A stretch of DNA of 64,000 nt from Pseudomonadota bacterium (GTDB lineage Bacteria; Pseudomonadota; Alphaproteobacteria; Rhizobiales; CBDHHC01): NCBI GenBank assembly GCA_039033475.1, contig JBCCCO010000003.1:724-64723 (forward strand), in the 5' to 3' direction. The translations under genes were made by a program, and so were the position numbers. Positions 1 to 64,000 of the stretch are shown here, one piece after another; the first letter of the stretch is position 1; each line of letters begins with the position of its first letter. The notes below the pieces were generated by a model. It did not search any database, had not been told where the DNA came from, and saw nothing but the letters and a program-made list of their open reading frames with translations.

Positions 1-83
1 GCGTGGAATCTGCCTGCAGCTTTGAGCAGCAAGGAGTGTAGTACCAAACTGCGAAGTTTCCCGGCTCTTTCTCAGAGGCTGAA

Positions 84-314
84 TTGACTAAAGAAGCCGC
101 AGCAGCAGCGGTTGATGCCACTTTAGAAAGCATTGTAGATGCTCTTAAGGGGGGAGATTCTGTCCGTCTCGTTGGATTTGGCAACTTCGAAGTTGCAGAA
201 CGTAAAGCAAGTAACGGACGCAATCCACGTACGGGAGAGCCTTTAAAAATACCAGCATCACGCGTTCCAAAATTCAAAGCTGGTAAAGCTTTTAAAGAAG
301 CAGTCAACGGCTAG
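84..314 (+). CDS. HU-family nucleoid DNA-binding protein, short 76-aa form
   Basis: Translation ...[50 protein letters not shown] matches the HU beta-arm and C-terminus. TTG start with GAGG 5 nt upstream. An in-frame TAG at 39-41 blocks a longer N-terminus. Confidence 0.75.
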
Positions 315-345
315 ATTGATTTACGTCTAGTTTAAGGTCGCATTC

Positions 346-387
346 AAGCCTTTCATGATCCTTAACAAGATCTGAAAGGCTTTTTTG
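346..387 (+). terminator. Rho-independent terminator after the HU gene
   Basis: AAGCCTTTCA (346-355) pairs perfectly with TGAAAGGCTT (373-382). An inner GATC/GATC pair extends the stem, and TTTTTT follows. Confidence 0.65.
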
Positions 388-533
388 TATCTCATCCCCT
401 TTCTGTCCTTTTATCATTCTATAAACAGTAGCTAGGCAATTTCTAACTGAAGTAGGCAAAAGGTGCCGGAAAAGATCTCCGCATTGACATGAAGAAATCG
501 CCTAATATATTGAAATTATTGAATAAATTATAT

Positions 534-549
534 TGGCATTGAGCTTGCT
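534..549 (+). promoter_or_regulatory. sigma54 (-24/-12) promoter of the flgE-flgK-flgL unit
   Basis: TGGCATTGAGCTTGCT fits TGGCAC-N5-TTGCW with exact GG-N10-GC spacing. It lies about 55 nt upstream of the flgE ATG. Confidence 0.6.
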
Positions 550-603
550 ACTCATATGAACAGTTTATAGCAATTGTTCTGTAAGATGTAGGAGTTTAGT
601 GAA

Positions 604-2031
604 ATGGGTATTTTTGGTGCTTTAACAACAGCCATTACAGGCTTGCGCACTCAGTCCACTGCCTTAGAGCATATCTCAAATAACATTGCCAACTCACAGA
701 CCGTCGGTTTCAAGCGAACAGATACATCATTCAGTGAGCTCGTGCCTGATAGTGCGCCTCGAGAACAAGCCCCTGGCGTTGTGCAAGCCTTCTCACGGGC
801 GACCAACACTGTTCAGGGCGATGTATCAAACAGTGATATCAGCACTTTTGTGGCGATTAATGGTGATGGCTATTTTATTGTTGGCGAGCAAACAGGAACA
901 GCAGATGGTAATCCTGTTTTTAGCTCGGAAGATCTTTATACGCGCCGGGGTGACTTTGAAATTGACCGCTTTGGTAATCTTAAAAATGGCGCCGGTTATT
1001 TTTTAAAAGGCTTATCCATTAATACTGAAACAGGGAACATTGCTGGTAGCGTTCCTGAAATTGTTACCATCTCCAATGATTTTCTTGCCGCTCGAGCAAC
1101 AACAGAAGTTGACTATCGCGTAAATCTTCCAAGCTTCCCATTGACATCAAATCAGAGTGATAGCGTTGATTTTAGTGAATTGTTAAACAGAGGCACAACA
1201 GGTGCTGTTGATGGAACTATTTTTAATAATGACCCAAGAGCTTCAGGTGACGGTCTAGTACAGGGGCAAGATTCTGACGCATTTATAAGCCGCTCTATTG
1301 CAGGTGGTGCTATTACCACATTCGATGGAGCGGGCCAAGGTTTGAATGTCCAGTTTCGTTGGGCAAAAATTGACAGCAGCCTCAATACGGTGTCCGAAGG
1401 TACACCGCCATCCACAACACACAATGATGTTTGGAATTTGTTTTATCTGGTTGATGGTAGTGCCACAGGTACAGCCACAGCTTGGAATAACGTTGGAACT
1501 GATTATACTTTTGGCACGAATGGATTGTTAAATCCAGATATCACCTCTGTTGCCGGTCTCACGCTAACTCTACCAGGAGGCACCCTTACCGGAATAACAA
1601 TTGATCACGGGTCACTAGGCATAACACAATTTGCGGATGCCAATGGAACCTCAACTGTTAATACGATCAATCAAGATGGATACAGCGCTGGAGAATTATC
1701 GGCTGTTTCTATCACGGATGATGGAGAAGTAAATGTATCTTATTCCAATGGCGAGTCTGTTAACATTGCGCAGATAACACTGGCAACATTTAACAGTGAT
1801 GCTGATCTACAAAAATTGGATGGAGGGTCATTCCGAGCAACCCAAGAATCTGGAGAGCCTATTTTGAGTGGTGCGGGTGCTGTTGTGGGCCGGGCCTTGG
1901 AAGCTTCTAACACAGATATTGCAGATGAGTTTACCAAACTTATTGTGACCCAGCAGGCCTATTCAGCCAACACGCGAATTATCACAACAGCAGATGAAAT
2001 TTTACAAGAGGCCTTAAATATCATCCGATAG
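604..2031 (+). CDS. flgE: flagellar hook protein FlgE
   Basis: N-terminus GLRTQSTALEHISNNIANSQTVGFKR and C-terminus LEASNTDIADEFTKLIVTQQAYSANTRIITTADEILQEALNIIR are typical hook/rod-family termini. Gene order is flgE-flgK-flgL. Confidence 0.9.
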   Translation: MGIFGALTTAITGLRTQSTALEHISNNIANSQTVGFKRTDTSFSELVPDSAPREQAPGVVQAFSRATNTVQGDVSNSDISTFVAINGDGYFIVGEQTGTADGNPVFSSEDLYTRRGDFEIDRFGNLKNGAGYFLKGLSINTETGNIAGSVPEIVTISNDFLAARATTEVDYRVNLPSFPLTSNQSDSVDFSELLNRGTTGAVDGTIFNNDPRASGDGLVQGQDSDAFISRSIAGGAITTFDGAGQGLNVQFRWAKIDSSLNTVSEGTPPSTTHNDVWNLFYLVDGSATGTATAWNNVGTDYTFGTNGLLNPDITSVAGLTLTLPGGTLTGITIDHGSLGITQFADANGTSTVNTINQDGYSAGELSAVSITDDGEVNVSYSNGESVNIAQITLATFNSDADLQKLDGGSFRATQESGEPILSGAGAVVGRALEASNTDIADEFTKLIVTQQAYSANTRIITTADEILQEALNIIR

Positions 2032-2077
2032 TCTTTTTGTTACTTAAGAAAATGCTATTAAAGAGTAGAGTTAAAAT

Positions 2078-3937
2078 ATGGGTATAACACAAGCTTTAAA
2101 TACAGCTGTTACAGGACTAAACGTTGCTGAGACGGGTATTGAGCTCATCGCTCGCAACCTTGCAAACGCAGAAACACCTGGCTATACTCGCAAGACACTC
2201 TCACAAAGTGTTGCATTGCGAGGATCTGAAGCAACAGGTGTTACTGTTGATGCAATCCTACGTGATGTCGATAGTTTTTTGCAAACTCAAGTGCGCAATT
2301 CCAACTCTGTGCTTTCCGGCTTGGAAGTGAAAGAGCAGTTCTTAACACGTGTCGATCAATTGTTTGGTACGCCCGGAAACAGCAATGCACTTGACACTAT
2401 TTTTAATGACTTTTCCGCATCTTTGCAGACCCTCATCACTGCTCCAGAAGATACCGTGCGACGAGAAGATCTCATTGGCAAAGCACAAACTTTAAGTCAA
2501 CAGTTGAGAACTCTCACCGAAGGCGTGCAAGATTTAAGACAACTGGCAGAGGATTCTCTATTTTCCGCTGTCAATGATTTGAACGATTCACTAAATCAAC
2601 TTGATGAATTGAATGATCAACTCGCAGCAGAAGCAAATAGCCCGCCAGATCTGTTGGATCAGAGAGATCGGTTTATTGGTGAGATAGGTCAGTATCTGGA
2701 GATAACGACACAAATTGACTCTTTAGGCCGTGCAACAGTTTTTACCAAAACAGGAGAATCTCTATTACAAGCCTCTCCAACGGTCTTAGAATTTGATCAA
2801 AAGGGGGATATTAACGCCACTGCTCTTTATAGTACAACTGATGCTGACCGAGGAGTTGGAACAATCGTTCTGCGAACAGCATCAGGCTTAACAATAGATT
2901 TATTAGCAAGCGACAGTTTAGACAGTGGCCGCATTGGTGAGCTCGTCAATTTACGTGATACCGTTCTGGTTGAAACCCAAGCACAACTCGATGAAATTGC
3001 ACATTCATTAGCATTAACTTTTTCAAATAAGTCTGTTACGAGCACAGCTGCTGTTGTTGGAGCTCAAACAGGATTTGATATTGATCTTACGGGGATACAA
3101 TCTGGTGATGTTATCAGTTTAACTGCAACAGTGAATGCTGGACCAACAACTACAAACTATTCCATTATTCGAGTTGATGATGCAACACAGCTTCCGCTTT
3201 CTAATGATGTGACGCCCGATCCTAATGATGTTGTTATTGGTGTAAGCTTTGCAGCAGGTGTTGGCGGAGCTGCAACCACATTAAATACGGCTTTAGGAAC
3301 AAGCATTACGGTTAGCAATCCAAGTGGAAACGTTTTACGCATTATTGATGATGGTGCAACGAATGCAACAGATATTGATGCACTTTCAGCCGTATTAACA
3401 ACGACGGCAACTCAGGATGATGGAACCCAAGTGCCACTGTTCACAGATGTAACAAGCTTGGCTTTGCCATATTCAAATAGCCTGGATGGAGGCTCTCAAA
3501 AACTTGGATTTGCTGGAAGAATTGAAGTCAACCCAAATATTGTGAACGATAATGAATTACTAGTTCGCAGCACAGCAACATCTTCCATTGGTGATCCAGA
3601 TAGACCAGCAGAACTTTATCAACGTCTGTCCGAGAACTTATTTACATTTTCACCAAGTTCTGGAATTGGTCAAACAGATGGTCCTGTTTCTACAACGATT
3701 GCCGAGTTCACCCAGCGTGTTGTTAATCTTCAAACATCACAAGCCGAAATAGCTCAACGAGAGTTTCAAAGTCAGTCATTGGTAACCTCCTCATTAAATG
3801 ATAGATACTCACAGTCAGTATCTGTTGATGTAAATCAAGAGCTAACTCTTTTGATTACACTGCAAAATTCATTTTCAGCAAATGCACGCGTCATTACCGT
3901 TGCATCTGAATTGTTAGATACCCTGTTAAGGGCATGA
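2078..3937 (+). CDS. flgK: flagellar hook-associated protein 1 FlgK
   Basis: N-terminus MGITQALNTAVTGLNVAETGIELIARNLANAETPGYTRK and C-terminus LITLQNSFSANARVITVASELLDTLL fit FlgK. It follows flgE. Confidence 0.9.
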   Translation: MGITQALNTAVTGLNVAETGIELIARNLANAETPGYTRKTLSQSVALRGSEATGVTVDAILRDVDSFLQTQVRNSNSVLSGLEVKEQFLTRVDQLFGTPGNSNALDTIFNDFSASLQTLITAPEDTVRREDLIGKAQTLSQQLRTLTEGVQDLRQLAEDSLFSAVNDLNDSLNQLDELNDQLAAEANSPPDLLDQRDRFIGEIGQYLEITTQIDSLGRATVFTKTGESLLQASPTVLEFDQKGDINATALYSTTDADRGVGTIVLRTASGLTIDLLASDSLDSGRIGELVNLRDTVLVETQAQLDEIAHSLALTFSNKSVTSTAAVVGAQTGFDIDLTGIQSGDVISLTATVNAGPTTTNYSIIRVDDATQLPLSNDVTPDPNDVVIGVSFAAGVGGAATTLNTALGTSITVSNPSGNVLRIIDDGATNATDIDALSAVLTTTATQDDGTQVPLFTDVTSLALPYSNSLDGGSQKLGFAGRIEVNPNIVNDNELLVRSTATSSIGDPDRPAELYQRLSENLFTFSPSSGIGQTDGPVSTTIAEFTQRVVNLQTSQAEIAQREFQSQSLVTSSLNDRYSQSVSVDVNQELTLLITLQNSFSANARVITVASELLDTLLRA

Positions 3938-3969
3938 TATTAAAATCAAGGAAGAGTAGAGAGTAAGCT

Positions 3970-5472
3970 ATGGGATTGCCACCTTTAAATTCAACATTTA
4001 ATTTAGATCGTTCCGTTCTTCAAGTTCAACAATCTTTAGATGATTTGCAAAGGCAACTTGCAACGGGGAAAAAATCCGTCACATATGGTGGGCTGAGCAA
4101 CGAACGAACATTGAATCTATCCTTCCGTGGTGAATTGGCTGAAATAGAAGGATATATTTCATCCGTTGATAATGTTCAAATTCGAGTAGATGTTACCACA
4201 ACAGTCTTAAGCCGCATCAGAGACATTGCAGCTGATACCAAATCTGATGCGTTGGGTAATGTTTATGATCCACAATCCGGCGATCAAACAAGCTTTCAAG
4301 CCTCGGCAAATGCACATTTTGCTGAAACTATTTCATTATTGAATACCCGCGTTGGAGAGCGTTATATCTTTAGTGGAAGATCAACAGATCAGCCTTCTTC
4401 CGTCACGCCTGATGGCATTCTGAACGGGTCAAATGGCGCTGCTGGGTTTGAACAAATTGCAACAGAGCGAAGGCAAGCCGACTTAGGTGCAGATAATCGT
4501 GGACGTTTGGCTATACCCGTGCCAGGCGCTGCTATCGTTACAGTGACAGAAGATAACGCAACAAGCCCTTTCGGGTTTAAGCTGAATTCCCAATCATCAA
4601 GTTTAACGGGAACCACAGTGGCAGGGCCAGCTGGATCTCCAGAAGCAATTTCTGCGACTTTTAGCGCAACTTTGCCGAATGATGGAGAAAGCGTAACGCT
4701 AAATTTTGACCTTCCTGATGGTACAAGTACAAGCCTTGAATTGGTCGCCACAACAGGAACACCACAAAATAGTAATGAATTCCAGATTGGGGCTGATGCC
4801 AATACAACGGCAACAAATTTTCAAGCAGTCCTTGATACGCAAATACAAACTCTTGCAGATACAGAGTTAAGAGCAGCCTCTCTTCACGCTGCGGCAAGTG
4901 ATTTTTTTGATTATGATGATACAACGCCTCCACAACGGGTGAATGGCACGCCAGCAACCGCAACGTCATTAACTAATGGCACAACAACAGATACCGTTTT
5001 TTGGTATCAAGGTGAGCTTTCATCAACCTCTGCACGAGATAGCGCGTTGGCGCGTGTTGATACAACGATAACGGTAAGCCACGGTGTTCGGGCAAATGAA
5101 GAGGCCTTTAGAACAACAATCAAGAACTTAGCAGTTCTAGCTGTCGAAACATACCCAGAAACAGATTCTAATGCTTTAGAGCGGTATCGTCAGGTCACCG
5201 ACCGAGCAAATATTAACTTAAGCTTTGGTGGAAATACACAATCCGTTGATAATATTACAGCTGAATTTGCAGTCATAGAATCTACAATATCAAATGCTAA
5301 ACAGCGTCATGAAGATAACTCAAATTTGCTCAGGGGTTTTGTTGATGAAATTGAAGTCGCAGATATATATGAGGTGGGTGCAGAAATTTTATCCTTACAA
5401 AACCGTTTGCAAGCAACCCTTCAGGTCACAGCTACACTGGGCAGCATTTCACTTATCAACTTTATCAACTAA
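3970..5472 (+). CDS. flgL: flagellar hook-associated protein 3 FlgL (long, 500 aa)
   Basis: Flagellin-like N helix (LQVQQSLDDLQRQLATGKK) and C-terminus (AEILSLQNRLQATLQVTATLGSISLINFI). It sits directly after flgK. Confidence 0.8.
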   Translation: MGLPPLNSTFNLDRSVLQVQQSLDDLQRQLATGKKSVTYGGLSNERTLNLSFRGELAEIEGYISSVDNVQIRVDVTTTVLSRIRDIAADTKSDALGNVYDPQSGDQTSFQASANAHFAETISLLNTRVGERYIFSGRSTDQPSSVTPDGILNGSNGAAGFEQIATERRQADLGADNRGRLAIPVPGAAIVTVTEDNATSPFGFKLNSQSSSLTGTTVAGPAGSPEAISATFSATLPNDGESVTLNFDLPDGTSTSLELVATTGTPQNSNEFQIGADANTTATNFQAVLDTQIQTLADTELRAASLHAAASDFFDYDDTTPPQRVNGTPATATSLTNGTTTDTVFWYQGELSSTSARDSALARVDTTITVSHGVRANEEAFRTTIKNLAVLAVETYPETDSNALERYRQVTDRANINLSFGGNTQSVDNITAEFAVIESTISNAKQRHEDNSNLLRGFVDEIEVADIYEVGAEILSLQNRLQATLQVTATLGSISLINFIN

Positions 5473-5843
5473 GCTTCTTGTGTTTTGGCAGTTAAACCAG
5501 CAGCAATTTCTTTATTGATATTGATAAGAGCTGTGAGTTTTTCTGCATCAGGCTTGATTTGTATCTCAAGAGTGCGTTTCATAATAAACACGCCTAGATT
5601 AGCGATATTATTTTTGATCTCCATAGGCAGTTGATTGTCTTCTTCCACCATCGCACTTGCTAAAATTGTCCAGAGGCGGCGGTTATAAAGTATAGCCTCA
5701 AAAACATCTTTTTGTGTCTCATCCCAATTATCTCTAACAGCTTGGAGTTTTGCAGCAGCTTTTAACAACAATGAGGCTTCTAATTCTCTAGGATCCTGGG
5801 TAACTTTGGTATTTTGACTATAGGCCTGTAACGCATCATGCAT
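5469..5843 (-). CDS. flaF: flagellin synthesis regulator FlaF
   Basis: MHDALQAYSQNTKVTQDPRELEASLLLKAAAKLQ... fits the FlaF family. It overlaps the flbT stop, and alphaproteobacterial flbT-flaF pairing is established. Confidence 0.85.
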   Translation of the reverse strand: MHDALQAYSQNTKVTQDPRELEASLLLKAAAKLQAVRDNWDETQKDVFEAILYNRRLWTILASAMVEEDNQLPMEIKNNIANLGVFIMKRTLEIQIKPDAEKLTALININKEIAAGLTAKTQEA

Positions 5844-6222
5844 TCTGCATCAACTCCTTCTCATACTTAATAAGAGCCTTGGTTTCCTTTAAAGCTTTAT
5901 AATAAGAACCTGTTAAAATCTGATTACTAAGCCGCTCAATGTAAGACGTTGTTGAAGGAGCTGCGACCACTACATCTTTGATCAACTCAAAAAAATGATC
6001 GTGAAATTCTGCTGGGTCAGGTGAAAGGTACATCATTTGAACAACCAAATATATCTTCTCACACGGCGTTTTGGCGTCTTCAGATCGCAAAATATCGGGC
6101 TCTCTCAATATCGCTGCATCGCCTTCAATTTTCAGTTTGGTGCGGCTCTGACCATCATTGGTGATCACAGAGCTACCGATAATAATGCGTTCTTTAGGTT
6201 TAAGTTCAATCTTAAGTGCCAT
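5836..6222 (-). CDS. flbT: flagellin translational repressor FlbT
   Basis: MALKIELKPKERIIIGSSVITNDG...ILREPDIL...KIYLVVQMMYL matches the FlbT family pattern. It lies immediately downstream of the flagellin array. Confidence 0.85.
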   Translation of the reverse strand: MALKIELKPKERIIIGSSVITNDGQSRTKLKIEGDAAILREPDILRSEDAKTPCEKIYLVVQMMYLSPDPAEFHDHFFELIKDVVVAAPSTTSYIERLSNQILTGSYYKALKETKALIKYEKELMQNA

Positions 6223-6322
6223 GTTTATATCTCTGAAATATTTAACTTATCATAAGAAAATAAAGTGAAGTTTAACGTGGGTTTTAACCTGATTACAACT
6301 TGGCTTATCTTTGTTTTAAGGA

Positions 6323-7612
6323 TTAGCTAAACAATCTTAAAACATTCTGATCAGACTGTGATGCGAGAGATAAAGCCGTTGATGAAAGCTGTTGGCTCGT
6401 TTGCAATGCAAGCAGATTAGCGCCTTCTTCATTAGCATCAGCGATGACAAGGTTGCCTGCACCAGATTCCAGAACATTAATAAGATTTTTGGTAAAATCT
6501 TGCCGTGTTTCGACAACAGAAATGTTATTACCAAAAGATGAGGCTTGTGAGCGTAAAGTCAGAGAAGATGCTCTTAGTTCTGTAATCGCGGCATTAATAT
6601 CAACATTGGTTTGAAAGCTGTTATCAGCGGTCGTAATGCCAAGCCCTGATGAATTAAAAGTCACACCAGAAATTCCAAGAGATGATGTGCCGTCTTCATT
6701 AAATGTAACTGTTAGAGAATCGCCATCCAACAAATTCACGCCGTTAAATCCGGCATCTTTGGACAGCTGGTCAATTTGCGTGCGAAGTTCATCAAATTGT
6801 GTGGAAAAACTTGTGCGATCTGTATTAAGAGAACCTGCTGCTATCGTTGTGACAACTTTTGCTTCTGCACCAGCCGTACCAGCGGTAATGGTTGCATTAC
6901 TGGAATTTAAACCTAGCAGGGCAACAGCATCAGTAAAAGCCGTATCTGCACCGTTAGCATCATTATTTATCTCAACAGTAATAGCCTGAGCTGTTGTGCT
7001 TTCAAGTTTGAGTTTACCATCCAGGGTTAGTGAAGCTCTGACATTTGCTCCACTCGTCCCCCCAACAGTTACGGTACCTCTGGTTGAGAGATTATCAACT
7101 GCTGCGCCTTGCCCTGTGTTGTCATTAATAGCTGTAATAAGATCCTGAACTGTTCCAGTTGCTTTGAAGTTAATTGTTGTCGCTACATTTGTTGTTGATG
7201 TAATGACAATATCAAAGTCAGCAGCAAGGTCTCCATCAAGACCATTAAAAGTATCTGTTAAATTAAGAGCGGTAGTGTTATTTCCGGTAAACTCAGATGT
7301 GCTGCTGGCTGTTTGTATCGCTTGCCGGGCTGTTGCTTCTGCTGTTTCCACAAGATTTGTAATCGCTTCAATACCTTCATCTGCAGCGCGTAATGTTTGC
7401 ACAGCATTGCCAACAAAATCCTGCAATCTGTTCAAGTCGCTTGCCCGTGCATTTAACGATGATGCTGTAAAAAACGCGGTTGGATCATCCAGCGCGCTGT
7501 TTACTTTTAAACCTGTTGCCAATCTCTCCTGCGTAAGCCCAAGTAAATCAGCAGTATTTTGCAGTGCTAAAAGATTAGATCTAACAGCTGAAGACAATGT
7601 AATATCAGACAT
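6323..7612 (-). CDS. flagellin paralog 1 (429 aa)
   Basis: Conserved flagellin N domain (MSDITLSSAVRSNLLALQNT...LATGLKVNSALDDPTAFF) and C domain (...LALQTSQQLSSTALSLASQSDQNVLRLFS). The central domain is variable. Confidence 0.95.
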   Translation of the reverse strand: MSDITLSSAVRSNLLALQNTADLLGLTQERLATGLKVNSALDDPTAFFTASSLNARASDLNRLQDFVGNAVQTLRAADEGIEAITNLVETAEATARQAIQTASSTSEFTGNNTTALNLTDTFNGLDGDLAADFDIVITSTTNVATTINFKATGTVQDLITAINDNTGQGAAVDNLSTRGTVTVGGTSGANVRASLTLDGKLKLESTTAQAITVEINNDANGADTAFTDAVALLGLNSSNATITAGTAGAEAKVVTTIAAGSLNTDRTSFSTQFDELRTQIDQLSKDAGFNGVNLLDGDSLTVTFNEDGTSSLGISGVTFNSSGLGITTADNSFQTNVDINAAITELRASSLTLRSQASSFGNNISVVETRQDFTKNLINVLESGAGNLVIADANEEGANLLALQTSQQLSSTALSLASQSDQNVLRLFS

Positions 7613-7679
7613 CAGTAAGCCTTAATAAAATGAAAATAGTATTTTTAACTGTATTATTTTAATACTATTCACAATATGC

Positions 7680-7694
7680 CTAATAGCTCGTTAA
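7680..7694 (-). promoter_or_regulatory. CtrA-type box TTAA-N7-TTAG upstream of flagellin 1
   Basis: The minus strand reads TTAACGAGCTATTAG, 68-82 nt upstream of the ATG at 7612. The other four flagellin genes and fliX carry the box at about the same offset. Confidence 0.5.
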
Positions 7695-7962
7695 TGCTGT
7701 TTCATTTTATAACGAGACGTCATGTTTGAAATAGATTGTGGTTTTTGAAATACAAAAAGGTAAGCTATAAACAGCGAAAAATGGCAGAACTAGAGCCCTG
7801 CCAGGTGGGTGTTTAGTTTGGAGAGTCTATTTTATTGCGTCTTTTCCGCATAGATCAGCCGTGCTTTAAAGTTGGGCGCTTTAAAGGTAGAGCAATGATC
7901 ATTCATAAGGCGCTAAAGCACTGCACGAGCGTCAACAAATACAATGCTTTAAGTCTTAAGTT

Positions 7963-9126
7963 TTAGAAGAGACGGAGAACGTTCTGGTCAGCCTGGGAGG
8001 CGAGTGACAGAGCGGTTGAAGAAAGCTGCTGTCTTGTCTGCAAGGCAAGCAAGTTAGCCCCTTCTTCGTTGGTATCTGCAAGGGTAAGATTAGCAGCACC
8101 GGTTTCAAGAACGTTAATCAGATTTTTGGTGAAATCCTGACGTGTTTCCACAACAGAGAGATTGTTACCAAAAGTAGAAGACTGTGACCGAAGCGTATTC
8201 GTAGCAGCGGTCAACTCAGTAATGGCAGCATTAACATCAAAATCTGTTTGGAATGTATTGTCTGCTGTTGTAATCCCAAGACCCGCAGCATCAAATGTCA
8301 CACCGGAAATTCCGAGAGAGGATGTACTATCCTCATTAAATGTCACTGTGAGTGAGTCACCATTTAGAAGATTTACACCGTTAAAGCTGGCATCAGCGGC
8401 TAACTGGTCAATTTGCGTACGTAAATCGTCAAACTGAGTGGCAAAGCTAGAGCGATCAGAACTTGCTGTTCCTGCTGTTGCAATGACGCCAGAACCAAGG
8501 TCCGTAACACCAAAGGCTGTGAAAATATCAACGTCAGTACCGGTATCTTCAGTAAAGGCTAAAGTTATAGATGTTGTGCCTGTTGATTCAAACTTTAGTG
8601 CGCCACCTGATAAACTTGCTCGGACATCCACACTATCAGTGTTGCCGTTAATAGCTGTCAAGAAATCATCTACTGTGTTACTTGCTGTTACGGTAAAGGT
8701 TGTTGTTTCCGAACCGTCACCAATGATAATCTCATCATTGTTTGCAATGCTGCTTGTACCAGCAAATACTGTTGAGGTTGTTAAATTTGTAACGGTTCCT
8801 GTCACACGTGCCGTTGTGCCTGATGATTGCAGGGCTTGCCGAGCTGTCGCTTCAGCGGCTTCCGCCAAATTTGTTAGAGCTTCAATACCTTCATCAGCCG
8901 CGCGAAGCGTTTGAACCGCATTACCCACAAAATCCTGAAGACGGTTCAAGTCACTTGCTCGTGCATTCAAAGAAGAGGCTGTGAAGAACGCTGTTGGATC
9001 ATCTAGCGCGCTGTTGACCTTAAGACCAGTAGCAAGCCTTTCTTGCGTTGAAGCTAGCAAATCGGCGGTGTCTTGAAGTGCCAGAAGGTTATTCCGTACA
9101 GAGCTTGAGAGAGTAATATCAGACAT
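7963..9126 (-). CDS. flagellin paralog 2 (387 aa)
   Basis: Same N and C flagellin domains as the other copies, with the shortest central domain. Confidence 0.95.
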   Translation of the reverse strand: MSDITLSSSVRNNLLALQDTADLLASTQERLATGLKVNSALDDPTAFFTASSLNARASDLNRLQDFVGNAVQTLRAADEGIEALTNLAEAAEATARQALQSSGTTARVTGTVTNLTTSTVFAGTSSIANNDEIIIGDGSETTTFTVTASNTVDDFLTAINGNTDSVDVRASLSGGALKFESTGTTSITLAFTEDTGTDVDIFTAFGVTDLGSGVIATAGTASSDRSSFATQFDDLRTQIDQLAADASFNGVNLLNGDSLTVTFNEDSTSSLGISGVTFDAAGLGITTADNTFQTDFDVNAAITELTAATNTLRSQSSTFGNNLSVVETRQDFTKNLINVLETGAANLTLADTNEEGANLLALQTRQQLSSTALSLASQADQNVLRLF

Positions 9127-9133
9127 AACTCAT

Positions 9134-9147
9134 ACCTTTCCTAAGGT
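9134..9147 (-). promoter_or_regulatory. 5' leader palindrome ACCTTAGGAAAGGT enclosing the SD of flagellin 2
   Basis: ACCTT/AAGGT can pair around the AGGA loop. The motif ends 7 nt before the ATG and is identical in paralogs 3 and 4. Confidence 0.5.
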
Positions 9148-9193
9148 TACTAAAAGCAGCTTTACTAAGCCTATTTTAAGTTCTCACAAAACT

Positions 9194-9209
9194 TTAAAAA
9201 TCAAGTTAA
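9194..9209 (-). promoter_or_regulatory. CtrA-type box variant upstream of flagellin 2
   Basis: The minus strand reads TTAACTTGATTTTTAA. That is TTAA-N7-TTTA, or TTAA-N8-TTAA, 68-83 nt upstream of the ATG. It is the weakest of the five boxes. Confidence 0.35.
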
Positions 9210-9251
9210 AGAAGACAAATAATATAATCCTAACTTATGATCTGTCTTCTT
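9209..9251 (-). terminator. candidate hairpin downstream of flagellin 3
   Basis: AAGAAGACA (9209-9217) is the exact complement of TGTCTTCTT (9243-9251). The loop is long (25 nt) and the T run is only distal, so this is a weak terminator. Confidence 0.3.
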
Positions 9252-9258
9252 ATATTTC

Positions 9259-10545
9259 TTAGAATAATCTTAAAACGTTCTGGTCAGCCTGCGATGCGAG
9301 TGACAATGCTGTTGAAGACAACTGCTGTCTGGTCTGCAAGGCAAGCAAGTTCGCACCTTCTTCGTTGGTATCTGCAAGCGTTAGGTTAGCAGCACCCGTT
9401 TCAAGGACATTAATCAAGTTCTTGGTAAAGTCTTGCCGTGTCTCCACAACAGAGAGGTTATTACCAAACTTAGATGCTTGTGACCGGAGCGTATTGGTTG
9501 CCGTCGTCAGCTCAGTTATAGCCGCATTCACATCAAAATCAGTCTGGAATGTATTGTCTGATGTTGTAACTCCAAGGCCAGCAGCATCAAAAGTCACGCC
9601 CGAAATTCCAAGTGATGATGTGCTGTCTTCATTAAACGTCACTGTTAGAGAATCACCGTTTAGAAGGTTCACACCATTAAAGCTGGCATCTGCCGCCAAT
9701 TGGTCAATTTGCGTGCGCAAGTCATCAAACTGCGTAGCAAAACTTGAACGGTCCGTACTCAAGGAACCAGCAGCAATAGTTGCAACAACTTTTGCTTCAG
9801 CACCAGCTGTACCAGCAGTTATTGTTGCATTGGATGAGTTTAAGCCCAAAAGAGCAACTGCGTCCGTAAAGCCTGTATCAGCACCGTTAGCATCATTGTT
9901 AACTTCAATTGTGATTGCTTCAGCTGCGGTCGCTTGGAGTTGCAACTTACCATCAGTTGTTAAAGAAGCACGAACATTTGCACCACTTGTTGAACCAACA
10001 GTTACAGTACCTCTTGTTGAGATATTATCAACCGCGGAACCTGAACCAGAGTTGTCATTAATTGCAGTCACCAAATCCTGCACAGTGCCAGTTGCCTTAA
10101 AGTTAATTGTCGTAGCAACATTACTAGCTGTTGTAATAACAATATCAAAATCAGCCGCGAAGTCAGAATCAAGGCCATTGAATGTATCCGTTAAATTCAA
10201 AGCCGTTGTATTATTTCCGATAAATTCAGATGTTGACCCAGCAGTTTGTAAAGCCTGCCGTGCTGTGGCTTCCGCAGATTCCACCAAGTTTGTTAGAGCT
10301 TCAATGCCTTCATCAGCAGCGCGAAGAGTTTGAACCGCATTACCCACAAAATCCTGAAGACGGTTTAAATCGCTTGCGCGAGCATTAAGTGAAGAAGCTG
10401 TAAAGAAGGCAGTCGGATCATCAAGCGCACTGTTAACCTTTAGTCCGGTTGCCAGTCTCTCTTGAGTTGCTCCTAAAAGATCAGCTGTATTCTGCAATGC
10501 AAGCAAGTTGCTACGCACAGAACTTGAGAGGGTAATATCAGACAT
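9259..10545 (-). CDS. flagellin paralog 3 (428 aa)
   Basis: Flagellin N and C domains. The central domain closely resembles paralog 1, while the C domain is almost identical to paralog 2. Confidence 0.95.
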   Translation of the reverse strand: MSDITLSSSVRSNLLALQNTADLLGATQERLATGLKVNSALDDPTAFFTASSLNARASDLNRLQDFVGNAVQTLRAADEGIEALTNLVESAEATARQALQTAGSTSEFIGNNTTALNLTDTFNGLDSDFAADFDIVITTASNVATTINFKATGTVQDLVTAINDNSGSGSAVDNISTRGTVTVGSTSGANVRASLTTDGKLQLQATAAEAITIEVNNDANGADTGFTDAVALLGLNSSNATITAGTAGAEAKVVATIAAGSLSTDRSSFATQFDDLRTQIDQLAADASFNGVNLLNGDSLTVTFNEDSTSSLGISGVTFDAAGLGVTTSDNTFQTDFDVNAAITELTTATNTLRSQASKFGNNLSVVETRQDFTKNLINVLETGAANLTLADTNEEGANLLALQTRQQLSSTALSLASQADQNVLRLF

Positions 10546-10552
10546 AACTCAC

Positions 10553-10566
10553 ACCTTTCCTAAGGT
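10553..10566 (-). promoter_or_regulatory. 5' leader palindrome ACCTTAGGAAAGGT enclosing the SD of flagellin 3
   Basis: Identical 14-mer, ending 7 nt before the ATG. Confidence 0.5.
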
Positions 10567-10616
10567 TACTCATACTTTGCCTACTGGCTAACTTAACTTA
10601 TGATACTCAAAAAAAT

Positions 10617-10631
10617 CTAATTTCAACTTAA
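10617..10631 (-). promoter_or_regulatory. CtrA-type box TTAA-N7-TTAG upstream of flagellin 3
   Basis: The minus strand reads TTAAGTTGAAATTAG, 72-86 nt upstream of the ATG at 10545. Confidence 0.5.
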
Positions 10632-10673
10632 TAAGAACAGTTAATTAAGTGCTAAATTTATAAATGTTCTTAT
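10631..10673 (-). terminator. candidate hairpin downstream of flagellin 4
   Basis: ATAAGAACA (10631-10639) is the exact complement of TGTTCTTAT (10665-10673), with a 25-nt loop. The layout matches the hairpin at 9209-9251. Confidence 0.3.
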
Positions 10674-10696
10674 ATCCACTATAGTCCTCGTTTCGT

Positions 10697-12244
10697 TTAG
10701 AATAGTCTTAAAACGTTTTGGTCAGCCTGAGACGCAAGAGATAATGCTGTTGAAGACAACTGCTGTCTGGTTTGCAAAGCAAGCAAATTTGCACCTTCTT
10801 CATTGGTGTCTGCAAGTGTTAAGTTTGCAGCACCTGTTTCAAGTACGTTGATCAAATTCTTGGTGAAATCTTGTCGCGTTTCCACAACAGAAAGGTTGTT
10901 ACCAAATCTTGATGCCTGTGACCGCAGCGTATTTGTTGCTGTGGTTAAGTCTGACAATGCATCATTGATATTAATATCAAGCTGGAATGTGTTCGCTGCA
11001 GCAGTAACGCCTAAACCAGCCGAATTATAAGTCACCCCAGATATACCAAGTGATGAGGTGCTGTCTTCATTAAACGTAACAGTCAGTGAATCACCATTTA
11101 GAAGATTGACACCGTTGAAGCTTGCATCGGCGGCCAATTGGTCGATTTGCGTGCGCAGTTCATCAAACTGAGTTGCAAAAGAAGCCCGGTCAGTTGATGC
11201 CGTTGCAACTGTTGGGTCAAGACGTTGGCCAGAAGTTACGTTCAATGCAGAGAGAATTGTTGCATCTCCGTCAATTGTCAGAGAATCTGAGGCGCTTGTA
11301 AGTGAGAACTGAAGTTTATCACTTGCAAAAGCGCCTGTGAGGCCAGTGATATTCCCAATTTGAGTTATAAGCTCTGCTCTTGTATTGACTTCATTTGATG
11401 AATCATCCGTTCCAAATACAATCGTATTAACGGTTCCACTACCAATTTGCAGTGTTAAGTTGCCACTTACACCAAGGTCTACGTTAGTAGGCTCAACGGT
11501 TCGTAATGTTGTTGTCCCTGTTCCCAATGCTTGCAAACCAAATGCGGATACTGCTGTGGTCGTATTTCCTGATATAACAATATCATCTGTATTGGCGCTT
11601 GCTGTAATAACAAACTGATCATTGGTTCCATCGTCTACAGTACCGTTTGCAAGCCCACCGTTGAATGAAGCGATGACAGCATCTAAGTTTGTTGTACCAA
11701 TCTCAAAACCAACATCAGCACCAGCAGAGCCCGTTCCAGTTGTATTGAAACGAACTGCATGAGAGTCACCACCAATTGTGATTGTAAGGATATCACCGTC
11801 TGTGAGACCAGTAAGGTCAGCACCAATGTTACTTGCGGCACCATCAACTGAAATGGTGCTGGTTGCAACAGCGGCTACATCATCCGTGACGGTGCTTGCT
11901 GAGGCATCAGCACTTGTAATAGCAGTCGTTGTTGACCCAGAGGTTTGCAAAGCTTGCCGTGCTGTCGCTTCAGCAGCTTCAACCAGGTTTGTAATCGCTT
12001 CAATACCTTCATCAGCTGCCCTTAGAGTTTGAACAGCGTTGCCAACAAAGTCTTGTAAACGGTTTAAATCGCTTGCGCGTGCATTAAGAGAAGAAGCTGT
12101 AAAGAAGGCAGTTGGATCATCAAGCGCACTATTGACTTTCAAGCCAGTTGCAAGGCGTTCTTGCGTCGATGCAAGTAAGTTAGCTGTGTCTTGCAACGCA
12201 AGGAGGTTGTTGCGCACAGAACTTGACAGTGTAATATCAGACAT
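10697..12244 (-). CDS. flagellin paralog 4 (515 aa, expanded central domain)
   Basis: Flagellin N and C domains. The central region holds two modules of the I-x-I...T...L-x-x-x-I...L-x-L type. Confidence 0.95.
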   Translation of the reverse strand: MSDITLSSSVRNNLLALQDTANLLASTQERLATGLKVNSALDDPTAFFTASSLNARASDLNRLQDFVGNAVQTLRAADEGIEAITNLVEAAEATARQALQTSGSTTTAITSADASASTVTDDVAAVATSTISVDGAASNIGADLTGLTDGDILTITIGGDSHAVRFNTTGTGSAGADVGFEIGTTNLDAVIASFNGGLANGTVDDGTNDQFVITASANTDDIVISGNTTTAVSAFGLQALGTGTTTLRTVEPTNVDLGVSGNLTLQIGSGTVNTIVFGTDDSSNEVNTRAELITQIGNITGLTGAFASDKLQFSLTSASDSLTIDGDATILSALNVTSGQRLDPTVATASTDRASFATQFDELRTQIDQLAADASFNGVNLLNGDSLTVTFNEDSTSSLGISGVTYNSAGLGVTAAANTFQLDININDALSDLTTATNTLRSQASRFGNNLSVVETRQDFTKNLINVLETGAANLTLADTNEEGANLLALQTRQQLSSTALSLASQADQNVLRLF

Positions 12245-12252
12245 TTTTTAAA

Positions 12253-12266
12253 ACCTTTCCTAAGGT
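12253..12266 (-). promoter_or_regulatory. 5' leader palindrome ACCTTAGGAAAGGT enclosing the SD of flagellin 4
   Basis: Identical 14-mer, ending 8 nt before the ATG. Confidence 0.5.
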
Positions 12267-12315
12267 CAGAAATGTAACGCTTTTCTAGCTACACTTGTTT
12301 TATAATTTATAGTCT

Positions 12316-12330
12316 TTAAAATCTCTTTAA
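12316..12330 (-). promoter_or_regulatory. CtrA-type box TTAA-N7-TTAA upstream of flagellin 4
   Basis: The minus strand reads TTAAAGAGATTTTAA, a perfect TTAA-N7-TTAA, 72-86 nt upstream of the ATG at 12244. Confidence 0.55.
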
Positions 12331-12371
12331 CAAGATCGATAAAAATATACCGTCTTTATATACTCTAAAAA

Positions 12372-13937
12372 TTAGAATAATCTTAAAACGTTCTGGTCAG
12401 CCTGCGAGGCGAGCGACAATGCCGTTGAAGACAACTGTTGTCTGGTTTGCAAGGCCAGCAAGTTTGCACCTTCCTCGTTGGTATCTGCAAGTGTGAGGTT
12501 GGCAGCGCCGGTTTCAAGCACGTTGATCAAGTTTTTGGTAAAATCTTGCCGAGTCTCCACAACAGAGAGGTTGTTACCAAATTTTGAAGCTTGCGAGCGC
12601 AACGTATTTGTCGCTGTTGTTAAAGTGCTGATTGCAGCATCAATATCACCATCTGACTGAAAGTTATTTGCTGAAGCTGAAATACCCAGACCAGATGAGT
12701 TAAATGTGACACCTGATATGCCAAGTGATGATGTGCTGTCTTCATTAAACGTAACAGTAAGTGAATCGCCATTCAGAAGGTTCACACCATTAAAACTTGA
12801 ATCAACAGCCAATTGGTCAATTTGTGTGCGTAGCTCATCAAATTGTGTCGCAAAAGAAGCCCTATCTGCGCTTGTTGATCCAGTTCCTGAATTTGAGACT
12901 AAATCAATTGTAGTCGCAGTTCCGTTCGCACCACTGGTGACCCCGCCTCCACCATCGAATAGCGCGTCAACCACATCAGATGTGCCCGCTGCTGTTAGCG
13001 TAAAATCTTCACCAGAAAGTGATGCAATAGATATCGTGTCAGTTGCGTCTGTAAATGTGGCTTGAATTTTACCACCCAAACTTGTGTTAGAATTAATGGT
13101 CGCAAGGAATGTATCAATATCAACAGCAGAAGCGTCTGCAATGTCAAATGTAACAGCCGCATCGCTGCCAACTTGGATAATCAAGTCGTCACCATCAGCA
13201 ATAGCGGTTGAACCAGTATCTTGCAAATTATCAAGAGTTGTTGCACCAGTAATAGTACCTAGGTCAGCGCCGACGAGTTGAAAGCCAGCTGTTGATGCTG
13301 TGTTAATACCAAGTGCTTCAGCAACATCACCACCTGTATTTAATTTACCATTTGCAACAGTAAGGTTAGAACCATCAAGTGTTTCTATTCTAAAATTGCC
13401 ATCACTTGTTAGTGAAGCCTCGACAACACCGCCGATAGTTGCATCGGCATTAATAGCTGTTATCAATTGTGATACTGTTTGTGATCCCACAGCAAAAGTG
13501 GTTCCGACAGTTCCGGCCTGGATACTAATCACATCTGTTGTCGCGGGGTTGTTTGTGTCATCATCGGCTAGCGCAGTAATCGCAGTAGAGCCAGTCAAAG
13601 CCGTTGAGCCTTGAACAGTTCCACCAGTTCCGGATGATTGCAAGGCTTGTCTTGCGGTCGCTTCCGCAGCTTCTACCAAGTTTGTAAGAGCTTCAATACC
13701 TTCATCAGCAGCTCTTAGAGTTTGAACGGCATTACCAACAAAATCTTGCAATCTATTAAGATCGCTTGCCCGTGCATTTAGTGAAGAGGCGGTGAAAAAC
13801 GCAGTTGGATCATCTAGCGCGCTGTTGACTTTTAAGCCAGTCGCCAACCTTTCTTGAGTTAGCCCTAGCAAGTCAGCGGTGTTCTGCAACGCAAGTAGGT
13901 TGCTACGAACAGAACTTGAAAGTGTAATATCAGACAT
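12372..13937 (-). CDS. flagellin paralog 5 (521 aa, expanded central domain)
   Basis: Flagellin N and C domains. Two internal modules are visible (ISIQAGTVGTTFAVGSQTVSQLITAINAD... and LIIQVGSDAAVTFDIADASAVDIDTFLATINSN...). Confidence 0.95.
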   Translation of the reverse strand: MSDITLSSSVRSNLLALQNTADLLGLTQERLATGLKVNSALDDPTAFFTASSLNARASDLNRLQDFVGNAVQTLRAADEGIEALTNLVEAAEATARQALQSSGTGGTVQGSTALTGSTAITALADDDTNNPATTDVISIQAGTVGTTFAVGSQTVSQLITAINADATIGGVVEASLTSDGNFRIETLDGSNLTVANGKLNTGGDVAEALGINTASTAGFQLVGADLGTITGATTLDNLQDTGSTAIADGDDLIIQVGSDAAVTFDIADASAVDIDTFLATINSNTSLGGKIQATFTDATDTISIASLSGEDFTLTAAGTSDVVDALFDGGGGVTSGANGTATTIDLVSNSGTGSTSADRASFATQFDELRTQIDQLAVDSSFNGVNLLNGDSLTVTFNEDSTSSLGISGVTFNSSGLGISASANNFQSDGDIDAAISTLTTATNTLRSQASKFGNNLSVVETRQDFTKNLINVLETGAANLTLADTNEEGANLLALQTRQQLSSTALSLASQADQNVLRLF

Positions 13938-13943
13938 AACTGT

Positions 13944-13956
13944 ACCTTTCCTAGAT
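13944..13956 (-). promoter_or_regulatory. degenerate leader palindrome ATCTAGGAAAGGT of flagellin 5
   Basis: ATCT can pair with AGGT using one G-U wobble around the SD. The position relative to the ATG matches paralogs 2-4. Confidence 0.35.
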
Positions 13957-14006
13957 ACTCCAACGGAAAACTCTTTCTGAGTAAATTTAGATTTAGAATA
14001 AAGCTC

Positions 14007-14021
14007 CTAACATTATGTTAA
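14007..14021 (-). promoter_or_regulatory. CtrA-type box TTAA-N7-TTAG upstream of flagellin 5
   Basis: The minus strand reads TTAACATAATGTTAG, 70-84 nt upstream of the ATG at 13937. Confidence 0.5.
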
Positions 14022-14138
14022 AACAGATCCTATTTTTTCAAAAAAAGTTTTTCTGTCTATGTATCGTTAATAAATTATGACTACATCTCCATAATTAATC
14101 TGAATTTAATTAAGACTTTTTTTACTAGTGACTTTTGT

Positions 14139-14624
14139 CTAAAGACTGGTATCTACAGAAATGGCCGCGTTGGCTGACTTTCCAGATTGCCTTAATCCGG
14201 CATCCTTGCCATAGACCTCTGGTCCTGATTTTTTTTGGCTTACACGGGTAGAAATAGTATGCAGCATCTGCTCCGTCACAGCCTTCATGGCTGAGAGCAC
14301 TTTATGATTGATTTCGAGAGAGCGATGAAACTGGTCTTGCTGCTGTTTTAATTTCTGAATTTGATCCGGGTTTGTTTGTTTGATAAATTCTATATTATTC
14401 TTAAAACTATTCATATCCTGCGTTAAGGTATTGGTAAGAGCTTTTTTGCGGACATTTAAAGCTGTAAAGTCCTTGACTTTAGATTTGCGCACCAATTCTG
14501 TCTCACGGTCGAGAACATCAATAAGGTCTGACGTTACTTCAAAGAGACGTTCGCAGAGCGTTCTTGAGTCCTCCTCATTATGAATTGGGATATGTTTGGT
14601 TTTATGTCCTTTGATAAGCTTCAT
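14139..14624 (-). CDS. FlgN-like flagellar chaperone candidate (161 aa)
   Basis: A helical protein with the pattern L..L...L.E...L......F..L...K..L. It overlaps the stop of the FlgJ-like gene as the last gene of the flgI unit. The family call is an inference. Confidence 0.45.
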   Translation of the reverse strand: MKLIKGHKTKHIPIHNEEDSRTLCERLFEVTSDLIDVLDRETELVRKSKVKDFTALNVRKKALTNTLTQDMNSFKNNIEFIKQTNPDQIQKLKQQQDQFHRSLEINHKVLSAMKAVTEQMLHTISTRVSQKKSGPEVYGKDAGLRQSGKSANAAISVDTSL

Positions 14625-15073
14625 TTTACTTCACCTTCTTTTGCATAACTTTCATTTTGGTACTGATAAGACGCTGTTGTATTCGCATTTTCTGAATGTG
14701 GTGCCTTTTCCTGGATAGAGAGCAACTGTTGATAGACGGCATCTGAAATACCAAACCCTCCTGACCCTTGAATGGCTTTGGCATACTGATTGAGAAGTTG
14801 AGAGCGAAACACGCGCTCCCCTTGTCCTCCACCAAAAGGGGGATCAGTATTAATCCCGGAAAACATGGTTTCGATCATATTCGTAATGAATACAGCTTCA
14901 AATTCATCAGAGGTTTTGCGTGCCACCTCCTCAAACTGTGTTTTATTTTGTTCTTTATTAATCTGACTATTCAGCTTTTGCAGAAGGGATGCGGCTGTAT
15001 CATTTTGCTTATCCGGGTGAGCCTGAGGAATGTAGGATGTTGCCGGAGTGGAAAGTAACGAATTTGCCATCAC
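14621..15073 (-). CDS. flgJ: FlgJ-like rod-binding protein, no muramidase domain (150 aa)
   Basis: FEAVFITNMIETMFSG...FGGGQGERVFRSQLLNQYAKAI is the rod-binding motif. It overlaps the flgI stop, and the single-domain form is typical of alphaproteobacteria. Confidence 0.7.
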   Translation of the reverse strand: MMANSLLSTPATSYIPQAHPDKQNDTAASLLQKLNSQINKEQNKTQFEEVARKTSDEFEAVFITNMIETMFSGINTDPPFGGGQGERVFRSQLLNQYAKAIQGSGGFGISDAVYQQLLSIQEKAPHSENANTTASYQYQNESYAKEGEVK

Positions 15074-16194
15074 ATAACCTCTATGTCAGCTTGCAATGCG
15101 CCTGCTGCTTTAATAGCTTGTAAAATTGAAATCATATCGCGCGGCCCTATACCGAGTGCGTTCAGGCCGTTGACCAGACTTTTTAGATCAACGGCAGACT
15201 CAACAATTGCGAGTTTTTTACCGCTCTCAGTATTAGCTTGCACAGCTGTTCTAGGCACAACAACAGTTGCCCCACCTGGAGCTAAAGGCTCAGGTTGACT
15301 AACCTCTGGGGTCTCTGAAACACTAATTGTTAAATTCCCTTGAGAAATTGCAACTCTGCTGACTTTTACATCACTCCCCATGACGATAATTCCTGTTTGC
15401 TCATCAATAATGACCCTCGCAGCAGTATCTGGCTCAATTCGAAGCTGCTCAATTTCCGTGAGTAAAGTAATAATATTGCCGCTATATGCTTTAGGCAGTG
15501 TGAGTAAAACAGTTGAGGGATTAATAGCCACGCCAATATCTTCAGCAGTAAAAGCATTAATAGCAACTGAAATACGTTTTGCTGTTGTAAAGTCTGGATT
15601 ATGCAAAGAAAGACGCAATTGTTTGCGATTTTTGAGTTTAAAATTTAACTCACGTTCAATAATAGCCCCATTGGCAATACGGCCTGATGTGGGCACACCG
15701 CGTGTAATTGAAGAAGCCGCACCTTCTGCACTAAAGCCACCAATTGCAACGGGGCCTTGTGCAACAGCAAACACTTCACCATTAGCCCCATGAAGGGGGG
15801 TCACAAGAAGTGTGCCACCTTGTAAATTGCTCGCATCCCCCAAGGTGCTAACACTGATATCCATCCGTGTACCTTGAGTAGAAAATGGGGGAAGGTTTCC
15901 TGTTACCATAACCGCAGCAACATTCGCAGTTCTTAGCGTTGCAGAACGTGTATTGACACCCAACCGCTCAAGCATAGCTTGCAGACTTTGCCGGGTAAAT
16001 GGGGAATTATTAAGAGAATCACCAGTCCCGTTTAAACCAACAACAAGCCCATAACCAACCAACTGGTTTTCACGGATACCTTCAATAGAAACCAAATCCT
16101 TAATGCGTGATGCTGCTTGGACCAATTGCGTACCAATAAGCATAAACATTACGAGATAGAACCACATAGTTTTTCTACGAAACGAATTACGCAT
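15070..16194 (-). CDS. flgI: flagellar P-ring protein FlgI
   Basis: Signal peptide MRNSFRRKTMWFYLVMFMLIGTQLVQA followed by SRIKDLVSIEGIRENQLVGYGLVVGLNGTGD. Start chosen at Met42 of the 415-aa ORF; 16167 is an alternative. Confidence 0.9.
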   Translation of the reverse strand: MRNSFRRKTMWFYLVMFMLIGTQLVQAASRIKDLVSIEGIRENQLVGYGLVVGLNGTGDSLNNSPFTRQSLQAMLERLGVNTRSATLRTANVAAVMVTGNLPPFSTQGTRMDISVSTLGDASNLQGGTLLVTPLHGANGEVFAVAQGPVAIGGFSAEGAASSITRGVPTSGRIANGAIIERELNFKLKNRKQLRLSLHNPDFTTAKRISVAINAFTAEDIGVAINPSTVLLTLPKAYSGNIITLLTEIEQLRIEPDTAARVIIDEQTGIIVMGSDVKVSRVAISQGNLTISVSETPEVSQPEPLAPGGATVVVPRTAVQANTESGKKLAIVESAVDLKSLVNGLNALGIGPRDMISILQAIKAAGALQADIEVM

Positions 16195-16353
16195 TGCCAA
16201 ATACCATTTTAATTTCACTAGAGCAATCCGCCTTGAAGTGGGTTCACTTAAAGGTGAAAAGGTTACTCGCCCATAAAAACTTAGAACAATCCAAATGAAT
16301 TCACCTAAACGCCGCACGCTCTAAAAATAAAAGACATGTTTGAGTTTTTTAAA

Positions 16354-16369
16354 TGCGAAAATGATGCCA
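16354..16369 (-). promoter_or_regulatory. sigma54-type promoter facing flgI
   Basis: The minus strand reads TGGCATCATTTTCGCA. GG-N10-GC spacing is exact, with one mismatch in the -12 element (TCGCA instead of TTGCA). Confidence 0.5.
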
Positions 16370-16488
16370 GTTTCTTTGGCCGACTAACGCATTGTTTTAT
16401 AAATGAAAAATATAAGGATAAGCCTGGAGTTGGTAGGAAAATGTTGTCATTTTATAAAAGCATGCCCGGCAAATTTTTCCCGCTTGCG

Positions 16489-16503
16489 TTAACGATGGCT
16501 TAA
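16489..16503 (+). promoter_or_regulatory. CtrA box TTAA-N7-TTAA upstream of fliX
   Basis: TTAACGATGGCTTAA ends 66 nt before the fliX ATG at 16569. In Caulobacter, fliX is a CtrA-dependent class II gene divergent from flgI. Confidence 0.5.
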
Positions 16504-16565
16504 TATTCCAACGTGCAATATGAAGAGAGAGCTTTGCTTTTGTTCTAACAATAGAGGGATATGAT

Positions 16566-16985
16566 GTGATGAGGGTGAAATCGACACAAAATATTTCAGG
16601 AACGCAAAAGTCGAAAAAAACATCTCGCAAATCTTCATCCCAATTTTCGCTACCAGATACGGCGCAAGCTGCATCGACGTCAGCATCTTCGGGAGCTGGA
16701 CTGGTTGCAGGGATTGATGCGCTCTTAGCCTTACAAGCCGTCGATTTGGTTGATCCCAGAGAACAGCGCAAACAAGCCATAAGCCATGCGGAAGATGTAT
16801 TGGATATTCTTGAAAAATTAAAAGTATCTTTGCTATCTGGGCGAATATCTCGAGAACAGATGACAATACTTTTAAGACTACTTGAAAGGCGGCCTGCCTA
16901 TGATCAAGACCCTCAACTTAATGATTTGCTTGATCATATCGATATGCGCGCCAAAATAGAGCTTGCAAAGCATAATATGATTTAA
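16566..16985 (+). CDS. fliX: flagellar assembly regulator FliX
   Basis: Divergent from flgI. S/A/G-rich N-terminus, then IDALLALQAVD...EDVLDILEKLKVSLLSGRIS...IDMRAKIELAK, which fits the FliX pattern. GTG at 16566 or ATG at 16569, with GAGGG upstream. Confidence 0.75.
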   Translation: MMRVKSTQNISGTQKSKKTSRKSSSQFSLPDTAQAASTSASSGAGLVAGIDALLALQAVDLVDPREQRKQAISHAEDVLDILEKLKVSLLSGRISREQMTILLRLLERRPAYDQDPQLNDLLDHIDMRAKIELAKHNMI

Positions 16986-17297
16986 AAGCAATGCCTTACA
17001 CGGCTCTTGATAACACTTTCCCTCTCCCCATTACGCTCAAGAACAGATCAGCCCCTTCCTAAATTTTTCATAACAATTTTTCTGAATAACTCATATATTT
17101 ACAGGCTTGGACAATAAAAAGACAGAATGTCAGGGCAAATAGCCCACTTCTTACAGGCTCTAATCAGTATGGGTCTCAAAAATAATAATACAAAAATGTA
17201 ACTTTAAATAGCAACACGAGTTGTTATATGCTTGTAAAAATAGTATAAATGTATTGCGTAAAAGGGTTAACCAGAGATGACTTTGCGAGGTTACTAA

Positions 17298-17720
17298 ATG
17301 AGTCAAATGGAGCAAATTTTAACAGCTAGTACGCCATCCGAAGATGAAGACTTCATGAACGATAGGCAACTAGAATATTTTCGCAATAAATTGCTTGACT
17401 GGAAGCAGGATATTATCCAGTCGACACGCGAAACTTTGCAGCATTTACAAGAAGATGAACGCAATCACCCAGACATAACAGACCGCGCCACATCAGAGAC
17501 GGATAAGGCGCTTGAATTGCGTACACGAGACCGTCAGCGTAAGCTAATTTCAAAAATTGATGCTGCACTCGCGCGTATTGAAAACGGGACTTATGGATAC
17601 TGCGAAGTCACTGATGAGCCAATTGGTTTTAAGAGGCTGGACGCAAGGCCAATTGCAACACTTAGCTTGGAAGCTCAAGAATTGCATGAAAGACGCGAGC
17701 GTGTTTACAGAGATGATTGA
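17298..17720 (+). CDS. dksA: RNA polymerase-binding factor DksA, non-zinc form
   Basis: LEYFRNKLLDWK..., a coiled coil, then GTYGYCEVTDEPIGFKRLDARPIATLSLEAQELHERRE. Only one Cys is present in place of the Cys4 zinc finger. Confidence 0.85.
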   Translation: MSQMEQILTASTPSEDEDFMNDRQLEYFRNKLLDWKQDIIQSTRETLQHLQEDERNHPDITDRATSETDKALELRTRDRQRKLISKIDAALARIENGTYGYCEVTDEPIGFKRLDARPIATLSLEAQELHERRERVYRDD

Positions 17721-17761
17721 ACTTTTCCTAACACTCTATTCTATATAAATTTTCTATAATA

Positions 17762-18508
17762 TCAAAAGGGCAATAAGACATCGAGCGCTTGTTGCCCATA
17801 TCTCGGCTGTTGCACATCGGTTATTTGCCCTCTTCCGCCATAAGCAACACGGGCTTCAGCAATTTGAGAAATCGGAATTGTATTTTCTGAGCTAATATCC
17901 TCAGGTCTGATAATACCTGCAACAATAACTTCACGCACTTCAAAATTGACACGGATTTCTTGACGACCTTCAATAACTAAATTTCCGTTAGGTAATCTTT
18001 GGGTTACAACCGCAGCCATTTTCGTGGTTAAACTTTCCTCGCGGTCAACGGAACCTTCTCCTTGAGTGTTTGTAGTGCTGTTAACATTGACGAGTTCAGA
18101 CAAATTAACTCCCCCGGGCAAAGCTTTGGCCAAAGTGCTTTCCAGGCCCAATAAACCTGTTACGCCTAGTTGATCTGTTCCAGTTCTGTTGCGTGATGTG
18201 CCGTTTTCAATTTCCGCGCTGTCATCTATTTCTATTAAGACTGTCAAAATATCTCCAACCTTTGCAGCGCGCTGATCTTTAAAAAAGGCACGTGCTCCAT
18301 TGCGCCATAATGAATTTGCGCTGTATTGAGGCTTTTCAAGAGGAGGCATCGGCAAGCTAACAGGTTTGTAGCCTGGCTTTGTGACAGGATTTTTGATTGC
18401 CGTTAATTTAGGTGTATCACCTATACTGGCAAGTCGATCAAAATTTGCACAACCTGCACTTAATGCACTTATAGCAACGCAAATAACAGAACTGATAAAC
18501 TTATTCAT
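17762..18508 (-). CDS. flgH: flagellar L-ring lipoprotein FlgH
   Basis: MNKFISSVICVAISALSAGC carries a lipobox. DILTVLIEIDDSAE...LVIEGRQEIRVNFEVREVIVAGIIRPEDIS fits FlgH. Start chosen at Met17 of the ORF. Confidence 0.9.
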   Translation of the reverse strand: MNKFISSVICVAISALSAGCANFDRLASIGDTPKLTAIKNPVTKPGYKPVSLPMPPLEKPQYSANSLWRNGARAFFKDQRAAKVGDILTVLIEIDDSAEIENGTSRNRTGTDQLGVTGLLGLESTLAKALPGGVNLSELVNVNSTTNTQGEGSVDREESLTTKMAAVVTQRLPNGNLVIEGRQEIRVNFEVREVIVAGIIRPEDISSENTIPISQIAEARVAYGGRGQITDVQQPRYGQQALDVLLPF

Positions 18509-18553
18509 CACACAACTTTCAAACAAAACAAACTTTAAGCCACTAGAGCGATT

Positions 18554-18581
18554 CAACCTGAATTGAATTCAATTCAGGTTG
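18554..18581. repeat. perfect 28-bp palindrome between flgA and flgH
   Basis: CAACCTGAATTGAA|TTCAATTCAGGTTG has 14+14 nt arms with no mismatch. It lies 46 nt upstream of the flgH ATG, and no U-tract follows on either strand. Confidence 0.85.
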
Positions 18582-18764
18582 AAAAATTGCTCGTTTTAAA
18601 AAGACTACAGCTTGTAAGATAAGGCATAGCCGAAGTTGACATGCTGTAGGACACAAAAAATATTAGGTTTTTAACATAACGAATCGTGCTTAAAAAAATC
18701 TTAAAAGATGTGTTATTTTGAGAAACCAATTGAAATTAAAGAAGGAATTAGAGATATATCAAAA

Positions 18765-19835
18765 CTATCGTACTATGTAGGCTTCTCTACTTTTTGGTTT
18801 TGGAGGCTTAATATTTGCAGTATTGGTAATTGTATTATTAGGTGCGGTTGATGAAACAGATACAGCTCCAGGGCTAATAACAATAGCTTGAATTTTACGT
18901 TTGGACTTTAAGTTCATAATCGTAATTTCATCACCCTTGGCTCCATCATTAAGAGCTTTACCCTTCGTGCGTAACGATAACCCCGGCACCTTAAACTGAA
19001 TATTTATAATTTCATTCTTCTTGATAATTTTAGGAATTTCAATATCCCTTTTAGAAACCGGAATATTAGCGACAAGAGCACGCTTTGCAGACTTGCCAAT
19101 AATATCATTTTTATTCTTGATATGCCGATTTTTAATACGATTGGCTGGAAACTTTTCAGTTTTAATATCATCTGCAGTGATAATACTGCCGACCTCGATA
19201 ACGCGGTTCGGGACAACAGCTTGTGCTGTTCTTAAGATGCGGCCGTTATAAGTTACCTTTGCAACATTTCCAGATAATTCTTCTGTTCCAAGAACAGCGC
19301 GAAATATACCATTTTGTAAATTTAGCTGTGAATTTACAATCACAACCGGATTGTTATTGCGTTTATCGAGATGCAATCCTTTTGCCCCACGGGCAAATAT
19401 GATGTCTGCGTTATCTCTATTTTCAATTCCGGCTTTTTCAGCAAGCTCGTTCGTTAATAAATCTTTTATTTCTTTTAAGGGTATAAAACGGCTTGGACGC
19501 TCAACTACAATTTTCTTAACGCCCCCTGGGTTGAGCCAAATCAGACCATGACGCTGGGCCGCCACACCAACCCGTGAGGTTGAGATGACACCTGTTGTCC
19601 CTAACTGCGGCGATTGAAAAACGGCAACGCTTTTGCGTATTCCCGCATTTTCAAAAAGATCGCCAAGGGTCACCACGTCATTGTGAACGATAACTTTTTC
19701 TCGCAAGACGGGATCATCCTCGGCGATAGCGGGGGGTACAAGCGTAATCAGACATACAATTGATAACACCGCAACATAGAGGTTATTAAATATCTTATGA
19801 TTATTTCTAATTATCGTTGTTATCAAAAAAACCAT
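18765..19835 (-). CDS. flgA: P-ring assembly chaperone FlgA (356 aa)
   Basis: N-terminal signal anchor. C-terminal SAF-like region (VIEVGSIITADDIK...IPVSKRDIE...GKALNDGAKGDEITIMNLKSKRKIQAIV). It sits between flgG and flgH. Confidence 0.8.
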   Translation of the reverse strand: MVFLITTIIRNNHKIFNNLYVAVLSIVCLITLVPPAIAEDDPVLREKVIVHNDVVTLGDLFENAGIRKSVAVFQSPQLGTTGVISTSRVGVAAQRHGLIWLNPGGVKKIVVERPSRFIPLKEIKDLLTNELAEKAGIENRDNADIIFARGAKGLHLDKRNNNPVVIVNSQLNLQNGIFRAVLGTEELSGNVAKVTYNGRILRTAQAVVPNRVIEVGSIITADDIKTEKFPANRIKNRHIKNKNDIIGKSAKRALVANIPVSKRDIEIPKIIKKNEIINIQFKVPGLSLRTKGKALNDGAKGDEITIMNLKSKRKIQAIVISPGAVSVSSTAPNNTITNTANIKPPKPKSREAYIVR

Positions 19836-19846
19836 TTGGCAAACTC

Positions 19847-20635
19847 CTAACGTATAATATTAGAGGCCGTTGACAACATCTCATCAGATGCTTGAATGAC
19901 TTTTGAGTTTAGTTCATAAGCACGTTGGGCCGTGATAAGTGATGAAAGTTCTAAAACGGCATCAACGTTAGAACCTTCTAAAAATCTTTGAGCAATCGAG
20001 CCAAACCCTGTATCATTCGGATTGCCCAAGTTTGCGGTACCGCTTGAGCTTGTTTCAAGATATAAATTATCTCCAATGGCGGTTAATCCTGATTTGTTTG
20101 CAAAATTTGCCAATTGAATTTGTCCCAACACCGTTGGCGTTGTTGCCGTCCCTACGATAGCTTGGATCTGACCTTCCTGATTGATGGTAATATTATTGGC
20201 ATCGGTAGGAATAGTAATACCGGGCTGCACTTCAAATCCATCCAGAGTAACCAGGTTGCCATTCTCATTTCTGTTAAAGGACCCATCTCGCGTATAAGCG
20301 GTTTGCCCACTTGGCAAGTTCACGACAAAGAACCCTTCTCCTCGAACTGCAACATCCAGCTCTTTTTGGCTTTGAACAAGATTACCCTGACTCATAACCC
20401 TTGATGTCGCAGCAGTTTTAACGCCGAATCCCAACTGCAATCCCGTTGGCACTGTGGTTCCAGAACTTGAAGAGGCTGAACCAACGCGCCTTAAATCCTG
20501 ATACAGAAGATCTTGAAATTCAGCACGAATTTTTTTAAACCCTGTGGTTTGCAGGTTTGCTATGTTGTGCGAAATAACTTCAACATTAAGTTGTTGTGCC
20601 TGCATTCCTGTTGCAGCAATTTGTAATGATCTCAT
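19847..20635 (-). CDS. flgG: distal rod protein FlgG
   Basis: MRSLQIAATGMQAQQLNVEVISHNIANLQTTGFKK at the N-terminus and LEGSNVDAVLELSSLITAQRAYELNSKVIQASDEMLSTASNI at the C-terminus. Confidence 0.9.
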   Translation of the reverse strand: MRSLQIAATGMQAQQLNVEVISHNIANLQTTGFKKIRAEFQDLLYQDLRRVGSASSSSGTTVPTGLQLGFGVKTAATSRVMSQGNLVQSQKELDVAVRGEGFFVVNLPSGQTAYTRDGSFNRNENGNLVTLDGFEVQPGITIPTDANNITINQEGQIQAIVGTATTPTVLGQIQLANFANKSGLTAIGDNLYLETSSSGTANLGNPNDTGFGSIAQRFLEGSNVDAVLELSSLITAQRAYELNSKVIQASDEMLSTASNIIR

Positions 20636-20686
20636 ATTCCTTGACCCTAACTATAATAATATTCAGATAATCTAATAAATGAATTT

Positions 20687-21433
20687 CTAGTTCTGTTGAG
20701 CCCCCCCTAAACGAGAAATTGCGCCTTGGCGAAGTTCGTGAGCTTGCTGTATCATGCGTGTTGTCGATATATATGCCCGGGTTGTTTGGATCATTTCGGT
20801 CAGTTGTAAAACTGGCTTCACATTTGATTTTTCAACAATTCCTTGCATAGTCCGTGCTTGTGTTCCTGGCACAGGGGCATCTGTCGACGAATAATAAGAT
20901 GCCCCCTCTTTTTTGAGTTGATTTTTGTTGTTGAAATCGACAATTCGAAACCGACCGCGATCTCCAAGGTTGGTTGTAATAGTTGCATCTTCGGTAATTG
21001 CAATATTCGTATCTGCAATGCCAATGGTAATAGGGCCGCCTTCTCCCATCACGGCATGGCCTTCACTTGTAACAAGTGCACCCTCATCATTTCTATGAAA
21101 ATGGCCGTTCCGTGTGTAGCGCTCGCCATCAGGTGTTTGCACCACAAACCATCCAGGCCCTGAGATAGCGACATCAAGCTCAGCCCCAGTCTTTTGCAAA
21201 TCACCTTGCGAAAAATCCCGGTATAGCCCGCTGTCATTCACATAAGAGAGCTTTTGATCATTTGGCTTGAAGGACGTCATGCGTGCATTGGGCATAATAT
21301 ATTCTTCGAACAATGGCATATCACGCTTAAAACCTGCCGTATTGACGTTGGCAATATTGTTCGCAACAATGTCTAGCTTACGTTGCAGCGCAATCTGCCG
21401 TGTTAGTCCTATGTATGATGCGTTTTCGAGCAT
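20687..21433 (-). CDS. flgF: proximal rod protein FlgF
   Basis: Rod-family N-terminus (LDIVANNIANVNTAGFKRD) and C-terminus (VEKSNVKPVLQLTEMIQTTRAYISTTRMIQQAHEL). It lies upstream of flgG. Confidence 0.85.
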   Translation of the reverse strand: MLENASYIGLTRQIALQRKLDIVANNIANVNTAGFKRDMPLFEEYIMPNARMTSFKPNDQKLSYVNDSGLYRDFSQGDLQKTGAELDVAISGPGWFVVQTPDGERYTRNGHFHRNDEGALVTSEGHAVMGEGGPITIGIADTNIAITEDATITTNLGDRGRFRIVDFNNKNQLKKEGASYYSSTDAPVPGTQARTMQGIVEKSNVKPVLQLTEMIQTTRAYISTTRMIQQAHELRQGAISRLGGAQQN

Positions 21434-21571
21434 AGTTCCATCTTAATAATTAAGTAAAAGTCATTCAAAAAATCACCCAAATTGGGCATACTTTGCATTT
21501 GCTAGCCATTATAAAAATAGGCAAATATTGCTATTACTCCAAAACGAGTGTCTTTTCACAAAAAGTACCCA

Positions 21572-21587
21572 AGCATAGAGCATGCCA
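21572..21587 (-). promoter_or_regulatory. sigma54-type promoter facing flgF-G-A-H
   Basis: The minus strand reads TGGCATGCTCTATGCT. GG-N10-GC spacing is exact, with one mismatch in the -12 element. It lies about 140 nt upstream of the flgF ATG. Confidence 0.5.
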
Positions 21588-21835
21588 ATATAATTTCCTT
21601 TTAAAATCATATTGTTATACATTTTACGAGAGTGATATTTTGATCTACTAGGAAAAAAGTTCCAGGCAATTATTGCCGCTTTTTGGGTTTAAGAAACCTT
21701 TCATTAACCCATTTTGTATTATGGTAACTATGGGGATGTTTAGCCAAGCTTAGCTAGCTTGAAATTTTTCAGAGCGTTTCAATATGTCACTATCAAGTTA
21801 TACATGTGATTGACTTATAAGAAGGTTTGCTTGAA

Positions 21836-22354
21836 ATGGCGCAAGAAGACGTTGCAGAAGCTGAGGAGAATGAAGAAGCTGAAGGTGAGTTAAGCGAGGA
21901 AGAAGCCAAAGCCGCAAAATCTAAGAAGTTCAAGTTTTACCTTCTCATAAGCCTGATTCCTCTCGTGCTTGCCCTGGCCGGTATTTATTTCGCCATTTTT
22001 CAGTTTGGGTGGATTGCCTCGGGTGATGGTGAAGAGGGTACGCCTCAAGCATCGCATTATCTTGATTTACCAGAAATGGTCGTCAATTTGAGTGCAAATG
22101 ATAAAAGAGCGCAATACCTCAAAATTAGGATTGCTATTGAGGCCAAGAATCAAGAATCTCTTGATGCATTGCAACCTGTTATGCCGCGTATTCTTGACAT
22201 GTTTCAAATTTATTTGCGTGAGTTGAGAAGTTCAGATTTGGAAGGCTCCGCTGGTATCTTCCGATTGAAGGAAGAATTGCTACATAGAATTAATTTAGCA
22301 ATCCATCCCAAAAGAATTAACCGCGTTTTGTTCAAAGAGATTATTGTTCAGTAA
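21836..22354 (+). CDS. fliL: basal-body-associated protein FliL
   Basis: Acidic N-terminus, one TM segment, then YLDLPEMVVNLSANDKRAQYLKIRIAIEAK...LRELRSSDLEGSAGIFRLKEELLHRIN. ATG at 21836 with GAAGG upstream. Confidence 0.85.
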   Translation: MAQEDVAEAEENEEAEGELSEEEAKAAKSKKFKFYLLISLIPLVLALAGIYFAIFQFGWIASGDGEEGTPQASHYLDLPEMVVNLSANDKRAQYLKIRIAIEAKNQESLDALQPVMPRILDMFQIYLRELRSSDLEGSAGIFRLKEELLHRINLAIHPKRINRVLFKEIIVQ

Positions 22355-22451
22355 TATATCAAATCACAATCATCAGTCATGATTTGATCCGTGCATAAGC
22401 GTCCAGTAAAACCAATCGAAAAATAGCAATTTTTTTGGAGACTTGGCTATC

Positions 22452-23645
22452 ATGTCACCGGGTGATGACGATTTTAATCAAGACGACCTTGCCGCTGCTT
22501 GGGGGGCTGAACTCGAAGATGATGAGGACAAAGGCGGCGATACTGAGGATGGTTTTGACGATGATGTAGCCGCTCAGTGGGCGGCAATGATCGATGAACC
22601 CACAAGCAATAAAAACGATCAGGAACAAGGCGGTTCAGAGCGCGTACTCAACCAAGATGAAATTGATAGTTTATTAGGGTTTGACCTTGATGAACAAGCG
22701 TTATCTGATACAAGCGGTCTGAGGGCTATTGTCAACTCAGCGATGGTCTCATATGAGCGTCTTCCGATGCTTGAGATTGTATTTGACCGCTTAGTTCGCC
22801 TTATGACAACAAGCCTGAGAAATTTCACTTCTGATAATGTGGAAGTAAGCTTAGATAATATTTCAACAATGCGTTTTGGCGATTATCTCAATTCCATTCC
22901 ATTGCCTGCATTATTATCAGTTTTTAATGCTGTTGAGTGGGATGGCTTTGGCTTAATTACGGTCGAGTCAAACTTAATATATGCAATTGTGGATGTGCTT
23001 CTAGGAGGGCGCGGCGCTCCCCCCGTCCGTGTTGAAGGCCGTCCCTATACCACGATTGAAACAAACCTTGTAAGACGTATGATAGAAGTCATAGTCGAGG
23101 ATATGATTAAGGCATTTGAGCCCCTCTCAGCTGTTAATTTTAGACTAGAGCGTTTAGAGACAAACCCAAGATTTGCTGCAATTTCCCGGCCAGCAAATGC
23201 CGCAATTTTGATTAAGCTCAGAATTGATATGGAAGATAGAGGTGGACGTATTGAAGTCCTATTGCCTTACGCAACACTCGAGCCAATCCGTGATTTGTTG
23301 TTGCAAGGCTTTATGGGAGAAAAATTTGGTCGCGACAATATTTGGGAAAGTCACTTGGCAACAGAAATTTGGTCAACCAAGATTTCGATAGATGCTGTTT
23401 TGGATGAATTAAAACTTCCATTATCAAGAATTATGAATCTCGAGGTTGGAGAAACAGTAATGCTGAATTGCAATCCAGATGACACTGTTATGCTACGTTG
23501 TGGAGATATACCATTAACAGTTGGTTATATGGGGCAAAAAGGAAATAATATTGCAGTGCGTGTAAAAAAAGGTATCCACCAGCCAACAAAAAAAGAAATA
23601 CAAGATACTTCGCAGACTTTAGTTCAGACAGAAAACATCGCATAG
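22452..23645 (+). CDS. fliM: flagellar switch protein FliM
   Basis: Acidic N-terminal extension, then RVLNQDEIDSLLGF (CheY-P binding motif), the FliM middle domain and a SpoA-like C-terminus. ATG lies 10 nt after GGAGA. Confidence 0.9.
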   Translation: MSPGDDDFNQDDLAAAWGAELEDDEDKGGDTEDGFDDDVAAQWAAMIDEPTSNKNDQEQGGSERVLNQDEIDSLLGFDLDEQALSDTSGLRAIVNSAMVSYERLPMLEIVFDRLVRLMTTSLRNFTSDNVEVSLDNISTMRFGDYLNSIPLPALLSVFNAVEWDGFGLITVESNLIYAIVDVLLGGRGAPPVRVEGRPYTTIETNLVRRMIEVIVEDMIKAFEPLSAVNFRLERLETNPRFAAISRPANAAILIKLRIDMEDRGGRIEVLLPYATLEPIRDLLLQGFMGEKFGRDNIWESHLATEIWSTKISIDAVLDELKLPLSRIMNLEVGETVMLNCNPDDTVMLRCGDIPLTVGYMGQKGNNIAVRVKKGIHQPTKKEIQDTSQTLVQTENIA

Positions 23646-23659
23646 GAAGGTTAGCGATA

Positions 23660-24352
23660 ATGGGGGCATTTTTAAGTTTTTTTGTTGAATTATTCGTCAT
23701 CTTTCTTTTGTTGGCGACAATAATATATTGCTTTCTCCTCAATCGAAAAATTGACCGATTGCGTTCAGATCAAAAGAGCTTGAAATCTATCATTCGTGAT
23801 CTGAATCAATCAACTTTAAATGCCGATAAAGCTATAGGGGATCTGCGTGTTGCCGTTGATCGCGCGGCCCAAGATTTAGGAGAGCGGGTTAATTATGCGG
23901 AGCATCTGACTGAAAAGTTGACAAAACAGTGTAAAACATCTGAAGGCTTGCTTAGTAAATTAACCTCTGTAGGCCGTGCTTTTCAAACCAAATCGTCTTC
24001 ACAAACGGCATTTTTAAATAGTGATGAGAATAATTCATCTCAAAATCCATATTCAACACCTTTTCCGCCGGCCCCACCGCCATGGAAGAGCCAAGAAATC
24101 AACAATTCACAAAACTTTAGCGCTCCTAACAGCGTGCAACCAAATGAGGCTTATATTTTCAACACAGCACCAGAACAAGCACTTGGAACAATGCAAAACG
24201 CTGTGAATACACCTCTGCAAGGTACACCTATTCAAAATCAGCAATCGCACGCGCAACACACGCACGATACACATTCAAATAGTACTGGAAATCGAATGTT
24301 TCCTCGTTTGAGACTAAGTGCCTTAGCTAAACAAGGATTACCTAAATCTTAA
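23660..24352 (+). CDS. membrane-anchored coiled-coil protein with a Q/N/P/S-rich tail (230 aa), function unknown
   Basis: N-terminal TM segment (FLSFFVELFVIFLLLATIIYCFLL), a helical segment, and a low-complexity C-terminus. It starts 14 nt after the fliM stop. Confidence 0.55.
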   Translation: MGAFLSFFVELFVIFLLLATIIYCFLLNRKIDRLRSDQKSLKSIIRDLNQSTLNADKAIGDLRVAVDRAAQDLGERVNYAEHLTEKLTKQCKTSEGLLSKLTSVGRAFQTKSSSQTAFLNSDENNSSQNPYSTPFPPAPPPWKSQEINNSQNFSAPNSVQPNEAYIFNTAPEQALGTMQNAVNTPLQGTPIQNQQSHAQHTHDTHSNSTGNRMFPRLRLSALAKQGLPKS

Positions 24353-24484
24353 CGCATCTTTTAAAATCTTTATGGCCATCAAAAGTGACTGTAAACGAAG
24401 ATTGTATATTATGCATAGACGATATTTTTGTACCTTTTAGGAACTGTGTCAGAAGCCAGGTTTTAGTCAGAAGGACGCCTAACA

Positions 24485-25531
24485 ATGAAAAATATTCGGC
24501 TGCTCTCCCTCGTTGGATTTGCCGTTTTAGCTTTGCTTGTTATTAAAACACTCGGCTTATTGCTCAATGAGGCTGGCGATTTATCTGGGCAGAAGGTTGC
24601 TGTTGCGCAAAATCAAGGTAAAATACCATCTCCCACAGCAATTCAGAAAGATAAACTCAACAATTCCAACCAGGTTGTGTCAGAGCCTTTAGCAATAAAA
24701 CAGCTATTACCTCGTACTAAAAGACAAAAGCAAAAACAAGCTACAAATCCTGAAAATAATACCATTAAAAATACTGAGAATGTGAAAGCGGATTTAACCG
24801 ATAATAATACTCTTTACCAAGGTTCCGTCTTTGATGAAAATTTTGTTAATGGCGCTGTACCACCACAACTCTCTATCATACCTAAAGATTTCATTTTAAA
24901 TGAAAATACGGTTGATACTCTAGTAACAGGTGCCGTTGGTGAAGAAGACAAAGAAAATAAGCAAGCCCAAAACCAACAACAAGCCCAAACTGAAGCTGAA
25001 AACAATGAACAAGCTACTGGCACAGAAAAGGCTCAACCTGCAAATATAGACCCAGCAAAACAATTGAAGGCAGGGCCCGTAAATAAACCAACAAAGTCAG
25101 AGTTTGAAGTTTTGCGCAGCTTGTCTGATAGACGCAAACAACTCGAAGCAAGAGAGCGCCAACTCGATTTACAAAAAAATCTGCTCAAAGCCGCAGAAAA
25201 GCGGGTTACCTCCAGAATTTCAGAGTTGAGATCAATTGAAGAGCGCATTCGTAGTGCTTTGAAAAAACAAGAGGAAGTTCAATCCGCACAGTATGGCCGT
25301 TTGGTAACAATCTATTCCAAGATGAAGCCTGGGGACGCAGCACGTGTCTTTAACAGACTGGATATTAATATATTATTGGGCCTGGTCCAGCGCATAAAAC
25401 CCAAAGCTATGTCACCGATTATGGCAGCCATGGATCCTGCACAAGTTGAGCGACTAACCTTAGAGATGGCGAGCAAAGCTGAAGATGCAAAAGCGGGCAA
25501 TTCAACGTTACCAAAGATTAATAGCAATTAA
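24485..25531 (+). CDS. MotE-like (MgtE_N-type) flagellar motility protein with a long low-complexity linker (348 aa)
   Basis: N-terminal TM segment and a Q/N/E/K-rich linker. C-terminus RLVTIYSKMKPGDAARVFNRLDINILLGLVQRIKPKAMSPIMAAMDPAQVERLT resembles the MotE/FlbB-type domain. Confidence 0.55.
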   Translation: MKNIRLLSLVGFAVLALLVIKTLGLLLNEAGDLSGQKVAVAQNQGKIPSPTAIQKDKLNNSNQVVSEPLAIKQLLPRTKRQKQKQATNPENNTIKNTENVKADLTDNNTLYQGSVFDENFVNGAVPPQLSIIPKDFILNENTVDTLVTGAVGEEDKENKQAQNQQQAQTEAENNEQATGTEKAQPANIDPAKQLKAGPVNKPTKSEFEVLRSLSDRRKQLEARERQLDLQKNLLKAAEKRVTSRISELRSIEERIRSALKKQEEVQSAQYGRLVTIYSKMKPGDAARVFNRLDINILLGLVQRIKPKAMSPIMAAMDPAQVERLTLEMASKAEDAKAGNSTLPKINSN

Positions 25532-25704
25532 CTTAACTGATTGTAATGCTGAGAGATATTAAATCACTTTTAACTAGAACTCTCTTATTATTTCTAGGAT
25601 TTGTTATAAAGTAAACAAAAGCATAATTTGGGTCACGGGGGCTTTTCTTTGAGGCTCTGAGTGCTCAATATGCATTAAAGTATTGTAGAAAGTACTGCGT
25701 TTCA

Positions 25705-28700
25705 ATGTCTGGCGGTCGCGTAAATTATAGCACTCAAGGTGCACTTCACTCTGCATGGCAAGAGACTGGAAATATTGCCAGGAAGAGCTGCTTTTTTAAA
25801 AGTATTGCTTTGGGTGCATTAAAAACCATCTTTGTTCTTTTTCTGCTTACTCAAAGTGTGCACGCAATAGACGCAAACATTGAGGCTGAACAAAGAAATG
25901 GCTACGGCCGCTTGATCTTTAATTTTCAAGACTTGCCAGGTTATAGTCACACCGTTACTGGAAGTATTTTTATACTTAAGTTCAGTGAAAAAATTAATAC
26001 GATTGTTGATAAAATTCCTGAGTTGCTAAAAGACTATGTGGATGTTGCCAGAATTGATCCAGATGGCAAAGCGGTTAGAATTGCTTTTAACAGTATTTAT
26101 AAAGTCAACATAATGGAGGCAGGCCCTCAGCTTTTTGTTGATATTTTACCCTCTAGCTGGGTCGGAGCTCCTCCACCTCTACCAACGCATATCCTAAAAG
26201 AATTAGGCCGTATTGCCGCTGAAGCAAAAAAACGTGCCGAGGAAGAAGCACGGCAAATTGAAGAATCTAAGAAATTTTATCGCATGAAAGTGCGCGTAGC
26301 GAGAAACAAAACGTTTAGTCGGATTGCATTTGAATGGAATAAATTTGTTACTGTAAAAATGACCCGAGAGGGAACACGCGTGCTCATAAAATTTGGCCGT
26401 CGTGCTAATGTAAAACTCAATCGTTTAAGAGCAAATCCACCCCCTTATCTGAAAAACATATCACGTTCTGATGTTCCAGGTGGCATGAACATTGAAATGA
26501 CCATAAGTTCAGAGGCAAATGTTCGAGGCTTTAGAGAAGGGAACTCTTACATAGTTGACTTAAGTGGTCCTGAGTCTGATTTGGACTTATCTGCTCAAAA
26601 ATTTGAGGAAAAAATTAAAGACACCCTTAAGCAAAATGATAAAGATAAAAAAGAAAATGTTCCTGAGGAATTGAAAATTGCAAAGGAAACCAATGAAGAA
26701 AAGCTCGAAGATGAATCAGACCCTGAGCGAACCATAGAAATATTAGAAGTGCCATTTGCGGTCAAGCAACTTGAATTTAACCCCAAAAAACTGGATAGTT
26801 TTAAATTTGGAGACTTAGATGGGGCTAAAAATAATAGTGAAACAGAATTTTCCCAAATAAAAGGCTGGGGTAAAGTTGTTACGCCAAAAGAACAGGCTGA
26901 AGATCTTAAAGTTCAAACAGAGCAAGCGGCAGAAGCCAAAAAGAAAGCTGAAGCCATAAGGGCTAGAAAAGCAAAAATAAAAAAGAAAAACGATGAAAAT
27001 GATGATACTGACGTTGGGATATTAAAAGAAGAAGATCCTATTATCACTGCATCTGCAATAAAGCGTAACGATTCTGTTATATTCTCATTCCCATTTCAAA
27101 AGTCTGTTGCTACAGCGGTATTTCGCCGGCATAGGACACTTTATATCGCCTTCGATACTGATAAAGAAATTGAGATCGATAAAATTCAAGGGGCTAATGA
27201 TGCAATTGTACAATCAATTGAACAAAAAGATATCACGGGCCTTAAATTAATCACAGTTAAGCTTACCAAACCATGGTTGACTTATGCCAATTATGAAGAC
27301 GGCAAGTGGGATATTTCTGTTGGAAATATGATTGCAGGCAAAGTTGAACCTCTTCATTTAAAGCGTACGTTACGCAATGATAAACGCTCTATTATTCTTG
27401 TTAATTATAAAAAGGCTGGTCGCGTCCATTGGATAAAAGATGAAGAGGTAGGCGATGATATCGCTATTGTTACGGGCATAGGACCGTCTCATGCTATTGT
27501 CAAACCGCAAGAATTTGTTGAGTTCAATGCATTGCCAACAGCCAATGGTATGGCTCTTGTACCAAGCTCAGATGACTTATTAGTACGCTTACGTGTTGAT
27601 GATGTTATGATTACGCGGCGAAGCGGGCTGACAATTTCAGCTGGCGGTGCTGCTCAGTACATTGCTGGGCGTAAACCCTTGGATGGTAAGAAGAATGGAC
27701 AACTCGGTTTTATTGACTTTCGAGGTTGGCAACAAGGTGGAAAACATCGTTTTAAAAATCGTTCGGGAGAGTTAGAGCGCGCAGCAGCAGCGGCGGATAA
27801 AAAAGATAAAAATAAGATCCGTCTAGATCTGGCAAGGCTATATATTGCCCATGAACTTGCTCCAGAAACACTTGGTGTTATTCGCCAAATACTGTCTTCG
27901 GACTCAGATGCTAAAGCTGACCCTGCCTTGAATATTTTGCGCGGTGTCGCAAATACAATGCTCAAACGCAATAATGAGGCGCGACAAGATTTAGATCTGC
28001 ACTCCTTATCTCTTGATAGACATGCCTCACTTTGGCGCGGCCTGCTTGCTGTGAATGAAAAAAAATGGGCTGAGGCTTTAAAGCAATTTTCTGAAGGAAT
28101 GAATGAGATAGAATCATATCCATTTCATTTGCAAGCTAAGTTTCGCTTGGCAGAGGCTGAAGCCGCCCTTGCATTAAAAAAACTCAAGCGAGCAGCAGAT
28201 ACATTAGATGCCATGCCGGGCATCGTATTACCAACAAGTTTGGAAATGAAATCCGATCTTATGCGAGGACGTTACCTGCAGTTAATTGGCAGAACTCAAC
28301 AAGCTTTAGAATTATATGAACGCATCATGCAAGGTGATGTAGGGAAGTATTTTGTGGAAGCACAATATCACAGAATAAAATTAAAATTAGACTTAAAGCT
28401 CATTAATATTGCACAAGCAATTACAGAATTTGAACGATTGAGTGTTGTTTGGCGCGGGGATGAAACAGAATTAAAAACTCTGAAACAGTTGGCACGCCTT
28501 TATGTTCGTCAGGAAAAATATCGCCCCGCTTTTCAAATTATGAAAAACACCTTAATTTCTTTTCCCGCAGAAAATCAAGCATTGGAAATTCAAGATGAAA
28601 TGAAAAGTGTATTTTCGGACCTTTTTCTTTATGGGAAAGGGGAGAACATGACCCCAGTCTCCGCTTTGGGGCTTTATTATGACTACAAAGAACTCACACC

Positions 28701-29457
28701 TATTGGACGTTTGGGAGATGAACTAATCCGCCGTTTGGCTCAGCGCCTTACCCAGGTTGATTTATTAGACCAAGCTGCTGAACTGCTCGATTACCAAGTC
28801 AAAAACCGTTTGAAAGGTATTGCTCGCTCACAAGTTGCAACCCGCCTCGCGATGATACAACTTATGGATCGGAAGCCAACACAAGCCTTAAAAACCATTC
28901 GTGATACACGTCAGCCAGATTTACCGAAGGACTTAAAACGGCGGAGAGATATGCTAGAAGCTCGTTCATTAGGAGAAATTGGACGTTTTGAAGGAGCTAT
29001 TGAAGTCTTAAATAGTATAGATGGTGTAGACGTTATTCGCCTGCGGGCTGATGCATATTGGACCGCGCAACGCTGGCAACAAGCAGGGGAAGAGCTTGAA
29101 AAAATGCTTGGTAAAAGATGGCAAAGCAATGAGCCCCTCAGTGATACAGAGAGGTTTGATGTCCTGCGCGCTGCGATATCTTATTCTTTAGCGGAAGATC
29201 AATTTGCACTCGATCGTTTGCGCCGCAAATTCTATAATATGATGATTAAAACAGTTGATGCTGAAACATTTGTTTTGGTCACAAGATCTATTACAAACAA
29301 AGGCAAGGACTTCAAAGAACTTGCTAAGGAAATTGCAAGTGTCGATACGCTAGATGCTTTCATGAAAGAATTCCAGGCTCGTTACGATAGAACAGATACA
29401 CGTGGAGAAGCTGCCCAAACAAGCAGTAAAGACCAACCTGCAAAGCCTTTGGGCTAG
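25705..29457 (+). CDS. large exported protein: three beta-rich AMIN-like modules, K/E-rich coils and a C-terminal TPR-like helical repeat region (1250 aa)
   Basis: Signal-like segment at residues 33-53 with VHA|ID. Modules of similar pattern lie at about residues 65-150, 202-290 and 455-540. The region from about residue 700-1200 is a helical repeat. It is the last gene of the fliL side of the cluster. Confidence 0.6.
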   Translation: MSGGRVNYSTQGALHSAWQETGNIARKSCFFKSIALGALKTIFVLFLLTQSVHAIDANIEAEQRNGYGRLIFNFQDLPGYSHTVTGSIFILKFSEKINTIVDKIPELLKDYVDVARIDPDGKAVRIAFNSIYKVNIMEAGPQLFVDILPSSWVGAPPPLPTHILKELGRIAAEAKKRAEEEARQIEESKKFYRMKVRVARNKTFSRIAFEWNKFVTVKMTREGTRVLIKFGRRANVKLNRLRANPPPYLKNISRSDVPGGMNIEMTISSEANVRGFREGNSYIVDLSGPESDLDLSAQKFEEKIKDTLKQNDKDKKENVPEELKIAKETNEEKLEDESDPERTIEILEVPFAVKQLEFNPKKLDSFKFGDLDGAKNNSETEFSQIKGWGKVVTPKEQAEDLKVQTEQAAEAKKKAEAIRARKAKIKKKNDENDDTDVGILKEEDPIITASAIKRNDSVIFSFPFQKSVATAVFRRHRTLYIAFDTDKEIEIDKIQGANDAIVQSIEQKDITGLKLITVKLTKPWLTYANYEDGKWDISVGNMIAGKVEPLHLKRTLRNDKRSIILVNYKKAGRVHWIKDEEVGDDIAIVTGIGPSHAIVKPQEFVEFNALPTANGMALVPSSDDLLVRLRVDDVMITRRSGLTISAGGAAQYIAGRKPLDGKKNGQLGFIDFRGWQQGGKHRFKNRSGELERAAAAADKKDKNKIRLDLARLYIAHELAPETLGVIRQILSSDSDAKADPALNILRGVANTMLKRNNEARQDLDLHSLSLDRHASLWRGLLAVNEKKWAEALKQFSEGMNEIESYPFHLQAKFRLAEAEAALALKKLKRAADTLDAMPGIVLPTSLEMKSDLMRGRYLQLIGRTQQALELYERIMQGDVGKYFVEAQYHRIKLKLDLKLINIAQAITEFERLSVVWRGDETELKTLKQLARLYVRQEKYRPAFQIMKNTLISFPAENQALEIQDEMKSVFSDLFLYGKGENMTPVSALGLYYDYKELTPIGRLGDELIRRLAQRLTQVDLLDQAAELLDYQVKNRLKGIARSQVATRLAMIQLMDRKPTQALKTIRDTRQPDLPKDLKRRRDMLEARSLGEIGRFEGAIEVLNSIDGVDVIRLRADAYWTAQRWQQAGEELEKMLGKRWQSNEPLSDTERFDVLRAAISYSLAEDQFALDRLRRKFYNMMIKTVDAETFVLVTRSITNKGKDFKELAKEIASVDTLDAFMKEFQARYDRTDTRGEAAQTSSKDQPAKPLG

Positions 29458-29488
29458 GCTTAGTAGCTATAAATAGAGATCTCTAGAT

Positions 29489-29659
29489 CTATGCGCAAAA
29501 GTTGATGATGGTGTGATTTAAAGGTGGCGTATCGGTATTTAATTTATCACTGACAGACCAGCCCACAACACGCCGGGAATACAGATCAAGAACGATAGCC
29601 AAATACAACCACTCCTCCCGTGCCCAAATATAAGTGATATCACAAGCCCATTTTCCATG
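29489..29659 (-). pseudogene. IS3-family transposase (OrfB catalytic core) relic
   Basis: The minus strand translates as [41 protein letters not shown]. This is the DDE-region motif of IS3 transposases, but only about 55 codons are bounded by stops. Confidence 0.7.
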
Positions 29660-29787
29660 TTACTCATTGAAATAAAATAACAACTTCTCATTTAGGCTCT
29701 TAGTCAGGCCAGGTTTCCTATTTTTAGAATCTGCGCCTTGCTGTATCCAAAGAAAACTGTGGCACGGCTAATACCAAAAATCTCCAC

Positions 29788-29922
29788 GGTTATTCCAGCG
29801 AAAGCTGGAAACGCAAAAAAAGTTACTACGGCCTAAACGTGTAAAATAAGATCCCAGTTCGCGCGCAGGAGCAATTTTCTTCAAAAAATCAATATCCGGG
29901 AAGGCACTTTGCTGGGATGATG
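29788..29922 (+). repeat. composite palindromic repeat, copy A
   Basis: Module 1 is TTATTCCAGCGAAAGCTGGAAAC. Module 2 runs from AGATCCCAGTTCGCGCGCAGGAGCAA to CTTTGCTGGGATGATG. Confidence 0.75.
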
Positions 29923-30147
29923 AAAAATTTTTGCTATTTTGTCCTTATCCTAAAAGAGCAGGACAAGATATCTGTAGTGCTGCGGCATAGCATGTACAGA
30001 CTTGACAAAATACATTGAACTAAGCTCTATACGTTTTAGATACTGGATAAGTCTAGAATGAAAAAGAGCATGTCAATTCTGTAAATCATCAGATAAAGAA
30101 ACGCTAAAAATCAACAATTTATATAACTGTGAGAAAGCATACGTAAC

Positions 30148-32478
30148 GTGTCAATGCCCCATATTGGATTTGGATTAGAAAAACTCGGCTTGCTTCCTTT
30201 AAAAGCACCCCGTGTTTTTTTAGCTGTTATTGGACTTTTAACGCTTATCGGCCTATTGGGTGTGCCCAAGCTGACCAGTGATGCTGCTTTAAGTGATTTA
30301 TTCCGCTCCAGCACGCCAGAATACAAAGATTTTAGGGCGATGAGTGACCGCTTTCCTACAAGTGAGTTCGACATTTTTTTAGTTGTTGAGGGCAAGGACC
30401 TGTTAGAGCCAAAAACGCTTGATGTTATGCGAGATCTCACCCTTGATATTCAGTTTGCTCAGGCAGTTTCTGGCGTTATTTCTATGTTTGATATGCGCGG
30501 AGAGCCGGATAAAAACGGCGTTTCTCCGCAGATTATACCAACAGATTTGCCAACAGGCCAAGAGTTTGAGGCACTTAAAAAACGCATTAAGTCACATCCA
30601 CTAATTGATGGCAAATTACTCTCTGGAACAGATGAGACTGGCCAGCTCTCTTTGATCATTCTTTCTCTAGACCGCAAAAAAATTGATGAGATAGGTTTAA
30701 ATGCTGCCGTTAAAGAAATTGAGGCTGAAGTATCCAAGTCTTTGCAAAGTTCTGAGTTAAGTTTCCAGCTTGCGGGCGCTCCGGTGATGCAGTTGGAAGT
30801 CCGCAATTCCATAAAAAGAGACCGTCTGATATATAATAGCGCTGGGTTTTTGATGGGCTTTATTATCTGCTTTGTATTTTTCCGTCGCCCGAAAATGGCA
30901 ATTATTGCCCAAGCTTGCCCGCTCGTTGCTGTGCTTTGGTCATTGGGACTTTTTGGACATTTGGATTTAAAGCTCAATACGTTTCTTAACGTTATCCCGC
31001 CACTCGTGATGGTTATTGCCTTATCTGATGCTATGCACATGGTGTATTCTATACGTCGCCGCCTTGCCAGGGGTGAAAGTAAGGAAACAGCTATACGATA
31101 TGCGGTTCTCAATGTGGGGCCTGCTTGTGCACTCACTTCGCTAACAACAGCAGTTGCTTTACTCTCTCTTGTGGTGACTGATTCTGCTGTGATACGGATG
31201 TTTGGCGTATGCGCCGCTTTTGCCGCTATTATTGGGTATCTTGCTGTTATACTTGTGGTGCCAACGTTATCTTACCTATGGCTTGAAGATGCCAAAGACT
31301 TTCAGAAGAAAGAAACACAAAAAGCCAGTCGATTGGCTAAAATTGAAAAGATGTGTGAAGGCATCGCAAATTGGGTGCTGCCACGGCATATTCCCATTGC
31401 GATTACCGGGCTTATTCTTGTAACAGCGTTTACCTATCAACATCTGCAACTTGAACCTCAATATCGGTTGTCAGATCAGTTGCCGAACAACAAGCAAGCT
31501 GTTGCAGCATCTGAGCGTTTGGATGCAAAACTTACCGGCGCTATACCGGTTCATATCATGATGCAATGGCCAAAAGACAAAGCAATAGAAGACCGAGAAG
31601 TACAGCAAGTCATTGCCAAAGCGCACAGTCTTTTTGAAAGTTATGATGATATTGGTAATGTCTGGTCTGTTGAAACATTACGCCGTTGGGTCAATCAAAA
31701 TGTAGGGACAGATGATCCCAAGCGGGTTATTGATTACGTCAATAAAATGCCTAAACACCTAACGGTAAGGTTTTTGAATAATAAAGAAAATGCTGTTTTG
31801 ATTACGGGCCGGTTGCCTAATCTTGATGCCGATGAAACAGTTCCAATCGTAAGAAAAGCACAGCTTGATCTCGCAGATTTAAAAACAGCTTATCCTGATT
31901 ATACATTTACTGTAACGGGGCTGGTCACCTTATCGGCATTGCAAAGCTCTAATATGATTGCCCAACTAAACCAAGGATTGATGGTTGCAATCGTTATTGT
32001 CATTCTTCTCATTGGTGTGGCTTTCAGATCTATATTCGCTATCTTATTATCGATTGTTCCGAATTTGTTTCCTATAGTTGCCGCGGGATCTTTATTGTAC
32101 ATCAGTGGCATGGGGCTAGAATATGCCAGCGTGATTGGTTTAACCGTTGCATTTGGGCTTGCAGTTGATGATACCATCCATTTTTTAAATCGCCTTTACA
32201 TTGAGCGCGGTCGAACCAATGATAACTATGAAGCTGTTTTTCAGACTGTTGCGCGTATTGGGCCTGTGTTAATACTAACAACAATTGTCCTTGTATTAGG
32301 GTTAGCTGTTACTATTTTCAGTGAGCTGCCGCCAATGCGGTTGTTCGGACAGTTGGCAATGACTACATTAACAACAGCGCTAATTGCAGATTTGCTCTTT
32401 TTGCCAGCGATTATTCTCATCGCGTTGAAATTACGAAATTTAAAACAAAGCAAACATAAAGAAATAGAAACTTCATGA
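30148..32478 (+). CDS. MMPL/RND-superfamily membrane transporter (776 aa)
   Basis: Two repeats, each a large soluble loop followed by about 5-6 TM helices. This is sterol-sensing/MMPL-like topology, read from the hydrophobicity pattern. Confidence 0.7.
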   Translation: MSMPHIGFGLEKLGLLPLKAPRVFLAVIGLLTLIGLLGVPKLTSDAALSDLFRSSTPEYKDFRAMSDRFPTSEFDIFLVVEGKDLLEPKTLDVMRDLTLDIQFAQAVSGVISMFDMRGEPDKNGVSPQIIPTDLPTGQEFEALKKRIKSHPLIDGKLLSGTDETGQLSLIILSLDRKKIDEIGLNAAVKEIEAEVSKSLQSSELSFQLAGAPVMQLEVRNSIKRDRLIYNSAGFLMGFIICFVFFRRPKMAIIAQACPLVAVLWSLGLFGHLDLKLNTFLNVIPPLVMVIALSDAMHMVYSIRRRLARGESKETAIRYAVLNVGPACALTSLTTAVALLSLVVTDSAVIRMFGVCAAFAAIIGYLAVILVVPTLSYLWLEDAKDFQKKETQKASRLAKIEKMCEGIANWVLPRHIPIAITGLILVTAFTYQHLQLEPQYRLSDQLPNNKQAVAASERLDAKLTGAIPVHIMMQWPKDKAIEDREVQQVIAKAHSLFESYDDIGNVWSVETLRRWVNQNVGTDDPKRVIDYVNKMPKHLTVRFLNNKENAVLITGRLPNLDADETVPIVRKAQLDLADLKTAYPDYTFTVTGLVTLSALQSSNMIAQLNQGLMVAIVIVILLIGVAFRSIFAILLSIVPNLFPIVAAGSLLYISGMGLEYASVIGLTVAFGLAVDDTIHFLNRLYIERGRTNDNYEAVFQTVARIGPVLILTTIVLVLGLAVTIFSELPPMRLFGQLAMTTLTTALIADLLFLPAIILIALKLRNLKQSKHKEIETS

Positions 32479-32493
32479 GTAAGGATTGATATA

Positions 32494-32994
32494 ATGATGA
32501 AAACAGTATGCGCCATATTTGCGTTATTTTTGGCGGTCACGCTTGCTGGGGGACAATATTCCGTTGATGCGGCGCCAAAAAACCCTTTCTTGAAACTTAA
32601 AGGAAGTTGGAAAGGTAAGGGCAATGTCAAGCCAAAGGATGGTCAGCCTGAGCGTGTTAGTTGCCGCGTCAAATACGATGTTAAAGGTGGCGGTACGAAT
32701 GTGACGCAAAATATTAATTGTGCGGGCAGCGGTTATTGGATCAAAGCCAGAACATCATTTAAATATACACCAGGGTCCCAAAGAATTGATGGCACATGGA
32801 GCGCAAGCTATGGTGACAAGTCGGATCCAAAAAAGAGATCCACAACGGGAGAGATCTCTGGCAGTTACATTAATGATGTAATTGCAATTGACCTTGATAG
32901 TGAAGATTATTCGGGCGGTATGACCATTCGCATGTCTGGTAGAACGCAAGAAGTGACGATAGGAAGCCTTGCGAAACTAACCTTAACACGCTGA
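32494..32994 (+). CDS. small exported beta-rich protein, function unknown (166 aa)
   Basis: Signal peptide MMKTVCAIFALFLAVTLAGG. It starts 15 nt after the MMPL gene stop and carries a GSWKGKG motif. Confidence 0.55.
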   Translation: MMKTVCAIFALFLAVTLAGGQYSVDAAPKNPFLKLKGSWKGKGNVKPKDGQPERVSCRVKYDVKGGGTNVTQNINCAGSGYWIKARTSFKYTPGSQRIDGTWSASYGDKSDPKKRSTTGEISGSYINDVIAIDLDSEDYSGGMTIRMSGRTQEVTIGSLAKLTLTR

Positions 32995-33020
32995 TTTTTG
33001 CTATAGATAGCTTTAGACGT

Positions 33021-33983
33021 ATGTCACACATTAAAGCTGCCATTCAAGCCATAGAGATTGAGATCAATGGCTTGAAAAAACTTGTGAGTTCTATACCAAC
33101 GACTTTTGATCAAGTTGTTGATAGAGTTCTTGAATGCAAGGGCCATACGATTGTCACTGGTATTGGCAAGTCCGGCCATATTGGCATGAAGATTGTTGCC
33201 ACCCTTGCTTCAACTGGCACCCCTGCGCTTTTTGTACATGCAGCGGAAGCCGCGCATGGCGATTTGGGGATGATCGGTGCTTCAGACATCGTAATTGCTA
33301 TTTCAAATTCAGGCGAAAGCGCAGAGCTGATGCCTATTTTGCAATATTGTAGGCGGTTTAAAGTCCCCGTTATTGCTATCACCTCAAACGCACAATCCAC
33401 GCTCGCCAAACTTGCGGAATATGTTTTGCTGTTACCAGAAGCCACAGAGGCGTGTCCCTTATCCCTTGCTCCCATGACCTCAACAACCATGACCCTTGTT
33501 TTAGGAGATGCTCTAGCAGCAGCCTTACTAAAAGCAAGAGGTTTTCAGCGAGAAGATTTTGCGCATTTTCACCCAGGTGGCAAGCTTGGAGCGCAATTAA
33601 TGACTTTAAAAGAACTGATTGAGAATAAGCCAAACTTGGCCATAGTCCCTCAAGTGAAGGAACAAACGCCTGTGCCTGAGGCGATTATAGAAATCACCGA
33701 GGGGCGCCGCGGTGTTGTTGCTGTACTTAATGAAGCTGAAAAAATTGTTGGTGTTGTAACCGATGGTGATTTGCGCCGTGCAATGTCAGAAGAAATTTTT
33801 CACAAATCCGTTGTGGAAATTATGACCAAAAGCCCATTAAAAATACCTGAAAGCTCATTAACTGTAGATGCCTTAGCCATGTTCGAAAAACATAAGGTAT
33901 CAGCGCTATTTGTTACAGATAATAATGATGCCATGAAAGGCTTGGTCCATTTACAAGACTTGCTAAGTGTTGGTGTTGTGTAA
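33021..33983 (+). CDS. kpsF: arabinose-5-phosphate isomerase KpsF/GutQ (SIS plus two CBS domains)
   Basis: GIGKSGHIGMKIVATLASTGTPALFVHAAEAAHGDLGMI marks the SIS domain. A CBS pair forms the C-terminus. Confidence 0.85.
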   Translation: MSHIKAAIQAIEIEINGLKKLVSSIPTTFDQVVDRVLECKGHTIVTGIGKSGHIGMKIVATLASTGTPALFVHAAEAAHGDLGMIGASDIVIAISNSGESAELMPILQYCRRFKVPVIAITSNAQSTLAKLAEYVLLLPEATEACPLSLAPMTSTTMTLVLGDALAAALLKARGFQREDFAHFHPGGKLGAQLMTLKELIENKPNLAIVPQVKEQTPVPEAIIEITEGRRGVVAVLNEAEKIVGVVTDGDLRRAMSEEIFHKSVVEIMTKSPLKIPESSLTVDALAMFEKHKVSALFVTDNNDAMKGLVHLQDLLSVGVV

Positions 33984-34019
33984 GATAGAACAACTCTTTA
34001 CCCCATACCCCAAAAATCT

Positions 34020-36671
34020 CTAACTATGGCCAAGCGTTCTGCTGACAATTTCGTATGTATCCCGAGAGAGTTTTTTGTCTTTAACAATCGTCTCAAGTTG
34101 TTCTTTTGCAAGTTTGCGGCGATTGGGTTCCAAAGTTTTCCAGCTTCTGAATGAATTACTAAGGCGCGCGGCGACTTGTGGGTTGAAGCGATCAATTTCT
34201 AAAATGATCTGCGCAATAAAATCATAAGCTTGACCATCTGGTCTATTAAAGTGCTTGGTGTTGGCTTGGGTAAATGCCCCTAACAAGGCGCGCACTTTAT
34301 TTGGGTTTTTTATCGAAAATTTAGGATGCTTTTTAAGCTCTTTAACGCGCTCAAAGGCATCCGTTCGAGATGATATGGCTTGTAGCATAAACCATTTATC
34401 AACAACCAAATGGTCATCTTTCCAAGTTTGGTAAAAGTCATCAAATACATCGTTATGAATATCTGTTTCACTATCAGAAAGCACTGAAAGTGCTGCAATT
34501 TTATCCGTCATATTTTTTGAGATATCATAATGCGTTTTGGCAAGTGCTTGGGTTTCAGAGTTCTGTAACCCACCTAGCAGAGTAAGTGCCATGTTGCGCA
34601 AAGCTCGTTTGCCCACACTTTTCGCAGTTTGGGTGTAACGGCCGCGCATTGAGTTGGTTTCATATATCTCTATCAGCAGGGCCTTCAAATCCGTTGTAAT
34701 GGTATCCAAAAGGCATTTACGTGCTGCATGAACCGCATCAGGATTGATGTTATTGCCGAGTTGGCGGGCCAAATCAGTCTCACTCGGAAGGCGTAAAAAT
34801 TCTGCACGATACGCTTCTTCTAAATGATCATCTTTAAGGGTTTGTGCTAATATCTTAGCGAAATGGCTGCCTTTTTTAATCTTTTTATGTTGTGATGATG
34901 TTTTGATATGTTGCAGCAAAATCTGTACTGCATAATCCTGTGCGGCTTGCCAGCGATTAAACAAATCACTGTCATGACCCATGATAAATTCAAGATCGCT
35001 ATCACTTAGCTCTAGGTTGAATTCAACAGGAGCAGAAAAATCTCGTAATAACGATGGGACAGGGCGCTCAGTAATATTTTCAAAAACAACTTTTTGTTTA
35101 TGGGATTTAAGGTGGAAAATGCCATTTGCAAACATATCATCAGTTGTGTCTGGTAAGTCTAGGTCATGACCGGCACTATCAATCAATCCGAGCTTAATTG
35201 GAATATGTTGGGCTTTTTTACTGACTTGACCAGGCGTCTTAGGGCAGACCTGGTGAAAGTCAATTTCTACCTCTTTTCGCCTTTTATTGTATGAAAATTT
35301 ACACAGCACTTGCGGTGTACCCGCTTGTTTGTACCACAGCATGAACTGGCTTAAATCAACATCGTTTGCCTCTTCCATGGATTGAATAAAGTTCTCAACT
35401 GTTGCAGCCTGGTTGTCGTAGCGCTCAAAATAGAGATCCATACCACCTCGAAAGCCTTTTTGGCCAAGCATTATTGAAATCATACGACACAGTTCAGCGC
35501 CTTTTTCATAAACAGTTGCGGTATAAAAATTATTGATTTCAATATAGGCTTCAGGCCGCACCGGATGAGCAAGAGGTCCCGCGTCCTCTGGAAACTGATG
35601 CGTTCTTAACAACCGGACATCTTGAATCCGTTTTACAATGCGCGAGCGCACATCCGCAGTAAATTCCTGATCACGAAAAACAGTCAGCCCCTCTTTGAGG
35701 CAAAGTTGAAACCAATCCCGGCATGTCACTCGGTTTCCGGTCCAATTATGAAAGTATTCATGAGCAATTACAGATTCAATAGCAGCATAGTCTGTATCCG
35801 TTGCGGTATCAGGGCTAGCGAGAATCAATTTATCATTAAAAATGTTGAGACCCTTGTTTTCCATTGCTCCCATATTAAAGTCGCTAACAGCAACAATCAT
35901 GAAAATATCTAAATCATATTCCAAACCAAAGCGTTTCTCATCCCACCGCATCGATCGCTTTAAAGACTGCATCGCCCAATCACAGCGATCTTCTTTGCCT
36001 GGCTCAACATAAATTCTTAAGTCAATATCTTTCTTAGAACGTGTTTGAAACGTATCTTTGACAAAAGAAAGTTTGCCCCCAACCAAAGCAAACAAATAAC
36101 AGGGTTTGGGATGTGGATCATGCCAAACCGCGTAATGATAGCCTGCTTTACCCGCAGCCCCAGAGTCGACCAAATTGCCATTAGAAAGCAAAACCGGTGT
36201 ATCTGATGCTTTTGCCTCAATACGTATTGTAAAAATGGCCATCACATCTGGACGGTCAAGATAATATGTAATGCGGCGAAATCCTTGGGCTTCACATTGT
36301 GTGCAATAGACATTGCGTGTGCGATACAACCCTGAAAGCGCTTTATTCTCATCAGGATTGCAGTGTGTTGTGATTTCCAGTGTAAAGGGGCGTTGAAATT
36401 CTCTTAAAAAAGTAATTCCTGCTTTAGAAACTCGGTAGTCCTTTTTGGGAAGTGTTTTGCCACTGACTTTCACACGCTCAAGCGTCAAGTTCTCACCATT
36501 CAGAAAAAGAGGCTCCCTTTTTCCTTGAACAATCGGGTTTGGGCGTATCCGCAGCTTCGACTTAACTTTTGTTTTGGTTGGCTGCAAAGAGATATCAAGC
36601 TGAACCGTATCAATTAAGTAATGAGGTGGCGTATAATCCTGTAGGTATATTGTTTTTGCTGAACGCTTCAT
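34020..36671 (-). CDS. pepN: aminopeptidase N
   Basis: GAMENKGLNIFN and HEYFHNWTGNRVT motifs are present. Start at Met33 of the ORF (MKRSAKTIYLQDYTPP), with AGGAAG upstream. Confidence 0.9.
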   Translation of the reverse strand: MKRSAKTIYLQDYTPPHYLIDTVQLDISLQPTKTKVKSKLRIRPNPIVQGKREPLFLNGENLTLERVKVSGKTLPKKDYRVSKAGITFLREFQRPFTLEITTHCNPDENKALSGLYRTRNVYCTQCEAQGFRRITYYLDRPDVMAIFTIRIEAKASDTPVLLSNGNLVDSGAAGKAGYHYAVWHDPHPKPCYLFALVGGKLSFVKDTFQTRSKKDIDLRIYVEPGKEDRCDWAMQSLKRSMRWDEKRFGLEYDLDIFMIVAVSDFNMGAMENKGLNIFNDKLILASPDTATDTDYAAIESVIAHEYFHNWTGNRVTCRDWFQLCLKEGLTVFRDQEFTADVRSRIVKRIQDVRLLRTHQFPEDAGPLAHPVRPEAYIEINNFYTATVYEKGAELCRMISIMLGQKGFRGGMDLYFERYDNQAATVENFIQSMEEANDVDLSQFMLWYKQAGTPQVLCKFSYNKRRKEVEIDFHQVCPKTPGQVSKKAQHIPIKLGLIDSAGHDLDLPDTTDDMFANGIFHLKSHKQKVVFENITERPVPSLLRDFSAPVEFNLELSDSDLEFIMGHDSDLFNRWQAAQDYAVQILLQHIKTSSQHKKIKKGSHFAKILAQTLKDDHLEEAYRAEFLRLPSETDLARQLGNNINPDAVHAARKCLLDTITTDLKALLIEIYETNSMRGRYTQTAKSVGKRALRNMALTLLGGLQNSETQALAKTHYDISKNMTDKIAALSVLSDSETDIHNDVFDDFYQTWKDDHLVVDKWFMLQAISSRTDAFERVKELKKHPKFSIKNPNKVRALLGAFTQANTKHFNRPDGQAYDFIAQIILEIDRFNPQVAARLSNSFRSWKTLEPNRRKLAKEQLETIVKDKKLSRDTYEIVSRTLGHS

Positions 36672-36965
36672 TGTCTTCCTAGGAAAATCTTGTATTTTAT
36701 GGTGCAAAGAGCTGAGAATTTCAGAATCGCATTTCAACTTATACACCTTGAAAATAAAAATAAACATCTATAATAAAGCAATCTTTTTTTATAAGTTCTG
36801 GGCTCGATGTAATACAGAATCAAAACTTAAAGAATTAAACTGTGAATTACTTTCGGAATTGAGATTGCAAAATGAAATACGAAGTGTAAGCCTAGGAAAA
36901 TACAAAACTTACTTAAAATTAAGGCAGTCTTGGTTGAATTTGTCCCAATTTGCCAGTGTATTAAG

Positions 36966-38276
36966 ATGCGTTTAAAGCCAAAATCTAGAATTCGTGAGCC
37001 TTATCCAAGTGCACTACAAAATGTGCTGATGAATGGTCTTATATTGGCTGTAGCATCGCTGTGTTTCTTACCAGCCATGGTTTTGAATCTTTTCATACCA
37101 TATTCATTAACCGGCGGCAGTCCAATATTTAAAATTCACATCGGCTCATATATCATTATGTTGGCTTTCGTATATTTGATGCTCTCCCGTGGAATTGTTT
37201 CAGTAATTGTGGAGCAGTTTCAAAAACAGTTCCTTTATACTCAGTTTGCCGGTGTTGTTCTCATCATTGCAATGATTATGACGTATAGTCAGGGCACGTC
37301 TGGATTGGCTTATCTTATAGATACGCTGTTTATTCCTCCTCTTGCCCTTATGTTGGCTTACTATTTGACCAATGAACAGCGCTACCGTTTGACTCAAGGG
37401 TTGGTATTATTTGTATTTATAAACGCAATGGTAGCAATTAGTGAAAGGGTTCTAAGTACCAATTTTTACCCCATGCCCTGGACGTTTGGCGGGACCTTTC
37501 GTGCTTCAGCGTTTTTGGGGCATCCTCTGAACAACGCCCTCATCACAACCGGGTTTGTATTTATTATAGCAGCACTTCCCTTCCGGTTTATCCATAAATG
37601 CATCATCATCGGAGCGTGTTGTCTAGCCATTCTCACTTTTGGCGCAAGAGGAGCGCTCGCTATCGTGGTGCTGATTGGTGTGGCATCAATTCTCGCAGTT
37701 GGCTTTCAGCTACTATTACAAAAGAGATTGCAATTTGTCGTTGTGGTTGTTGCCCCCTGGTTAGCTGTTTTTATGACTTTAGTTGCTGTTGGGGTTGTGT
37801 TATTTACAAATTTCGCAGAACGGATTATTGAAAAACTAGAATTTGATGACAGCGCACAAGAGCGTCTTGATGCCTTTATGTTATTTGATTTGATGAGTTG
37901 GGATCAAGTTTTGTGGGGCATCAAATTTCAAAATATGCTCACAATGATAGAGCGTCACCCAGATATTGAGATTATTGAGAATTTCTGGATCGTTTTGTTG
38001 GTCATGCTTGGTCTGGTACTATTTATACCTTTTGTTATCTCATTTATATTTTATTTGTTTTCTCTGGCAAAAGGCAAAACTCTGGTTCTGTATTCAGCCA
38101 TTCTTGCCTTTGCTGTAGCAGCAAGCGTCAATAATTCCCTTGCGACCAAAACACCGGCTCTTTTGTTGTTCAGTCTCGCGCTTTATGGCGTTCCAAAACA
38201 AAAACGCAAAAGGTCTAAGCCTGAGCATGCCATGATATTCATGCCGCCAGAACGCCAGTTTATAGCTGCAAGGTAA
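36966..38276 (+). CDS. polytopic membrane protein, O-antigen ligase/polymerase-like
   Basis: At least 10 hydrophobic segments with one larger loop. It sits next to a flippase-like gene. The start is uncertain (36930 TTG or 36966 ATG). Confidence 0.45.
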   Translation: MRLKPKSRIREPYPSALQNVLMNGLILAVASLCFLPAMVLNLFIPYSLTGGSPIFKIHIGSYIIMLAFVYLMLSRGIVSVIVEQFQKQFLYTQFAGVVLIIAMIMTYSQGTSGLAYLIDTLFIPPLALMLAYYLTNEQRYRLTQGLVLFVFINAMVAISERVLSTNFYPMPWTFGGTFRASAFLGHPLNNALITTGFVFIIAALPFRFIHKCIIIGACCLAILTFGARGALAIVVLIGVASILAVGFQLLLQKRLQFVVVVVAPWLAVFMTLVAVGVVLFTNFAERIIEKLEFDDSAQERLDAFMLFDLMSWDQVLWGIKFQNMLTMIERHPDIEIIENFWIVLLVMLGLVLFIPFVISFIFYLFSLAKGKTLVLYSAILAFAVAASVNNSLATKTPALLLFSLALYGVPKQKRKRSKPEHAMIFMPPERQFIAAR

Positions 38277-38350
38277 GTAAAATTTTGAAATAGGTACTTA
38301 AATCTCAGTTAGGATAATGAAAAAGTATTTTAAACACCAAAACCCTCAGC

Positions 38351-38431
38351 CATCATTCCCGCGAAAGTGGGAAGCTCTAAAAATATCAGTATGTTATACG
38401 TTCCAGAGATCCCAGTTGTCGCTGTGATGAC
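38351..38431 (+). repeat. composite palindromic repeat, copy B (internally deleted)
   Basis: CATCATTCCCGCGAAAGTGGGAAG is followed further on by GAGATCCCAGTTGTCGCTGTGATGAC. Confidence 0.7.
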
Positions 38432-38499
38432 AGGGGGTTTTTTATGTTTTTTCCTTATCAATAACCTGGGCTGTTTAAAAAAGTCAGGATAGAGACTTT

Positions 38500-39912
38500 A
38501 TGTCCGCAACGTCATCTTTGCTGAAATTAACATTAGGCTATGCCCCAAGCTTAATCATTCCAAGACTTATCGCGTTTTGTATTGTTCTGATTTTTACCCG
38601 CCTGCTAACGCCAGAGCAGTTCGGCTTATATGCATTGGTCTTAAGCTTTGGTGAAATGATCTATGCTGCTTTTGTTAACTGGTTTGCGGTTGGTATGACA
38701 AGGCATTTGCCAGGCCGAAGTGCAGAGCATCAAGCAAAATTGATGTCAGCAGCTGTAATCGTCTTTCCAGTTATTTTGTGTTTTGCAGTGCCGATAGCAT
38801 ATTTTCTCTCTTTAACAGTCGATACAGAGCTTACGCATTTTCTAGCATGTTTATTGGTTTATGTCCTTGGCCGCAGTTTGCAACAATTCGGTTTAACGTT
38901 ACTTCGGGTAAAGGAGTTGCAAGTCTCCTATGTGGTATGTGAAACGTTAAGACCAATATTGGCTTTGTTGTGTGCTGTGGCTTTCACATTTGCGTTTGAT
39001 AAAAACTACTTTGTGCTTTCACTCAGCTTTTTCGGTGTCACCCTGATCTTTGGCGGCATAACCAGCAGCTATGCGGTGCGGCAATACGGTTGGGCAAGCC
39101 CCGATTGGGCAGCGCTAAAAGCGATGTTACGCTATGCAATACCCCTGATTGCAGTATTTACACTCTCTGCAATTATCGCGATGACAGACCGCTTGATGTT
39201 GAATGAATTATCAGGCATTGCCGCAGTTGGAATTTATGCTGCCGCATTTGCTTTGGCTAAACCTCCGCTGGATATGATTTTTAATGCGGTCAATCTAGGC
39301 GGCTTTGCCAAGCTAATTGCGATATACAATTCAGATGGGTCTGAAAAAGCTCTACAGTTCTTGCAGAAAAAGCTCTCGTTTGTTTTGGCTTTAGCCCTTC
39401 CTGCTGCTGTGGGTATCACACTGTTTGCGCAAACCATCACGCAATTGCTTTTAGGAGAAGCTTACCGCGAGCAAGGCCAAGAAATTCTCTCCTGGATTGC
39501 TATAGCGGCTGTTCTTGCTGGTTTAAAGCATTTTATTTTTGATCAAATCTTCCATTTGACAGAAAAAACGTGGCTCCAAAGTGTAACACTCATTCCAGCG
39601 GTCGTATGCAATATTGTAATGAACTTTATTCTGATACCAGAGCTCGGCCCACAAGGTGCAGCGCTTTCAACCGCATGTGCTTACGGCGCAGCGCTCTGCG
39701 GCAGCATTTATTTGTCAGCACAATATTTGCCGTTTCAGCTTCCCTATAAAGATATGGGTCGCATAGTGCTCGCAACCTGCACGATGACAATTTTACTCTT
39801 GTTTTGGCCATCAGATCCGGCTGCTTTATCCTTTGTACTTGCAGTTATTTTAGGTATAACTGTTTATGGCGTTTGCCTTTACCTTGTCGGGTTTCAGAAG
39901 TCTTTTTCTTAA
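38500..39912 (+). CDS. polysaccharide flippase (Wzx/MOP family)-like protein
   Basis: About 12-14 TM segments. N-terminus LGYAPSLIIPRLIAFCIVLIFTRLLTPEQFGLYALV is typical of polysaccharide biosynthesis flippases. Confidence 0.6.
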   Translation: MSATSSLLKLTLGYAPSLIIPRLIAFCIVLIFTRLLTPEQFGLYALVLSFGEMIYAAFVNWFAVGMTRHLPGRSAEHQAKLMSAAVIVFPVILCFAVPIAYFLSLTVDTELTHFLACLLVYVLGRSLQQFGLTLLRVKELQVSYVVCETLRPILALLCAVAFTFAFDKNYFVLSLSFFGVTLIFGGITSSYAVRQYGWASPDWAALKAMLRYAIPLIAVFTLSAIIAMTDRLMLNELSGIAAVGIYAAAFALAKPPLDMIFNAVNLGGFAKLIAIYNSDGSEKALQFLQKKLSFVLALALPAAVGITLFAQTITQLLLGEAYREQGQEILSWIAIAAVLAGLKHFIFDQIFHLTEKTWLQSVTLIPAVVCNIVMNFILIPELGPQGAALSTACAYGAALCGSIYLSAQYLPFQLPYKDMGRIVLATCTMTILLLFWPSDPAALSFVLAVILGITVYGVCLYLVGFQKSFS

Positions 39913-39978
39913 CGACAGAATCTTGTTCTCTAAACGAACAATTTTGATCCACACAAGAATCACGTTATTCATCACATT

Positions 39979-40773
39979 ATGCGTCAATATTTAGATTTAC
40001 TTAGACACATTCGCTCACAAGGCGTTCACAAAGAAGATAGAACAGGTACAGGCACTCAAAGCATATTTGGCTATCAAATGCGGTTTGATTTGAGTGCAGG
40101 CTTCCCATTGGTGACCACCAAAAAACTCCACACTAAATCGATCATTCATGAATTATTGTGGTTTTTGAAGGGTGATACCAATATTGCCTATCTTCAAGAC
40201 AATGGAGTGCGTATATGGGATGAATGGGCCGATGAAAATGGCAATCTTGGTCCTGTCTATGGTCATCAGTGGCGCTCCTGGCCGACACCAGATGGGCAAA
40301 GCATTGATCAAATTACTACACTAATCGAAAGTTTAACGCACAATCCAGATTCTCGCAGGCACATTGTTTCAGCGTGGAATGTCGCAGATGTTGAGCATAT
40401 GGCTTTGCCTCCGTGTCATTGTCTGTTCCAGTTTTATGTCGCCAATGAAACGCTCTCGTGTCAATTGTATCAGAGATCCGCAGATGCGTTTTTAGGCGTT
40501 CCTTTTAACATTGCTTCTTATGCCCTGCTAACGCTCATGATTGCACAAGTCACAGGATACAAGCCAGGCGAGTTTATTCATACCTTTGGGGATGCCCACC
40601 TTTATAGCAATCATCTTGAATTAGCAGACTTACAGCTGCAAAGACAGACCCGCCCGTTACCTTACATGGACTTGAATTCTGATATAAAAGATATTTTTGC
40701 TTTCACCTATGATGACTTTAAGCTGACAAACTACGATCCCCACCCTCATATTAAAGCGCAGGTTGCCGTTTAA
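39979..40773 (+). CDS. thyA: thymidylate synthase
   Basis: [11 protein letters not shown]...DRTGTGT..., [12 protein letters not shown] and DAHLYSNH motifs are all present. Confidence 0.95.
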
Positions 40774-41069
40774 AACCTATGGTTTGGTATGTAAAATATT
40801 TTTACATAATATTTTTCTTTCCACTTTACCCCCACTTTTTTAAGATATGTGGCGTAAATCCATCTTTCTGTATTGTTACTGCCACACAGTTGTGAGAGCT
40901 ATTATTTTTCAATGGGTTAAATTCTTTTTTCCGCACATTGTCAAAGTCCTATTCCATTATATTACCATCCCAAGTCTATCGTTAGGAACATACTTTCTGC
41001 GCGAATCTGTTTATATTTTTACGCGTGGTGAGTGTGCGTATGAAATAAATATCAGTCGCAGTGAGGACT

Positions 41070-41504
41070 ATGATGAGTTATAGCACAATCTTAATGATTT
41101 TGAGTGTTGCGTCATTGGCTATAGGGTGTGCAGCCCAGCCAAAAATAAATGCTCCGAAACAAAGCTTAAGTATGTCAAAACAAGATGCTATCGCATCTTT
41201 ATCGCCAATTATGTATGAGACCTTTGATTGTCCGCAAATTGATAAAGAAGCTAAGAACTTAACGACAAAAGCAGAAAGCATATCAGGCATAAAAAACAAG
41301 ACTGCACAAAAAGAAAATGTGATTGTTTGGCCAGCCAGTCTTTTGATTGAGGACAACAAGGTTGAGAACAATAAGGATAAGAATAAGCAAGCACAACTGA
41401 TGCGTATAAAAGTGCAGTTTCAGGCTTTAGAGAAGGCATCGGTCAGAGAAAAATGCCAATTTCAATTTCACAAAAACCTAGAGGCAGATTTTAAGTCGGC
41501 CTAA
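41070..41504 (+). CDS. lipoprotein, function unknown
   Basis: MMSYSTILMILSVASLAIGC carries a lipobox. GAGG lies 4 nt upstream of the ATG. It sits between thyA and folA. Confidence 0.5.
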   Translation: MMSYSTILMILSVASLAIGCAAQPKINAPKQSLSMSKQDAIASLSPIMYETFDCPQIDKEAKNLTTKAESISGIKNKTAQKENVIVWPASLLIEDNKVENNKDKNKQAQLMRIKVQFQALEKASVREKCQFQFHKNLEADFKSA

Positions 41505-41530
41505 ATGAAGGAATATAGGTAAAAAGGTCA

Positions 41531-42043
41531 GTGGATTTACATTATCACATTGTTGTTGCCATGACAGAGAACCGGATTATCGGCAGCAACAATGCTATGC
41601 CGTGGCGACAATCTTCTGATTTAAAACATTTCAAAATGCTAACCTATGGTAAACCTATCATCATGGGGCGCAAGACCTTCCAAACTATTGGAAAACCGTT
41701 AGAAGGTCGAAACAATATCGTTATTACACGCAACCCAGATTTTCATGTTGAAGGCGTACGCATTGCTTTTGATTTGCATAATGCCAAATCATGGGCCTAT
41801 GAGTATGCAAAAGAAAGTAATGTTGAAGAGGCCATGATTATTGGTGGTGCAGAAATCTATCAGTTATTCTTGCCCGAGGTCAGTCGGATTTATTTAACTG
41901 AAATTCATACTCAACTTGAAGGCGATACAAAATTTCCCGAACTTGATATGTCACAGTGGGAGGAAGTAAAACGGGTACGCCATCAAGCAGGTCCAAAAGA
42001 CGATTATGACTTTAGTTTCATTGTTTTGGATCGAAGCGCCTAA
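41531..42043 (+). CDS. folA: dihydrofolate reductase
   Basis: IGSNNAMPWRQSSDLKHFKMLTYGKPIIMGRKTFQTIGKPLEGRNNIVITR, then GGAEIYQ. Confidence 0.9.
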   Translation: MDLHYHIVVAMTENRIIGSNNAMPWRQSSDLKHFKMLTYGKPIIMGRKTFQTIGKPLEGRNNIVITRNPDFHVEGVRIAFDLHNAKSWAYEYAKESNVEEAMIIGGAEIYQLFLPEVSRIYLTEIHTQLEGDTKFPELDMSQWEEVKRVRHQAGPKDDYDFSFIVLDRSA

Positions 42044-42462
42044 TAAATATAACCAATATGGTGTAAAGGCCCTTGCTTTTTTGTGTTATGAAAAAATAAA
42101 ATTGCACGATTGCTGTATTATACTATTTTAACAGCTTGATATAATTTATAAAAAAACTAGATATTAGTATGAAGTGCAGATATCTCTATGAAATTCAAAA
42201 CAATCTGAGCAAGAGTATTGGTATCAACGTGATATTAACGTAATCATTGCACCGTTCTACTTTATTGCCTATACACACGGCAAAGCTTTAGCTTTTGAAG
42301 CGTTAAGCGTTAAAACATATTGCATAATGCGCTTCAATTTATTGTTTTTGGTCAATTTACATGTGTATCAATTGAAATGGCGGGACAAGACATGAGCTGA
42401 GCATAATCTACGATGTTAAGGGATATGCTTTTATCAAAATCAGTTATTCTTAAGGAAATATT

Positions 42463-43536
42463 ATGCCTTGGAGCAATCAAAACGGCGGTGGTTGGAAAAG
42501 TGGCGGAGGCGGTCCATGGGGACAAGGTCCTCAAGGCGGCCCGGGACAACAACCAGATTTAGAAGAACTTTTAAAACGCAGTCAGGATAAGCTTAAACAA
42601 GCGATGCCAGGTGGCGGTGGCAGCGGTTTCATATGGGTTATAATCGCTTTAGTGTTAGGTGGTTTCTGGATTTATCAAAGCGTCTATCAAGTAGATACGG
42701 AAGAGCAGGCTGTGGTACTTAGGTTTGGCGAGTTAAACCGCACGGAAGGTCCTGGTCTGCATATCATCCCATGGCCGCTTGAGACTGTCGAAAAACTTAA
42801 AGTCCAAGTGGAAAATCAATTAAGCAATGATCGTGCTTTAAGTGGCAACGAAGCGAGCCTGATGCTGGCTGGCGATCAAAATCTAGTTGATATTCGATAT
42901 ACGGTGCTTTGGAAAATTTCAGATCCGCAACAATATTTGTTTAAAGTACGTGAGCCTGAACGCTTGGTAAGCGTAGTTGCAGAAAGTGTGATGCGTGATG
43001 TTGTGGGCAGAACGCCAGCTGAGCAAATTCGTACAAGTGGTCGAGAAGCTGCACAGGAAGAAGCGCAAGAGCTTATCCAAAAAACTCTAGATACTTACAA
43101 TGCTGGCATTTTGATTAGAGCCGTAAGAATGGAGAAAGCTGATCCTCCGCCTCGTGTTGTTGATGCATTTGAAGAGGTGCAAAGAGCAGAGCAAAACCAG
43201 AATAAATTTATTCGCGAAGCTGAGAGATTTCGTAACAAACGGCTCGGTCAGGCGCGCGGTGAAGCTGCGAAAATTCTAGAAGATGCAAAAGCGTATAAGG
43301 CTAAGGTTACGACAGAGGCAGAAGGTGAAGCAAAGCGCTTTATTTCTGTTTATGAAGAATATTCCAAAGCCAAAGATGTTACGCGCAAACGTCTGTTTTT
43401 AGAAACCCTGGAAAATGTTTTGTCTCGGTCCAATAAAGTCATTATCGAACAAGGTAGCGGCGGTTCTGGTGTGGTACCGTATCTGCCACTGCCAGAGATA
43501 GCCAAGGGTAACGCAAGAAGACGAGGAGGACAATAA
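42463..43536 (+). CDS. hflK: FtsH protease modulator HflK
   Basis: G/P-rich N-terminus, one TM segment and an SPFH domain. It is followed by hflC. Confidence 0.9.
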   Translation: MPWSNQNGGGWKSGGGGPWGQGPQGGPGQQPDLEELLKRSQDKLKQAMPGGGGSGFIWVIIALVLGGFWIYQSVYQVDTEEQAVVLRFGELNRTEGPGLHIIPWPLETVEKLKVQVENQLSNDRALSGNEASLMLAGDQNLVDIRYTVLWKISDPQQYLFKVREPERLVSVVAESVMRDVVGRTPAEQIRTSGREAAQEEAQELIQKTLDTYNAGILIRAVRMEKADPPPRVVDAFEEVQRAEQNQNKFIREAERFRNKRLGQARGEAAKILEDAKAYKAKVTTEAEGEAKRFISVYEEYSKAKDVTRKRLFLETLENVLSRSNKVIIEQGSGGSGVVPYLPLPEIAKGNARRRGGQ

Positions 43537-43538
43537 CA

Positions 43539-44420
43539 ATGCTTAATTTTCTAAAATTCTTGTTTGCCGCCATCATTATTGCTGGTTTGGTTCTCGCTTA
43601 TAACTCGATTTTTGTCGTTGATGTTCGTGAAAAAGTACTTGTTGTACGATTTGGTGAAATCCAACGTACAATAAAAACACCTGGATTGAATTTCAAAATT
43701 CCATTTGTTGAAGATTTGGTTGTGATTGATAACCGCCTTTTTGTAATGGAAAGTCTTGATAAAAGCGTTCAAGTTGTTGATGGCAGACGTTATGTTGTTG
43801 ATGCTGTCACCATTATAAAAATCGTTGATCCGCAAAAATTCAGAGAAACAGTGCAAGCGAGTGAAGCTTCTGCAAGAGACCGCATTGAGACTCGTATTGA
43901 TTCGGCTTTGCGCCAAACATATGGTAAGCGCACTTTTGACGCGGCTCTATCTAAAGATCGCATCGCTATGATGAACGAGATCCGTGATCAAATTAGGCCG
44001 CAAGCACTTTCTCTAGGACTTGAAATTGTTGATGTGCGTATTCGTCGCACAGATCTCAGACCAGAGGTGTTAACAGACACGTTTGAACGCATGAATGCAG
44101 AACGTTTTGCAGAAGCTGAACAGCTTAGAGCTGTTGGTGTTGCAAAGCGTGAGCAAATTAAAGCGGAAGCAGAACGTCAAGCTATTGAAATGGTTGCTAA
44201 GGCTCAGCGCGATTCTGAAATTATTCGCGGTGAAGGGGACGCGCTTCGCAATAATATCTTTGCCGATGCTTTTAATCGTGATCCCGAATTTTTTGCTTTT
44301 TATCGGTCTATGCAAGCTTATCCCAAAAGTCTGGATGGAAAAGACACAACCCTGATTTTAACCCCTGATAGTGAATTTTTCCGGTATCTTAAAAATCCGT
44401 CAGGTAAGCTTAAAAAATGA
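43539..44420 (+). CDS. hflC: FtsH protease modulator HflC
   Basis: SPFH domain protein starting 3 nt after the hflK stop. Confidence 0.9.
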   Translation: MLNFLKFLFAAIIIAGLVLAYNSIFVVDVREKVLVVRFGEIQRTIKTPGLNFKIPFVEDLVVIDNRLFVMESLDKSVQVVDGRRYVVDAVTIIKIVDPQKFRETVQASEASARDRIETRIDSALRQTYGKRTFDAALSKDRIAMMNEIRDQIRPQALSLGLEIVDVRIRRTDLRPEVLTDTFERMNAERFAEAEQLRAVGVAKREQIKAEAERQAIEMVAKAQRDSEIIRGEGDALRNNIFADAFNRDPEFFAFYRSMQAYPKSLDGKDTTLILTPDSEFFRYLKNPSGKLKK

Positions 44421-44608
44421 TAGAAACTCTGATTTTAGCAATCGGGCTTGTCTTTGTGATTGAAGGGCTTGTGTGGGCACTTATTCCCCGTCAGGTCCTT
44501 CGTTTTTTAATATCGGCGGCACAAGCTCCTGAATACCAGTTAAGATTAGGTGGTGTTATTGCCGTAGCAATAGGCGTGATAATTGTCTGGTTTGTGCAGG
44601 AGTGGTAA
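44417..44608 (+). CDS. small two-TM membrane protein (DUF2065-like)
   Basis: 63 aa with two hydrophobic helices. It overlaps the hflC stop, a position commonly occupied by DUF2065. Confidence 0.5.
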   Translation: MIETLILAIGLVFVIEGLVWALIPRQVLRFLISAAQAPEYQLRLGGVIAVAIGVIIVWFVQEW

Positions 44609-44689
44609 TTCAAATAGAATTGCAGGCTATTATTAGGTCCTGAGCCTGGAAGATATAGAAGCTGTTGAAATCGGGAGAGCCGAAGGAAA

Positions 44690-46201
44690 ATGGTCAGATC
44701 ATTAAAGAATAAGAATGTACTTTATATTTTTATATGTGCCTTAAGTGTAATTGCTTTAATTTTGTCTCTTGTAGAAACGAGCATTGCGCAAAGGTTTTTA
44801 TCTGACCGTTCTGTTTCAGTACAAAAGAGTTTTCCGAAAGGTCCCAAATCTGTTGCAGATGTTGCAGAACCTTTGCTTGATGCGGTTGTGAATATTTCGA
44901 CATCTCAAAAGGTTAAAGGGGATGAAGGCGTTCCTCTACCAAATATTCCAAGAGGTTCTCCTTTTGAAGAATTCTTTGATGATTTTTTTAATCGTAAACA
45001 GAATAATGATCAGCAGCCACGACAGGTTAGGTCTCTAGGCTCAGGGTTTGTCATTGACCCAAGCGGTTTAATTGTCACCAACAATCATGTGATCGAAGAG
45101 GCTGAAGAAATCATTGCCAGTTTTAATGATGGCACCAAGCTTAAAGTCATTAAAATTCTTGGCACTGACCCCAAAACAGATTTGGCCCTGCTAAAGGTTG
45201 CTCCCAAAAAGCCTTTAAAGTCAGTAACTTTTGGAAATTCCAGTCCTATTCGAGTGGGGGATTGGGTCATGGCTATTGGCAATCCGTTTGGTTTGGGCGG
45301 AAGCTTAACTGTTGGTATTGTATCTGCAAAAAAGCGTGATATTAATTCTGGGCCTTATGATGAGTTTATTCAAACGGATGCAGCAATTAACCGTGGAAAT
45401 TCGGGTGGACCGTTGTTTAATATGGATGGCAAGGTCATAGGAGTTAACACAGCAATTATTTCACCAACTGGCGGGTCAATTGGAATTGGTTTTGCAGTTC
45501 CTTCAAATACAGCCAAGCATGTTATCAATCAGTTGCGCAAATATGGTGAAACCCGTCGTGGATGGCTTGGTGTGCGCATACAATCCATTACCCCTGAAAT
45601 TGCTGAAAGCTTAAATCTAAAAAACCCTAAAGGGGCTTTGGTCGCTAGTATTACCCCCGGCAGTCCTGCGGCAGAGGCGGGACTGACGACAGGTGATGTG
45701 ATTGTTAAATTTAACAGTAGTAAAATTGAGACAATGCGGCAATTGCCGCGTGTTGTTGCGAACACTGAAATTGATGATTTCGTCAATATTGAATATATCC
45801 GCAAAGGCAAAAGGCATGCTGTTAAGGTTCGTATTGGGCGATTGCAAGAAGTGAAAGCAGATGGGCCTGCACCAGTTGAAGATAGTAAAGATGTGAAACA
45901 GTCTTTGATAGGTCTTACTGTTTCTAGTCTTACGGAAAAATTGCGTAAGACTTATAAAATAGACAGCAAGACACAAGGGATTGTTGTCACAAAGGTCGAG
46001 CCATCGAGTATTGCAGAACAAAGGAATATCAAACCTGGAGATGTTATTATTGAAGTCGCACAAGAAGAAGTGAAAAGCCTTATTGAAGTGCAACGCCGTG
46101 TTGAGCGCATCAAAAAATCAGGCAAAAATAGGGTGTTGCTTCTATTGTCCGATAGTAAAGGTGATCTTCGCTTTGTTGCTGTTCCTATTCAGCAAAAGTG
46201 A
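44690..46201 (+). CDS. periplasmic serine endoprotease DegP/HtrA family
   Basis: Signal anchor, TNNHV, TDLALLK and GNSGGPLFN catalytic motifs, and two PDZ-like C-terminal domains. Confidence 0.9.
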   Translation: MVRSLKNKNVLYIFICALSVIALILSLVETSIAQRFLSDRSVSVQKSFPKGPKSVADVAEPLLDAVVNISTSQKVKGDEGVPLPNIPRGSPFEEFFDDFFNRKQNNDQQPRQVRSLGSGFVIDPSGLIVTNNHVIEEAEEIIASFNDGTKLKVIKILGTDPKTDLALLKVAPKKPLKSVTFGNSSPIRVGDWVMAIGNPFGLGGSLTVGIVSAKKRDINSGPYDEFIQTDAAINRGNSGGPLFNMDGKVIGVNTAIISPTGGSIGIGFAVPSNTAKHVINQLRKYGETRRGWLGVRIQSITPEIAESLNLKNPKGALVASITPGSPAAEAGLTTGDVIVKFNSSKIETMRQLPRVVANTEIDDFVNIEYIRKGKRHAVKVRIGRLQEVKADGPAPVEDSKDVKQSLIGLTVSSLTEKLRKTYKIDSKTQGIVVTKVEPSSIAEQRNIKPGDVIIEVAQEEVKSLIEVQRRVERIKKSGKNRVLLLLSDSKGDLRFVAVPIQQK

Positions 46202-46247
46202 AATTTTATCGTAAGTTTTTTTATCTCAGCTTAAAAACATTAAAGCC

Positions 46248-47180
46248 TCAAGGTGGTAAGAAGGCAAAATTTTCAGCCTCTTCTTGCAGCCAAGCCAAAA
46301 ATGCTGCAACTGGTTTTTCTCGGCATCGTCCTTTGCGGGTAACAAAATAATACCCATAAGGTGAGGGCAGTGTTAGCTCAAAAGGGCGGACCAGCCGTCC
46401 TGCTGCAAGGTCTGGCGCCGCAATGGCGATTCGCCCTAAAAGCACGCCTGCGCCATCAAGTGCGGCTTGAATGGCATGATCACTTTGCTGAAAATGCTGA
46501 CCTTGTGAACTGTCATCAATAAGGATATTTGCATTTTTAAACCACCTGGACCAATCTGGAACATTTTGCTCAGGAAATAATGTTCCATGATCATGTAGCA
46601 GGCGATGTGATGTTAGGTTTTCGGGATGCTTTAAAGTAGCACTTTTACGCTGCATCAGGTCGGGCGCGCACATTGGTGTGTACGCTTCGCCAAAAAGACG
46701 AATACTGTCGAGCCCGTCATATTTTCCGTGACCATGTCGTATAGCAATATCGACGTCCTCTTTGTGCAAATTAATCGCACGACTTGTCGTTGTAATCCGC
46801 ACCTCAATTGCAGGAAAGCGCTCTTCAAAGTGATAGAGCCGAGGGACAATCCATTTCGCAGCAACAGAAGGGCCTGTGCTGATCACCAAAACAGAATGAG
46901 TTTTGATGGAGCGAACTTGCTTGACAGCATGTTCAATGCGGCGAAACCCTTCTTCAACTCCTGGCCGTAACGTTTCACCCGCTTCGGTCAATTCGATTGC
47001 ACGTGTCAACCGGGTAAACAGCTTAGTATCAAGATAAGCTTCCAATGTACGGATTTGATGAGAAACAGCAGAAGGTGACAGGCCAAGCTCAGCTGCGGCT
47101 TCTTGAAAGCTCAAATACCGTGCAGCGGCTTCGAAAGCACGCAAGGCTGTAAAATGTGGAATTCGCTCTGCCATACGCAT
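46248..47180 (-). CDS. LysR-family transcriptional regulator (GcvA-like subgroup)
   Basis: HFTALRAFEAAARYLSFQEAAAELGLSPSAVSHQIRTLEAYLDTKLF is the HTH region. A LysR substrate-binding domain follows. Confidence 0.85.
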   Translation of the reverse strand: MRMAERIPHFTALRAFEAAARYLSFQEAAAELGLSPSAVSHQIRTLEAYLDTKLFTRLTRAIELTEAGETLRPGVEEGFRRIEHAVKQVRSIKTHSVLVISTGPSVAAKWIVPRLYHFEERFPAIEVRITTTSRAINLHKEDVDIAIRHGHGKYDGLDSIRLFGEAYTPMCAPDLMQRKSATLKHPENLTSHRLLHDHGTLFPEQNVPDWSRWFKNANILIDDSSQGQHFQQSDHAIQAALDGAGVLLGRIAIAAPDLAAGRLVRPFELTLPSPYGYYFVTRKGRCREKPVAAFLAWLQEEAENFAFLPP

Positions 47181-47289
47181 GAATATAATTCATCTATCAG
47201 AGAAAACAATCCTTTTGTCAAAAGATACTTCAGGCATTATTTTAGTAATATAGATTTAAGCTAAAGACCTAGAAAAAAGAGGAGAAATT

Positions 47290-47409
47290 ATGACATTTCA
47301 TGGGAATACAGATTTTAATGATCCAATTTTTAGAGAGCGAGCTGGCCGTGAAAGATCAAAAGCGATACTTCAATTTTTTAGAGGTATAGTGAGCTTTTTA
47401 CATTTATAG
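47290..47409 (+). CDS. candidate small ORF (39 aa)
   Basis: AGAGGAG lies 5 nt upstream of the ATG. Product is MTFHGNTDFNDPIFRERAGRERSKAILQFFRGIVSFLHL. It is divergent from the LysR gene and was not in the ORF track because it is under 60 aa. Confidence 0.35.
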   Translation: MTFHGNTDFNDPIFRERAGRERSKAILQFFRGIVSFLHL

Positions 47410-47413
47410 CTAT

Positions 47414-47634
47414 CCCCAAAATTAATGAAACGATTAATTTTGGGGTTCAAACGCCACTAAGGCTTACGCCGCTAAGCGGCGGGCCGCACTTGCGGCCTTT
47501 AGCCAATTTCTCTACCATGTCATTTTTTATGAAATTGGCTATATAGCTGATTAGAAACTTTTTATAGGAAAAGTTTCTAGCGCTCAAACGGCGCTAAGCG
47601 GCAGGTCACACTTGTGGCGCTAGGCCAATTCTCT
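47414..47634 (+). repeat. two tandem structured units, each a perfect hairpin plus a GC-rich block
   Basis: Hairpin 47414-47445 has a 13-bp stem, followed by block 47448-47513. Hairpin 47552-47579 has an 11-bp stem, followed by block 47585-47634. The blocks share CAAACG.C, GCTAAGCGGC, CACTTG.GGC and CCAATT.CTCT. Confidence 0.7.
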
Positions 47635-47815
47635 GAATTTACAAAAATATTACGAATTAGCTATATCTAGCAAAAAACGGTTTGAAACGAAACACCATGA
47701 GGCCATGTTCACAACTCTTCACACTTTCTTGAGATTTGCCTATTGTTAACTGAAATCCAGATCTTTTTCACGTATAGTCACATGAACTGAGATGATTTTG
47801 ACAAGCGAGATTGAT

Positions 47816-48304
47816 ATGCGATTGAACAGACGTGATATACTACAAGGCGTTTCATCCGTTGCAGCAGCAACCCTAATCGGGGCAAAAACCACCATGGCCA
47901 AAGAAGTTGAGCGTTTAGAACTAAGTGATGAGGAGTGGCGCAAGCGGTTGACTTCGGAGCAGTACCGTATCCTCCGTAAAGAAGGTACAGAGCGGGCCTT
48001 TACCAGCGAATTAAACAATGAAAAACGCGAAGGTGTGTATCACTGTGTGGGCTGTGATTTGCCATTGTTTAACTCGAGCGCCAAATATGACAGCAGGACA
48101 GGGTGGCCCAGTTTTTATGATGTTATTCCAGGTCATGTGGGCACCAAAATAGATTATAAGCTGATTTATCCGCGCACAGAATACCACTGCAAACGATGTG
48201 GTGGGCATCATGGCCATGTGTTCAGAGACGGCCCGCAACCAACAGGCTTGCGTTATTGCAATAATGGCGATGTTTTAATATTTAAGCCAAAAGCAGACGC
48301 ATAG
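47816..48304 (+). CDS. msrB: peptide-methionine (R)-S-oxide reductase MsrB with a Tat signal peptide
   Basis: MRLNRRDILQGVSSVAAATLIGAKTTMA carries a twin-arginine motif. CVGC and CKRCGGHHGHVF motifs mark a Zn-type MsrB. Confidence 0.9.
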   Translation: MRLNRRDILQGVSSVAAATLIGAKTTMAKEVERLELSDEEWRKRLTSEQYRILRKEGTERAFTSELNNEKREGVYHCVGCDLPLFNSSAKYDSRTGWPSFYDVIPGHVGTKIDYKLIYPRTEYHCKRCGGHHGHVFRDGPQPTGLRYCNNGDVLIFKPKADA

Positions 48305-48331
48305 GTTTTATTAATCAAGAGGATGAAATGC

Positions 48332-48979
48332 ATGAAACAGAATGCTTTGTTGAGAGTAGCTATATTACCAAGTGCAATGATGCTTATTATGTTAGCGAGC
48401 ATAACTTACAAAGCTTATGCAGATACCAGCACATACAAAACAGCGATTTTAGCCGGTGGGTGTTTTTGGTGTGTGGAATCTGATTTTGATAAGGTTCCTG
48501 GCGTTGTTGAGACAACATCTGGCTATATCGGCGGAAAAATTCAGAACCCGAGTTATCGCCAGGTTGCGTCTGGACAAACAGAGCATATTGAAGCGGTAAA
48601 AGTTGTCTATGACCCCAAAAAAATATCGTACGATAAAATACTGTTCTATTTTTGGCGTACAGTTGATCCCACAGATAAGGGTGGGCAATTCTGTGATCGC
48701 GGCGCGAGTTATCGTACGGCAATCTTTGCAGTTGATGATGAACAATTAAAACTAGCGCAAAAATCCAAAGCTGACTTGGAAAAGTCAGGTGCTTTAAGCG
48801 CGCCTATTGTCACTGAAGTTAGAACCGCAGGTCCATTCTATAAGGCTGAAAGTGGTCATCAGGATTTCTACAGAAGAAATCCAGTCAGATATGCAACCTA
48901 TCGTTATGGATGCCGTCGTGACGCCCGTGTGAAATCCTTGTGGGGTAAGCAAGCTCATGGCGGTTTGAAAAAACATTGA
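48332..48979 (+). CDS. msrA: peptide-methionine (S)-S-oxide reductase MsrA with a Sec signal peptide
   Basis: MKQNALLRVAILPSAMMLIMLASITYKAYA, then GGCFWCVESDF. The alternative ATG at 48323 abuts the SD. Confidence 0.9.
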   Translation: MKQNALLRVAILPSAMMLIMLASITYKAYADTSTYKTAILAGGCFWCVESDFDKVPGVVETTSGYIGGKIQNPSYRQVASGQTEHIEAVKVVYDPKKISYDKILFYFWRTVDPTDKGGQFCDRGASYRTAIFAVDDEQLKLAQKSKADLEKSGALSAPIVTEVRTAGPFYKAESGHQDFYRRNPVRYATYRYGCRRDARVKSLWGKQAHGGLKKH

Positions 48980-49006
48980 TTTATAATTAAAATTTCACGG
49001 GTTGTT

Positions 49007-50110
49007 TTAGCTTAGACCATGCGTAAGTACTTTTTTCATGACACTTGGTAAAGCTTCATCAAAAACATTTTTTTGAGGCACCCATTTACATGTACTGGGT
49101 TGTGCGCAGTCGTTAAGAGTAGCATTGGATGAAACGGTAGAACGATAAACGACAAGTTCCAATTTGAAGTGCGTAAATGTATGAGACACAATACCAGGAA
49201 CCTCTACCCAATTTGTGTCAACAGGGCCATTTTTATTGAGAGTAGGGGCCTCTAAAGATGGTTGTTGTTCACGCCACTCTGTGGACGGAACCTCCATCAT
49301 GCTGCCAAGCAGTCCTTTTGGGGCGCGCTTGCGCAGCAAGACCTTTCCATCCTCACGAAGCGCTAAAAAAGCAATGCCTTTGCGCACTGGTCGTTCTGGT
49401 TTTGGGCGTTTTCGCGGCAATTGGGCCGCAATGCCCAGAGGGTGCGCTTTGCAAAAATTTCGAATAGGGCAAATCATACAAGATGGGTTTTTAGGAGAGC
49501 ATATTGTTGCACCTAAATCCATCGTGGCCTGCGCATAGTCCCCAGGGCGGTTTTTGGGGGTAAGACGAGCAGCAAGCTGTTTTAGTTCTGCTTTTGCATC
49601 TGGTAAAGGTGTTTCAACCGCAAACAGCCGTGCGATAACGCGTTCTACATTACCATCAACCACAGTAGCCGGCTGACCAAATGCAATGGCTGCAATAGCA
49701 GCTGCGGTATAAGGACCAACACCAGGCAATGAAAGTAATTCCGTTTCTGTATTTGGAAATATACCATTATACTGTTCAACAATATGCTTAGCACATGCAT
49801 GGAGGTTTCGAGCCCTACTATAATATCCAAGGCCGGCCCAGGCTTTTAATACATCATCAAGGTCGCTAGCGGCCAAATTTTCCACACAAGGCCAGGTTTG
49901 CAAAAACTTTTGAAAATAAGGGCGGACTGCTTTAACGGTTGTTTGCTGCAACATAATTTCAGAGAGCCAAACAGCATAAGGATCAACGGGTTGGCCTGGT
50001 TCGGCACGCCACGGCAAAACGCGTCGTGATACGTCGTACCAGTCAAGAAGCGCGTTAGATAGTTCATGTAATGGTGTCTCAGATATCACATCTTTTGTTG
50101 AGTTGTGCAT
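49007..50110 (-). CDS. mutY: A/G-specific adenine glycosylase MutY
   Basis: HhH-GPD region (LPGVGPYTAAAIAAIAFG), an FeS cluster loop (CSPKNPSCMICPIRNFC) and a NUDIX-like C-terminus. Confidence 0.9.
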   Translation of the reverse strand: MHNSTKDVISETPLHELSNALLDWYDVSRRVLPWRAEPGQPVDPYAVWLSEIMLQQTTVKAVRPYFQKFLQTWPCVENLAASDLDDVLKAWAGLGYYSRARNLHACAKHIVEQYNGIFPNTETELLSLPGVGPYTAAAIAAIAFGQPATVVDGNVERVIARLFAVETPLPDAKAELKQLAARLTPKNRPGDYAQATMDLGATICSPKNPSCMICPIRNFCKAHPLGIAAQLPRKRPKPERPVRKGIAFLALREDGKVLLRKRAPKGLLGSMMEVPSTEWREQQPSLEAPTLNKNGPVDTNWVEVPGIVSHTFTHFKLELVVYRSTVSSNATLNDCAQPSTCKWVPQKNVFDEALPSVMKKVLTHGLS

Positions 50111-50208
50111 GGAAATCTGTCCATCTTGTTCGAATCATTTATAAAATATTAACTCTGGTTGAGATTTATAGAATGACTTATTATCAAGTCATCAAATATG
50201 AATGTTGT

Positions 50209-50850
50209 ATGGTCAAGCTAAGTTCTAAAACATTAGGCCCAAGAGGAAATGCGTATCGTAAGCCATATATTCACGCCAAGAGTCTTGGTACGCTATTTCC
50301 GAAGATAACCAAACATATTTTTGAAAAATATGGATTTTCAACGTCTCAGCTTATCTCTGAATGGAAGACAATTGTAGGGTCTGATCTGGCAGCGTATACG
50401 CGCCCCGAAAAATTAAAATGGCCTAAATATAATCCAGAACTTCTGGGTGAAGGCAAAACGTCAGGTGTTGTAACGTTATCTAAAAATAGTCGTAAACGCC
50501 AAGGAGCTACACTTGTTCTGAGAGTTGAGAGTGCGCGCAGCTTAGAAGTGCAGTTTAGCAAAGACCAAATTATGTCGCGTATCAATACCTACTATGGCTA
50601 TGAAGCAGTTGTAGACTTAAGGCTTTTACAGGCTCCCTTGTCCCCTGTAATGACATCGACATCTCCTTTCAATGTGTCTGCGGCAAAACCTCAAAATGTT
50701 AGGTCTTTACCTAAGAGTATTCCTGCTACTTTGCAGAATATCCAAAACAGTGATTTGAAACAGGCTCTTGAGCGTATGGCAAAAGGTGTGCAGCTGCGCC
50801 AAGTTGAGGATGTTGATACCTCTCATGCGATGAGTGCCAACAGATCTTAA
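50209..50850 (+). CDS. DUF721 (DciA-like) protein
   Basis: LGTLFPKITKHIFEKYGFSTSQLISEWKTIVGSDLAAYTRPEKL...LVLRVESARSLEVQFSKDQIMSRIN. It is divergent from mutY, as in many alphaproteobacteria. The ORF-track start at 50071 would overlap mutY. Confidence 0.65.
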   Translation: MVKLSSKTLGPRGNAYRKPYIHAKSLGTLFPKITKHIFEKYGFSTSQLISEWKTIVGSDLAAYTRPEKLKWPKYNPELLGEGKTSGVVTLSKNSRKRQGATLVLRVESARSLEVQFSKDQIMSRINTYYGYEAVVDLRLLQAPLSPVMTSTSPFNVSAAKPQNVRSLPKSIPATLQNIQNSDLKQALERMAKGVQLRQVEDVDTSHAMSANRS

Positions 50851-51021
50851 TCACAAAAACTTTTATTTGCCTCATATATTGAATGCCTTATTGCATATAA
50901 GTAGTTATAAGAGTTATAGCGCATTTTAGAACTCATCAGAATATGAGAACACAGTGGCTGGAATTTTCATGCAAAATGGTCTGGAAATAGCCCAAAAATA
51001 AAACTTATTGGAGGCATCACC

Positions 51022-51741
51022 TTGATACACACAGATAATACCCTTAGAAGGGGCAAATTCCGAACTTCTATTATAAATATTTGCTTTACTATTTTTGTAT
51101 CTCTTGTTCTTGCAGGATGCTTTGAAGCGTCAGAAACAGAAGACACATCTAAAAAGCAAACCGAAACCAATACAGCATCTTCTAACGCATCTTCGACAAG
51201 CCCTTCCAATCTTGAAGGAGAGGGATCTTTACCTGAAAAAATACTTGGCAATAAAGACGCACCTGTAACAATTATTGAATATTCTTCAATGACATGTCCT
51301 CATTGTGCTGCTTTTCACAGAAATACTCTTCCGGATTTGAAGAAAAAATATATCGATACTGGAAAAGCAAAATATATTTTACGAGAATTTCCGCTGGATG
51401 ATTTGGCAACAGCAGCATTTATGCTCGCCCGCTGCGTAGATCCAGAAAAATATTTTCCTTTTATCGAAGTGCTTTATCAACAGCAACGAACATGGGCGCG
51501 CGCACAAAATCCGCTTGATGTGTTATTATCAATATCAAAACAAGCAGGGGTTACTGAAGAAAAATTTAATGCTTGCCTTCAGGATCGTACTTTGGAAAAC
51601 AATATTCGCAAAGTGAGAGAGCATGGCGGTGCAAAATATAACGTTAATTCTACGCCCACATTTGTCGTTAATGGACAAATCCTTAGAGGTGCAGAAAGCC
51701 TGGCGACTTTTGAACGGATTATGGCACCTCACATCAAGTAG
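51022..51741 (+). CDS. DsbA-family thiol:disulfide oxidoreductase lipoprotein
   Basis: Lipobox LVLAGC and CPHC active site. TTG start lies 8 nt after GGAGG. Confidence 0.8.
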   Translation: MIHTDNTLRRGKFRTSIINICFTIFVSLVLAGCFEASETEDTSKKQTETNTASSNASSTSPSNLEGEGSLPEKILGNKDAPVTIIEYSSMTCPHCAAFHRNTLPDLKKKYIDTGKAKYILREFPLDDLATAAFMLARCVDPEKYFPFIEVLYQQQRTWARAQNPLDVLLSISKQAGVTEEKFNACLQDRTLENNIRKVREHGGAKYNVNSTPTFVVNGQILRGAESLATFERIMAPHIK

Positions 51742-51774
51742 GTTCACACTTGAAAATTTAGGTTTGGTTATAAA

Positions 51775-52509
51775 GTGATAAATCGGCGATTCATGTTCAT
51801 GGGTTTGGGAGCCGCGTCCTTGTTTCATTTAGGGGGATGTTCTGGTTCTCAAGTGCTGAAAACGCAGACGGCCGATTTTCGTGTAAGTGAAGATGATAGT
51901 GATGATATTGGGGATGGCAAACGCCAAAGCGATGTTTTCCTAGATGAAAAGGGGTTGCCATCTCAAAAAGACTTAATGAAACCGGGCCCTTTGGGAGAAA
52001 AGTGGTTAGGGGCTGAGAATGCGCCGGTAACTATGATCAAGTATGCATCTCTTACTTGTCCGTTTTGCCGTGTCTTTCATTTGAAGACCTACCCGGATCT
52101 CAAAAAACAATATATCAACACGGGCAAAATTCGCTATATTTTGAGAGAATTTCCAATCGGCCACAGTTCTGGCGCTGCAACCATTGTGATGCGTTGTTTG
52201 GGGCAAGACAACACCAAGATGTTCTTCGCACTCTATGATAAATTTATTACCCAGCAACAGGCGTGGGTCTCATTAGATGTGCGCCGGGATGCGATCTACC
52301 AGGTTGCATCACAGGTGGGGATAACCCGCAAGCAGTTTGACACTTGTTTTGAGAATCAAGAGATAATCGAGGGGCTGAAATGGGTAAAGCAAAGAGGTCG
52401 AGATCTGGGCGTAACAGGAACACCAACATTTTTCATTAATGGCAAGAAAAAACGTTCTGTTATTACTCTTGATGACATCCGTGAAATGGCAGGCTCTGCC
52501 TTAGCTTAA
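51775..52509 (+). CDS. DsbA-family thiol:disulfide oxidoreductase lipoprotein, paralog
   Basis: Lipobox HLGGC and CPFC active site. It is a tandem paralog of the preceding gene. Confidence 0.8.
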   Translation: MINRRFMFMGLGAASLFHLGGCSGSQVLKTQTADFRVSEDDSDDIGDGKRQSDVFLDEKGLPSQKDLMKPGPLGEKWLGAENAPVTMIKYASLTCPFCRVFHLKTYPDLKKQYINTGKIRYILREFPIGHSSGAATIVMRCLGQDNTKMFFALYDKFITQQQAWVSLDVRRDAIYQVASQVGITRKQFDTCFENQEIIEGLKWVKQRGRDLGVTGTPTFFINGKKKRSVITLDDIREMAGSALA

Positions 52510-52554
52510 GGGCTATTGTTTAATCCCTTTATATTCTACTTGGGGGAGTATCAT

Positions 52555-55500
52555 GTGCGCATAAATGGTCTGAGATTATTGGGCTTCAAGTCTTTTGTGG
52601 AGCCAACAGAGCTGGTCATCAACAGTGGTTTGACAGGTGTTGTTGGTCCCAATGGATGTGGGAAATCCAATCTGTTGGAGGCGTTGCGTTGGGTTATGGG
52701 GGAGACCTCTTACAAAACCATGCGGGCTTCGTCTATGGATGATGTGATTTTTGCTGGGACAGACAACCGTCCCGCCCGCAATATGTCAGAAGTGACAATT
52801 ACTTTAGATAATTCTGAGCGCAAGGCTCCGGCAGAGTTTAACGGCAGTGATGTTTTGGAAGTTACGCGGCGCATTGAACGCGATTCTGGATCATCATACA
52901 AAATCAATGGTCGTCCGGTGAGGGCGCGTGATGTGCAGCTGATATTTGCAGATGCATCTACGGGAGCGCGTTCTCCAGCTCTCGTGCAACAAGGCCAAAT
53001 TGGTCAAATCGTAAATTCCAAGCCAGAAGCGCGGCGCCGTATCTTAGAAGAAGCTGCTGGGATTACAGGTCTGCATAGCCGCCGTCATGAGGCTCAACTG
53101 AGGCTGAAAGCTGCTGAAAGCAATATGGAGCGATTGCAAGATATTGCAGATCAGCTCACATCACGGTTCAACAGTTTAAAGCGCCAGGCCCGTCAGGCTA
53201 GCCGTTATAAAGTACTCTCAGAACAGATTCAAAAAACAGAAGCCATTGCGATGTATCTCAATTGGCAAATCTCTAGTCAAGCCGTTGATAAATACGAACA
53301 GAGCTTACAGGGCGTTCTCAAAGATATTGGTATTCATACACAAAGTGAAGCTGCTGCTACAACCGCACAGACAGAGGCGTCAGACGCTTTGCAGCCACTG
53401 CGCGATCAAGAAATGACCCGTGCGGCTATTTTGCAGCGTTTAAAGATTGAACAACACGCTTTGGATAAAGAGGAGCAAACCACCAAACAACGTCTCCAGG
53501 ATTTGCATGAGGCACTTGAAAGTTTACAACAAAATCTTGAGCGCGAGCAAAATCTTATTGTTGAAGGACAAGAAAGCTTAAGTCACTTGTCTCAAGAAGA
53601 AAAAGAGCTGCACAATAATTCTCAGGGTAATAAAGATAAAGAAGACGATGCCAAAGCAAATTTGGAGAGCTTACAAAACGAGCTGACTTTTAAAGAGAAG
53701 TCTTTGTCGGAACTTACACAAAAGATTGCAGACCATCGTGCACAAACCAATCAATTCAAAAGTGTTATCAGTCAGCAGAACTCTCGGTTTCATGCTCTTA
53801 CAGAACAAAACCAAAAAGTTAATCAACAGCATAATGAGCTGATACAAAAAAACTCAGAGCAGAATACAATTGCAGAACTTAGTCAGTCCATAACAGCTTT
53901 AGCAGGGCATGTTGCACAGCTTGAAGCCAAGGTGTTGGCCTATGAGCAGGATCATATCACAGCTCAAGATGATGAAAAAAGTACGCGGGAGATTGTCGCT
54001 GAGGCGAAATTGCATGCCGGCCAACTGGAGACAGAAGTCCGAACTTTAACAAAACTGCTTGTTTCTCCTGCAACTCAAGAATGGCCCCCCGTCATCGATC
54101 ACATTCAGGTGCAACCAGGGTATGAAATGGCTCTTGGATCAGCGTTGGGTGATGATTTGGAGGCTTCAATTGAAGATGAGGCGCCTTTTCATTGGCGGGT
54201 GCTTGATGATCTTTTTGATGAGACACTTCCTGAATTGTGTACGCCTCTGACAACGTATGTTCGGTCACCAGCACAACTTGGTCGCCGGTTGGCACAAATT
54301 GGCGTTATTGACGCAGCTCTTGGCAAAAGTTTGCAAAATCAACTTAAGCCAGGTCAGCGTTTGGTTTCTAAAGAAGGTGATTTGTGGCGCTGGGATGGGT
54401 ACAGCTCTATGGCAGATGCGCCAACAGCTGCTGCACAGCGTCTGAGAGAGCGCAACCGCCTGACGTATTTGCAGCAAAACTTAGAAGAAGCGTTACACAG
54501 GTTGGAGGCGAATGAAAGAGCTCACCAAAGTGCTGTTACAAAGGTGCAAGATATACGCAATAATGAACAAGAGGCGAAACAAAAATGGCGAAGCAGTCAA
54601 AGTGAGCTTGAACGGGCCCGTGAAATGCTATCGAAATTTGAGCGGGAGTCTCAGGAAGAAAGCAAAAAAATAGCAGCCTTAGGGGAGGCAAAAAATAGGA
54701 TTGCTGTTGATTTGCAAGAGGTTGCAAAAATAAGACAAGATACAGAACGCAGCCTAACAGCTCTCGGAGAAATCGGTGCATTAGAAACAGCTCAACAGAG
54801 CTTGCACTCAGAGTTAAATCAAACTCGCCATGCATTTAGTGAAACCAAAGCAACACTGAGCGGATTGCAGCGCGATACACAACAACGTGACGAGCGTCTG
54901 AAGCGCATCACATCAGAACGAGATCTCTGGACAAAGCGTGTTGCAAGTGCAGAGCATCAAATCAAAGCGTTATCCAAACGAACTGAAAAGGCGACTCAAG
55001 ATTTAAAGACTTTCGATGATTTTGAAACACATTTTCAAGATCGAAGAACCAAACTGCTCAACGAGATTTCAAAATCAGAACAAGGACGCCAGGTTGCAGC
55101 TGATCAGCTTGCTGATATGGAAAATACTGTGCAGACCACCAGCCAAGCTTTAAAATCCGCACAAGATAAACTGAATGAAACAAAAGAAGAAAAAGCAAGA
55201 ATTGAAACCAAACTTGAAGCTTCTCGGGAGCGTTTGTTGGAACATGCAAGCCATATACTTTCTGCGCTAGAATGTACTCCAGAAGAATGTCTTAAAGTTT
55301 CGGGATTTGAGGTGTCTGATACTCTTCCGGATTTGGTGGAAAGTGAAGCACAGCTTAATAAATTGAAAAAAGAGCGTGAGCGACTAGGTGCGGTGAATTT
55401 GCGCGCTGAAGATGAAGCAGAAGAGCTTGATCAACAGCTCACAGGCATGAAGAATGAGCAAGCGGACCTGGAACAGGCGATTAGCCGGTTGCATCAAGGT

Positions 55501-56010
55501 ATTGCCAATTTAAATCGTGAAGGCCGCAAGCGTTTGCTTGAGGCATATGAAAAGGTGAACACACACTTTCAGTCCTTGTTTACAACTTTGTTTGAAGGTG
55601 GCGCTGCGGAGTTGAAATTGGTGGATGCGCAAGATCCACTGGAAGCTGGCTTAGAGATTATTGCTCGTCCGCCAGGAAAAAAGCCGCAAGTTTTAAGTTT
55701 GCTCTCAGGCGGGGAAAAAGCGCTCACAGCGATGTCTTTGATTTTTGCTGTTTTTCTGACCAATCCTTCACCGATATGTGTGCTTGATGAAGTTGATGCG
55801 CCACTTGATGATGCAAATGTAAACAGGTTTTGCAAATTACTTGAGAATATTGTTGAGAATACTGACACCCGATTTCTAGTTATTACCCATCATCCAATTA
55901 CGATGTCACGAATGGATCGTTTGTTTGGAGTGACGATGGCAGAAAAAGGGATAAGTCAACTTGTTTCTGTGGATTTAGAGAGCGCTGAGGGTTTACGAGA
56001 AGCCAGTTAA
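52555..56010 (+). CDS. smc: chromosome partition protein Smc
   Basis: [23 protein letters not shown] (Walker A), long coiled coils, [16 protein letters not shown] (signature) and [12 protein letters not shown] (Walker B). GTG start lies after GGGGAG. Confidence 0.9.
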   Translation: [1151 protein letters not shown]

Positions 56011-56284
56011 TGTGGATTATGTTATTTATGTTCACACTTATGACATATTTAGCAAAAGATGTTCGGTCACTTTTGTAAGTCTTTGAAATATATAAATTAC
56101 TATTATTGCAATCAATATGGTACATTTGTGAGTTAAACTTAAGGTTTAAGTTATGTCAGTTTAGCTCACAATATTTGTCGGGTTTTTTACGGACTGGATT
56201 AAATTTGTTCAAGTGGTAGTATTTAAGGCATGTTAACTATTGTAGTGAAGTATGAAAAATTGATTTATGCTTTGGGGGAATATC

Positions 56285-56416
56285 ATGAACGATATTGAAC
56301 GACTTAAATTTGCACTTAAGGAAATTAGAACTTGGGTCAAAGAAGATATGTTGAAAAAGCAAGACATTATCTGGATCGTTGATAAAGCTCTTGCTGAAAC
56401 GCGCCAAAGTAAATAG
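56285..56416 (+). CDS. candidate small ORF (43 aa)
   Basis: GGGGGA lies 6 nt upstream of the ATG. Product is MNDIERLKFALKEIRTWVKEDMLKKQDIIWIVDKALAETRQSK. A terminator hairpin overlaps the stop. Confidence 0.4.
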   Translation: MNDIERLKFALKEIRTWVKEDMLKKQDIIWIVDKALAETRQSK

Positions 56417-56440
56417 GCTTCCTATTTGGCGTGTTTTTTT
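56402..56440 (+). terminator. Rho-independent terminator
   Basis: CGCCAAA pairs with TTTGGCG around an inner TAGG/CCTA stem, and TGTTTTTTT follows. Confidence 0.55.
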
Positions 56441-56668
56441 ATTTCAGCAACGCATTGTGTTATGCGCTGTAGCCCATCTGCTTTTCATAAATTGTTGAAT
56501 ACATTTCAGTTGTTTAAAGCTGGAAGTGAGTAGCCTTTTTGCTCTGGACGCAAACCCCTTTTTAAATGACTATTCAATCAATTTTATTAAAATTTTCAAT
56601 AAATTAGATTTAAATCTTACTGTTTTATTTGAATGCAAATTAGTGTTTTCCTGCTAATTTGCGACACT

Positions 56669-56992
56669 ATGATAAATACTGCTGCTCAATCCGCTTTATC
56701 TGGTTTGCAATCTGCAAGCTCGTTGTTTTCTCAAGCTGCGACAAACATTGTTCAAGCCCCGACTCAAACATTCGTTGAGCCATTGTCTCCTGTAACGTCT
56801 TCCTTTCCAAATGGTGGACCAGCGTTGCAAAACGTGTCTGCACTAAACCAAGTGATTGGAGAAAATCCAGGTCTGGCAGAAAATCTCGTGACATTACAAG
56901 AGGCTTCGTTTGCCTATCAAGCTTCCGCTAATGTTTTGGGCTCAATCCAAGAGACTTCAGAAGAAGTGCTAGAGCGTGTCAATGCTGATTAG
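56669..56992 (+). CDS. small protein with flagellar axial-protein-like N and C termini (107 aa)
   Basis: N-terminus MINTAAQSALSGLQSASSLFSQAATNIVQA and C-terminus LAENLVTLQEASFAYQASANVLGSIQETSEEVL. There is no clear SD, and a 9-bp hairpin (56635-56662) lies just upstream. Confidence 0.4.
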   Translation: MINTAAQSALSGLQSASSLFSQAATNIVQAPTQTFVEPLSPVTSSFPNGGPALQNVSALNQVIGENPGLAENLVTLQEASFAYQASANVLGSIQETSEEVLERVNAD

Positions 56993-57106
56993 ATTCAAGA
57001 TGCTGTGTCTAAAAAACCGCTTCTGATCATACGTGTCATATCAAACTGCTTTGTGATATTTTGCAACTAAAATCTCGGGTAGCGTTGGAATCGGGGTATA
57101 GATAGG

Positions 57107-58696
57107 TTAACGAATAACCTTTGCAATCATATCACGGGTTTTTGCAATACCATAAAGCTCGACAAAAGACCCAAAGCGGGGCCCTTGAGATTGCCCAAGT
57201 AAAACTTCATAAAGTGCGCGAAACCAATTGCGCAAGTTTTCAAAGTCATGATCTTTACCGACCTTGTACACAACACTTTGGATATCCTCCCCGCTTGTGC
57301 CTGGCTCGATTGTGTCAAGACGTTCATGTAAATCAATAAGAGCAGCCTTTTCTTGTTCTGTCGGAGGGCGAAACTGCTTTGTTGGTTTTACAAAATCATG
57401 GAAATACGCAATTGCATAGCCGACCAGTTGATCAAGCACAGGATGCGTTTTCGGTGTGGCATCAGGCTCATATTGTTGAATAAACCCCCACAGCACCTCT
57501 TTGTCTTCAGAATTTGAGGCCGAGACCAAATTCAACAACAAATTAAAGGAAATCGGCAATTCTGCTTGTGGTGGTGTTCCAGAATGAATGTGCCAAACCG
57601 GGTTGTTTAGTTGATCTTTAATCGTCTGGCCGGGAAATTTCTCCAAAAACGTTAGGTACTCATCAACCGTCTTTGGAATAATATCAAAAAACAGACGTTT
57701 GGCCGTCTTTGGTTTTTGAAACATAAAAAGTGATAGGCTTTGCGGGCTGGCATAAGTCAACCATTGCTCAATCGTCAGCCCATTGCCTTTCGATTTGGAG
57801 ATTTTCTCGCCTTTTTCATCCAAAAACAACTCATAAGAAAACCCTTCAGGCGGCGTACCATTCAATGCTTTACAAATCCGGCTAGAGAGCTTTACCGACT
57901 CGCTTAAATCTTTCCCGGCCATTTCATAATCAACCCCCAAGGCTGCCCATCTCAGGGCCCAGTCGGCTTTCCATTGGCATTTCACGCGCCCGCCCGTCAC
58001 AGGGGTTTCAATTTTCTCTTTGGTCACCGGGTCTTCATAAGTCACAGTGCCAGCTTCAGGATCGCGGGCAATCATCGGAACTTGCAAAACATCTCCAGTG
58101 CGTGGACAAATCGGCAAAAAAGGAGAATAGGTTTTGCGCCGCTCTTCTCCAAGAGTTGGCAAAATAATGTCCATCACTTTGTCATAAACATTCAACATTT
58201 GTAGCAACGCGGCATCAAACCGCCCGGAGCGATAAACCTCAGTTGCTGAGAAAAATTCATACTCAAAGCCAAACTGGTCCAAAAACTTTTGCAGCCGTTC
58301 ATTGTTGGTTTGGCCAAAGCTTTTATCACTTCCATAGGGATCTGGCACAGATGTAAGGGGTTTGTTGAGATACTCGGCCATCATGTCTTGGTTCGGAATG
58401 TTGGTCGGCACTTTACGAAATCCATCCATATCATCAGAAAAACAAATCAAGCGGGTCTTGACTTCGCCTTTGGTGAGAATGTGAAACGCATGGCGCACCA
58501 TAGTGGTACGGGCAACCTCGCCAAAAGTGCCAATATGTGGCAATCCTGATGGGCCATAACCAGTTTCAAAGATCACTTCTTCAGGTTGTTGTTTGAGTCG
58601 ATCCAGACGCTTAATCAGTTTTTTTGCTTCTTCAAACGGCCAAGCTTTTGCGCTTTCAGCAGCACTTAAAGTCTCAGAATCAATGACAACAGACAT
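57107..58696 (-). CDS. lysK: class I lysyl-tRNA synthetase
   Basis: [16 protein letters not shown] holds the HIGH-type motif and KISKSKGNG the KMSKS-type motif. The protein is 529 aa. Confidence 0.9.
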
Positions 58697-58809
58697 GATG
58701 TTTCTTCTTTATAGTAATTTTGAGTATGTGTGATTAATCTCAATTCGCGATGAGAAAGCAATAAAAAATACTCTCATTTTGCAAGGCAAGGTCTAAACAA
58801 TTTTCTTAA

Positions 58810-58834
58810 GATTCCAGCTTTCGCTGGAATGACG
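58810..58834 (-). repeat. palindromic repeat module 1, copy E (solo)
   Basis: GATTCCAGCTTTCGCTGGAATGACG is the reverse complement of CGTCATTCCAGCGAAAGCTGGAATC. Confidence 0.75.
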
Positions 58835-59045
58835 TTGAGAGTTGTGATGTTTAAAACGCTTACTTCCCTATCTCAAATTAGGATTGTGATTCATCTTGTG
58901 ACGACACTATTCATAGGATATATCAACAGTCAATCATCAAAGGGCGTATTTCAAAAGAAGATTAGGTCTTGATCCAGAGTGATAAATTGCTACATGTGGT
59001 GTGCAAAATAGATATTTTAGCTGATAACAAGAAAGAGATTTTGCC

Positions 59046-59492
59046 ATGTCTGATACATCGTCGTCTGCTACAGAGTTAAACACAGATACCATTTCCCACC
59101 ATGAAGCCCTGATTTATGTAATGGTCACGATGTCAGCAGTGGATCGCACAATATCCGATCAAGAATTAGCGCGCATAGGAAATATCGTTAGCCAATTGCC
59201 AATTTTTAAAGGCTTTGATTCTGAAATGCTGGTCCCAGCCTCAGAGGCTTGCGGCACAATTTTGGGTAGAGAAAATGGATTAAATGACCTCCTCAATGTC
59301 ATTGCTCTGGCACTCCCTGAAAGCTTATATGAAACAGCATATGCCATGGCTGTTGACATTGCAGCGATTGATCTCGATGTCACCCAAGAAGAACTGAGGT
59401 TCTTACAATTGCTTTGCGATAAACTAAGTCTAGATAAGCTTGCGATTGCAGCGATTGAGCGGGGTGCAAAAGCCCGTCATGCCACATTATAG
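59046..59492 (+). CDS. TerB-family (tellurite resistance-like) protein
   Basis: EALIYVMVTMSAVDRTISDQELARIG...AYAMAVDIAAIDLDVTQEELRFLQLL fits the TerB-like helical repeat pattern. Confidence 0.65.
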   Translation: MSDTSSSATELNTDTISHHEALIYVMVTMSAVDRTISDQELARIGNIVSQLPIFKGFDSEMLVPASEACGTILGRENGLNDLLNVIALALPESLYETAYAMAVDIAAIDLDVTQEELRFLQLLCDKLSLDKLAIAAIERGAKARHATL

Positions 59493-59518
59493 CACTTTAC
59501 TAAGACTCTAACTCTTAC

Positions 59519-59971
59519 ATGACAATGAAAAACAAAGCACTCTATGCCTTTTTGACCTATGCTGGCGCGCTTCCATTTGTCATTTGTATGTTTTTCATTT
59601 CATTTGGCATCTCACAAGTATTCTATTTGCCGCGGTTCGATCATATTGTAAGCAGCTATGCCCTTGTGATTTTATCGTTTCTTGCAGGTGTACACTGGGG
59701 GATCTATCTCTATAAAGAACAAGACATTCCAATCAATCTATTTGTTCTAAGCAATGTTGTCACGTTGTTCGCTTGGTTTGCTTTTTTATTCACCACTCTA
59801 TTTTGGCAATTGGTTATATTTAGCTTAAGTTTTGCACTTTTGCTTCGGGTTGATTATAGTCTATTCCGTCAGTCTTTGATAACACTCGATTATTTTCAAA
59901 CCCGCTGTAATGTGACGAGTATTGTAATTCTGTCTCTGTGTACAATACTCTTAAAATTAGGGATATCCTGA
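59519..59971 (+). CDS. DUF3429-like membrane protein
   Basis: Four to five TM segments. TYAGALPFV and ILSFLAGVHWG motifs are present. Confidence 0.55.
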   Translation: MTMKNKALYAFLTYAGALPFVICMFFISFGISQVFYLPRFDHIVSSYALVILSFLAGVHWGIYLYKEQDIPINLFVLSNVVTLFAWFAFLFTTLFWQLVIFSLSFALLLRVDYSLFRQSLITLDYFQTRCNVTSIVILSLCTILLKLGIS

Positions 59972-59972
59972 T

Positions 59973-60881
59973 ATGTCCTCTAGGGCAAAACCATCCAAAT
60001 CAAAATCCTCTCGCAAACCACAATATAAGAAAAAAACAATTGCCCTTGTTTATGACTTCGATGGCACCTTAAGCCCAAAGCCAATGCAGGAATACACGTT
60101 TCTGCCCCAGATTGGGTTAGATGCCAAAACGTTTTGGTCAGAGGTCAATGCCCTGACAAAACAGCATAAAGCTGAAGGCTTAATTACGTACATGCACTTG
60201 ATGTACAAAAAAGCAAAAGAGCGCGGCGTTGAAATTCGCCGTCAGGATTTGGTGGATTTGGGTAAAAAAGTAGCCCTTTTCAAAGGCGTGACAGAGTGGT
60301 TTGCTGCTATAAACGCATACACCAAAACCATCAGCACAACACCTGTGGAGGTACGCCATTACATGGTCTCGTCTGGGCTAAAGGAGATTATTGAAGGCAC
60401 AGAGATATATAACAATTTCGATAATGTGTTTGCCTCTGAATATTGGTTTGAAGCATATGATTTGCCCTATCCGAAAAGAGTAATAACCGATACTTCAAAA
60501 ACCCAATATTTGTTTCGCATTAACAAAGGTATAGAAGATCTCAATGAAAGCATTAACAGTCATATGCCAGAAGAAGATCGTCCCATCCCCTTTGAAAATA
60601 TGATTTATTTTGGCGATGGTGAAACCGACGTTCCCTCTATGACGGTAATGCGCAAGAATGGGGGATATGCTATGGCCGTCCATCCACCACGTGGCGACCG
60701 TAGCAAGTGTATTGAACTCCTAAAAGCAGACCGTGTGGATTTCTTTGCCCCTGCGGATTATCGTGAAGGTTCTGATTTGTTTCAACGCACATGCCTTTTA
60801 ATCGATCGCATTTTAGCGACAATCAAAGTTTCTGAAGAAATCTGGCGCTTAAAGAATGCTGCGAAACGGTATAAGAATTAA
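59973..60881 (+). CDS. HAD-superfamily hydrolase
   Basis: LVYDFDGTL is HAD motif I and FGDGETDVPSM is motif IV. The N-terminus is basic. Confidence 0.7.
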   Translation: MSSRAKPSKSKSSRKPQYKKKTIALVYDFDGTLSPKPMQEYTFLPQIGLDAKTFWSEVNALTKQHKAEGLITYMHLMYKKAKERGVEIRRQDLVDLGKKVALFKGVTEWFAAINAYTKTISTTPVEVRHYMVSSGLKEIIEGTEIYNNFDNVFASEYWFEAYDLPYPKRVITDTSKTQYLFRINKGIEDLNESINSHMPEEDRPIPFENMIYFGDGETDVPSMTVMRKNGGYAMAVHPPRGDRSKCIELLKADRVDFFAPADYREGSDLFQRTCLLIDRILATIKVSEEIWRLKNAAKRYKN

Positions 60882-61091
60882 CCAAATATTACGATGACTC
60901 TTGCGAGATAAACAAAATTTAATTTGGATTATCTGGTAACAAGCCTCATGTTCTAAGTATTATTCTTTTTCATAAAATAACTTTTGATAGATTTAATATG
61001 CATTTCACACATCAAACGGCCCAACATTCATCATGTGAAGTTAATTTTTGCTCTAAAATCAAAGTCTCCTCCGCTATTCTCGCAAAATCCT

Positions 61092-61225
61092 CCGTCATTC
61101 CCGCGAAAGCGGGAATCTCATGGAACTTAAGACGGCTTTGGAATTTAATGAGATCCCGGATCGCGCATCGGAGCAAAACATCTAATCAAATTCAAAATTG
61201 GGGCCGAGGCTTGTCCGGGATGACG
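61092..61225 (+). repeat. composite palindromic repeat, copy C
   Basis: Module 1 is CCGTCATTCCCGCGAAAGCGGGAATCTC. Module 2 runs from GAGATCCCGGATCGCGCATCGGAGCAA to CTTGTCCGGGATGACG. Confidence 0.8.
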
Positions 61226-63199
61226 AAATGGTTTTTCTATGTTTTTCCCATAAATCAACAGAGTTTTAAAAAGTCCCTTACCCTAAAAAAAATATTCACC
61301 CATACTGCGCTCATCTCTATCGTTATGTGGTCGGCTTCATTTTCCATCAGTTATGCTGAGACCAAAAAACGCCATGCTTTATCGCTTATTGGAACACCAA
61401 AATATGGGCCAGATTACAAGCATTTTGACTATGTCAATCCAGATGCTCCAAAAGGGGGGCGTGTACGGCGCTGGGCCATTGGCAGCTTTGATACCCTCAA
61501 CCCCTTTGCAACCACCAAAGGCCAGCCCGCTACAGGCATAACGTTGATCTATGATCAGTTGATGCAAGTCAGTCTAGAAGAGCCGTCAACAGAATATGGC
61601 TTGTTGGCAGAATGGGTGTCCTATCCAGATGATTTTTCATCCGCCACTTTTAAATTGCGAGATGGTGCCACATGGCACGATGGCAAACCTGTCACTGTAG
61701 AAGATGTGATATTTAGCTTTAACAATGTGATCAAAATTAATCCGAGGCAAGCACAGTATTATAAAAACGTCAGTGATGTTAAAAAAACAGGTGACCGGGA
61801 AGTAACATTCTCCTTTGATACCAAGAACAATCGAGAGCTGCCGCAAATTATTTCACAGCTTTACATTTTGCCAAAGCATTATTGGACGGACAAAGACAAA
61901 GACGGCAAACCGCGTGATATTTCCAAATCAACATTAGAAATTCCCTTAGGCTCTGGGCCTTATAAAATCAGCTCAATGCAACCAGGTCGGTCCATAACAT
62001 ATGAACGAGTGAAAAAATATTGGGGCAAAGACTTATCCGTAAACAAAGGGCAATTCAATTTTGATGAAATCAGATTTACCTATTTTCGCGATCCTGTTGT
62101 CGCATTTGAGGCCTTTAAAGCAGGTCAAGTAGATTATCACATAGAAACCCGGTCGTTAAATTGGGCCAAAGGGTATAATTTTCCAGCAGCAAAGAAAGGG
62201 TTTGTTAAAAAACGCTATGTGCCTGAAAAATCTGTGCGCTTTATGCAAGCGTTTGTTTTTAATACCAGACTCCCAAAATTTTCTGACGCACGTGTCCGCA
62301 AGGCTTTAAATTTGGTTTTTGATTTTGAAACAGCCAACAAAAATTTATTTTATGGTCAATACACGCGCCTAAACAGCTTTTTTGATGAGACGGAAATGGC
62401 TGCAAAAGGCTTGCCCCAAGGCAAAGAGCTTGAGATTTTAAATGAATTTAAAGGCCAAATTCCAGAACAAGTCTTCACAACTGAATTCAAAGCTCCGGTG
62501 AATGGCAACCCGCAAAACTTTCGAAAAAACCTACGCCAAGCTTTAAAGCTCTTAAAAGAAGCTGGCTGGGTCATAAAGAACAAAAAACTGGTCAATGCCA
62601 AATCGGGAGAGCCTATGGAAATCTCGTTTCTCTTAGTCTCCCCTGCTTTTGAAAGAATTGTATTGCCGTATATTAAAAATCTAGAACGCCTTGGCATTAA
62701 ATCCTCAGCGCGTGTAATCGATTCATCAGAATACACCCGGCGCAAGATAAAATTTGAGTACGAAATTATTGTTGACAGCTTTCCGCAAAGTTTTTCACCA
62801 GGCAATGAACAACGCTTTTTCTGGGGCTCCAAAGCTGCTGATACGCCGGGAACACGCAATGCTGCCGGCATAAAAAACCCCGTTGTAGACAAGATTATTG
62901 ACAAAATTATCTTTGCCAAAGATCGGCCCGAACTGGTTGCGGCAACGCGGGCCTTAGACCGCGTGCTGTTATGGAATTACTATGTTGTCCCGCAATGGTA
63001 TTCCGCTTACGACCGCATCGCATTTTGGAGTAAATTTGGATATCCGAAATCTCTTGTAATGGTCGATAAGGATTGTGATCAGACCTGCAAACAAAAAAAG
63101 TTGGCCGAGCCGGGAAATATTTACACCTTAAACACCGGCTTTTTACAGACTTGGTGGTATGACGAAGCAAAAGCCAAAAAAATTAAGGATGCAAGGTAG
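61220..63199 (+). CDS. ABC transporter periplasmic substrate-binding protein, YejA-like (family 5)
   Basis: Signal peptide ...IFTHTALISIVMWSASFSISYA, then HALSLIGTPKYGPDYKHFDYVNPDAPKGG. The first plausible ATG lies inside the repeat terminus, and the ORF is open back to 60998. Confidence 0.8.
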   Translation: MTKWFFYVFPINQQSFKKSLTLKKIFTHTALISIVMWSASFSISYAETKKRHALSLIGTPKYGPDYKHFDYVNPDAPKGGRVRRWAIGSFDTLNPFATTKGQPATGITLIYDQLMQVSLEEPSTEYGLLAEWVSYPDDFSSATFKLRDGATWHDGKPVTVEDVIFSFNNVIKINPRQAQYYKNVSDVKKTGDREVTFSFDTKNNRELPQIISQLYILPKHYWTDKDKDGKPRDISKSTLEIPLGSGPYKISSMQPGRSITYERVKKYWGKDLSVNKGQFNFDEIRFTYFRDPVVAFEAFKAGQVDYHIETRSLNWAKGYNFPAAKKGFVKKRYVPEKSVRFMQAFVFNTRLPKFSDARVRKALNLVFDFETANKNLFYGQYTRLNSFFDETEMAAKGLPQGKELEILNEFKGQIPEQVFTTEFKAPVNGNPQNFRKNLRQALKLLKEAGWVIKNKKLVNAKSGEPMEISFLLVSPAFERIVLPYIKNLERLGIKSSARVIDSSEYTRRKIKFEYEIIVDSFPQSFSPGNEQRFFWGSKAADTPGTRNAAGIKNPVVDKIIDKIIFAKDRPELVAATRALDRVLLWNYYVVPQWYSAYDRIAFWSKFGYPKSLVMVDKDCDQTCKQKKLAEPGNIYTLNTGFLQTWWYDEAKAKKIKDAR

Positions 63200-63265
63200 G
63201 ATGCACCGCATAAAGCAAAAAGTGGATAGCAAGTCTGGTTTAGAGTGCCTTCTGAAGGAGGATTT

Positions 63266-64000
63266 ATGAACAAACCTCTCACCGTCATTCCCGCGAAAGC
63301 GGGAATCTCTTTAATTATCAATGTGCACAAAACAAAAGCCCCCCGTCATCCCGGCCAAGTGCATGTAATGCACGCGAGCCGGGATCTCTGGAACTTTCAA
63401 CATATTGAGAGTTACAGAGATTCCCGCTTTCGCGGGAATGACGGTGGAGGGGGTTTTTATAAACACTCCGCTAGGTATACTCCAAAATCCGCTCTGCTAT
63501 CACTAATATACTTTTTCGTTCTAATCGCAGCTCAAATTTTTGTTCCAGTATCACACGCCACTGAAACAACGCACGGCCTCTCTGCGTTTGGAGATTTGAA
63601 GTACCCAGCAGATTTCAAACACTTTGACTATGTCAATCCAGACGCTCCGAAAGGTGGACGGCTCTCTATGATTGGAACCGCAGCGGTGACCACCTTTGAT
63701 AGCTTTAATGGCTACATTGTGCGCGGCGTACCAGCACAGGGCTTAGGCTACCTCTCAAACACACTTACAGTTTTTGATCAACTGATGGTTCGCGCCTGGG
63801 ATGAGCCTGATTCAGTTTATGGTTTGGTCGCGCATTCAGCCAAATTAAGCGCAGATAAAAAATCCGTAACATTTTATTTGCGCCCAGAAGCACGCTTTGC
63901 AGATGGCTCAAAACTCACCGCAGATGATGTTATTTTCACGTTCCAGACTCTAAAAGAAAAAGGCCATCCCGCTTATGCGTTTCCGCTTAAAGATGTCACT
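63266..64000 (+). CDS. second YejA-like substrate-binding protein (3' end runs past the window)
   Basis: GAAGGAGGA lies 5 nt before the ATG at 63266. The frame stays open through the repeat into ...LIYFFVLIAAQIFVPVSHA and HGLSAFGDLKYPADFKHFDYVNPDAPKGG. Confidence 0.75.
   Translation, partial: MNKPLTVIPAKAGISLIINVHKTKAPRHPGQVHVMHASRDLWNFQHIESYRDSRFRGNDGGGGFYKHSARYTPKSALLSLIYFFVLIAAQIFVPVSHATETTHGLSAFGDLKYPADFKHFDYVNPDAPKGGRLSMIGTAAVTTFDSFNGYIVRGVPAQGLGYLSNTLTVFDQLMVRAWDEPDSVYGLVAHSAKLSADKKSVTFYLRPEARFADGSKLTADDVIFTFQTLKEKGHPAYAFPLKDVT
63282..63443 (+). repeat. composite palindromic repeat, copy D (module 1, inverted module 2, inverted module 1)
   Basis: CCGTCATTCCCGCGAAAGCGGGAATCTC at 63282-63309 has its exact reverse complement at 63416-63443. 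These flank CCGTCATCCCGGCC...GAGCCGGGATCTC. Confidence 0.85.

Follow-up and report, generated by a model that had tools for sequence, protein, structure and literature searches.

The open reading frame (ORF) at positions 25705..29457 (+) of the window, as we call the whole 64-kb stretch of DNA analysed here, encodes a 1250-aa protein that, judged from its sequence, is predicted to be exported and almost certainly forms part of the flagellar motor in the periplasm. We find it probable that this protein is the Hyphomicrobiales form of the periplasmic class to which PflA (Campylobacterota), MotK (Cereibacter) and FssB/CC_2058 (Caulobacter) belong. These proteins carry both a beta-sandwich domain and a TPR region, and the flagellar motor is what they act on. 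The ORF, named in a preliminary description of this DNA, runs uninterrupted from an ATG start and corresponds to GenBank MEM7619004.1, annotated as hypothetical.

Gene neighbourhood and its conservation

Analysis with Pfam and NCBIfam confirms the neighbours named in that description. On the same strand, 5' of the ORF, a conserved gene order opens with fliL (21827-22354, +) and fliM (22443-23645, +), followed by a gene for a DUF6468 membrane protein of 230 aa (23660-24352, +) and a MotE/FlgY/FlbB-type gene (24485-25531, +; 348 aa; weak MgtE_N and FlbB matches). By its position, the DUF6468 gene is the counterpart of pflI, which in the fla2 operon of C. sphaeroides separates fliL2 from motE (PMC10954123). 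The MotE-like protein has an N-terminal membrane anchor, a low-complexity region, a coiled coil and a C-terminal MgtE_N-like domain. MgtE_N is the domain by which the literature defines FlgY/MotE (PMC13023049), and when the window's MotE-like protein was scanned together with 21 orthologues, 19 of the 22 matched Pfam MgtE_N (best E 9e-7). We therefore predict that the MotE-like protein is the E-ring partner of the 1250-aa protein. The 64-kb window contains no stator gene.

The IS3 relic reported 3' of the ORF is also present, as a minus-strand fragment of about 54 codons (about 29497..29659). Read by eye, it presumably encodes the first part of the catalytic domain of an IS3-family transposase. 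The gene order of the relatives breaks off here.

Relatives are encoded in at least 507 species genomes, the best 80 of which were surveyed for gene order. Among these 80, all relatives with a finer taxonomic label belong to Hyphomicrobiales, in several families. A MotE-like gene lies directly 5' of the relative in 74 of the 80 genomes, and fliL, fliM and the DUF6468 gene precede it in the same order in 70-72, the full order being fliL-fliM-pflI-motE. Three of the six exceptions have flanking DNA too short to judge, and one adjoins fliP, fliO, flgB, flgC and fliE; within 10 kb of the relatives L046 and L066 there is no flagellar gene. No obvious counterpart of PflB, PflC or PflD was found in the window or in the related loci.

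The part shared with shorter relatives outside this set is the TPR solenoid. A 548-aa Erythrobacter relative of this core follows fliL-fliM-DUF6468 and a MotE-like gene, and a 799-aa Azospirillum relative, located between flgF and motA-motB, has a signal peptide followed by a single beta domain, a proline-rich linker and TPRs.

These data bear on the reading of the protein as a general TPR protein of the periplasm, such as one of envelope or pilus biogenesis, that stands beside flagellar genes by chance. The family has no Pfam or NCBIfam model, the curated search yields just sub-threshold TPR hits, the N-terminal domains resemble the AMIN domains of PilQ (see below), and two relatives lie away from flagellar genes. 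However, the position after motE is kept across several Hyphomicrobiales families, distant relatives in Sphingomonadales and Rhodospirillales also lie within flagellar clusters, and neither Pfam/NCBIfam nor the AlphaFold2 model reveals a secretin or other pilus domain in the protein. We consequently regard a chance neighbourhood as highly improbable.

Domain anatomy of the 1250-aa protein

The N-terminal segment (residues 1-54; 25705..25866, +) has the signal-like character noted previously: a long N-region with basic residues (R26, K27, K32) is followed by a hydrophobic core (30-48; Kyte-Doolittle maximum 2.43) and by VHA|ID, which fits a Sec signal peptidase I cleavage site. Homologues carry 8-78 residues ahead of the first beta domain, with a PAxA-like consensus.

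Three AMIN-like beta-sandwich modules follow, at residues 55-149 (module 1, eight strands; 25867..26151, +; pLDDT about 91-97), 194-287 (module 2; 26284..26565, +) and 446-540 (module 3; 27040..27324, +), each delineated by AlphaFold2, hhalign and Foldseek. Modules 1 and 2 are modelled as eight-strand beta domains and module 3 as a similar fold, with pLDDT above 90. Profile-profile comparison of sub-alignments from 46 homologues (residues 58-162, 195-298 and 448-548) relates module 1 to module 2 (probability 97.9%, E 5e-13), module 2 to module 3 (97.2%, E 4e-11) and module 1 to module 3 (79.7%, E 1.5e-5). Their likeness exceeds chance and indicates that the modules are homologous, in agreement with the three similar beta modules first read by eye.

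Between modules 1 and 2 (residues 150-193; 26152..26283, +), conservation and AlphaFold2 reveal a W-x-G-x-x-P-x-L-P motif (152-160) and a K/E-rich helix (161-189). Across 46 sequences, the W, G, second P, L and last P of the motif are invariant and the first P is nearly so. Modules 2 and 3 are separated by a variable K/E-rich linker (residues 288-445; 26566..27039, +), part helical and mostly disordered, whose counterpart ranges from 39 to 314 residues in homologues. Within the K/E-rich segments described as coiled, residues 161-189, 289-308 and 394-425 are predicted to be helical and 309-393 to be disordered.

A fourth beta domain, overlooked in the preliminary description, occupies residues 552-638 (27358..27618, +) in the AlphaFold2 model. 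It is well conserved, reaching 90% or more in 10 columns; it has no profile relationship to modules 1-3, and Foldseek gave it no fold identity. The remainder is an all-helical TPR-like solenoid (residues 672-1232; 27718..29400, +), supported by AlphaFold2, TPR profile matches, Foldseek and conservation. At about 560 residues, it is slightly longer than the roughly 500-residue helical region reported before. It contains about 38 helices of at least 4 residues, which we estimate to form 17-19 repeat-like pairs, and a search with the family profile finds solved TPR proteins at E 8.7e-9. Nowhere is the protein more conserved than in the C-terminal third of the solenoid (991-1232).

Fold resemblances

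The AlphaFold prediction that had been proposed gave confident models, with a mean pLDDT of 82.7 for the full length and a pLDDT of 84.7 for the N-terminal model. The first Foldseek match of the full-length model is 9hmf_K, a chain of the C. jejuni motor periplasmic scaffold (E 1.5e-10, 889 columns), followed by a generic TPR protein (E 2.4e-7). From its length and fold, we infer that chain K is PflA. TM-scores are low (0.19 and 0.28) because the domain arrangement is flexible, and TPR solenoids readily match one another in Foldseek. The family profile did not find PflA among PDB chains at E up to 10; the tie to PflA suggested here is drawn from fold, architecture and gene neighbourhood.

The same C. 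jejuni scaffold contains another TPR chain, 9hmf_L, presumed to be PflB, and this chain matches as well (rank 48, E 1.9e-5), which brings in a second reading: a PflB-like rim or cage element, or a combined spoke and rim, in which the AMIN array and the TPRs bind one another and ring the stators. Most genomes surveyed in PMC11870540 have one TPR protein near flagellar genes, which might do both jobs, and the W-x-G-x-x-P-x-L-P motif after module 1, conserved in 46 of 46 sequences, recalls the PflA loop in the TPR groove of PflB (PMC12222027). The match to the chain inferred as PflA is, however, better by about five orders of magnitude, and we consider a rim element quite unlikely.

For the N-terminal model, the top Foldseek match is the PilQ chain of 3jc8 (3jc8_Qa; 301 columns, more than one module; probability 1.00), and a further match is AmiC 4bin (112 columns, rmsd 3.9 A, probability 1.00). 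The probabilities are high and the E-values modest (4e-4 to 0.25), and the Pfam AMIN model does not match the beta modules. Unlike PilQ and AmiC, the protein carries no secretin or amidase domain, the resemblance being one of domain fold. We note that PMC11870540 labels the PflA beta-sandwich "AMIN" by the same 3jc8 PilQ reference.

A possible promoter between the motE-like gene and the ORF

In Alphaproteobacteria, flagellar genes are usually under the master regulator CtrA. The 173-nt gap between the motE-like gene and the ORF contains a perfect TTAA-N7-TTAA (CtrA-type) box, TTAAATCACTTTTAA (25559..25573, no strand assigned), 28 nt past the motE-like stop and 132 nt ahead of the ATG of the ORF, which had gone unnoticed. 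The same perfect box occurs in the equivalent gap of 42 of 71 related loci, at a density of 1.32 per kb in the gap versus 0.07 per kb across the loci. In 68 complete loci, the gap holds 39 boxes versus 2 in the flgF-fliL gap. This conserved box points to a promoter of the ORF's own, possibly CtrA-controlled. The view of the ORF as the terminal gene of the fliL-fliM unit is therefore only partly upheld, since an own promoter is indicated and, in the relatives examined, further flagellar genes follow 3', where the gene is not the cluster edge.

Comparison with known motor proteins

Published work assigns MotE/FlgY to the E-ring and describes PflA, MotK, MotC and CC_2058 (FssB) as its TPR partner; three papers equate MotK and FssB with PflA (PMC12054838, PMC11870540, PMC13023049). 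Mutants in motK and fssB have flagella but are paralysed (PMC10954123, PMC7885107, PMC13023049).

PflA of C. jejuni and Helicobacter pylori has the same parts as the window protein: an N-terminal AMIN-like beta-sandwich of four strand pairs, a flexible loop or linker and 16-17 TPRs (PMC12222027, PMC11870540). Its radial spokes meet the E-ring of FlgY and set the positions of the stators (PMC12222027, PMC12054838, PMC11870540). No solved structure matches the whole model better than the presumed PflA chain, although the sequence profile detects no similarity, and pflA is not beside flgY in a fliL-fliM unit. PflA has one beta-sandwich, which binds PflB and not peptidoglycan; for the three modules of the window protein, peptidoglycan binding is a candidate role.

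FssB of Caulobacter crescentus (958 aa) likewise has a Sec signal and a TPR region, and its gene lies directly 3' of the MotE/FlgY homologue CC_2059 (PMC13023049), which carries a transmembrane segment as does the window's MotE-like product; in Caulobacterales, motE belongs to the fliL operon (PMC10954123). FssB is required for stator-dependent surface signalling, its mutant being flagellated but paralysed (PMC7885107), and it has been described as structurally PflA-like (PMC13023049, PMC11870540). It is about 290 residues shorter than the window protein, to which we liken it by description and gene context.

The same kind of comparison applies to MotK (Cereibacter sphaeroides Fla2, 652 aa, UniProt Q3IY86), in which a signal peptide and an AMIN-like domain of eight strands at the N-terminus are combined with TPR-like helices and disordered or proline-rich linkers. 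It is encoded in one operon with fliL, pflI and motE (PMC10954123). MotK is a periplasmic protein that interacts with both MotE and MotB2 and localizes to the flagellated pole; the motK mutant is paralysed, and the authors could not relate MotK by BLAST even to CC_2058 (PMC10954123). MotK is half the size of the window protein, with one AMIN-like domain instead of three and no fourth beta domain reported, and motA2 separates motE from motK, whereas the window gene directly follows the motE-like gene. The 434-aa MotC of Sinorhizobium meliloti is a periplasmic TPR protein that relies on MotE for its stability and is itself needed for motor rotation; it is considered a divergent homologue of MotK and PflA (PMC13023049). 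It has TPRs but no beta-sandwich and a third of the window protein's size, and its gene context differs, Rhizobiaceae motE lying between flgI and flgH.

Proposed role in the motor

We propose that the Sec pathway would export the protein and that its C-terminal superhelix, of about 17 TPR-like repeats, would make up a radial periplasmic spoke. If FlgY-PflA and MotE-MotK-MotB2 are taken as models, the highly conserved C-terminal end may touch the coiled-coil arms of an E-ring built by the MotE/FlgY-type protein around the MS-ring, and the spoke may also touch the periplasmic part of MotB. The N-terminal half (three tandem AMIN-like beta-sandwiches, fourth beta domain and flexible linker), judged by its fold, might tie the spoke's outer end to peptidoglycan or to neighbouring subunits. 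The assembly would recruit stator units or keep them active, and loss of the gene should consequently give assembled but paralysed flagella. Transcription would start at the gene's own promoter under CtrA.

AMIN domains are established to bind peptidoglycan in AmiC and PilQ, as would suit a peptidoglycan-bound stator activator. Such an activator, acting in the manner of MotC or MotK, would bind the periplasmic domain of MotB and hold its plug open, with MotE as a chaperone only and no fixed spoke. MotE was first described as a MotC chaperone in S. meliloti and MotK binds MotB2 (PMC13023049, PMC10954123), and motB plug mutations suppress the defect of a mutant in the related fssA in Caulobacter (PMC7885107). 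Yet MotE-sfGFP localizes to the motor without MotK or stators, contrary to a chaperone-only role (PMC10954123, PMC13023049), and FlgY and PflA are seen as structural densities in Campylobacter and Helicobacter. An activator of this kind seems unlikely; it largely overlaps with the spoke reading, the main difference being transient versus static association with the motor.

In sum, the proposed periplasmic motor or stator role, for which PflA/PflB had served as precedent, is supported by the conserved gene order, the 9hmf_K match and the MotE/FlgY-type neighbour. The component is not undescribed in Alphaproteobacteria, since MotK and FssB/CC_2058 have been reported (PMC10954123, PMC7885107, PMC13023049), and potential PflA homologues of 1242-1269 aa from Bradyrhizobium, Nitrobacter and Rhodopseudomonas are listed in Supplementary Table 5 of a 2025 preprint (PMC11870540). 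The protein is therefore a large new member of a described class and not an unknown scaffold. What is new is modest: a domain map that adds a further beta domain to three AMIN-like modules, the conservation of a CtrA-type box immediately 5' of the gene, and a very large family that Pfam and NCBIfam do not yet model.

Domain architecture of the large flagellar ORF

The large ORF that follows fliL, fliM, a DUF6468 gene and a MotE-like gene (25705-29457, plus strand) is intact and encodes 1250 residues, with 100% identity to MEM7619004.1, a protein annotated as hypothetical in a metagenome-assembled “Pseudomonadota bacterium”. The G+C content of the window is about 42%. We modeled residues 55-1250 with AlphaFold2 (mean pLDDT 82.7, pTM 0.50), and a second model of residues 55-645 (mean pLDDT 84.7) reproduces the layout of the first. 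The protein opens with a signal-like N-terminus (residues 1-54), in which basic residues precede a hydrophobic core (30-48) and the junction VHA/ID. It continues with an eight-strand β domain, m1 (55-149, in both models), a helix (161-189), a second eight-strand β domain, m2 (194-287), and a K/E-rich linker (about 288-445) that is part helical and mostly disordered. A third β domain similar to m1 and m2, here m3 (446-540), is followed by a fourth β domain (552-638; window 27358-27618), a short disordered stretch (645-657) and a continuous helical solenoid (672-1232). Each of m1, m2 and m3 is modeled at pLDDT >90, and in the full-length model the pLDDT falls below 50 at residues 309-393 and 645-657. 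The modeled solenoid consists entirely of helices, of which about 38 are four residues or longer.

Beyond the N-terminal core, the full-length model contains no further hydrophobic helix. With its Sec-like signal and no additional membrane segment, the protein is predicted to be exported to the periplasm.

Profile–profile comparison with hhalign relates m1 to m2 at 97.9%, m2 to m3 at 97.2% and m1 to m3 at 79.7% probability. By this measure the three modules are mutually homologous, and the fourth β domain is unrelated to them. The intact ORF, the two models and the profile comparison of m1-m3 thus bear out the large exported-type protein of the preliminary description, whose account of the domains was correct as far as it went; the fourth β domain was missing from it.

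We aligned 46 homologues of the protein. Domain lengths are near-constant across the alignment and the linker alone varies, from 39 to 314 residues, which accounts for family members being anywhere from about 1080 to 1400 residues long. Conservation peaks in the last third of the solenoid (residues 991-1232), where 55 of 242 columns are at least 90% conserved over the 46 sequences. Directly after m1, the motif W-x-G-x-x-P-x-L-P (residues 152-160; window 26158-26184) is conserved in every one of the 46 homologues. By analogy with the PflA loop that binds the PflB TPR groove, this segment may act as a putative docking peptide.

The modules are AMIN-like by fold and the whole protein resembles a flagellar scaffold chain

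No Pfam or NCBIfam family matched at threshold, either for the whole protein or for each module alone, and the sub-threshold matches were to TPRs only; an SctY match in these scans was spurious. On the solenoid the individual Pfam TPR models stay below threshold, and the family profile compared with solved TPR proteins matches a consensus TPR (E 8.7e-9) and EMC2 (2.5e-7). The Pfam AMIN model matched none of the singly scanned modules at E up to 10.

Structural comparison of the N-terminal model with Foldseek placed PilQ chain 3jc8_Qa first (301 aligned columns, probability 1.00, E 4.4e-4), which comes from the Myxococcus type IVa pilus machine model. AmiC 4bin, on which the AMIN fold was defined, ranked third (112 columns, rmsd 3.9 Å, probability 1.00), and the PilQ B2 domain 4aqz ranked 30th (probability 0.98). 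Because of these PilQ and AmiC matches, we regard m1-m3 as AMIN-like by fold, not by sequence. The fourth β domain, which is conserved to the same degree as the AMIN-like modules in the 46 homologues, returned non-AMIN matches of low probability or generic β-sandwiches, and no convincing structural match. We considered a PilQ-type secretin as well and rejected it, since TPRs follow the β domains and the Pfam and NCBIfam scans gave no secretin or N-domain match.

With the whole model as query, the best Foldseek match is chain K of 9hmf (E 1.5e-10 over 889 columns), the structure of the flagellar motor’s periplasmic scaffold in Campylobacter jejuni. The next match (E 2.4e-7) is about three orders of magnitude worse and falls among generic TPR proteins. 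We infer that chain K is PflA, since it has 773 residues and combines a β-sandwich with a long TPR superhelix, and since PflA is modeled from residue 16. The other scaffold TPR chain, 9hmf_L (presumed PflB), ranks 48th.

Comparison with PflA, MotK and FssB

The PflA of C. jejuni consists of a β-sandwich, a linker and 16-17 TPRs and forms radial spokes that point at the motor axis and meet the E-ring, which is made of the MotE homologue FlgY. Its β-sandwich has been called “AMIN” by likeness to PilQ in 3jc8, and PflA, MotK, MotC and CC_2058 are homologues by structure that are not recognizable by sequence (PMC12222027, PMC12054838, PMC11870540, PMC13023049). MotK of the C. sphaeroides Fla2 system (652 aa) combines a signal peptide with an N-terminal AMIN-like domain of eight strands and a TPR-like region, and its gene is part of the operon fliL2-pflI-motE-motA2-motK. 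The periplasmic protein has a polar location and binds both MotE and MotB2, and without it the flagellum is paralysed (PMC10954123). FssB (CC_2058) of C. crescentus has a signal peptide and TPRs, and its mutant shows a paralysed flagellum and has lost stator-dependent surface signalling (PMC7885107). Its gene lies directly 3' of the motE homologue CC_2059 (PMC13023049).

In the literature, this class is defined by architecture, fold and gene neighbourhood. The window protein carries the AMIN-like β-sandwich of four antiparallel strand pairs, but in three copies instead of one. It also has the linker between β domain and TPRs, and residues 672-1232 are the counterpart of the long C-terminal TPR superhelix of PflA. 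Its gene occupies the MotE/FlgY-adjacent position in a flagellar cluster, as in the pair CC_2059-CC_2058, and among solved structures its overall fold is nearest to PflA if 9hmf chain K is indeed PflA. In contrast, the membrane segment and the central β-hairpin pair that define PflB are absent, the modeled region 672-1232 having neither strands nor a hydrophobic helix.

Sequence comparison gave a different picture from structure, as has also been reported across the PflA class. The family profile searched against all PDB chains (E up to 10) retrieved generic TPR proteins only and no 9hmf chain. Caulobacter or Cereibacter proteins were absent among the matches listed in our searches. A TPR-core profile built from the window protein and its Erythrobacter and Azospirillum relatives listed 120 matches, many of them fragments, and those named were Hyphomicrobiales or unresolved. 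We therefore file the window protein under the PflA/MotK/FssB class on its architecture, fold and gene neighbourhood; a sequence link to PflA was looked for and not found.

The preliminary description had taken the architecture for a candidate undescribed one, which is not supported: MotK, FssB/CC_2058 and PflA were already described, and long potential homologues have been tabulated. A survey that used MotC, MotK and CC_2058 as BLAST queries for Alphaproteobacteria lists, in its Supplementary Table 5, potential PflA homologues of 1248 aa in Bradyrhizobium japonicum USDA 6, of 1269 aa in Nitrobacter hamburgensis (with an accession directly after that of the FlgY homologue) and of 1242 aa in Rhodopseudomonas palustris CGA009 (PMC11870540). 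These agree with the relatives found here in genera, sizes and gene adjacency, and we liken them on these grounds, not by accession; a look-up of clusters did not return the accessions given in that table. In the literature, we found no paper with an experimental characterisation of the long Hyphomicrobiales form.

Relatives and their gene neighbourhood

In a scan of one genome per species, at least 507 genomes encode a relative of the window protein. All of the best 80 records that carry a taxonomic label of finer rank belong to the Hyphomicrobiales, with Bradyrhizobium, Nitrobacter, Afipia, Rhodopseudomonas, Pseudolabrys, Roseibium, Stappia, Labrenzia, Pannonibacter and Methyloligellaceae among the genera and groups represented. 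Searching 1.84 billion representative proteins with a profile gave 3415 clusters (50% identity) at E 1e-30 or better, and the best 150 of these are nearly all 1100-1460 residues long and match end to end.

The window gene itself belongs to one large alphaproteobacterial flagellar cluster (600-29457). Its first block contains, in order, flgE, flgK, flgL, flaF, flbT, five tandem flagellin genes (6323-13937, minus strand, 387-521 aa), a rod-binding (FlgJ-like) gene, flgI, a dksA-like gene, flgH, flgA, flgG and flgF, and the second block, on the other strand, comprises fliL, fliM, the DUF6468 gene, the MotE-like gene and the large ORF. For the dksA-like gene between flgI and flgH (17298-17720; DksA_N plus zinc finger), tblastn identifies counterparts in 35 of the 80 loci, and in all six loci whose coordinates were inspected the counterpart lies between the same two genes. 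Two ORFs of the cluster, 14139-14624 (161 aa) and 16397-16780 (127 aa), have no Pfam match, and for the former tblastn identifies a counterpart in a single related locus. There are no stator genes in the 64-kb window, the remainder of which, beyond the cluster, holds housekeeping genes.

We searched the best 80 loci with the window’s neighbour proteins by tblastn. A MotE-like gene lies directly upstream of the large gene in 74 of the 80; fliL, fliM and the DUF6468 gene are present with their order kept in 70-72, and the divergent flgF-flgG-flgA-flgH block in 64-68. FlgE matches in these loci proved to be cross-hits to the rod protein FlgG and were disregarded. The MotE-like neighbours carry an N-terminal membrane anchor and are 256 residues long at the median, and 19 of the 22 scanned, the window’s own included, match Pfam MgtE_N. 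The MotE-like protein of the window (24485-25531) has 348 residues and so exceeds the median of its 74 orthologues (256), the excess being a Q/N/K-rich low-complexity stretch between membrane anchor and coiled coil.

Six loci deviate from the MotE-like adjacency. Three have too little upstream sequence to judge, and in a fourth (L012) the large gene sits beside fliP, fliO, flgB, flgC and fliE. In the remaining two, from uncultured Alphaproteobacteria bins (L046 and L066), the gene is full-length and flagellar genes are missing from the 10 kb to each side of it; the neighbours there encode an AcrB-type pump, a PAS histidine kinase, an outer-membrane β-barrel protein and a TctC-type receptor.

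More distant relatives of the TPR core are flagellar as well. That of Erythrobacter (548 residues) is encoded just downstream of fliL-fliM-DUF6468 and a MotE-like gene. With 799 residues, the Azospirillum relative carries a signal peptide and a single β domain, then a proline-rich linker and TPRs; its gene sits between flgF and motA-motB. The preliminary description had named homologues found mostly away from flagellar genes as an outcome that would count against it; since the flagellar association is strong in the relatives, this is not what we observe. The MotE-like adjacency, together with 9hmf_K as the best structural match, also supports the periplasmic, motor- or stator-associated role proposed there.

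Flagellar clusters of Rhodobacterales on Marinovum, Roseivivax and Sulfitobacter plasmids (L083, L084 and L085), examined for MotK homologues, carry fliL, fliM, a small gene in the pflI position and a MotE/FlbB-like gene. No large TPR gene adjoins this group of genes in the three clusters, and their TPR partner gene must lie elsewhere or be absent.

A CtrA-type box precedes the large gene

The sequence TTAA-N7-TTAA is the CtrA consensus from Caulobacter and other Alphaproteobacteria. A perfect copy lies at 25559-25573, between the stop codon of the MotE-like gene and the start of the large ORF. Of 71 related loci, 42 carry the same perfect box in the corresponding gap, where its density is 1.32 per kb compared with 0.07 per kb over the loci, and in 68 complete loci the gap before the large gene holds 39 boxes and the flgF-fliL gap only 2. 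The box was found in none of the Roseibium, Stappia, Labrenzia and Pannonibacter loci. Because a perfect box is conserved in this gap, the large gene probably has its own CtrA-dependent promoter and, if that promoter is real, is more than just the final cistron of the fliL unit.

The window contains six perfect boxes in all (12316-12330, 14095-14109, 16489-16503, 18690-18704, 25559-25573 and 36961-36975), a total not above chance (3.5 expected). Their placement is striking: all except 36961-36975 belong to the flagellar cluster, where two immediately precede flagellin genes, one falls between flgI and the dksA-like gene, and one each lies upstream of flgH and of the large ORF. A promoter and terminator scan of 21300-30200 gave counts no higher than in shuffled sequence.

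Downstream of the large gene, the window (29460-30147) departs from the relatives checked (L006, 13526-18339; L012, 13785-16868; L032, 17189-19464). In these loci fliP and fliO come next after the large gene, on the opposite strand, with flgB, flgC, fliE, fliR and flhB beyond them. L006 and L032 have a CtrA-type box near this divergent gap. The window lacks the fliP/fliO-flhB block, and a short IS3-type transposase fragment directly after the large ORF (minus strand), an RND/MMPL transporter gene and kdsD stand in its place. The IS3 relic marks a rearrangement, since the gene order breaks there and the downstream flagellar block is replaced. The large ORF is thus the last gene of the same-strand order in the window, as first described, but its standing as the terminal gene of a fliL-fliM unit is weakened by the probable CtrA promoter and by the further flagellar genes downstream in the relatives.

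Proposed role and significance

Anatomy, fold, gene order and conservation are what the analysis shows for the window protein, and its working is proposed here by analogy with the described class members. The conserved C-terminal end of the TPR arm would meet the coiled-coil arms of a MotE ring around the MS-ring and may also contact MotB, and the N-terminal β domains would tether the arm’s outer end either to peptidoglycan or to adjacent subunits. Such an assembly may recruit or activate stators, in which case loss of the gene should paralyse the flagellum.

A bolder proposal, which we consider improbable, is that the Hyphomicrobiales protein alone does the work split in Campylobacterota among PflA, PflB and perhaps more, as a one-gene, self-sufficient stator cage. 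Were this so, the TPR arm would be the spoke meeting the MotE E-ring, a peptidoglycan-anchored rim would be built from the fourth β domain and the three AMIN-like modules, W-x-G-x-x-P-x-L-P would dock in the TPR groove of the neighbour subunit and close the ring, and the cage would be expressed early from its own CtrA promoter.

In sum, the window protein is a new, large member of a recently recognized class, and its identification reveals no new kind of system. The new points are modest: the map of three AMIN-like modules and a fourth β domain, the motifs and the CtrA-type box, both conserved, and the lack of a curated model for so large a family. Through the identification, a gene labelled “hypothetical” or “tetratricopeptide repeat protein” in databases receives a name and a role that can be tested. 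Its very large family has no Pfam or NCBIfam model and is found in genera of agricultural and environmental importance, among them Bradyrhizobium, Nitrobacter, Rhodopseudomonas and Roseibium. Genetics on the alphaproteobacterial E-ring/spoke system has so far addressed only the shorter forms MotK, MotC and FssB, and the domain map, motifs and CtrA-type box offer targets for mutagenesis and cryo-electron tomography of that system.
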